From: Pilimelia terevasa
GTDB taxonomy: Bacteria > Actinomycetota > Actinomycetes > Mycobacteriales > Micromonosporaceae
Direction of reading: 5' to 3'
NCBI RefSeq assembly: GCF_014647915.1
Contig: NZ_BMQC01000003.1
Span: 315,800 to 347,799 of the forward strand
Length of the DNA stretch: 32,000 nt
Positions 1 through 32,000 of this stretch are shown here, piece after piece; position 1 is the first letter of the stretch, and the number at the start of each line of letters is the position of its first letter. Made by a program: the position numbers and the translations under genes. The notes below the pieces were generated by a model that saw nothing but the letters and a program-made list of their open reading frames with translations, searched no databases and was not told where the DNA came from.

Positions 1-261
1 ACAGGCCGGAACTGGACAGGGCATCCGATCTTCCGGCGCCGCCGGTACACAAAAACAACTGGCGAAGAATGGGATCATCGTCTACATCGGACAGACAATT
101 CTGATACTCCCGGACATCCGTTCCGGGCCGCCGGCCGCGGGGTCGGCGACCGGGGCCGGGAAGTCGGCGGCGCGGCAGGCATGGACGGCCGACCTACGCG
201 TGGGTAGCGTGGCGGTCGGCGAGTGGATGGCAGGCCCGCGTGCCCTGGGCGCGGGGTGAGG

Positions 262-1482
262 ATGGGGGACCCCGTGACCGATGTGACCACACAGTCGACA
301 CCCGTTTTTCCGCTGCCGCGCACCTGTCCGTTCGCCCCGCCCGCCGAGTACGACCGGCTGCGCGCGACGGAGCCGGTCGCCCGGGTGCCGCTGCCCAACG
401 GCGACTGGGCGTGGGCGGTGAGCCGGCACGAGGACGTGCGGTCGGTGCTGACCGACTCCCGGTTCAGCTCCGACCGGACCAACCCGCTCTTCCCGCGCCT
501 GGTCAAGGGCGAGCGGGTGAGCACCGACGCCGCGCCCTCACTGATCAACATGGACCCGCCGGAGCACGGCCCGGCCCGCCGCGCGGTCGTCGGCGAGTTC
601 ACCGTCAAGCGGATGCAGGCCATGCGCCCGCGGATCCAGCAGATCGTGGACGGCTGCCTCGACGACCTGCTGGCCGCCCCGCGGCCGGCGGACCTGGTCC
701 GGCACGTGTCGCTGCCGGTCCCGTCGCTGGTCATCTGCGAGCTGCTCGGGGTCTCGTACGCCGACCACGACTTCTTCCAGAGCCGGACCAGCCTGATGAT
801 CGCCCGCGCCACCCCGCACGAGGAGCGGATGCAGGCGTTCGGCGAGCTGAACGACTTCCTCGGCACGCTGGTCACCGCGAAGGAGGCGGCGCCGGGCGAC
901 GACCTGCTCGGCCGCCAGATCCTGCGGCAGCGGGAGACCGGCGAGGTGGACCACGCGGGGCTGGTCAGCCTCGCGTTCCTGCTGCTGGTGGCCGGGCACG
1001 AGACCACCGCCAACATGATCTCCCTCGGCACGGTCCTGCTGCTGGAGAACCCCGGGCAGCTCGACCGGCTGCGCCGCGACCCGGAGCGGACGCTGCCCGC
1101 GGTGGAGGAGCTGCTGCGGTACTGCACCATCGCCGACCTCGCCACCTCGCGGGTCGCGGTCGCCGACGTCGAGGTCGGCGGGGTGCTCATCCGGGCCGGC
1201 GAGGGCGTGCTCGCGCTGGGCAACGCCGCCAACCGCGACCCGGAGGTGTTCGCCGAGCCGCACGAGTTCGACATCGACCGCGGCGCCCGGCACCACGTCG
1301 CCTTCGGGTACGGGATCCACCAGTGCCTCGGCCAGAACCTGGCCCGGCTGGAGCTGCAGGTCGTCTTCGACACGCTGTTCCGCCGGTTCCCCGGGCTGCG
1401 GCTGGCGGTGCCGATGGCGGAGCTGCCGTTCAAGGACGACGCGTTCGTCTACGGCCTGCACGAGGTGCCGGTCACGTGGTGA
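262..1482 (+). CDS. cytochrome P450 monooxygenase (CYP105/107-like)
   Basis: ORF 223..1482. Motifs: I-helix VAGHETT, ExxR (EELLR), heme-thiolate loop FGYGIHQCLGQNLA. Very high GC3. Start is ambiguous (ATG 223, ATG 262 or GTG 274); the stop at 1480-1482 is firm. Confidence 0.93.
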   Translation: MGDPVTDVTTQSTPVFPLPRTCPFAPPAEYDRLRATEPVARVPLPNGDWAWAVSRHEDVRSVLTDSRFSSDRTNPLFPRLVKGERVSTDAAPSLINMDPPEHGPARRAVVGEFTVKRMQAMRPRIQQIVDGCLDDLLAAPRPADLVRHVSLPVPSLVICELLGVSYADHDFFQSRTSLMIARATPHEERMQAFGELNDFLGTLVTAKEAAPGDDLLGRQILRQRETGEVDHAGLVSLAFLLLVAGHETTANMISLGTVLLLENPGQLDRLRRDPERTLPAVEELLRYCTIADLATSRVAVADVEVGGVLIRAGEGVLALGNAANRDPEVFAEPHEFDIDRGARHHVAFGYGIHQCLGQNLARLELQVVFDTLFRRFPGLRLAVPMAELPFKDDAFVYGLHEVPVTW

Positions 1483-1499
1483 GCGCGGGCGGGGTGGCC

Positions 1500-1709
1500 A
1501 TGCGACTCGTCGCCGACGTGACCCGCTGCGTCGGCGCGGGCCAGTGCGTGCTGACCGACGCCGCGATGTTCGACCAGGACGACGCCGACGGGACGGTCGT
1601 CCTGCGGGTCGACACGGTGCCGGCGGCGGCGCAGGCGGCCGCGGCGGAGGCGGTCGCGCTCTGCCCCGGCCAGGCCCTCGCGCTCGTCCCGGAGGAGCGC
1701 GCACCTTAA
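1500..1709 (+). CDS. small [3Fe-4S]-type ferredoxin, likely P450 redox partner
   Basis: ATG at 1500, in the frame of ORF 240..1709, 17 nt after the P450 stop. 69 aa with CVGAGQC ... ALCPG cysteine pattern, typical of actinobacterial P450-linked ferredoxins. Confidence 0.85.
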   Translation: MRLVADVTRCVGAGQCVLTDAAMFDQDDADGTVVLRVDTVPAAAQAAAAEAVALCPGQALALVPEERAP

Positions 1710-1734
1710 GGGAGCGTGAGGTCGCGGCGGAAGG

Positions 1735-1754
1735 ACGGGGGACTTTCGCCCCTG
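1735..1754 (+). promoter_or_regulatory. Dos-box-like imperfect palindrome (GGGACTTTCGCCCC core) upstream of the DevR-like regulator; alternatively a weak terminator hairpin for the ferredoxin
   Basis: Core at 1739-1752 matches the remembered DevR box core GGGACTWWAGTCCC at 12 of 14 positions. It lies about 20 nt upstream of a TAGAGT -10-like hexamer (1771-1776) and 37-50 nt upstream of the ATG at 1789. Confidence 0.3.
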
Positions 1755-1788
1755 CCCGGACTGACCGATTTAGAGTAAAAAGGTCCTT

Positions 1789-2477
<689 letters not shown>

Positions 2478-2502
<25 letters not shown>

Positions 2503-3272
2503 TTCGAGAAGTTGAAGTCCGTGTTGTCGCCGCGCAGGCCCACCCGGCCGGGCTTGGTGATCGGCGCGCAGCCGGTGCCCTTGTCGGTGATCGAGAAGAC
2601 CGGCACGTCGGCGCGGTTGACCCCGATCGTGACCGAGCCGTCCTTGTTGTTCTGGACGTTGGCGGAGTACCACTTCCACTGGCCCGGGGTGGGCTTGTAC
2701 TTCACCGCGCCGGTGCCGAGGGTGTAGTAGGTGCCGCCGTTGGAGGGGCCGCCGGGGCACTTCTTCTTGGCGACGATCGCGCCGTCGCGGCGGGCGACCG
2801 AGACGTAGTACAGCGACGCCTCGTGCTGGTAGCGCAGGAAGATGTGCAGGCCGTCCCAGTCCACGACGGGGGTGCTGCGGGTGGCGGTCTGGCTGTTGAT
2901 CAGGAGCTTCATCCGCACCTGGACGTCGCCGAAGTCGGCGCGCTTGGTGGTGAGGCGGAAGATCGCCGAGTTGGTGCCGGGGTTGGAGTCGCCGTCGGGG
3001 ACCCGGTCGTTGACCGGACCGCTCCAGTAGGCCGGGCCCTCCGCCGTGGGGCGGGTGAACAGCGAGCCGCTGTCCATCTGCCAGTCGGGGGACTGCACCG
3101 CGTCGCGCGCACCCTGGTTCCAGTACGCGTACTCGTTGGTGACGAGGCGCGTGTCCGCAGCCGGCGTCGGCGCGTAGAGCGTCGTGACGGCCGCGGCGGC
3201 CGGGGTCGGCATGACTGCTGCACCGAAGGCGAGGGCGGCGGTGACGGCGAGGGTCTTGATCCGGTGCTGCAT
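2478..3272 (-). CDS. secreted hypothetical protein, predicted concanavalin-A/LamG-like jelly roll (paralog A)
   Basis: ATG at 3272. Signal peptide MQHRIKTLAVTAALAFGAAVMPTPAAAA. C-terminal GRVGLRGDNTDFNFSNYKV resembles the terminal strand motif of DUF1080/LamG-type domains. About 50 percent identical by eye to the 3505..4332 product. Confidence 0.8.
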
Positions 3273-3411
3273 CCTGCGGGACTCCCATGGTCGTGCGCCG
3301 AACGGTGGCGGTCGTCGGCGTCAACAGACCCATCGGCGGTGCCGCAGGACCGGACGAGTGGGGAAGGAGTGCAGCTCGGGTGCACGCCGGGTAGCGAACG
3401 CTAAATGAGAG

Positions 3412-3434
3412 ATAAGGCTTTTAAAAGGTCTTAT
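3412..3434. promoter_or_regulatory. AT-rich 23-bp imperfect palindrome ATAAGGCTTTTAAAAGGTCTTAT in a divergent promoter region
   Basis: 18 of 23 positions are self-complementary. It sits in an island of about 40 percent GC (3401-3480, hand count) between divergent paralogs. A TACAAT -10-like hexamer lies at 3439-3444. Confidence 0.35.
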
Positions 3435-3504
3435 GAGGTACAATGGGAGTTCTGTCATGTTTATCCCGTTTGTCACGGGAACCCCGCATCAACCAGAGGC
3501 GTAG

Positions 3505-4332
3505 ATGTCCCTTCCGCACTTCCCGCGCACAGCGCTGGCGACCGCGGCGCTGCTGGTCGGCACGCTTTCCGTACCGGCTCCGACGCCCGCCTCGGCGGCC
3601 CTCATCAATCTGCCGCTGTGGAGGTCCACCCCGTCGATCGACGAAGGTCTGGTAACCAACGAATTCGCCACGTACAACCCGCTGCTCTCGATCTCCCGGT
3701 ACTCCCCGGACTGGGTGATGAGCAGCGGATCGCTCTTTGCCGTCCACTCGCCGTACGGCCCCGCCTACTACAGCGGCCACGTGGACGACCGGGAGCCCGA
3801 CGCGCTGTCGGCCCGGAGCACCAACTCCGCCATCTTCCGCATGGTCAGCCGGCGCGACGACTTCCGCAACAACACCGTCCGGCTCAAGATCCGGGTCACG
3901 GACCAGCGCAGCACCCGGTCCACGCCCCGCTCGGACTGGGACGGCGTGCACCTGTGGCTGCGCCACCAGAGCGAGACGCACACCTACTACGCCAGCCTCG
4001 CCCGGCGCGACGGCCGCATGGTGATCAAGAAGAAGTGTCCCGGCGGCCGGATCAACGGCGGCCGGTACTACGAGCTGAGCGACGAGATCGACGGCTTCCC
4101 GATCTACGAGGACGAGTGGAAGCGGTTCACCGTCACCATCCGCAACAACTCCTCCGGCTCCGTCACCATCGGCGTGTACCGGCTGGACAAGCTCGTCCTG
4201 CGGGCGGTCGACGACGGGGTGGGCTGCGAGCCGATCACGTCGCCGGGCCAGGTCGGCATCCGCGGCGACAACACCGAGTTCGCGTTCGCCGACTTCGAGG
4301 TCGACCCCTGGGAGTCCGAACCGGGCGAGTGA
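3505..4332 (+). CDS. secreted hypothetical protein, predicted concanavalin-A/LamG-like jelly roll (paralog B)
   Basis: ATG at 3505 with an AGAGG Shine-Dalgarno 6 nt upstream. Signal peptide ...LLVGTLSVPAPTPASAA. Blocks shared with paralog A: LVTNE, SPDW, SGSLF, GPAY, TNSAIFR, STRSTP, DWDG.H, RRDG, KKKCPGG, GSVTIGV, G.RGDNT.F.F. Confidence 0.8.
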   Translation: MSLPHFPRTALATAALLVGTLSVPAPTPASAALINLPLWRSTPSIDEGLVTNEFATYNPLLSISRYSPDWVMSSGSLFAVHSPYGPAYYSGHVDDREPDALSARSTNSAIFRMVSRRDDFRNNTVRLKIRVTDQRSTRSTPRSDWDGVHLWLRHQSETHTYYASLARRDGRMVIKKKCPGGRINGGRYYELSDEIDGFPIYEDEWKRFTVTIRNNSSGSVTIGVYRLDKLVLRAVDDGVGCEPITSPGQVGIRGDNTEFAFADFEVDPWESEPGE

Positions 4333-4341
4333 GCCCGCACG

Positions 4342-4385
4342 CGACGAAGGAGGGGGTGGGCCGCGGCCCACCCCCTCCTTCGTCG
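4342..4385. terminator. bidirectional intrinsic-terminator-like hairpin between convergent genes
   Basis: Perfect 21-bp arms CGACGAAGGAGGGGGTGGGCC / GGCCCACCCCCTCCTTCGTCG with a 2-nt centre. Located 10 nt after the + strand stop (4332) and 10 nt before the minus-strand stop (4395). Confidence 0.8.
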
Positions 4386-4394
4386 TGCTCCCGG

Positions 4395-5165
4395 CTAGCG
4401 CAGCGCCGCGGTGCAGTAGCCGCGCGAACGCAGCCCCTCGATGATCGCCGGCAGCGCCTCGACGGTGTTCTGCGCGTCGGCCGTACCGTCGTGCAGCAGG
4501 ACCGACATGCCCGGCTGGGCGTTCTGCACCACCGCGTTGGCCAGGTCGGCCGGCCGGCGGCCGCGCCAGTCCTCGCTGTCGAACGTCCACGAGGACGGCC
4601 GCAGCCCCAGCTCGTTGGCGACGGTGTCGACGGTGCGCCCGCCGCTGCCGAACGGCGGCCGGACCAGCACCGGGGCGGGGGCCCCGGCGGCGGTGATGGC
4701 CTCCTGGGTGCGGACGAGCTGGTCCCGGACGACCGCGGCGTCGAGGTCCGCGAGGTGCGGGTGGTCCCAGCTGTGGTTACCGACGGTGTGCCCGTCGGCG
4801 ACCATCGCCCGCACCGTGGTCGCGTCGGCCCGCGCCTTCTCGCCGAGGACGAAGAAGGTCGCCTGCGCCTGGTACGCCCGCAGCACCGCCAGGACCGGGC
4901 CGGTGTACGGACCCGGGCCGTCGTCGAACGTCAGCGCCACCTGCCCGCGGGTGCACGGGTTGGCCAGGGCCGACGCGGGCGGGTCCAGCCGCGGGGTGGT
5001 GGCCGGCGAGGCCGCCGGTGCCGCGTCGACCGTGGTGGCCGGGCGGACCAGCAGGACCGCGGCCACCGCGAGCGCCGCGGCGGTCACCCCCAGCTCGGCG
5101 ACGGAGCGCACGACCGACCGGCGGGCCGGGCGGGTGTCGTTCTGGCGGCGGACCCGACGACTCAC
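4395..5165 (-). CDS. secreted polysaccharide deacetylase (CE4, NodB homology domain)
   Basis: Inside ORF 4395..6050. GTG start at 5165 overlaps the upstream TGA as GTGA. N-terminal TM/signal segment. NodB motifs: LTFDDGP, GNHSWDH, LVRPPFG. Confidence 0.88.
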   Translation of the reverse strand: MSRRVRRQNDTRPARRSVVRSVAELGVTAAALAVAAVLLVRPATTVDAAPAASPATTPRLDPPASALANPCTRGQVALTFDDGPGPYTGPVLAVLRAYQAQATFFVLGEKARADATTVRAMVADGHTVGNHSWDHPHLADLDAAVVRDQLVRTQEAITAAGAPAPVLVRPPFGSGGRTVDTVANELGLRPSSWTFDSEDWRGRRPADLANAVVQNAQPGMSVLLHDGTADAQNTVEALPAIIEGLRSRGYCTAALR

Positions 5166-6508
5166 GCGGCGCCACCGACCTCGGCGAGGTGGTAGTCGTC
5201 CGTGATCACGGTGCCCAGGCCGGTCAGCGCGAGGCCGAAGCTGAGCGCCGTGGCGCCCGCCGGGACCGCGGGCGAGACCAGCTCGGCCATCGACCAGGTC
5301 TGGCCGTCGGCCCGCACCGGCCCGGTGCGCCAGTACTTCCACGCGCCCTCGGCGTCCTTGTAGTAGAGGACCATCCGCACGCTGGTGGTCGGACCCCAGG
5401 AGCCCTTGTGCCAGACCTGCGCCCGGTAGGTCCTGCCGGGGGTGACCTCCGGGGCGCACGCGGCCTCGGCCTGGTGCGTGATCAGCTTGCGGTCGCCGGA
5501 GGTGTAGCTGGTGACCTGGACCTGCTGGGCGTACGAGCCGGTGTGGCCGCCGGTGACCCGGGACCAGACGACCGAGTTGGTGCCGAAGCCGCCCTTCTGG
5601 AAGCAGCTCGGGGTGCTGACCGCGCCGACGGCCTCCAGGCTCGGGTTGACGACCAGGTTGCCGGGCTGCGTCGGCAGCTTGGGCCCGTTGACCCCGGGCT
5701 GGGCGTTGCCGCCGACGACCTCGTCGACGGTGCGCACGACGGTGCCGGAGCCCTTGCGCGCGTTCAGCCAGTCCAGGAACTGGCCGAACAGGGTCGGGCT
5801 GATGGTGTACGTGCCGCCGCACACGTTCGCGCAGACGTGGTGCAGGACGAGCTGGACCCAGCCGCCCCCGTCCTGCTCCGCGTTGGTGACGTAGGACTTG
5901 AGTTCGGCCAGCGTCGTGGTGTCCTTGATCGAGTCGCTGGCGCGCGTCATGAACGCGTTCTGCGCCGGCATCTTCTCCGACTTCGGGCACGTCGCGCACG
6001 TGTTCGGCGACACGATCCCGCCGACGGTGCGGGCGCTGTTGTAGCCGCACTTGGCCGCGACCGCCTGGGTGGTGCCGTCGGCGTCGCCGTACGGGTACGC
6101 CAGGCTCTTGACCTGGAAACCGCGCTGGATCAGGTTGACCCGGTCGTCGCAGATCTCGCGCTTCTGGTCGTCGGTCACCAGCGTCGGGAGGTCCACGTGG
6201 TCGGTGGTGTGGCCGCCGATCTCGTGGCCCTGCGCGACCAGGGCCTCCAGGTCGTCCTGGGAGAGGAAGCCGGCCGCGCCGACCCGCCCGGAGTTGACGT
6301 AGAAGGTGCCCTTCATGCCGCGCGCGTTCAGCAGCGGCGCCGCCTCGGTGAGGTGGTTCTTCACACCGTCGTCGAAGGTCAGCGACACCACGGTGGGCAT
6401 CGTCTCCTCCTGGGCGTACGAGCTGGCGCTCGCGATGAGCGCCACGCTCGCGGCGACCGCGATGGAGACCGGCCAGACGGCCTTTCGCAGTCGGGGGAAT
6501 TTTCGCAT
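5162..6508 (-). CDS. secreted polysaccharide deacetylase (CE4) with C-terminal carbohydrate-binding (CBM4_9-like) domain
   Basis: ATG at 6508 (MRKFPRLRK... signal peptide ending ASSYAQEE). NodB motifs: LTFDDG, GGHTTDH, LAYPYG. C-terminal ~150 aa beta-sandwich-like region begins GNLVVNPSLE. The longer start at 6559 is less likely. Confidence 0.88.
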   Translation of the reverse strand: MRKFPRLRKAVWPVSIAVAASVALIASASSYAQEETMPTVVSLTFDDGVKNHLTEAAPLLNARGMKGTFYVNSGRVGAAGFLSQDDLEALVAQGHEIGGHTTDHVDLPTLVTDDQKREICDDRVNLIQRGFQVKSLAYPYGDADGTTQAVAAKCGYNSARTVGGIVSPNTCATCPKSEKMPAQNAFMTRASDSIKDTTTLAELKSYVTNAEQDGGGWVQLVLHHVCANVCGGTYTISPTLFGQFLDWLNARKGSGTVVRTVDEVVGGNAQPGVNGPKLPTQPGNLVVNPSLEAVGAVSTPSCFQKGGFGTNSVVWSRVTGGHTGSYAQQVQVTSYTSGDRKLITHQAEAACAPEVTPGRTYRAQVWHKGSWGPTTSVRMVLYYKDAEGAWKYWRTGPVRADGQTWSMAELVSPAVPAGATALSFGLALTGLGTVITDDYHLAEVGGAA

Positions 6509-6572
6509 CAATGTCCCTGCCATCACTCGGGGCCGGAGGTGTCCGGCCGGCTCTCTCACTTGCTCCTCCCGG

Positions 6573-8081
6573 TCAGCCGGTGGTCACCCCCGTCATGCGG
6601 GCCCGGTTGAGCGAAAGCACACAGCCGCCGGTGGTCTCGGCGCCGAAGGCGACCCCGCCCGCGGCGAGGCGGTGGTCGACGGCCGCGGTCAGCGGCGCGC
6701 CCCCGGCCACCTGGACCCAGGCGCGGCGCCCCTGCACCCGCACCTGCACGGTCCGCCGGATGCCGGCCGGCACCGCGCGCTCGGCCAGGGTCCGCCGCGG
6801 GCCGTTGAGGATCTGCTGCCGGATGGCGACCCGCGCGTTGCCGAGGGCGACCTCCACGCGGCCGTAGTGGCCGGTGCCGGTGCCGGTCCGGACGCCGATC
6901 ACCGCGGTGCACCGCGGGTTGGTGCCGGAGACGTCGGCGGAGACGGTGTAGTCCAGCCAGCGGGTGGTGTTGACGTCCGGGTCCTCGCAGAGGCCGGAGC
7001 GGCGCGCGTCCAGGACGATGAGCTGCGGCGAGCGGCGGCAGCGCACCGGGTTCGTCGGGTCCGGCTGGAGGTCCAGGTCGGCCAGGTCCGCGGGCGGGGT
7101 GACCGGCTGGGCGCCGTAGATCAGCTCCATGAGGCGGCCGGCGCCGAGCGTCGTGCGCACGCCGATCCGCGGCAGGTGCCAGCGCGGCGACCGCGCGCGG
7201 ACCGCGTCGATGTGGCCGGTGGGCACTCCCTCGCCGAGGAACGCCAGGCCGTACCCGGCCTCGGCCAGCAGCTCGGGCAGCGCCTTGCGCAGCTCCGGCT
7301 GCTCGTCGTCCTGGCCGGCGTCGCCGAACGGGTAGGCGAAGGCCGCCGCCGGCCCGCCCAGGCGCTTCCTGAAGTACCCCTGGCTCGCGGCGAGGTCCGC
7401 GCGGACGCGGTCCTTCCACTCGTCCAGCGACTCGACCCGGCCGTCGCGCAGCTTCAGGTGCGACAGCCCCGGGCGCAGGTTGCCCGGTACCGGGACCATC
7501 GTGTCCAGCGCGTGGGTGCGCGCGCCGAACTCCCAGCGGCCCGTGTCGCGCAGGTCGCCGAGCTGGCGGTGGGACAGGTACTTCGACGGGGTGCCGGCGC
7601 TGACCAGGCGCCCGGTGGTGAGGAACGCCGCGGCCGTGAAGCCGTGCCGGGCCAGCATCGGGTCGGCGGTCGTCCAGTCGGTGATCGAGCCTCCGTCGAA
7701 GGTGATCAGGACCGCCCGCGGCGGCAGGTCGACCTGGCCGCCGTCCAGCATGGCCCGGACGTCGGCGAGCCGGACGCTGCGGTACCCCGCGCCGGCCAGC
7801 GCGGCCAGGTGCGCCGCGAAGGTGTCCCGGCTGATCGCGCTGGACTCCCGCGGCTTGTCGGTGATGCTGTGGTACGTCAGGACGGTCACGGTGTCCGGGA
7901 CGATCGGCACCGCGCGCGCCGGGGCCGCCGGCGCGGCCGACAGCGCCGCCAACTGCGGCGGGTCGAACGGCTTGCTCAGCTTCACCCAGGCGTCCACGGC
8001 CACGGCGAGGGTGACCACGGCCAGCCCCGCGGTCAGCACGCGGAACAGGCCGCCGACGACGTTGTTGTTGCGCTCAGACAT
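6573..8081 (-). CDS. membrane-anchored PgaB/IcaB-like deacetylase-family protein with divergent metal-site motifs and a C-terminal jelly-roll-like domain
   Basis: ATG at 8081 overlaps the GT2 stop by 8 nt. N-terminal TM helix (GGLFRVLTAGLAVVTLAVAV). Motifs: LTYHSI, ITFDGG (not FDDG), GARTHALD (not HxxxH), FAYPFGD. C-terminal ~150 aa ends AAGGVAFGAETTGG. Confidence 0.8.
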   Translation of the reverse strand: MSERNNNVVGGLFRVLTAGLAVVTLAVAVDAWVKLSKPFDPPQLAALSAAPAAPARAVPIVPDTVTVLTYHSITDKPRESSAISRDTFAAHLAALAGAGYRSVRLADVRAMLDGGQVDLPPRAVLITFDGGSITDWTTADPMLARHGFTAAAFLTTGRLVSAGTPSKYLSHRQLGDLRDTGRWEFGARTHALDTMVPVPGNLRPGLSHLKLRDGRVESLDEWKDRVRADLAASQGYFRKRLGGPAAAFAYPFGDAGQDDEQPELRKALPELLAEAGYGLAFLGEGVPTGHIDAVRARSPRWHLPRIGVRTTLGAGRLMELIYGAQPVTPPADLADLDLQPDPTNPVRCRRSPQLIVLDARRSGLCEDPDVNTTRWLDYTVSADVSGTNPRCTAVIGVRTGTGTGHYGRVEVALGNARVAIRQQILNGPRRTLAERAVPAGIRRTVQVRVQGRRAWVQVAGGAPLTAAVDHRLAAGGVAFGAETTGGCVLSLNRARMTGVTTG

Positions 8082-9492
8082 GGCTCACCGCCCGGTGGGT
8101 GCTGGCCGGCCGCGGGGACGGCACGGAGGTCGGTACGGCGTCGCGGGTGCCCCACTTGCCGTCGCGGATGCGTAGGAGTGCCCAGAGAAGCTGCGGCGAG
8201 AAGGCGATGTAGAAGAACGCGCCGAGAAACGCGTACGGCCACAGCCCGTCGTTGCGCAGCGCCCGGTACAACAACGAGTAAGCCCCCGAAATGAGGTACA
8301 ACCCGACGAAGTACACGACCGGAAAACGCCCGTGCGTGAGCGGCTGGATGAGGCTGTACAGCAGCACCAGCGGGCTGAGCAGCCCGGCCAGCGTCTGCAC
8401 GGCGACCGCCGGCAGCGCCCGGGTGCGCGACCGCCAGATGTGCCCCAGCAGCAGCGGACCCTCCCGCGACCAGGACTTCTTCCAGCGAAGCTGCTGGCGG
8501 AAGAACTTGCCGTACTCCTCGGGCGCGTCGGTGTGGGCCTTGGCGCGCGAGTCGTACTTGGCGGTCCAGCCGGCCTTGAGGATCCGGTTGGTCAGCGCCC
8601 GGTCGTCCCCGTACGTGCACTCCACGCCCAGGAACCGCTGGTGCTCCCACTCCTCCAGCAGCGGCAGGACGGCCTCGCGGCGGTACGCGGCGAAGCAGCC
8701 CGAGCAGCAGGTGACCGCCCCGAGCACCGACTCGGCGCTCTTGAGGAGCTGGAACGAGATGTAGTACCGGGTGGCCTGCATCCGGGTCAGGGTGTTGGCG
8801 AACGCGTTGCGGACGAAGGTCAGGCCGGAGATCGCCCCGACCCGGCGGTCGTCGAAGCCCTGCACGAGGTGCCGGATCGCGTCGGGCTCCGGCATCGAGT
8901 CGGAGTCGACGAACACCAGGATCTCGGCCGTGGTGGCCCGGATCCCGGCCGCCATGGCGGCCCGCTTGCCCTGGTTGCTGCCCAGGTCGATGCAGCGGAC
9001 CGCCCCGGCGGGGTAGAGCTGCGCGGCGGCGTTCATCTGCTGCCACGTGTCGTCGGACGAGCCGTCGTTGACCACGACCAGCTCCAGCTTGTGGCCGGGG
9101 TAGTCGAGCTGGCGGCAGGAGTGGATCGTCCGCGCGACGGCCTCCCCCTCGTTGAACGCGGGCACCACGATCGCCACGGCGGGCTCCAGGCCGACGTTGC
9201 GCGGCGGCCGGTAGAACAGCGCCAGCCCGAAGCGGCTGAGCACGTACCCGGTGACGACGATCGTGTACCCGGCGGCGAACAGGTCGCCGCGCAGGTACGC
9301 GACCTTGACGCCGAGGTGCCAGGCGATCAGCGCGCAGATGCCGCCGACCGCCAGGAGCGCGGCGACGGCGACCGGGCCGGTGCGGTCCGGTCGCCCGTCG
9401 CCGCGGGCGCGCGGGGCGCCGAAGGGGAGGGATTCGGGGTGGGGGTCGCGGGCGACCGGAGTGGGCGGCCCGTCGGAGGAGCGTTGATACAC
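8074..9492 (-). CDS. processive family-2 glycosyltransferase, class I hyaluronan synthase / NodC / chitin-synthase-like
   Basis: GTG at 9492. Multi-TM N- and C-termini. Motifs: VVPAFNE, VVNDGSSDDT, NQGKR, VFVDSDS, CCSGCFAAYRRE, YGDDRALTN, QQLRWKKSW (QxxRW), C-terminal KWGTR. Colinear with S. pyogenes HasA as I remember it. Confidence 0.9.
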   Translation of the reverse strand: MYQRSSDGPPTPVARDPHPESLPFGAPRARGDGRPDRTGPVAVAALLAVGGICALIAWHLGVKVAYLRGDLFAAGYTIVVTGYVLSRFGLALFYRPPRNVGLEPAVAIVVPAFNEGEAVARTIHSCRQLDYPGHKLELVVVNDGSSDDTWQQMNAAAQLYPAGAVRCIDLGSNQGKRAAMAAGIRATTAEILVFVDSDSMPEPDAIRHLVQGFDDRRVGAISGLTFVRNAFANTLTRMQATRYYISFQLLKSAESVLGAVTCCSGCFAAYRREAVLPLLEEWEHQRFLGVECTYGDDRALTNRILKAGWTAKYDSRAKAHTDAPEEYGKFFRQQLRWKKSWSREGPLLLGHIWRSRTRALPAVAVQTLAGLLSPLVLLYSLIQPLTHGRFPVVYFVGLYLISGAYSLLYRALRNDGLWPYAFLGAFFYIAFSPQLLWALLRIRDGKWGTRDAVPTSVPSPRPASTHRAVSHV

Positions 9493-9502
9493 GGTGGCGC
9501 CC

Positions 9503-10810
9503 TTACAGTGTGGAGACGTGCGGGGCTGGGGCGAAGCGGTTCCGGGTGTCGAGCAGCCGCGTCGCGGCGGCGCTGATGGCCGGGTAGTCGAACGCGTCGT
9601 GGTCGGTCACGAGCACGCAGAGGTCGGCGCGGGCGGCGGCGGCGACGATGTCGCCCGGGGCGACCGGCTTGACGCCGGGGAACTCGCGGGCGAGCCGCAC
9701 CGGCAGGTCCCGCACCAGCGGGTCGGCGACCGAGACGGCGGCCCCGCCCCGGACGAGCTGCTCGATCAGCCCGGTGGTGGGCGTCTCCCGGGTGTCGCCG
9801 CTGTTCGGCTTGTACGCCAGGCCCAGCACCAGCACGTGCGCCCCGTTGACGGCCATCCGCCCGTCGTTGAGCTGCTCGACGATGCGCTGGTAGACGTACC
9901 GCGGCTGGTCGGCGTTGACCCGCATGGCAAGGTCCACGAAGTCGAACCGGCGGCCGAGCGTGCGCTCGATCCGGTCCGACAGGTACGCCGGGTCGACGGG
10001 CAGGCAGTGGCCGCCGACCCCCGGGCCGGGGTTGAACCGCTGGTAGCCGTACGGCTTGCTGGCGGCGGCGTCCAGCACGTCCCAGATGGAGACGTGCAGC
10101 GCGTGCGCGTGCCGGCTCAGCTCGTTGACCAGGGCGATGTTGACGTGCCGGTAGGTGTTCTCCAGCAGCTTGGCCATCTCCGCGGTGGCGGCGCTGGGGC
10201 AGGCGACGACGGTGTCGCAGATGCCCGAGTAGAAGCTCTCGGTGGCCCGGCGGCTGGCCGAGTTCACGCCGGAGACCAGCTTCGGGGTGTTGCCGAAGTG
10301 CCAGGTGGCGTTGCCCGGGTCGATCCGCTCCGGCGAGAACCCGACGAGCAGGTCGCCGTCCTCCACGGTGATGCCGGCCGCGTTGCGCTCCAGGGCCTCG
10401 CGGAACTCGCCGTCGGTGGTGCCCGGGGCGACGGTCGACTCCAGGACCACGAGGCAGCCGGGGCGCAGGTGCGCGGCGAGGTCCCCCGCGGCGGCCAGGA
10501 CCGCGGTCAGGTCGGGGCGGTCCTCGCGCAGCGGCGTCGGCACCGTCACCAGCGCGACGTCGAAGCCGGCCAGGTCGCGGGCGTCGCGCGTGGGCAGGTA
10601 CCGGCCCGTGCCGAGCAGGCCGCTGACGTCCCCGTCGGTGAGGTCGTCGATCGGCGAGACGCCGGAGCGCAGCGCCTCGATCTTCGCGACGTCGATGTCG
10701 TACCCGACGACGGTGTGCCCGGCCTCGACGGCGGCCCGGGCGGCCGGGAGGCCGACGTAGCCCTGGCCGACCACGGCGACCCGGGACAGCGAGGGTGGTG
10801 TGCACTTCAT
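9503..10810 (-). CDS. nucleotide-sugar 6-dehydrogenase, WecC/WbpA/WbpO/TviB-like (UDP-N-acetylhexosamine dehydrogenase type)
   Basis: ATG at 10810 with a GGAAGGG Shine-Dalgarno upstream. Rossmann motif VVGQGYVGLP. Also FSPERIDPGN, TAEMAKLLENTYRHVNIALVNEL, NPGPGVGGHCLPVDP. The track ORF start at 10951 is upstream in non-coding-looking sequence. Confidence 0.9.
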   Translation of the reverse strand: MKCTPPSLSRVAVVGQGYVGLPAARAAVEAGHTVVGYDIDVAKIEALRSGVSPIDDLTDGDVSGLLGTGRYLPTRDARDLAGFDVALVTVPTPLREDRPDLTAVLAAAGDLAAHLRPGCLVVLESTVAPGTTDGEFREALERNAAGITVEDGDLLVGFSPERIDPGNATWHFGNTPKLVSGVNSASRRATESFYSGICDTVVACPSAATAEMAKLLENTYRHVNIALVNELSRHAHALHVSIWDVLDAAASKPYGYQRFNPGPGVGGHCLPVDPAYLSDRIERTLGRRFDFVDLAMRVNADQPRYVYQRIVEQLNDGRMAVNGAHVLVLGLAYKPNSGDTRETPTTGLIEQLVRGGAAVSVADPLVRDLPVRLAREFPGVKPVAPGDIVAAAARADLCVLVTDHDAFDYPAISAAATRLLDTRNRFAPAPHVSTL

Positions 10811-11329
10811 GGCCGCAGCCCTTCCAGAAGGAGTCCAGATTGGAGACAAGCAAGGGCACCCATTGACCGATATCGGCAAATGCCCGAATTGTCCATGCGG
10901 TGGACTAACGCGAGGAGGACGGAAGTGGCACGGATCGGCGACACAAAGCAACTTCGGAGCTAGGTCAATCAGGGTCGCCGCTTCGTTACCGAACCGTGCG
11001 CCCGAACGTCGTACAAACAGTCACCGAACGGGCCATATCGACACCTCCTGGCCTGGTCAGACGCCCTCTGGCCCATCGGTTACGGGAACCGCACGGACGA
11101 GGGAGGCGACGACCCCGGACGGGGGAAGCGAATTCACCCGTGGCGGCCGCGCGGGACGGTGCCCTGAAGGCCCACGACCCCGGCACGTCCGGCCCCGCGC
11201 GCGGGCCGCCCGGCCGGCGTCGGGGCGGCCGTCCGGTCGACGTCCACTGCGGACCGGGCCGACCCGGCCCCACCCTGCCGGATGCGCCGGACGGCGCCAG
11301 TGCCGGAGGTCCCGCCCCGGCCCCGCCCG

Positions 11330-12991
11330 TCACCGCGCCGCGGCGGCGGCGACGCAGGCGTGCAGCGGGGTCCACCAGTACAGCCGGGTGCCGCGGGGCC
11401 GCGTCCGGGCGACGACGAACCCGCCGCCGTGCCGGTCGGCGCGCTCGGCCAGGTTCACCAGGCCGCTGCGGGCGTCCGCCGGGTCGATGCCCACGCCGTC
11501 GTCGGTGACGGTCAGGCTGACCCGGTCCGCGACCTCGACGACCACCTCGACGGCGCCGCAGCCGGCGTGCCGGGTCACGTTCGACAGGGCCTCCTGGAGC
11601 ACCGCGAGCAGGTCCGCCCGGACGGCGTCGGGGACCGCGCTGTCGACCGGCCCGCGGATCTCGATCCGCGGGGCGAACCCCAGGCTCGCGGCGGCCGCGC
11701 GGATGATCTCGTACAGCTCGCCGCGCAGCGCGCCGCACGGCGGCCGGCGCAGCTCGAAGATCGTCCGCCGGATGTCGCGGATGGTGGCATCCAGGTCGTC
11801 CACCGCGGCGTCGATGCGCTGGCGCACGGTCCGGGCGGCCAGCAGGCCCGCGCTCTGCAACTGCAGGCCGGTGGCGAACAGCCGCTGGATCACCACGTCG
11901 TGCAGGTCGCGGGCGATCCGTCCGCGGTCCTCCAGGACGGCGAGCAGCTCCCGCTCCTCCTGCGCCCGGACCCGCTCCATCGCGAGCGCCGCCTGCGCCG
12001 CGAAGCTGGCCAGCAGGGGCAGGTCCTCCGGCGGCTGGGCGGCGGCGTCCGCCGCCCGGGCGACCACCAGCACGCCGTGCAGCGTGTCGCCGGCCGCCAG
12101 CGGCGACACCACCGCCGGGCAGGAGCCCACGGGGACCGGCCACGGCGCCGCCCGACCCAGGTCCTCGACGACGACCTGGCGACGGCTGATCACCACGTCG
12201 GCGACGGCGGTGCCCGCGGCGGGCAGCACGGCGCCGGTCAGTCCGGCGACCACGCCCCCGGGGTGGTCGGCCACCTCGACGGTGAACTGGCCGCCGTCCT
12301 CGTCGTAGAGCAGCACGATCGCCCACTCGGCCTCGGCCACCTCCCGGGCGCGCCGCGCCACGAGCGTCAGCGCGTCGGTCCGGCGGACCGTGCCCAGCAG
12401 CAGCGAGGTGATCTCGGCGGTGGCCGCCAGCCACCGCTCCCGGCGGCTGGCCGCGGCGTACAGGCGGGCGTTCTCGATGGCGACTCCGGCCGCGGCGGCG
12501 AGCGCGACCAGTACCTCCTCGTCGTCGTCGGTGAAGCCCGCGCCGCCGCGCTTCTCGCCCAGGTAGAGGTTGCCGTAGAGGGCGCCGCCCACCCAGACCG
12601 GCACGCCCAGGACCGGCAGGATCCCCCCGGCGGCGGGGCCGCCCGCCGCCGGGGGGCTGTCGAAGCCCGGGTGGGCGGACCCGTCGGTGGCGTACGTGAC
12701 GAGGTGGACCGGCTGGCCGGGCGCCCCGAGGACGGCGAACGCCCCGTACCGGGCGTCCACCAGGTCGCAGGCCGCTTCGGTGATCCGCCGCAGCGTCATC
12801 CGAAGATCCAATCGCGAGCTGATACTGGCCACCACCGCGTCCAGCAGCGAACGCAGGCAGTCCCGACTGAGCCGCACGTCGCCCACCCGGCTCAACATCC
12901 CGTGCAGCAGCGCGTCCGTCCGCGCGCGGGACAGCGGGGTCAGCGCGAGCGACAGCGCGCTGGCGCCGAGAACTCTGGGCTCGACGTTCAC
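11330..12991 (-). CDS. sensor histidine kinase with two GAF domains, HisKA_3 and HATPase_c (DevS/DosS/DosT-like)
   Basis: GTG at 12991. GAF-A: LVDARYGAF...LGVPV...LYLGEK. GAF-B follows. H-box RIARDLHDVVIQRLFATGLQLQ. ATPase: EALSNVTRHA, DDGVGI, GLVNLAERA. The alternative-frame ORF 10986..12995 is rejected. Confidence 0.92.
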   Translation of the reverse strand: MNVEPRVLGASALSLALTPLSRARTDALLHGMLSRVGDVRLSRDCLRSLLDAVVASISSRLDLRMTLRRITEAACDLVDARYGAFAVLGAPGQPVHLVTYATDGSAHPGFDSPPAAGGPAAGGILPVLGVPVWVGGALYGNLYLGEKRGGAGFTDDDEEVLVALAAAAGVAIENARLYAAASRRERWLAATAEITSLLLGTVRRTDALTLVARRAREVAEAEWAIVLLYDEDGGQFTVEVADHPGGVVAGLTGAVLPAAGTAVADVVISRRQVVVEDLGRAAPWPVPVGSCPAVVSPLAAGDTLHGVLVVARAADAAAQPPEDLPLLASFAAQAALAMERVRAQEERELLAVLEDRGRIARDLHDVVIQRLFATGLQLQSAGLLAARTVRQRIDAAVDDLDATIRDIRRTIFELRRPPCGALRGELYEIIRAAAASLGFAPRIEIRGPVDSAVPDAVRADLLAVLQEALSNVTRHAGCGAVEVVVEVADRVSLTVTDDGVGIDPADARSGLVNLAERADRHGGGFVVARTRPRGTRLYWWTPLHACVAAAAAR

Positions 12992-13104
12992 GCACGGATC
13001 GTAGCGATGCTATTACCCGCGGGCCTCGCGCGCACCCGTCGAGTCACCGGTTAGACGCACCCCCACCTGGGCAGGTACCACTGTCGACACATACCCCGCG
13101 GGGG

Positions 13105-13140
13105 CAACCGGCCATGTGGCCCGGGCCGCATGGCCGGTTG
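13105..13140. repeat. 12-bp perfect inverted repeat CAACCGGCCATG / CATGGCCGGTTG with a 12-nt spacer containing GGCCCGGGCC
   Basis: Read directly from the sequence. Lies 114-149 nt upstream of the kinase start (minus strand), in the 535-bp kinase/aminopeptidase divergent intergenic region. GCCCGGGCC recurs at 13140-13148, and a G9 run sits at 13161-13169. Confidence 0.6.
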
Positions 13141-13526
13141 CCCGGGCCGACGGGTGTACCGGGGGGGGGCGCGACGCCACCGCGCGCCGACTTTCCACGG
13201 CGCAATCACCGCGGTGCCGCGGTCCACAACGGATCGGATCGACGCACCCCGCCGGCTCCCGCCGGCACCGCGGCGGAGTCGTCCCCGGCGCCGCCCGCGG
13301 CCGGTACCGGCGGGCGGCCGACGACACGCGGAGCGGCCGCCGGGCGGGGCCGACAACCCGGACCAAGCGGACTATAAGCCGCGAGCACGGTACGCCATTT
13401 ATGGATTTCCATCTATACACGCCCCCGCATGGGACCTACTGTCGAGGACAGTCGCATCGACGGCACTCATAGTCATGTCGTCGGCGGCCCCGACACCCCG
13501 ACCCATCCCGCTCCGACACCCTGGGA

Positions 13527-14462
13527 GTGCCCATGCGCCACCGCCCGCTCGTCGTCGCCGGCCTGGTCGCCGCGCTCAGCGCGACGGCCGTCCTCACCGC
13601 CACCATGGCGCAGGCGGACACCACACCCGTCCGGCTGGTCGCCGCCGACCCGCCGACCATCCCGACCAGCGCCCCGCTCGTGCACATCGGGGACCTCCAG
13701 AAGATCGCCGACGCCAACGGCGGCACCCGCGCCCACGGCCGCCCGGGGCACAAGGCGTCCGTCGAGGCGGTCAAGGCCAAGCTCGACGCGGTCGGCTTCA
13801 AGACCCAGGTCGTGCCGTTCAACCACGCGGGCGCGCAGGGCTGGAACCTCATCGCCGACTGGACGGGCGGCGACGAGAACAACATCCTGATGGTCGGCGC
13901 GCACATCGACAGCGTCACCGCGGGCCCCGGCCTCAACGACAACGGCTCCGGCACCTCCGCCATCCTGGAGGTCGCCCTCCAGGTCGCGAAGGCCAACCTG
14001 AAGCCCACCCGGCACCTGCGCTTCGCGTGGTGGGGCGCCGAGGAGATCGGCCTGATCGGTTCGTCGGCGTACGTGCGCGCCCTGCCCGCCGCCGAGAAGT
14101 CGAAGATCAAGTCGTACCTGAACTTCGACATGGTGGCGACCAAGAAGGTCAAGAAGTGGGGCGTCTACAGCGACGGCGACAAGGCCCTGGCCGCCGAGAT
14201 CAAGGCGTGGTACGACGCGCGCAACGTCCCCACCGTCCCGCTGGACATCAACGGCCGCTCCGACCACGCGGCGTTCACCCGCGCCGGCATCGCCGCCAGC
14301 GGCGTCATCTCCGAGGACAGCCTCAGCAACCTGGACCCGTGCTACCACAAGGCGTGTGACACCCAGACCAGCCTGAGCCCCGACGCCCTGGGCCTGGCGA
14401 CGAACATGATCGCCGGCGTGATGTGGAAGCTCTCCGGCGCCAAGGTGGCCGCCCGCTCCTGA
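13527..14462 (+). CDS. secreted M28-family aminopeptidase (Streptomyces griseus aminopeptidase-like)
   Basis: Signal peptide. Metal-ligand blocks: GAHIDSV, NDNGSG, WWGAEEIGLIGS, NFDM, SDH. The start could be 13527 or 13533. Confidence 0.92.
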   Translation: MPMRHRPLVVAGLVAALSATAVLTATMAQADTTPVRLVAADPPTIPTSAPLVHIGDLQKIADANGGTRAHGRPGHKASVEAVKAKLDAVGFKTQVVPFNHAGAQGWNLIADWTGGDENNILMVGAHIDSVTAGPGLNDNGSGTSAILEVALQVAKANLKPTRHLRFAWWGAEEIGLIGSSAYVRALPAAEKSKIKSYLNFDMVATKKVKKWGVYSDGDKALAAEIKAWYDARNVPTVPLDINGRSDHAAFTRAGIAASGVISEDSLSNLDPCYHKACDTQTSLSPDALGLATNMIAGVMWKLSGAKVAARS

Positions 14463-14505
14463 GGCGCGGTCCCCGGCCCACGGGAGGGCCGGTTCCCACC
14501 GACGA

Positions 14506-14546
14506 GAGAAGGCCCGTCCTACCGAGGGGGTAGGGCGGGCCTTCTC
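14506..14546. terminator. bidirectional terminator-like hairpin between convergent genes
   Basis: 16-bp stem (GAGAAGGCCCGTCCTA / TAGGGCGGGCCTTCTC, one G-T pair) with a 9-nt loop, between stops at 14462 (+) and 14567 (-). Confidence 0.7.
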
Positions 14547-14566
14547 GTGTGCGGCGGTGCGGCGGG

Positions 14567-15163
14567 TCAGCCGACCTGGGCGAAGCCCTCGTCGGGAACG
14601 CTGTCGTACCCGGCGAGCGACTCGGTGTTGTTGACGTCGAGGTCGTACATGGTCTCGACGCGGTAGCCGGCCTTGGCCGGGTTACCGATGCAGCTCAGCG
14701 GGATGGTGATGGTGTGCACCCCGTTGACGAAGTCGCCGTTGCCGGTGCAGGCCGGGGCGTCGGTGTCGGAGGCCGGGAGCTTGTAGACGTCGGCGTAGAT
14801 GTCGCCGTCCTCGTCCAGGCCGTACTCGACGTCGAAGTCCTCCTTGTTGTCACCGTTGGTGTCGATCAGGAAGTCGGTGAGCGAGGACTCGCTCTCCCAG
14901 TTCGGGTCCTCGGCCGGGCTGAGCTGCTTGGCGGTCTTGTAGGTCAGCACCAGGTTGGCACCGGACTTCTTCACGTCCCCGTTGGTGATGTCGGCGTACG
15001 GCGCGTCGACGAGCTCGTCGTCGTCGTTGTAGACGTCGCCCGCCGGGTCGGTCACCGCGACCGGGGCCGCGGGGGTGACCGCGAGCGCCGGGGTGGCGAG
15101 ACCGAGGCCGATGGCCGGAACGGCGACGACGAGCGCCGCGCGCTGCCAGGTCAGGAGCTTCAT
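14567..15163 (-). CDS. secreted acidic hypothetical protein
   Basis: ATG at 15163. Signal peptide MKLLTWQRAALVVAVPAIGLGLATPALA. Asp/Glu-rich mature part with two Cys. High GC3. No family recognised. Confidence 0.7.
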   Translation of the reverse strand: MKLLTWQRAALVVAVPAIGLGLATPALAVTPAAPVAVTDPAGDVYNDDDELVDAPYADITNGDVKKSGANLVLTYKTAKQLSPAEDPNWESESSLTDFLIDTNGDNKEDFDVEYGLDEDGDIYADVYKLPASDTDAPACTGNGDFVNGVHTITIPLSCIGNPAKAGYRVETMYDLDVNNTESLAGYDSVPDEGFAQVG

Positions 15164-15507
15164 GAAGTGTGGTCCCCTCTGAGGTTGCGGTTGCGATCGC
15201 CGACATTACGAATGTCGTCGATATGACACAAGAGGCCGGTGGGCTACTAGTTTTCACGGCCTTTGCCATAGTCCACAAGCGGTACCGACCGAATTGGACG
15301 ACTTTCCCAGCAGATATCCCGCCCCGAGCAACCTCTGCGGGCGAGAATGACGGGCGTCGTCCCGTGCCTGCACTCCCTTCCCGAGCGTTTCCGCCGCGAA
15401 ACCGGCGAGTGACATGGATAACGATCTCTCGGCGCGGCGACCGGGCGGCGGCCGCGCGGCGCGGGAGGATGGCGGACGTACCCGCCGATTACGGAAAGGG
15501 CTCCGGC

Positions 15508-16686
15508 ATGGACACCGCGATCGTGCTCTTCACCCGCGATCTCCGCGTGCACGACAACCCCGCCCTGGCGGCGGCCTGCCAGCTCGCGCGGCGCGTCGTC
15601 CCGCTGTTCGTCCGCGACCGGGCGGTCCGGGCCGGGGACCCGCGGCAGGCGTTTCTGGCCGGGGCGCTGGCCGACCTGCGCGGGTCGCTGCGGGAGCGCG
15701 GTGGCGACCTGGTGGTCCGGGAGGGCGACCCGGTGGCCGAGACCCTCCGGCTGGCCCGCGAGGTCGGCGCCGAAGGGGTGGCGGTGGCGCGCGACGTGTC
15801 CCGGTTCGCGCAGCGGCGGTACGACCGGCTGGCCGAGGCGTGCGGAGCGCACCGGATCGCCCTCAAGGGGTTCGACTCGGTGACCGTCGTCGCGCCGTTC
15901 GCGCTCAGGCCGGCCGGCGGCGACCACTACAAGGTGTTCAGCCCGTACTGGCGCCGCTGGCGGGAGCTGCCGCACCGCGCCGTCCTGCCGGCGCCGTCGA
16001 AGGTGGAGCTGCCCGCGGGCGTGGCGGTCGGCCGGCTGCCCGGCGGCGCCGACCGCGCCCCGGTCCCCGGCGGGGAGCGGGCCGCCCGCGAGCGGATGCG
16101 CCGCTGGGACGGCAGCGACTACGTCGAGGGCCACGACGACCTGGCCGGGGACCGGACGTCGCGGCTGTCGCCGTACCTGCACTTCGGCTGCCTGTCGCCG
16201 GTCGAGCTGATCGGCAAGGCCGGCGTGCCCGAGGAGTTCGTCCGGCAGGTCTGCTGGCGGGACTTCTACGCCCAGGTGTGCGCCGCCTTCCCGCAGATCG
16301 TCGACACCCCGTACCGCCCGGGCGCGCACGACGAGTGGCGCGGCTCCGACGCCGACTTCGACCGGTGGGCGGCCGGCGAGACCGGCGTGCCGCTGGTGGA
16401 CGCCGGGATGCGCCAGCTCGCCGCGCAGGGCTGGATGCACAACCGGGCGCGCCTGGTCACCGCCTCGTACCTGACCAAGGACCTCGGCGTCGACTGGCGC
16501 CGCGGCGCCGCCCACTTCATGGCGGCGCTGGTCGACGGGGACGTCGCCAACAACTACGGCAACTGGCAGTGGGTGGCCGGCACCGGCAACGACACCCGGC
16601 CGTACCGCAAGTTCAACCCGCACCGGCAGGCCGAGCGCTACGACCCCAGCGGCGGATATCGACAGCGATGGCTGGATCGGGTGTGA
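15508..16686 (+). CDS. phr: deoxyribodipyrimidine photolyase / cryptochrome family protein, C-terminally short
   Basis: In ORF 15169..16686. ATG at 15508 follows GGAAAGGG; ATG at 15469 is also possible. Motifs: IVLFTRDLRVHDNPAL, TSRLSPYLHFG, WRDFY, GWMHNRARLVTASYL, DGDVANNYGNWQWVAGTG, FNP. The protein ends at YRQRWLDRV, where E. coli Phr continues for about 50 aa. Confidence 0.88.
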   Translation: MDTAIVLFTRDLRVHDNPALAAACQLARRVVPLFVRDRAVRAGDPRQAFLAGALADLRGSLRERGGDLVVREGDPVAETLRLAREVGAEGVAVARDVSRFAQRRYDRLAEACGAHRIALKGFDSVTVVAPFALRPAGGDHYKVFSPYWRRWRELPHRAVLPAPSKVELPAGVAVGRLPGGADRAPVPGGERAARERMRRWDGSDYVEGHDDLAGDRTSRLSPYLHFGCLSPVELIGKAGVPEEFVRQVCWRDFYAQVCAAFPQIVDTPYRPGAHDEWRGSDADFDRWAAGETGVPLVDAGMRQLAAQGWMHNRARLVTASYLTKDLGVDWRRGAAHFMAALVDGDVANNYGNWQWVAGTGNDTRPYRKFNPHRQAERYDPSGGYRQRWLDRV

Positions 16687-17204
16687 TGTCGCGCGCGCGG
16701 GGTACCCGGGACCCCATGACCGCACTCGCCCGCCGCGCGCCCCGCGGCACCGGGATCGTCGCACTCGCCGCCTTCGTCGCCGTCTGCGCCGCCGTCGCGG
16801 CCGGCGGCGCCCTGGCGGCCGCCGACTCCGGCGCCACCTACGCCGCCCTCCAGCGCCCCTCGTGGGCCCCGCCCTCGTGGCTGTTCGGCCCGGTCTGGAC
16901 CGTCCTGTACGCCTCGATCGCCGTCTCCGGCTGGCTGGTCTGGCGGCGGATCGGCTTCGGCAACGCCTTCTGGCCCTACGGCGTCCAACTGGCGCTCAAC
17001 GCCGCGTGGACGCCCGTCTTCTTCGCCGCCGACGCCTACGGCGCCGCGGTCGCGGTCATCGCCGCGCTGTGGCTGGCCATCGGCGCCAACGTGCACGCCT
17101 TCCGGCGGCACGACCGGGGCGCGGCGCTGCTGCTCCTGCCCTACTGGGCGTGGGTGACCTTCGCCGGTGCGCTCAACCTCGCGATCTGGTGGCTGAACCG
17201 CTGA
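16686..17204 (+). CDS. tspO: TspO/MBR family tryptophan-rich sensory protein
   Basis: In the frame of ORF 15414..17204. ATG at 16686 overlaps the photolyase TGA (TGATG); ATG at 16716 is an alternative. Five TM segments. Motifs: PSWAPPSWLFGPVWTVLY, LALNAAWTPVFF, LLPYWAWVTFAGALN. Confidence 0.9.
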   Translation: MSRARGTRDPMTALARRAPRGTGIVALAAFVAVCAAVAAGGALAAADSGATYAALQRPSWAPPSWLFGPVWTVLYASIAVSGWLVWRRIGFGNAFWPYGVQLALNAAWTPVFFAADAYGAAVAVIAALWLAIGANVHAFRRHDRGAALLLLPYWAWVTFAGALNLAIWWLNR

Positions 17205-18709
17205 TGCGCGTCCTGGTGACCGGCGCGACCGGCTACATCGGGGGGCGGCTCGCGCCGCGCCTGGCCCAGGCCGGGTACGCGGTGCGCTGCCTGTCCCGGT
17301 CGCCGCGGCGGCTCGCCGACGTGCCCTGGGCGGCCGGGATGGAGGTCGCCGAGGGGGACGTGACCCGCCCCGACACGCTCGGCCCGGCGCTGGCCGGCGT
17401 CGACGTCGCGTACTACCTCGTCCACGCCCTGGGCAGCGCCGACTTCGAGGCCGCCGACCGCGCCGGGGCGGCCGCGTTCGCCGCCGCCGCGCGGGCCGCC
17501 GGGGTACGCCGGATCATCTACCTCGGCGGGCCGGCGCCCGAGGGCGGGCGCAGCTCCGCGCACCTGCGCTCGCGCGACGAGGTCGCCCGGATCCTGCTGG
17601 ACAGCGGCGTGCCCACGGTCGTCCTGCGGGCCGCCGTGATCCTGGGCTCCGGGTCCGCGTCGTTCGAGATGCTGCGCTACCTCACCGAGCGGCTGCCGGC
17701 GATGGTCACGCCGCGCTGGGTGGAGAACCGGATCCAGCCGATCGCGGTCCGCGACGTCCTGCACTACCTGCTCGCCGCGGCGCGGCTGCCCGCCGGCACG
17801 CACGGGGACTTCGACATCGGCGGACCCGACGTCCTGACGTTCGCCGAGATGATGCAGCGGTACGCGCGGGTGGCGGGCCTGCCGCCGCGGGTGATCGTCC
17901 CGGTCCGCGTCCTGACCCCCCGGCTGTCCGCGTACTGGGTCGGCCTGGTCACGCCCGTGCCCGGCGCGCTGGCCCGGCCGCTGGTGGCCAGCCTCGTCCA
18001 CGAGGCGGTGTGCCGGGACGACCGGATCTCCGACCTCGTCCCGCCCCCGCCCGGCGGGCGCACCGGCGTGGACGCCGCGATCGGCCTGGCGCTGTCCCGG
18101 ATCCGGGCCGGCGCGGTGGAGACCCGCTGGTCCAGCGCGGCCGCGCCGTCGGACCCGCTGCCCACCGACCCGGACTGGGCCGGCGGCTCGCTGTACACCG
18201 ACGTGCGGGTCGCCGAGGTCGACGCGTCGGCCGGCGGGCTGTGGCGGGTCATCGAGGCCGTCGGCGGCGAGCGCGGGTGGTACTCGTTCCCGCTGGCCTG
18301 GGCCGTGCGCGGCTGGCTGGACACGCTCGCCGGGGGCGTCGGGCTGCGCCGCGGCCGGCGCGACCCCGACCGGCTGCACCTGGGCGAGGCGCTGGACTTC
18401 TGGCGCGTCGAGGAGATCGAGCGCGGACGGCTGCTGCGGCTGCGCGCGGAGATGCGGCTGCCCGGCCGGGCGTGGCTGGAGCTGCGGGTCCGCACCGACG
18501 GCGGCCGCACCCGCTACGCCCAGCGGGCCGTGTTCCGGCCGCGCGGCCTGGCCGGGCACCTCTACTGGTACGCGGTGTCGCCGTTCCACGCCGTGGTGTT
18601 CGGGGGGATGGCCCGCAACATCGCCCGCGCGGCCCGCCGCCACGACCGGCGGGCCGCCGGCCACCCGGACCGGCCGGACCGGCCGGCCGCCGCGGACGCG
18701 GCCACCTAG
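17204..18709 (+). CDS. atypical SDR / NmrA-like NAD(P)-binding protein fused to a DUF2867-like domain
   Basis: ATG at 17204 overlaps the tspO TGA (TGATG). Motifs: VLVTGATGYIGGRL. C-terminal block WYSFPLAWAVRGWLDTLAGGVGLRRGRR...LDFWRVEE...AEMRLPGRAWLEL matches my memory of DUF2867. Confidence 0.85.
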   Translation: MRVLVTGATGYIGGRLAPRLAQAGYAVRCLSRSPRRLADVPWAAGMEVAEGDVTRPDTLGPALAGVDVAYYLVHALGSADFEAADRAGAAAFAAAARAAGVRRIIYLGGPAPEGGRSSAHLRSRDEVARILLDSGVPTVVLRAAVILGSGSASFEMLRYLTERLPAMVTPRWVENRIQPIAVRDVLHYLLAAARLPAGTHGDFDIGGPDVLTFAEMMQRYARVAGLPPRVIVPVRVLTPRLSAYWVGLVTPVPGALARPLVASLVHEAVCRDDRISDLVPPPPGGRTGVDAAIGLALSRIRAGAVETRWSSAAAPSDPLPTDPDWAGGSLYTDVRVAEVDASAGGLWRVIEAVGGERGWYSFPLAWAVRGWLDTLAGGVGLRRGRRDPDRLHLGEALDFWRVEEIERGRLLRLRAEMRLPGRAWLELRVRTDGGRTRYAQRAVFRPRGLAGHLYWYAVSPFHAVVFGGMARNIARAARRHDRRAAGHPDRPDRPAAADAAT

Positions 18710-20445
18710 CCGCCCGCCAGGAGGAGCTGGTCCACCGGCGCGTAGTCGTCGGTCAGCACGCGCGCGCCGCCGGCGAAGGCCCGCGCCTGCGCGCCGTCCA
18801 GCACCCGCACCGAGCCCGGCGCCAGGCCGGCCAGGCGGCGCGTCCAGTCGGCCATCGGCAGGGGCGCCGTCGACGCGACGATGACGAAGTTCGCGCCGGC
18901 CCGGCCGGCCGCCGCCGCCGGCGTGGAGGCCAGCGCGACGTACGGGAAGACCGCCGCGACGGTGGCGACCTCGGCCCGGACGAAGCGGTACGGCGGGTGG
19001 TCGATGACGTTCTGCGCGTACCGGCCGCCGGGCCGCAGCACCCGGCGCACGTCGGCGACCAGCTCGCGGGTCGCCAGGTGCCACGGCACCACCAGGTGCC
19101 CGAACGCGTCGCCGATCAGCAGGTCGCGGCTGGCGTCGGGCTCAGCGGCCAGGTGCACCCGCGCGTCGCCCGTGCGCACCCGCAGCCGCGGCCCGGTGCG
19201 CAGGCCCAGCCGCTCGCGGTCCAGGGCGACGAGCCGGTCGTCGAGTTCGAGGACCAGGCTGTCGCTGCCCGGCCGGTTGGCCTCCAGGAACCGGGGCAGG
19301 GTGAACCCGCCGCCGCCCAGGTGCAGGGCCTGCACCGGGGTACCGGGCGGCGCGGCGGCCTCGGTCAGCGCCGCGATCCACTGCACGTACCCGTACCGCA
19401 GGTAGGTCGGGTCGGCGAGGTCGACGTACGAGTGGGCGGCCGAGTTCAGGACCAGCGTCCGGCCCTGCGCGCGCTGCGGGTCGACGACCACCTCGGCGCA
19501 GTGGTACGCCGTCTCCCGGGTACACGGGTTGGGCGCGACCGCGGTCAGCGCCGCGCCGCCGACGGCGGCCACGGCCAGCCCCAGGCTGGTCACGCCGCGC
19601 GCGGTCACGGCCGGGTCGCTCGCGCCGCGGTCCGCCCGGTGCAGGTACAGCCCCAGCCCGACGCCCGCCAGGCCGAGCGCGGCGGCCAGGACCAGCATGA
19701 TCACGCTGCTGGGCAGCGCGGCGACTAACACGAACCCGGTACCGAGGGTCGCGGTCACGGCGCCGAGCGTGCCGACGCTGGACAGCCGCCCGACGACGTG
19801 CCCGGTCCGGCGCAGGTCGGCCAGTTGCAGCTTGACGACCAGCGGGGTGACGGCGGAGAGCAGGGCCGCCGGGGCGAACACGGCGGCGGCGGTGAGGGCC
19901 AGGACGCCCGGGGCGCTGCTGCCGCGCAGCGCCTCCCCGGCGTACCGGACGATCGGCAGGGTGAGGCCGGTGGCGACGCCGGCCAGCACGAGGGTGGGGG
20001 CGAGCAGGCGGCGCGGGTCCCGGCGGTCGGCGAACCAGCCGCCGGTCCACGCGCCGTAGGCGATGGCGGCCAGGGCCAGGCCGATGACGGCGCTGCTGGT
20101 CTGGAGGGTGACGCCGACGTACGGGCCGATCAGGCGCAGCGCGACGACCTCCAGCACGAGGACGGCGCCGCTGGCGAGGAACACCAGCGTGCCGGCCAGC
20201 CAGGTCGGCAGCGCCCGGCCGGCCGCGGCGACGGCGACCCGCTCCGCGGGGGACGCGGCGGGCGGCGGGGCGGCGGTTCCCCCGGCGCCGGAGGGTCCCG
20301 GGGGGCCGGGGGCGGCGGGCGATCCCGCGCCGTGCGCGGGTCCGGCGGCGCCGGAGGGTGTGGCGGGGTCGGGCTGGCGGGCGTCGGGGCCGGCTGGGTT
20401 GTCCACGCCGCCATCCTGCCGCCCCGCGCCCGCCGGATCCCTCAA
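18706..20445 (-). CDS. membrane-fused spermidine-synthase-like (polyamine aminopropyltransferase family) protein
   Basis: About 7 TM helices, then a methyltransferase-fold domain (ALHLGGGGFTLPRF, VLELDD, DLLIGDAF, LRPGGRY). The longest start is TTG at 20445. The first ~75 aa are Pro/Ala/Gly-rich, so the true start may be downstream. Confidence 0.82.
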   Translation of the reverse strand: MRDPAGAGRQDGGVDNPAGPDARQPDPATPSGAAGPAHGAGSPAAPGPPGPSGAGGTAAPPPAASPAERVAVAAAGRALPTWLAGTLVFLASGAVLVLEVVALRLIGPYVGVTLQTSSAVIGLALAAIAYGAWTGGWFADRRDPRRLLAPTLVLAGVATGLTLPIVRYAGEALRGSSAPGVLALTAAAVFAPAALLSAVTPLVVKLQLADLRRTGHVVGRLSSVGTLGAVTATLGTGFVLVAALPSSVIMLVLAAALGLAGVGLGLYLHRADRGASDPAVTARGVTSLGLAVAAVGGAALTAVAPNPCTRETAYHCAEVVVDPQRAQGRTLVLNSAAHSYVDLADPTYLRYGYVQWIAALTEAAAPPGTPVQALHLGGGGFTLPRFLEANRPGSDSLVLELDDRLVALDRERLGLRTGPRLRVRTGDARVHLAAEPDASRDLLIGDAFGHLVVPWHLATRELVADVRRVLRPGGRYAQNVIDHPPYRFVRAEVATVAAVFPYVALASTPAAAAGRAGANFVIVASTAPLPMADWTRRLAGLAPGSVRVLDGAQARAFAGGARVLTDDYAPVDQLLLAGG

Positions 20446-20527
20446 CCGCCGCGCCGGGCCGCGTGTCCCGTGGGTTCGTGGTTCCTCCGCGTGGCAGCCG
20501 TGGGGTGGCGGGTGCCCGCGGCGGTCG

Positions 20528-20587
20528 CGGCGGCGGGGGTCAGGCCGGGTCAGCGGCGGCGGGGGTCGGGCCGGGTCAGCGGCGGCG
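20528..20587. repeat. 26-bp tandem direct repeat, 2.3 copies (CGGCGGCGGGGGTC[A/G]GGCCGGGTCAG)
   Basis: Read directly: copies at 20528-20553 and 20554-20579 differ at one position, with a partial third copy at 20580-20587. The repeat spans the stop codon of the small minus-strand ORF. Confidence 0.7.
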
Positions 20588-20803
20588 AAGGAGGAGCCAG
20601 CCCAGGACGACCGGGGCCACCGCGGTGAGCGCGACCGCGGCGGCCAGGAGCAGGGCCCGGCCGGCCGTGACGCCGGACGTCGGGCCGCCGCCGAGGAGCA
20701 TGGCGGCCAGGACGCCGCCGCCCGCGGCGGTGACCATGGCGAGGGTGACGACCAGCGTCGTGGCGGAGGCGGCGCGCGGACGGGGCGGCGGGTGCGCGGT
20801 CAT
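20576..20803 (-). CDS. small hypothetical membrane protein (two predicted TM helices)
   Basis: ATG at 20803 (GTG at 20833 is possible). 75 aa with near-100 percent GC3 and two hydrophobic stretches. No family recognised. Confidence 0.5.
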   Translation of the reverse strand: MTAHPPPRPRAASATTLVVTLAMVTAAGGGVLAAMLLGGGPTSGVTAGRALLLAAAVALTAVAPVVLGWLLLRRR

Positions 20804-20833
20804 GACCCGGACCGTAGTCACCCGCGGATCCAC

Positions 20834-21288
20834 TGTGGCGGGTTCAGCGAAATGTCTCCCGGGTCGGGTGACCCCGACCCGGGCTCATCCGATGACGTAC
20901 CGTCACCGAACGGCCGGCGCACACTCCCCCACGACGCCGGTACTGCCGAAATATCGTCCCGGTTCCCGGCCGCGTGGGCGGTAGGCGTGGTTATGCGAGA
21001 AGCAACAGATACCTGGAACCCCACTACTAGTGGTCCCTCCGGACACCATCCGCAACGAGAGGTCGTCGCCCGGTCGGCCGGATCGCCACGATGCTGACGG
21101 CCTGCGGTACCGAGTCGGACAAATCCGCGCGCAATTCTGTCCGCATTACCCGCAATTGACAGGCTATCGACACCCCGAAGGGAGGAACCACAATAGGTAT
21201 TGAACCGGATGAGTACGGTGAATGGTCGATCCTTTACTGACCATGCGAACCATTGGCCGTCGTCTTCTCGCTGCATAGCGTGGCCGTC
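20834..21288 (+). promoter_or_regulatory. long non-coding divergent region containing a GC-poor candidate cis-regulatory 5-prime leader
   Basis: 455 bp without a convincing ORF. Positions 21121-21260 are about 52 percent GC by hand count, against well over 70 percent in flanking genes. Contains AAGGGAGGAACCA (21178-21190) and ACGGTGAATGGTC (21215-21227). AATGGTC can pair with either GACCAT (21239-21244) or ACCATT (21249-21254). Confidence 0.35.
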
Positions 21289-22179
21289 ATGTCCCGCGAA
21301 CACGCCCCCCTCACGCGTGAGCGTCCGGCCGAAACCGCCGAGCGCCGCCCGTCTGTGCGCATGTCGCGAAACAGCACGGCGGGTGGACAGGTGCACGACC
21401 GGCCCTCCGGTGACTGGGGTCCACCTGACCGTCCGCTACCGCGGCACACCGGCGCCCGCCCGCCGGGTACGAGCAGCCGACACCGGGTCGCCGGCCGGCG
21501 GCGGCGCCGCCCGCTCGTCCTCGGCACCATGCTGGCGTGCGCGTTCGGCCTGGTGGTCGCCGTGGTGCTGGCCGGTGTCGTTCCCGGCACCACCGTCGCC
21601 GGGCGGGACCTCGCCGCCAACGCCGACGAGGCAGCGATCATCGACCGCAACCGCCAGGACGACAGTCGCCGGGACAACCCCGAGGCGTCGCGGGGCCAGC
21701 GCCGGGCGGCCCCTGCGCTGTCGGGCAAACCGGCGGCCAAACCGGTCCGGCCGGTCGCCGGCCTCAGCAGCACGCAGATGGCCAACGCGCAGGTGATCGT
21801 CCTGGCGGCCCGCAAGCGCAAGCTCCCCTCTCGGGCGATGCTGGTGGGGCTGATGACGGCCATGCAGGAGACGAACCTGCGCAACCTCGCCAATCCGGGT
21901 GTACCGGCGTCGCTGCGCCACCAGAACGACGGGACCGGCACCGACCACGACTCCGTCGGGGTGTTCCAGCAGCGGCCGAGCCAGGGCTGGGGTTCGGTGG
22001 CGGAGCTGATGGACCCGCACTACGCGGCCGGCGCCTTCTTCGGCAGGCTGGAGCGCACCCCGGGCTGGGAGAAGCTGCCGCTGACCCGGGCGGCGCAGAC
22101 GGTCCAGCGGTCGGCGTTCCCCAGCGCCTACGCCAAGCACGAGACCAAGGCCCGCAAGATCGTCGCCGCCCTCGCCTGA
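21289..22179 (+). CDS. membrane-anchored lysozyme-like / lytic-transglycosylase-like (SLT-like) cell-wall protein
   Basis: Frame of ORF 21253..22179. Basic N-terminus, one TM (LVLGTMLACAFGLVVAVVLAGVV), a linker, then a domain with MQETNLRNL (candidate catalytic Glu), DHDSVGVFQQRPSQGWG and SAFPSAYAKH. Start is uncertain (21289 or 21361). Confidence 0.75.
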   Translation: MSREHAPLTRERPAETAERRPSVRMSRNSTAGGQVHDRPSGDWGPPDRPLPRHTGARPPGTSSRHRVAGRRRRRPLVLGTMLACAFGLVVAVVLAGVVPGTTVAGRDLAANADEAAIIDRNRQDDSRRDNPEASRGQRRAAPALSGKPAAKPVRPVAGLSSTQMANAQVIVLAARKRKLPSRAMLVGLMTAMQETNLRNLANPGVPASLRHQNDGTGTDHDSVGVFQQRPSQGWGSVAELMDPHYAAGAFFGRLERTPGWEKLPLTRAAQTVQRSAFPSAYAKHETKARKIVAALA

Positions 22180-22189
22180 TCGGGCCGCC

Positions 22190-23356
22190 TCACCCGGACG
22201 CCGGCCCGGACCGGTCGGAGTCGGCGCTGGCGCCGCGGTCGGCCGCGGCGGGCGCGTCAGCGGGGTCCGGATCCCCGGCGGCGCGGGCGTCCGGGTCGTC
22301 GAAGGCCGGCGCGGCCGGTACCGCGCGGTCGTCGCGCATCGCCAGGAACGGCTCCCGGGTCGGGTCGAACCCGGCCGACGCCACGCGGGTGCGCTCCAGT
22401 TCGGCGTCGAAGGTCGCGCCCAGCAGCAGCACGATGTTCGAGATCCACAGCCACACCAGGAACACGATCACCCCGGCGATGGCCCCGTACGTCTTGCTGT
22501 AGTTGCCGAACGTGGACGCGTACAGCGAGAACGCCACCGACGTGACCACCCACAGTACGACCGCCAGCAGGCCGCCCGGCGACACCCAGCGCAGCCCGCC
22601 CTGGCGCGCGTTCGGGGTCGCCCGGTAGAGGGTCGCCACGACGAGGCTGACGAGGACGGCCAGGATCGGCCACTTCACGACCGCCCAGACGGTCACCGCC
22701 CCGCCCCCGACGCCCACCAGCTCCCCGACCCAGCGGGCGACCGGCCCGCTGACCACGACGATGAGGACGCTCGCCGCGAGCATCACCCCGGTCAGCAGCG
22801 TCACGCCGACCTGGAGCGGGATCGTCTTCCACAGCGGCCGGCCCTCGGGTACCTGGTAGATCGCGTTGGCGGCGCGGATGAACGCGCCGACGTACCCGGA
22901 GGCGGCCCAGACGGCACCGAGCAGACCGACGACGGCGGCCAGCCCGGCGGCCTGGCTGCCGCTCAGGTCGCGCATCGCGTCGAAGACCAGGGTGCGGACC
23001 TCGGGGGGCGCGACGGCGACGACCTGGCCGATCACCTCGTCGGCGGTCGAGTCGCCGAGCAGCCCCAGGGTCGACACCATGATCAGCAGAGCCGGGAACA
23101 GGGAGAGGACGCCGTAGTAGGTCAGGGCGGCGGCCCGGTCGGTGAGCTGGAGGCGGGAGATCGACAGGCCGGCGCGCTTGGCGGCCAGCCACCACGACCG
23201 GCCGCTCAGCTCGGTCGGGCTCGCCGGCCCGTCGTCCGGCCCGGGCAGCCGGCGCCCCCCGGCCGCCGCCGCGTCCGGCCCGTCGTCGGCGACCGCCGCG
23301 AGGTGCCGTGCGTCCCGGTCGCCGTGCCGCGGATTGTTCCGCACTCCCTGGCTCAT
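22190..23356 (-). CDS. YihY/virulence factor BrkB family membrane protein
   Basis: ATG at 23356. Motifs: RAAALTYYGVLSLFPALL. Six TM segments. Also YGAIAGVIVFLVWLWISNIVLLLGATFDAE. Asp/Ala/Pro-rich C-terminal tail. Confidence 0.9.
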   Translation of the reverse strand: MSQGVRNNPRHGDRDARHLAAVADDGPDAAAAGGRRLPGPDDGPASPTELSGRSWWLAAKRAGLSISRLQLTDRAAALTYYGVLSLFPALLIMVSTLGLLGDSTADEVIGQVVAVAPPEVRTLVFDAMRDLSGSQAAGLAAVVGLLGAVWAASGYVGAFIRAANAIYQVPEGRPLWKTIPLQVGVTLLTGVMLAASVLIVVVSGPVARWVGELVGVGGGAVTVWAVVKWPILAVLVSLVVATLYRATPNARQGGLRWVSPGGLLAVVLWVVTSVAFSLYASTFGNYSKTYGAIAGVIVFLVWLWISNIVLLLGATFDAELERTRVASAGFDPTREPFLAMRDDRAVPAAPAFDDPDARAAGDPDPADAPAAADRGASADSDRSGPASG

Positions 23357-23401
23357 GCATTCCCCTTACCCGCAATCAGGGGTTTTCCCGCGGGCGGCCC
23401 C

Positions 23402-23424
23402 GAAAAACCGCGGAAATCCCGCGG
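23402..23424 (-). terminator. intrinsic-terminator-like hairpin with T-tract after the TolB-like gene
   Basis: The minus strand reads CCGCGG-GATTT-CCGCGG-TTTTTC, starting 17 nt after the stop at 23441. Confidence 0.5.
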
Positions 23425-23440
23425 CCGCGCTCCGGTGGGG

Positions 23441-24391
23441 TCAGTACGCCGGCTGGGAGCCCTTGCGCACGAGGGTGCGGCCGGCCGGGGCCAGCAGCAC
23501 GATCCAGGACGAGGACCGGTACTGCGTCGTGGCCAGCAGCCGGGTGCCGTCGACGTAGGTCGACTCGCGGTCCAGGGGTTCGCCCCGCGTGCGGGTCGCG
23601 CCCGTGGCGAGGTCCTGCTCCTCCACGTGCAGCGGCTGGTCCTGGGCGGCCGTCGGCCCCTCGGCGTACGCGGAGTAGGTCAGCGCCGCGCCGTCGGGCC
23701 GGAACGAGGGCACCACGGCGAAGCCGGTCAGCGCGCTGCCGCCGCCGCCGTACCCGGCGACCAGCCGCTCGCCGCCGGTGGCGACGTTGCCCAGCGTCAG
23801 GCAGTCGTCGAGGACCGCCTCGCAGTCGCCGCCCCGGAAGGCGATCCGGGCGCCGTCGGGCGACCACGCGACCCCGTCGTCGTGGCGCAGCCGCGCGGTC
23901 AGCGAGCCGCCGGCCGCCTCGGGCGCGGGGGCCGGCGGGATCTCCCGGTCCCGGCACGCCGCCGGGAACAGGGCGGTGAGGGCGCCGCCGGTGGCGGGGG
24001 CGCGGTAGACGCCCGGCCCGCCCAGGCAGGCCGCCGACACCAGCGCCAGCGACCGCCCGTCGGGCGCCCAGGCGGCGCCGCCGACCGGGCGGGCGGTGAC
24101 CCGGGTGCGGGCCGTGCCGTCGGCCTTCATCACGTACACCTGGTCACCCCGCAGGACCACCAGCCGCGTGTGGTCCGGCGACCAGCGGGGGCGCCGGTGG
24201 CCGCCGCCGGTGGTGACGCGGCGCTCGGTCGGGCCCCGGGACACCCAGACGTCGCCGTCGCGGACATACGCCACGAGCTTGTCGAACACCGGCATCGCGG
24301 CCCGGGCCGGTGCGGGCGCGCCGAGCAGGCCGGCCGCCACCGCCGCCGCGGTGAGGACGGCCCCGGAGCCGCCGCGAAGAGCTCCGACCAT
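23441..24391 (-). CDS. secreted TolB-like beta-propeller protein (PD40/WD40-like repeats)
   Basis: ATG at 24391 with a GGGGAGG Shine-Dalgarno 7 nt upstream, within the longer ORF 23441..24619. Signal peptide ...LLGAPAPARA. Repeats of the type WSPDHTRLV, WAPDGRSLA, WSPDGARIAF, FRPDGAALTY. Confidence 0.85.
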   Translation of the reverse strand: MVGALRGGSGAVLTAAAVAAGLLGAPAPARAAMPVFDKLVAYVRDGDVWVSRGPTERRVTTGGGHRRPRWSPDHTRLVVLRGDQVYVMKADGTARTRVTARPVGGAAWAPDGRSLALVSAACLGGPGVYRAPATGGALTALFPAACRDREIPPAPAPEAAGGSLTARLRHDDGVAWSPDGARIAFRGGDCEAVLDDCLTLGNVATGGERLVAGYGGGGSALTGFAVVPSFRPDGAALTYSAYAEGPTAAQDQPLHVEEQDLATGATRTRGEPLDRESTYVDGTRLLATTQYRSSSWIVLLAPAGRTLVRKGSQPAY

Positions 24392-24650
24392 GACGTGCCT
24401 CCCCGACCTACTGCACCTGTACCAGGACCCATCGTCGCAACCGGCGTGCACCTGAGTTCTTCCCCGACGGCAACTGTCCGACTTTCTCCTGGGGACACGG
24501 CCGACTTCTCCCGAAGCCCGGCCGGCGACCCCCGCGGGCGGGTACACCTCCACAGGGGCGGTGTTCCGGGTGCACTCATGTCCGGGCCGGGACCGCCGAA
24601 GGGCAGTGCACTGGAGCACTGTCCGTACGCGATGGGGGTTGGCGGTACCC

Positions 24651-27389
24651 GTGTCAGTGGCGACCCAACTGGAGCGACGGCGCCTGCCCGTCGTGCTGAG
24701 CGCGGTCCTTCCCGCGCTCGCCGGCGGCGTGGCCGCCGTGCCCGGGCTGCCCGCGCCCTACCGGGCGCTCGGCGGCTGGCTCGTCGCCGCGCTCGCGGCC
24801 CTGCTCGCCGCCCGCCTGTTCGGGCAGGCCGGCGCGTACGCCGAGGGGCCCGCGCTGCTGCGCCGGTACTGGCGCCGGCTCTCGGCCGCGTCCGTCATCG
24901 TGGCCGTGGGGCTGGCCGTCTGCGCCGCGGGCGAGTTCCCCCTGCCGTACGTGCGGGAGGCCCGGCTCGGGGTCTTCGCGCTGGCGGTCCTCATGCTGTG
25001 CGTCGCCGTCTGGGGGCTGCCGGCGACGCCGCGGGCCGGGTACGACTGGCTGACCTTCGGCCTGGACTCCGTCACCGTGCTGGTGGCCGCGGCGCTGTTC
25101 GCCTGGCACTTCACCCTGCGCCACCTGCTGGACGGGCCGGCCCTGAGCCGCCCGACGCTGGTCAGCGTGGTGGCCCTGGCCGCCCTCAGCGTGTACGTCG
25201 TGGCCAAGGTCGGGCTCGCCTGGGCCGGCCCCGTCGACCAGCTCGCCAACGCCCTGCTCGGCCTCGGCCTGCTCGCCGGGATCCTCTCGGGCGCGCTGCT
25301 GAAGCTGCCGTACGTGACGCCGGGCACCCCGCTGCTGCACCTGGGCATCCCGCTGGCGACCGTGCTGTGGGTGCTGGCCGCGCGGCGCCAGCTCCGGGTG
25401 ATCCCGGGCCGGCACCACCGCAAGCACTCGGCGCACCGGCCGTTCAGCCTGCTGCCGTACTCCGGCGTCATCGCCGTCGGCGGGCTGCTGCTCATCGAGG
25501 GCGCCGACTCCGGGCGCGAGGGCCGGATCATCGTCACCGGCGCCGTCATCCTGGTGACGCTCGTCCTGGTCCGGCAGCTCGCCGCCTTCTACGAGAACGC
25601 CCGGCTGCTGCGCCAGCTCGACGCGAGCATGCAGGAGGTCCGCAACCACGAGCGGCGGTTCCGCTCGATGGTGCAGCAGGCGTCGGACATCATCGTCATC
25701 ACCTCGCCCACCGGCGAGGTCAGCTACGCCTCGCCCGCGCTGCGCCAGCTCATCGGCGTCGAGCCGGACGAGACCGCCGGCTTAAACCTGAGCAGGTACT
25801 TCCACCCGGACGACCTGGAGACGGTCAACCAGCAGGCGCAGGAGGTCGCGTCGGTGCCCGGCAGCGTCGCCACGTACCGCGCGCGGATCGCCGACGCCCA
25901 GGGCGCCTACCGCTGGCTGGAGATCGTCAGCACGAACCTGCTGGCCGACCCGAGCGTCCGCGGCATCGTGTCCAACGCCCGCGACATCACCGACATGCTG
26001 CGGTACCAGCAGCAGCTCACCCACCAGGCCACCCACGACGAGCTGACCAAGCTGCCCAACCGGGCCCTGCTGCTCGACCGGCTGGAGCGGGCGCTGGCCC
26101 CGCGCGGCACCGACGTCAACGCCGGGCAGATCAGCGTGGCGCTGGTCGACCTCGACGACTTCAAGGCGTTCAACGACCGGCTCGGCCACGCCGTCGGCGA
26201 CGGCCTGCTCGTCGGGATGGGCCGGATCCTGTCCCGCGCCGTCGGCCCGCACGACACCGTGGCCCGCCTGGGCGGCGACGAGTTCGCCGTCCTGATGACC
26301 GGCGTGACCCCGGACAAGGCCGCCGAGATCATCAACAAGATCATCGTGGCGCTGGAGACGCCGATGATCGTGGACGGGTACGAGCTGCTCGTCGGCGCCA
26401 GCATCGGACTGGCCCACGGCCAGGCCGGCGAGGACCCGGCCGAGCTGCTGCGCCGCGCCGACGTGGCGCTGTACGCGGCCAAGGACCACGGCAAGGGCCG
26501 CTACGCCGCGTACGACCTGGAGCTGGACCGGCGCAGCGTCCAGCACGCCGAGCTGGGCGCCGAGCTGCGCCAGGCGCTGGGCACCCACGGCCAGCTCCAC
26601 CTCGTGTACCAGCCCATCGTCACCCTCCCCGAGGGCCAGATCACCGGCGTCGAGGCGCTGATCCGCTGGCAGCACCCGCAGCGCGGGCTGATCCCGCCGA
26701 GCGAGTTCATCCCCGTCGCCGAGCGGACGGGCCTCATCGTGCCCCTCGGCCGCTGGATCATGCGCGAGGCGGCGGCCCAGGCCGCGGCGTGGGCCGACGA
26801 CCCGGCGACCGCCTCGATCACGATGAGCGTCAACGTGTCCGCCCGGCAGCTCCGCGAGCCCGGCTTCCCCGAGGAGCTGGCCGCCGTGCTGCACGAGACC
26901 GGGCTGGAGCCGTCGCGGTTCACCGTCGAGGTGACCGAGACCGCGGTGTTCGACAGCGACGCGGCGCTGACCGCGCTGCGCGGCATCCACCGCCTCGGCG
27001 CCCGGGTCGCCCTCGACGACTTCGGCACCGGCCACTCCTCGCTCGGCCTGCTGCGGACCTGCCCGGTCGACATCCTCAAGGTGGACAAGTCCTTCGTCGA
27101 CGGCGTCACCGGCACCGCCGAGCAGGCCGCCATCGCCATCTCGCTGATCCAGATCACCTCGACGCTGCGGCTGGCCGCCGTCGCCGAGGGCGTCGAGACC
27201 GCCGAGCAGGCCGAGGTGCTGCACCGCCTCGGGTACCGGCTGGCCCAGGGCTTCTACTTCTCCCGGCCGGCGTCGCCGGGCCAGATCTACCCGCTGCTGA
27301 CCCGGGCCGCGCACGCGCAGGAGGTCGCCGCCGACCCGTACCGGGGCGTGCACCCCGACGGGCCCTCGGCCCGGCACCGGGCGGCGTGA
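24651..27389 (+). CDS. polytopic membrane sensor with PAS, GGDEF and EAL domains (c-di-GMP turnover)
   Basis: Frame of ORF 24561..27389; start is uncertain (GTG 24651/24657 or ATG 24561). About 9 TM segments. PAS (FRSMVQQASDIIVITSP...). GGDEF intact (RLGGDEFAV). EAL intact (EALIRW, NVSARQ, EVTE, DDFGTGHSSL, KVDKSF, EGVET, QGFYFSRP). Confidence 0.9.
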   Translation: MSVATQLERRRLPVVLSAVLPALAGGVAAVPGLPAPYRALGGWLVAALAALLAARLFGQAGAYAEGPALLRRYWRRLSAASVIVAVGLAVCAAGEFPLPYVREARLGVFALAVLMLCVAVWGLPATPRAGYDWLTFGLDSVTVLVAAALFAWHFTLRHLLDGPALSRPTLVSVVALAALSVYVVAKVGLAWAGPVDQLANALLGLGLLAGILSGALLKLPYVTPGTPLLHLGIPLATVLWVLAARRQLRVIPGRHHRKHSAHRPFSLLPYSGVIAVGGLLLIEGADSGREGRIIVTGAVILVTLVLVRQLAAFYENARLLRQLDASMQEVRNHERRFRSMVQQASDIIVITSPTGEVSYASPALRQLIGVEPDETAGLNLSRYFHPDDLETVNQQAQEVASVPGSVATYRARIADAQGAYRWLEIVSTNLLADPSVRGIVSNARDITDMLRYQQQLTHQATHDELTKLPNRALLLDRLERALAPRGTDVNAGQISVALVDLDDFKAFNDRLGHAVGDGLLVGMGRILSRAVGPHDTVARLGGDEFAVLMTGVTPDKAAEIINKIIVALETPMIVDGYELLVGASIGLAHGQAGEDPAELLRRADVALYAAKDHGKGRYAAYDLELDRRSVQHAELGAELRQALGTHGQLHLVYQPIVTLPEGQITGVEALIRWQHPQRGLIPPSEFIPVAERTGLIVPLGRWIMREAAAQAAAWADDPATASITMSVNVSARQLREPGFPEELAAVLHETGLEPSRFTVEVTETAVFDSDAALTALRGIHRLGARVALDDFGTGHSSLGLLRTCPVDILKVDKSFVDGVTGTAEQAAIAISLIQITSTLRLAAVAEGVETAEQAEVLHRLGYRLAQGFYFSRPASPGQIYPLLTRAAHAQEVAADPYRGVHPDGPSARHRAA

Positions 27390-28831
27390 TGGCGCGACCC
27401 GCCCACCCGTACTTCCTGATCTACCTGACGGTGTCGCTGACGGCCACCGGCGTGCACGCCCTGCTCGGCCCGCAGGCCCGCGCCGTCACCTACGTCCTGA
27501 TCGCCGGCGGCGCGCTGGTCCCGCTGGTGCGCGGCCTGCGCGGCGGGTACATGACCGCCCGGCCCGCCAACTGGCTGCTCGTGCTCGCCATGGCCGTCCT
27601 CGGCGTCGGCAACGTGTGCGCCAGCCTCGCCGTGCTGTGGCGGCCCGGGATGGCGGTCGGCGCGGAGATCGCCATCAGCCTCGGCCACCTGCTCGCGCTC
27701 GCCTCCGCCCTCAGTACCGCCGCCATCCGCGGCCGCAACGACCTCGGCGGCCTGATCGACGTCGCCGTCGTGTCGATGGCCGGCGGCGGGCTGCTGTGGA
27801 CGGCGGTCATCCAGCCGCGGCTGGTCGACACCGGCGCCGGGTCCCAGATCGGCCTGCTGGTGAACATCCTCGTCCTGACCGGCGTCCTCGGCACGCTGGC
27901 CCGGCTCGCGCAGACCGCCGCCGAGCCGATCGTGTCGATCCGGCTGATCCTGGCCGCCCTGGTGCTGGCCCTCGTCGGCAACGTCGCCATGGCGATGACC
28001 GTCGGCTCGCTCACCGTCGGCCGGCCGGTGTGGGCGGAGGTGGCGTTCCTGACCACGTACACGCTGCTCGGCGCCATCGGCGTGCACCCCTCGACGCTCC
28101 AGTTCGCCGAGACGCCGCCCGCCCGGAACGAGCCGCTGAGCCCGCGCCGGCTGGCGTTCCTCGGCGTCGCGATGGCCGTGGGCCCGGTCGTGGGGGCGGG
28201 GCGCGAACTGCTCGGGTTCGCCGTCGACGGGCCGCTGCTGGCGCTCGGGACGCTGTCCACGGTCCCGCTGGTGATGCTGCGGATCGGGTACCTGTCCGCC
28301 AAGCGCAACCAGGCCGAGCGGGAGCTGACCCACCAGGCCACCCACGACCCGCTCACCGGCCTGGTGAACCGCGCCGAGGTGCTGCGCCGGCTGGACGACG
28401 CGCTGGCCCGCCGCGCCGCCGGGGGCGGCAACGACGTCCTCGTGATGTTCGCCGACCTGGACGGCTTCAAGGCCGTCAACGACCGCCTGGGCCACGCCGT
28501 CGGCGACGACCTGCTCGCGGCCGTGGCCCGCCGGCTGCGCGGCCTGGTCGCCGCGCGCGACACCCTCGCCCGGTACGGCGGCGACGAGTTCCTGCTGCTC
28601 GTGGAGACCAGCAACCCCGTCGCCGCGCAGGCCAGCATCGGCCGCCGGATCCGGGCGGCGCTCGCCGCGCCGTTCGACCTGGCCGAGGCGCGCGACGTCC
28701 GGGTGGGGATCAGCCTCGGCGCCGTGGTGGCCGACCGCGGCGACCTGGCCGACGCGCTGGTCAGCCGCGCGGACAGCCAGATGTACGCCGCCAAGCAGCG
28801 GCGCCGCGGCGGCCTGGCCGCGAGCGCCTGA
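27389..28831 (+). CDS. polytopic membrane diguanylate cyclase (GGDEF domain)
   Basis: ATG at 27389 overlaps the upstream TGA (TGATG). It is the last quarter of the 1842-aa track ORF 23303..28831. About 9-10 TM segments, then HDPLTGLVNR, DLDGFKAVND, RYGGDEFLL, SQMYAAK. Confidence 0.9.
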   Translation: MARPAHPYFLIYLTVSLTATGVHALLGPQARAVTYVLIAGGALVPLVRGLRGGYMTARPANWLLVLAMAVLGVGNVCASLAVLWRPGMAVGAEIAISLGHLLALASALSTAAIRGRNDLGGLIDVAVVSMAGGGLLWTAVIQPRLVDTGAGSQIGLLVNILVLTGVLGTLARLAQTAAEPIVSIRLILAALVLALVGNVAMAMTVGSLTVGRPVWAEVAFLTTYTLLGAIGVHPSTLQFAETPPARNEPLSPRRLAFLGVAMAVGPVVGAGRELLGFAVDGPLLALGTLSTVPLVMLRIGYLSAKRNQAERELTHQATHDPLTGLVNRAEVLRRLDDALARRAAGGGNDVLVMFADLDGFKAVNDRLGHAVGDDLLAAVARRLRGLVAARDTLARYGGDEFLLLVETSNPVAAQASIGRRIRAALAAPFDLAEARDVRVGISLGAVVADRGDLADALVSRADSQMYAAKQRRRGGLAASA

Positions 28832-28833
28832 GC

Positions 28834-28856
28834 CCGCCGCCGCGGTCCGGCGGCGG
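28834..28856 (+). terminator. GC-only hairpin after the GGDEF gene (possible terminator, no U-tract)
   Basis: CCGCCGCCG-cggtc-CGGCGGCGG, starting 3 nt after the stop at 28831. Confidence 0.35.
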
Positions 28857-28969
28857 AGCGCCGCCACGGCGGGCGCGGGCCGTCCGGGCGGGTGACCCGG
28901 CGGCCGGCGACCCGAATCCGCGGCGGCGCGCACCGCGCCGGGGCCGGCGGGGCGGGGTACGGTAACGGC

Positions 28970-30574
28970 GTGTCTGCGGTGGGCGCTCCGGCATCCGTCG
29001 GGGGAAACTCCCCCGCTGGCCGAGCGACCGCGGGCCGAGCAGCCGACTCCCGGCCCGCTGCGGACCGGGCCGGCGCGGGCCGGGGAGGCCCGGGCCGGGA
29101 TCTGCGTGGCGGCGCGGACCACGTCGTCGTCGTGGGGGCCGGGCTCGGGGGGCTGGCCTGCGCGCTGCACCTGGCCGGCGCGGGCCGGCGGGTCACCGTC
29201 CTGGAGCGCGACGACGCGCCGGGCGGCCGGGCCGGGCGGCTGAGCCTGGACGGGTACCACCACGACACCGGGCCGACCGTGCTGACCATGCCGGACCTCA
29301 TCGCCGAGGCCCTCGGCGCCGTCGGCGAGGAGCTGGCCGACTGGCTGCCGATGACCCGGCTCGAACCGGCGTACCGCGCGTTCTACCCCGACGGCTCCAC
29401 GCTGGACGTCCACGCCGACCCCGACCGGATGGCCGACGAGGTCGCCCGCGTCTGCGGCCCGCGGGAGGCCGCCGGGTACCGCCGCTTCGTCGCCTACGCC
29501 GCGCGGATGTGGCGCTACCAGCGCGACGACTTCATCGGCCGGCACCTGGACTCCCCCCGCGACCTGCTGACCCCGAACCTGGCCCGGCTCGTCGCCGCGG
29601 GCGGCCTGCGCCGCCTGGACACCAAGATCAATCAGTTCTTCCGGGACCCGCGGACCCGCCGCGTCTTCTCGTTCCAGTCGATGTACGCCGGCCTGGCCCC
29701 CCGCCAGGCGCTGGCCATCTACACCGTCATCGCCTACCTCGACTCGGTGGCCGGCGTGTACCACCCGCGCGGCGGGCTGCACGCGGTCGCGCAGGCGCTG
29801 GCCGGGGCGGCGCGCAAGCACGGCGTGACCCTGCGGTACGACACGCCGGTGGAGCGGGTCGAGACCGCCCACGGGCGGGCCACCGCCGTGGTCACCGTCG
29901 GCGGCGAGCGCGTGGCCGCCGACGCCGTGGTCCTTAACCCCGACCTCGCGGCGGCGTACGACCTGCTGCCCGGCCCGCCCCTGCGCCGCCGGCTGCGCTA
30001 CTCCCCCTCGGCGGTTGTCCTGCACCTCGGCGCCGCCGCCGGGTACGGCGCCATCGCGCACCACAACATCCACTTCGGCCGGGCCTGGCGGCGGACGTTC
30101 GACGAGGTCATCTCCGACGGCGTGCTGATGTCCGACCCGTCCCTGCTGGTCACCAACCCGAGCCGCACCGACCCGGGCGTCGCCCCGCCGGGACGGCACA
30201 CCTACTACGTGCTCGCCCCCGTGCCGAACCTGGACCGGGCGCCCCTGGCCTGGCGGTCCGGCCTCGCCGAGTGGTACGCGGACTCGCTGGTCGCCACCCT
30301 GGAGGAGCGCGGCTACCGCGGCCTCGGCGCCGCGGTGGAGAGCCGGCGGATCGTCACCCCGGCCGACTGGGCCGCCCGCGGCATGGCGGCCGGTACGCCG
30401 TTCGCCGCCGCCCACACCCTCCGGCAGACCGGGCCGTTCCGCCCGGGCAACCGGCACCCCGCCCTGGCGAATGTGGTGTTCACCGGCTCGGGCACCCAGC
30501 CCGGCGTCGGAGTCCCGATGGTGTTGATCTCCGGACGGCTCGCCGCGGAGCGGGTCGCCGGAACCCTGAGGTGA
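28970..30574 (+). CDS. crtI: phytoene desaturase family FAD-dependent oxidoreductase (CrtI-like)
   Basis: Frame of ORF 28892..30574. Motifs: VVVGAGLGGLACALHLAGAGRRVTVLERDDAPGGRA (dinucleotide fold), GPTVLTMP, GVYHPRGG, C-terminal FTGSGTQPGVGVPMVLISG. Start is uncertain (GTG 28970/28979 or ATG 28892), and GC3 is lower before about 29100. Confidence 0.88.
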   Translation: MSAVGAPASVGGNSPAGRATAGRAADSRPAADRAGAGRGGPGRDLRGGADHVVVVGAGLGGLACALHLAGAGRRVTVLERDDAPGGRAGRLSLDGYHHDTGPTVLTMPDLIAEALGAVGEELADWLPMTRLEPAYRAFYPDGSTLDVHADPDRMADEVARVCGPREAAGYRRFVAYAARMWRYQRDDFIGRHLDSPRDLLTPNLARLVAAGGLRRLDTKINQFFRDPRTRRVFSFQSMYAGLAPRQALAIYTVIAYLDSVAGVYHPRGGLHAVAQALAGAARKHGVTLRYDTPVERVETAHGRATAVVTVGGERVAADAVVLNPDLAAAYDLLPGPPLRRRLRYSPSAVVLHLGAAAGYGAIAHHNIHFGRAWRRTFDEVISDGVLMSDPSLLVTNPSRTDPGVAPPGRHTYYVLAPVPNLDRAPLAWRSGLAEWYADSLVATLEERGYRGLGAAVESRRIVTPADWAARGMAAGTPFAAAHTLRQTGPFRPGNRHPALANVVFTGSGTQPGVGVPMVLISGRLAAERVAGTLR

Positions 30575-30587
30575 GCGAGGTGGCACG

Positions 30588-31157
30588 TTGAGCGGAGTCG
30601 GCGCGACCAGCGGCATCAGCGGCACGGTGCGGTCCCGGGAGCAGCTCCCCGTCGAACTGGTCGACCCGGAGGGCCGGGCCTGCGGCACGGCCACCGTGCA
30701 GGAGGCGCACCGGCCGCCCGGCCGGCTCCACCGGGCGTTCTCGATCATCCTGCTCGACCCGGACGGGCGGATCCTGCTCCAGCGGCGGGCCGCCACCAAG
30801 ACCCGGTTCCCGGGCCGGTGGGCCAACACCTGCTGCGGCCACCCCGGCCCCGGGGAGCCCGTCGTCGAGGCCGCCCGGCGGCGGCTGCGCGAGGAGCTGG
30901 GCGTCGAGGCGGCGCTCGCCGAGGTCGGCCGGTACTCGTACCAGGCGGAGGATCCGGCCAGCGGGCTCGTGGAGTGCGAATTCGACCACGTCCTGCGCGG
31001 GGCGCTGGCCGCCGACGCCCCGCTGCACCCCGATCCGGCCGAGATCGACGAGGTGCGCTGGGCGGAGCTCGACGCGGTGCGCCGGGCCGTCCGGGCCGCG
31101 CCGCACGCGTACGCCCCGTGGCTGGCGGGCGTGCTGGCCACCCTCGTCGATGCCTGA
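30588..31157 (+). CDS. idi: isopentenyl-diphosphate delta-isomerase, type 1 (Nudix fold)
   Basis: TTG at 30588, 13 nt after the crtI stop. Motifs: LHRAFSIILLD, WANTCCGHP, RRLREELG, ECEFDHV. Confidence 0.88.
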   Translation: MSGVGATSGISGTVRSREQLPVELVDPEGRACGTATVQEAHRPPGRLHRAFSIILLDPDGRILLQRRAATKTRFPGRWANTCCGHPGPGEPVVEAARRRLREELGVEAALAEVGRYSYQAEDPASGLVECEFDHVLRGALAADAPLHPDPAEIDEVRWAELDAVRRAVRAAPHAYAPWLAGVLATLVDA

Positions 31158-31244
31158 CATCCGCAGAATGGCCTGTTCGACCCCTTAGCAGGGGTGCGGC
31201 GGGGCGATACGGTGGGCGCACCCCACAGTTTCCCGGAGCGCCAC

Positions 31245-32000
31245 GTGACCCGACGCCCTGCCGTACTGGGCACCGCCGTCCTCGCCGGTGTCCTCCTCGG
31301 CACGCAGGTGCTGGCCGGCTGGCTGGCCCGCCCCGAGGTGCGCCCCGTCGCCGCCGAGCGGCCGGCCACCGCCGCGCCGCCGACCGCCGGCCCGGGCGGC
31401 AGCGCGCCCGCCCCGGCGGTACCGTCGCGCGCGCCCACGGCCGGACCGCCGACGGCCGGCCCGAGCGGCCCGCCCCCGGCCCGGCCGCCGCGCGGCACCC
31501 GGCCCGCCCGGCCGACCACCGGCGTCTTCGCGGCCGGGGTGATCACCCGGACCCGCGGCACCGGCGTCACGCTGACCTTCGACGACGGCCCCTCGCCGGT
31601 GCACACGCCGCAGATCCTGGCGCTGCTGCGCGCCCAGGGCGTCCGGGCCATGTTCTGCGTGGTGGGCAGCCAGGCCGAGGCCCACCCGGAGCTGATCCAG
31701 CAGATCGCCCGGGAGGGCCACCAGCTCTGCAACCACAGCTGGAACCACGAGCTGCGGCTCGGCCGCGGCACCCCGACCCAGATCCGGGCGAACCTGCGCC
31801 GCACCAACGACGCGATCCGCAAGGCCGTCCCGGGCGCCCCCGTCACCCACTTCCGCCACCCCGGGGGCAACTGGACCCCCGCCGCGATCCAGGCCTCCCG
31901 CGAGCTGGGCATGGTCCCCACGGGCTGGGCGGTCGACCCGCGCGACTGGGCCCGCCCGCCGGCCGGGGCGATCGCGTCGACGGTGCTCAAGGGCTCGCGG
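31245..32000 (+). CDS. secreted polysaccharide deacetylase (CE4, NodB domain), 3-prime partial at window end
   Basis: Not in the ORF track because no stop is reached. GTG at 31245 in a frame with near-100 percent GC3. TM/signal segment (AVLGTAVLAGVLLGTQVLAG), Pro/Ala-rich linker, then LTFDDGP, CNHSWNH, FRHPGG. Confidence 0.85.
   Translation, partial: MTRRPAVLGTAVLAGVLLGTQVLAGWLARPEVRPVAAERPATAAPPTAGPGGSAPAPAVPSRAPTAGPPTAGPSGPPPARPPRGTRPARPTTGVFAAGVITRTRGTGVTLTFDDGPSPVHTPQILALLRAQGVRAMFCVVGSQAEAHPELIQQIAREGHQLCNHSWNHELRLGRGTPTQIRANLRRTNDAIRKAVPGAPVTHFRHPGGNWTPAAIQASRELGMVPTGWAVDPRDWARPPAGAIASTVLKGSR

Follow-up and report, generated by a model that had tools for sequence, protein, structure and literature searches.

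We analysed a stretch of 32,000 nt (hereafter the window) from Pilimelia terevasa, an actinomycete with 72% G+C. It holds five minus-strand genes with two further genes for secreted ConA-like proteins close by, and the features are:

10811-11329, minus strand: upstream non-coding region of 519 bp, which presumably carries the promoter and 5' leader of the operon
9503-10810, minus strand: dehydrogenase (DH), 435 aa
8074-9492, minus strand: GT2 synthase, 472 aa
6573-8081, minus strand: CE4 protein with an N-terminal TM helix (membrane-anchored), 502 aa
5162-6508, minus strand: second CE4 protein, with a C-terminal extension, 448 aa from the ATG at 6508
4395-5165, minus strand: NodB/PdaB-like CE4 protein, 256 aa
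4342-4385, no strand: palindrome folding as a hairpin, a probable bidirectional I-shaped terminator
3505-4332, plus strand: secreted ConA-like protein, 275 aa, paralogue of the gene at 2478-3272
2478-3272, minus strand: secreted ConA-like protein of an unnamed family, 264 aa

The five genes were delimited by GC3 frame analysis and an ORF listing. Re-measured in 5' to 3' gene order, the first and third junctions are gaps of 10 and 64 nt, and the second and fourth are overlaps, of 8 nt (8074-8081) and of the letters GTGA (5162-5165); all match what an earlier note on this DNA had reported. From this spacing alone we infer that the genes at 4395-10810 are co-transcribed as an operon. The 64-nt gap would shrink to 13 nt if the second CE4 started at GTG 6559, an alternative start behind the Shine-Dalgarno sequence GGGAGGAG that gives a protein of 465 aa. 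Searches with Pfam and NCBIfam recovered the DH, the GT2 and the three CE4-domain proteins that had been named, and the motifs quoted for them are present in the translations (DGSSDDT, VDSDS, GDDRALT and QQLRW in the GT2; FSPERIDPG, ENTYRHVNIALVNEL and GPGVGGHCLPVDP in the DH). The extent proposed in that note, 4395-10810, does hold the five genes, but the conserved system is larger, since both ConA-like genes (2478-3272 and 3505-4332), overlooked in that first reading, belong to the conserved gene set.

Upstream of the operon, the start of the DH gene lies 519 bp from the stop codon of a GAF/HisKA_3 kinase gene on the same strand. GC3 contrast in this interval is low, and over most of it no coding signal is seen. 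Within 10811-11329 there was no match to a BldD-box or, at E <= 1, to any Rfam family, and a consensus scan found neither a sigma-70-type promoter nor a U-tailed terminator, a result that is uninformative in an actinomycete with this base composition. At the other end, positions 4342-4385 form a perfect 44-nt palindrome (folding energy -57.7 kcal/mol, z = -7.5, equalled by 0 of 200 shuffles). A perfect hairpin closing the operon had been described, with a stem of 21 bp; the hairpin is there, but the stem measures 20 bp around a 4-nt loop. It has no U-tract, and its placement between convergent genes would allow it to serve both; it is probably a bidirectional, I-shaped terminator.

The DH contains three UDPG_MGDP_dh domains (Pfam), and its sequence supports grouping it with the UDP-HexNAc dehydrogenases and not with Ugd/HasB. 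The catalytic-Cys motif reads GGHCLPVDP, whereas the Ugd-type motif is GGSCF.KD. The NCBIfam scores decrease from TIGR03026 (351 bits) through the WecC-type models (213 and 196), TviB (177), AglM (164) and TuaD (121) to Ugd (41). Among PDB sequences the best match was 4r16 (a UDP-ManNAcA dehydrogenase), followed by CalS8, 3g79 and Cap5O, with all UGDHs ranked lower, and in an NJ tree the DH is far from E. coli Ugd. These results support the clade assignment made previously. In the same tree E. coli WecC (28% identical to the Pilimelia DH) falls outside all the locus-associated DHs. The score stays under every NCBIfam equivalog cut-off (592 bits for TviB), so that the substrate could be GlcNAc, ManNAc or GalNAc, although the conversion of UDP-GlcNAc to UDP-GlcNAcA appears likely; the public automatic (KEGG-style) name is "UDP-N-acetyl-D-glucosamine dehydrogenase". 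DHs of this type are common in other actinomycetes (50-55% identity).

The GT2 is predicted to be a membrane-integrated synthase of the HAS/NodC/chitin-synthase superfamily, with Pfam matches to Glyco_tranf_2_3, Glycos_transf_2 and Chitin_synth_2. Its sequence matches in the PDB were to Xenopus HAS1 (121.7 bits), Chlorella virus HAS (99) and chitin synthases (about 28-36), and a fold search with the AF2 model (pLDDT 84) gave hyaluronan synthases for all of the best 13 entries (top TM-score 0.69, 20-23% identity to HAS). The nearest solved folds and sequences are thus those of HAS, in keeping with the processive, HAS-like enzyme that had been claimed. The processive-synthase motifs D143, D196xD198, G295DD, Q333xxRW and W447GTR do not vary among 44 homologues. 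K177 and R341 of the Chlorella virus HAS, involved in recognition of the GlcA carboxylate, are kept as K176 and R336; they sit in motifs that are presumably also common to NodC and chitin synthases, and for this reason do not discriminate GlcA use. The best-scoring NCBIfam model was NodC (178 bits against a cut-off of 550), and PgaC gave 132 against 422. Equivalence to PgaC, MatB or NodC was ruled out at these values. Public annotation names it "chitin synthase" and the automatic names at JGI are "hyaluronan synthase".

Up to three deacetylases had been predicted at the locus, a number that has to be lowered, as at most two of the CE4 proteins look catalytic. The membrane-anchored one, putatively coupled to the GT2 in translation through the 8-nt overlap, matches Polysacc_deac_1 with 38 bits and resembles only the N-terminal domain of PgaB (71 bits, cut-off 322); its C-terminal domain is beta-rich, and residues 325-502 had no Pfam match. 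The Asp-His-His metal triad is missing in all three Pilimelia species compared, where TFDGG and RTHALD are found in place of the TFDDG and H[ST]xxxH of most orthologues, and with all three ligands gone the protein is probably non-catalytic in this genus. Degenerate triads were found in 24 of 47 loci with extra CE4s versus 2 of 17 without them, in line with the membrane CE4 becoming redundant when secreted CE4s are there. The second CE4 (Polysacc_deac_1, 85 bits) conserves TFDDG, HTxxH, YPYG and LxHH in 46 orthologues and is a predicted secreted deacetylase. Its C-terminal beta domain of roughly 160 aa may bind carbohydrate, but the single support for the CBM attributed to it earlier is a CBM_4_9 match below cut-off (E = 0.017, 15.9 bits). 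The NodB/PdaB-like CE4 (Polysacc_deac_1, 122 bits; NodB, 136 against a cut-off of 240; PdaB, 133, also under cut-off) has an N-terminal signal or anchor and all five motifs intact and conserved (TFDDG, HSWDH, RPPFG, DxxDW and LLHD).

The two ConA-like beta-jelly-roll proteins are 49% identical paralogues. The protein at 3505-4332 had no match in Pfam or NCBIfam and belongs to a conserved ConA-like family without a Pfam entry, with homologues located in related loci. For the one at 2478-3272 we found 334 homologues, each named "hypothetical", with E47, R106, D140, H143, Y155, R161, R162, D163, K169-171, R247 and D249 invariant; the Arg, Lys, His and Tyr residues among them are compatible with binding of an acidic polymer. 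Its AF2 model (pLDDT 93.7) is a ConA-like beta-jelly-roll, whose fold matches (CBM66, legume lectins, PL28 ulvan lyase, PL7 alginate lyases and GH16; TM about 0.30-0.50) score low and range over lectins, CBMs, lyases and hydrolases. The modelled protein may bind the polymer or act on it as a lyase or hydrolase.

The five-gene operon is not a one-off, being conserved in many actinomycetes. We compared 80 related genome loci, a locus counting as close if its GT2 was 60% or more identical. Among the close loci a HexNAc-type DH was found in 39 of 45, the membrane CE4 in 40 of 44, the second CE4 in 42 of 44 and the ConA-like protein, present also in one distant locus (L081), in 43 of 44. The most conserved partner of the GT2 is the membrane CE4 (59 of 73 loci), and in 46 of 72 loci the gene directly upstream of the GT2, in the same orientation, encodes a DH with GGHC[IL]xxDP; the Ugd-type motif did not appear in any locus DH. 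No DH was found within the fetched flanks of 6 of 45 close and 12 of 25 distant loci. The DHs paired with this one GT2 family belong to at least three subclades, and that of Crenothrix is TviB-like (468 bits); such a pattern is expected if the common need is UDP-HexNAc-uronic acid. The gene-order search suggested in the earlier note returned a widely recurring set, the DH-GT2-CE4 core of which extends to Acidimicrobiia, Thermoleophilia, Saccharibacteria, Woesebacteria, Crenothrix and Holophaga (GT2 identity 41-48%). Of the evidence at hand, this linkage so far beyond Pilimelia argues most strongly for a supply of precursor from the DH to the synthase. Across the 80 loci there is no recurrent family of epimerases, decarboxylases, Wzx/Wzy or ABC exporters.

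A HAS-like enzyme together with a UDP-HexNAc dehydrogenase and secreted deacetylases would probably produce, outside the cell, an acidic polymer of amino sugars from which some of the acetyl groups have been removed. A more specific reading, to which we give about an even chance, is that the locus directs synthesis of an extracellular amino-uronic polysaccharide by a synthase-dependent route. The DH would oxidise a UDP-N-acetylhexosamine at C6, the simplest route being from UDP-GlcNAc to UDP-GlcNAcA because the locus has no epimerase. The GT2, with its HAS-like fold, would polymerise the sugar and export the chain through a transmembrane channel that it forms itself. The sugar could make up a homopolymer or alternate with GlcNAc, in the way that GlcA and GlcNAc alternate in the product of HAS. 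The two secreted CE4s with intact motifs would strip some N-acetyl groups extracellularly, while the membrane CE4-fold partner, having lost its ligands, might receive or hold the nascent chain. The linked ConA-like proteins would bind or cleave the polymer, and a lyase activity would fit a 4-linked uronic acid. We infer a composition of HexNAcA and/or HexNAc, which would make the polymer zwitterionic.

Alternatively, the GT2 could use UDP-GlcNAc alone to make a beta-1,4-GlcNAc polymer or NodC-like chito-oligomers, which the CE4s would turn into chitosan-like material, with the DH serving elsewhere, for instance in a cell-wall glycopolymer. The NodC and NodB-like matches, the Chitin_synth_2 domain, the public name, the wide occurrence of the DH family in other actinomycetes and the loci without a DH are in its favour. 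However, both Nod scores are far under cut-off, NodA is absent, the nearest solved fold is HAS and not chitin synthase, and the adjacency of DHs of several subclades to the GT2 across phyla would be difficult to account for if the two were not coupled in function; we regard this explanation as unlikely. Rather improbable too is a WecC/Cap5O-like UDP-ManNAc dehydrogenase, with a 2-epimerase elsewhere and a GT2 producing a beta-ManNAcA, teichuronic-acid-like polymer. WecC-type models are the top equivalog matches of the DH and 4r16 is its best PDB match, but a WecB/Cap5P-like epimerase is absent from the window and not recurrent in the 80 loci, E. coli WecC falls outside the locus-associated DHs, one locus has a TviB-like (UDP-GlcNAc) DH and the automatic name is that of a UDP-GlcNAc dehydrogenase. 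Furthermore, the GT2 relatives HAS, NodC and chitin synthase all take gluco-configured donors. A true hyaluronan- or heparosan-like glycosaminoglycan, with UDP-GlcA made by the DH and GlcA alternating with GlcNAc, would follow the synthase-plus-dehydrogenase logic of hasAB and agree with the nearest solved structure and the JGI names, but we consider it very unlikely given the DH motif, the lowest model scores of the DH being the Ugd ones (41-121 bits), the low identity of the GT2 to HAS and the two or three CE4 N-deacetylases, which have no counterpart in has operons. That the genes are mere neighbours, kept in order by common ancestry in related families (Micromonosporaceae and Thermomonosporaceae gave many of the syntenic loci), is scarcely credible with overlapping stop and start codons, a core found in distant phyla at low GT2 identity and Micromonosporaceae (L002-L004) whose DH changed position or was exchanged for another and yet stayed linked.

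We found no description of such a bacterial system in the literature. MatAB had been named as the nearest known analogue, a place that goes instead to a cluster of fungi and algal viruses (phycodnaviruses) with UNGD (UDP-GlcNAc 6-dehydrogenase), the chitin-synthase-like CHS8 (CV/ESV class) and the deacetylase CDA1, whose product is unknown (PMC4059230, PMC5122149, PMC7053769). It likewise has a HexNAc-type DH beside a GT2 of the chitin/hyaluronan superfamily with a CE4 as third member, but it is eukaryotic or viral, the published clusters are without a second or third CE4 or a ConA-like secreted protein, and the viral GT2s are remote from that of Pilimelia (ESV-1-84, TM-score 0.65 and 17% identity; others 15-22%). 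The streptococcal and chlorovirus has loci also pair a nucleotide-sugar 6-dehydrogenase with a single membrane class-I-type GT2 that polymerises and exports; their dehydrogenase is Ugd/HasB and not of the HexNAc clade, they lack deacetylases and ConA-like proteins, and the Pilimelia GT2 is about 21% identical to HAS. With the PNAG systems (pgaABCD, icaADBC and Streptomyces matAB) the locus would share a synthase-dependent HexNAc polymer partly de-N-acetylated by extracytoplasmic CE4, and the membrane CE4 resembles the PgaB N-terminal domain. However, PNAG loci have no dehydrogenase, the GT2 is far below the PgaC/IcaA cut-off, and the membrane CE4 is without the GH153 C-terminal domain of PgaB and, in Pilimelia, without the metal site. 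Among curated models, rhizobial NodC and NodB score highest for the GT2 and the small CE4, respectively, but the Pilimelia locus includes a DH and no NodA, and loci of its type are widespread in non-symbiotic actinomycetes. The Vi antigen (viaB, with TviB, the TviC epimerase and TviE) similarly starts from a UDP-GlcNAc-type DH to give a HexNAc-uronic acid polymer. TviE, the polymerising glycosyltransferase, is a GT4 enzyme, whereas the Pilimelia polymerase is a GT2, and no 4-epimerase, ABC exporter or O-acetyltransferase accompanies it; the Pilimelia DH is well under the TviB cut-off, and the DH of the Crenothrix locus is TviB-like.

Five genes of the minus strand follow one another as a predicted operon, and the profile of third-codon-position G+C (GC3), read together with the ORF listing, bears out this arrangement, proposed in the earlier note from the sequence alone (the G+C content of the window is ca. 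70–80%). The start and stop codons agree with the junctions described there, i.e., a 10-nt gap, an 8-nt overlap, a 64-nt gap and a GTGA overlap, and all the motifs quoted were found in the translations. The second CE4 gene has an alternative start, GTG at 6559, preceded by a Shine-Dalgarno sequence GGGAGGAG, with which the gap becomes 13 nt. What had to be widened are the bounds: the five genes stand, and the system also includes two secreted ConA-like proteins located beyond the hairpin at the operon end. This hairpin is a perfect palindrome of 44 nt (4342–4385; 20-bp stem, 4-nt loop, −57.7 kcal/mol, z = −7.5), common to the operon and to a convergent gene. Upstream of the first gene there is a non-coding leader of 519 bp (10811–11329), for which a search of Rfam gave no family, and scans of it found neither a BldD box nor a sigma-70 consensus.

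Genes of the system in the window (the first five from third-codon-position G+C and the ORF list)
9503–10810, minus strand: nucleotide-sugar dehydrogenase (DH)
8074–9492, minus strand: membrane synthase (GT2)
6573–8081, minus strand: CE4 protein with an N-terminal transmembrane helix (membrane CE4)
5162–6508, minus strand: CE4 protein with a C-terminal extension (second CE4)
4395–5165, minus strand: NodB-like CE4
3505–4332, plus strand: ConA-like protein, secreted, beyond the hairpin, paralogue of the 2478–3272 protein
2478–3272, minus strand: ConA-like protein, secreted, beyond the hairpin, part of the conserved set

The dehydrogenase matched the three UDPG_MGDP_dh domains of Pfam (PF03721, PF00984 and PF03720), all above cut-off, and reached the subfamily level with 351 bits against TIGR03026 (cut-off 190). 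Its catalytic-cysteine motif is GPGVGGHCLPVDP (GGHCLPVDP), of the type GGHC[IL]xxDP; that of Ugd-type enzymes is GGSCFxKD. Among the NCBIfam equivalogs the highest scores came from two UDP-ManNAc dehydrogenase (WecC-type) models, all of them below cut-off (213 bits vs. 750 and 196 vs. 459 for these two, 177 vs. 592 for TviB), with the UDP-glucose dehydrogenase models AglM, TuaD and Ugd at 164, 121 and 41 bits. The ranking by sequence against the PDB put 4r16 (a UDP-ManNAcA dehydrogenase), CalS8, 3g79 and Cap5O above all the UDP-glucose dehydrogenases, and in a neighbor-joining tree with E. coli WecC and E. coli Ugd as references, rooted on the latter, the DH of the window and all the locus-associated DHs were placed towards WecC and well apart from Ugd. 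Motif, HMM ranking, PDB ranking and tree concur with the placement in the UDP-HexNAc dehydrogenase clade made previously, and a clustering with UDP-glucose dehydrogenases, the outcome that the earlier note had set against its own proposal, was not observed. We regard the predicted UDP-HexNAc type as supported by these comparisons at the level of the clade and not of the exact substrate, since WecC itself branches outside the locus-associated DHs and no equivalog cut-off is reached. The identical (100%) protein in the databases is named 'UDP-N-acetyl-D-glucosamine dehydrogenase [Pilimelia terevasa]'.

The synthase has Pfam matches to Glyco_tranf_2_3, Glycos_transf_2 and Chitin_synth_2. Its best curated models are NodC (TIGR04242, 178 bits, cut-off 550) and PgaC/IcaA (TIGR03937, 132 bits, cut-off 422) and, since both fail, the protein is no equivalog of the PNAG or the Nod-factor synthases; nor do these scores put it inside a clade with a known product such as MatB/PgaC, an outcome that the earlier note had also set against its proposal. 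The search for the corresponding partners found no NodA-like gene, and the models of NodB (136 bits, cut-off 240), PgaB (71, cut-off 322) and IcaB (34, cut-off 248) were not reached. Compared by sequence with solved structures, the GT2 gave 121.7 bits with Xenopus hyaluronan synthase (HAS) 1 and 99 bits with the Chlorella virus HAS, in alignments that span residues 166–451 and cover the transmembrane region as well as the C-terminal WGTR loop, and about 28–36 bits only with chitin synthases. The top 13 PDB fold neighbors of its AlphaFold2 model (pLDDT 84, pTM 0.83) are hyaluronan synthases (TM-score up to 0.69), after which come PcManGT, BcsA and chitin synthases, and the residues D143, D196xD198, G295DD, Q333xxRW and W447GTR are invariant among 44 homologues. 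The enzyme is thus predicted to have a HAS-like membrane-integrated fold with the full set of GT2 catalytic motifs. In the Chlorella virus HAS, K177 and R341 have been reported to hold the GlcA carboxylate of UDP-GlcA (PMC12987647). They align with K176 and R336 of the GT2. These two residues lie in motifs that are presumably common across the superfamily and, for that reason, do not reveal the donor; a residue-based split of HAS from chitin synthase/NodC was abandoned likewise, the UDP-GlcA contacts being conserved but in shared motifs. The databases name the identical (100%) protein 'chitin synthase [Pilimelia terevasa]'.

A genome scan returned 284 loci with relatives of the GT2, and the window proteins were mapped onto the best 80 of them. 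Among these best 80 of 284 loci the order is DH, GT2, membrane CE4, second CE4, NodB-like CE4 and a homologue of the 2478–3272 protein. It is kept in full in Pilimelia, Micromonospora, Actinomadura, Spirillospora and Actinoallomurus, i.e., the search of actinobacterial genomes that had been suggested found the same order in five genera.

Presence of the gene set at the fetched loci, by identity of their GT2 to that of the window
DH: present at 39/45 and immediately upstream at 32/45 (GT2 ≥60% identical); immediately upstream at 13/25 (GT2 <50%)
Membrane CE4: 40/44 (≥60%); 17/24 (<50%)
Second CE4: 42/44 (≥60%); 1/17 (<50%)
NodB-like CE4: 30/44 (≥60%); 2/17 (<50%)
2478-like protein: 43/44 (≥60%); 3/17 (<50%)

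The distant loci belong to Acidimicrobiia, Thermoleophilia, Saccharibacteria, Woesebacteria, Crenothrix, Holophaga and others, and their core is, as judged by homology, DH-GT2-CE4. The GGHC[IL]xxDP motif was found in every locus DH examined, and these DHs form at least three subclades. The main actinomycete clade has 35–41% identity to the DH of the window, a second one contains the DHs of Pilimelia, of an Actinoplanes locus (L002), of Trebonia, Geodermatophilus and Acidimicrobiia, and the Crenothrix locus has a TviB-like DH (468 bits). Within the Micromonosporaceae the DH has changed its place or been replaced by another, and yet is found near the GT2 (loci L002–L004), a pattern that looks like paralogue displacement with the linkage retained. 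An all-vs-all clustering of the locus ORFs found no recurrent epimerase, decarboxylase, flippase or ABC exporter, and the other recurrent clusters were only lineage-specific neighbors and antisense artefacts. The main evidence that the synthase would need a UDP-HexNAc-uronic acid from its neighbor is precisely this, that varied HexNAc-type DHs stay linked to it and no other family recurs. As no epimerase is linked, UDP-GlcNAcA is the simplest candidate donor. Compared with the window, the loci L002–L005 have GT2-adjacent DHs from different subclades, that of L002 being on the opposite strand and those of L003 and L004 displaced by several kb.

The NodB-like CE4 has all five CE4 motifs (MT1–MT5), conserved in 34 sequences. 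In the second CE4, TFDDG, HTxxH, YPYG and LxHH are conserved in 46 sequences, so that MT1, MT2 and MT5 are present and YPYG is a variant at MT3; the carbohydrate-binding module (CBM) previously attributed to this protein is at most hinted at, by a sub-threshold CBM_4_9 match (E = 0.017). Most orthologues of the membrane CE4 have TFDDG and H[ST]xxxH (PgaB-like spacing). In the window and in two other Pilimelia species the motifs are TFDGG and R[ST]HALD (RTHALD in the window), i.e., Asp has changed to Gly and the two His to Arg and Asp, and all three metal ligands have been replaced. The number of deacetylases, given as up to three in the earlier note, comes down to two plausible ones in P. terevasa, the membrane CE4 being devoid of metal ligands. 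Over the loci, the triad of this protein is degenerate in 24 of the 47 with other CE4 genes vs. 2 of the 17 without them (Fisher p = 0.008, uncorrected for phylogeny), which points to a repeated decay to a putative pseudo-enzyme once secreted CE4s are present. Its gene overlaps the stop codon of the GT2 by 8 nt and is the most conserved neighbor of the synthase; the Pilimelia protein is, by inference, probably a partner of the synthase without catalytic activity of its own. At six loci (L062, L068, L070, L071, L074 and L079, from Crenothrix, Methylocaldum, Holophaga and some MAGs) the gene similar to the membrane CE4 is much longer (ca. 690–725 aa), and at L062, L068, L071 and L079 it is not adjacent to the GT2 but ca. 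4–7 kb away.

The two ConA-like proteins are 49% identical, their genes are divergently transcribed, and neither has a Pfam or NCBIfam match. They belong to a family of at least 334 members, all named 'hypothetical'. Some of these have an additional F5/8 type C (PF00754) or PF17957 domain by fusion, and a few give faint matches to DUF1080. The AlphaFold2 model of the 2478–3272 protein is confident (pLDDT 93.7) and is a ConA-like beta-jelly roll, with best fold matches to CBM66, legume lectins, PL28 ulvan lyase, PL7 alginate lyases and GH16 (TM-scores ca. 0.30–0.50), and the invariant residues include E47, R106, D140, H143, Y155, R161-R162-D163, K169-K171, R247 and D249. Judging from the model, these proteins likely bind or cleave glycan, and one might hypothesize a lyase activity, which would fit a uronic-acid polymer. 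The idea that they share a domain with the C-terminal parts of the CE4s was discarded (hhalign probabilities of 0.3, 12, and 0.2%). P. terevasa has at least one further ConA-like paralogue on another contig (P0128).

One of the related loci (L081) comes from a 66-kb IMG/VR contig (IMGVR_UViG_3300019888_000005, 53625–66758) and contains the DH, the GT2, the membrane CE4 and two ConA-like genes. The cassette is kept there with a GT2 that has 41% identity to that of the window, indicating that the linkage is old. The contig, which is filed as viral, may represent host DNA that flanks a prophage or was misclassified. A viral origin of the system was rejected, as this was the single related IMG/VR contig found and it carries a bacterial cassette.

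Our literature search found no description of the bacterial locus. The clusters imp, wps-1/2/3 and gsf of the Actinoplanes missouriensis sporangium matrix were discarded as counterparts, being of Wzx/Wzy or GtrA type and without the synthase-DH-CE4 set. Vi antigen biosynthesis differs in polymerase and export route. Compared with the pga, ica and mat loci there is an additional DH, and neither the synthase nor the deacetylase reaches the cut-offs of those families. In has operons the partner is a UDP-glucose dehydrogenase, whereas here it is of the HexNAc type in the window and in every locus examined. The closest layout is found in fungi and algal viruses, where UNGD (UDP-GlcNAc 6-dehydrogenase) adjoins a chitin-synthase-like gene (CHS8; CV/ESV classes), in one clade with a polysaccharide deacetylase (CDA) as third gene; the product is unexplained, and mutants of Fusarium and Trichoderma have phenotypes (PMC4059230, PMC5122149, PMC7053769). 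These published descriptions match the same arrangement of HexNAc-type DH, chitin-synthase-like GT2 and CE4, and it is this eukaryotic and viral cluster (UNGD-CHS8-CDA), not the MatAB-type loci named in the earlier note, that is the nearest published analogue. The ESV-1-84 enzyme is the second-best viral fold match to the GT2 (TM-score 0.65, 17% identity). The relationship of the bacterial GT2 to the viral enzymes is therefore only a distant one, and the two kinds of cluster may share an origin or may have arisen by convergence.

Taken together, the sequence comparisons support a pathway in which a HexNAc-type DH would feed a HAS-like synthase and the predicted polymer would be de-N-acetylated outside the cell. 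Only tentatively, and with some doubt, we propose that this is a synthase-dependent system, hitherto undescribed, that is widespread in Actinomycetota and of which several other phyla have a core of three genes. It would make a polymer of GlcNAcA, alone or together with GlcNAc (an 'acidic chitin' or a hyaluronan analogue that is N-acetylated), partly de-N-acetylated by the secreted CE4s to a zwitterionic matrix polysaccharide and processed by the new ConA-fold family, possibly lyases, i.e., a bacterial counterpart of the UNGD-CHS8-CDA clusters. Few exopolysaccharides are synthase-dependent (cellulose, PNAG, alginate, Pel, hyaluronan), and all of these matter in biofilms, development or virulence. 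A further system, with an amino-uronic acid as donor, would bring in a polymer of new chemistry, acidic or, once de-N-acetylated, zwitterionic. Many actinomycetes of this group have complex mycelia and sporangia, the matrices of which are poorly known. The system is widespread, uncharacterised and directly testable. It would also allow a question that dates from 2014, the product of the fungal and chlorovirus UNGD-CHS-CDA clusters, to be studied in a tractable bacterium. Secondary leads are the unnamed ConA-like family and the membrane CE4 as a probable pseudo-enzyme that arose by repeated decay.

Regarding the surroundings, a GAF-GAF-HisKA_3 histidine kinase is found directly upstream of the operon (11330–12991, minus strand) and a NarL/MadR-type response regulator (1789–2502, plus strand) ca. 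2 kb past its end. Both were rejected as members of the system, as they are not co-conserved with the locus, even in the other two Pilimelia species. Synthase-dependent exopolysaccharides are often under c-di-GMP control. A PAS-GGDEF-EAL protein (c-di-GMP turnover) is encoded ca. 14 kb from the operon (24456–27389, plus strand). The genes of a secreted M28 aminopeptidase (13473–14462, plus strand), a DNA photolyase (15169–16686, plus strand) and a cytochrome P450 (223–1482, plus strand) are unrelated to the system, as is the neighboring one for a small secreted protein without Pfam family (14567–15163, minus strand). Between 16800 and 21000 the G+C rises up to 0.80, with a strong GC3 signal and several long overlapping ORFs.
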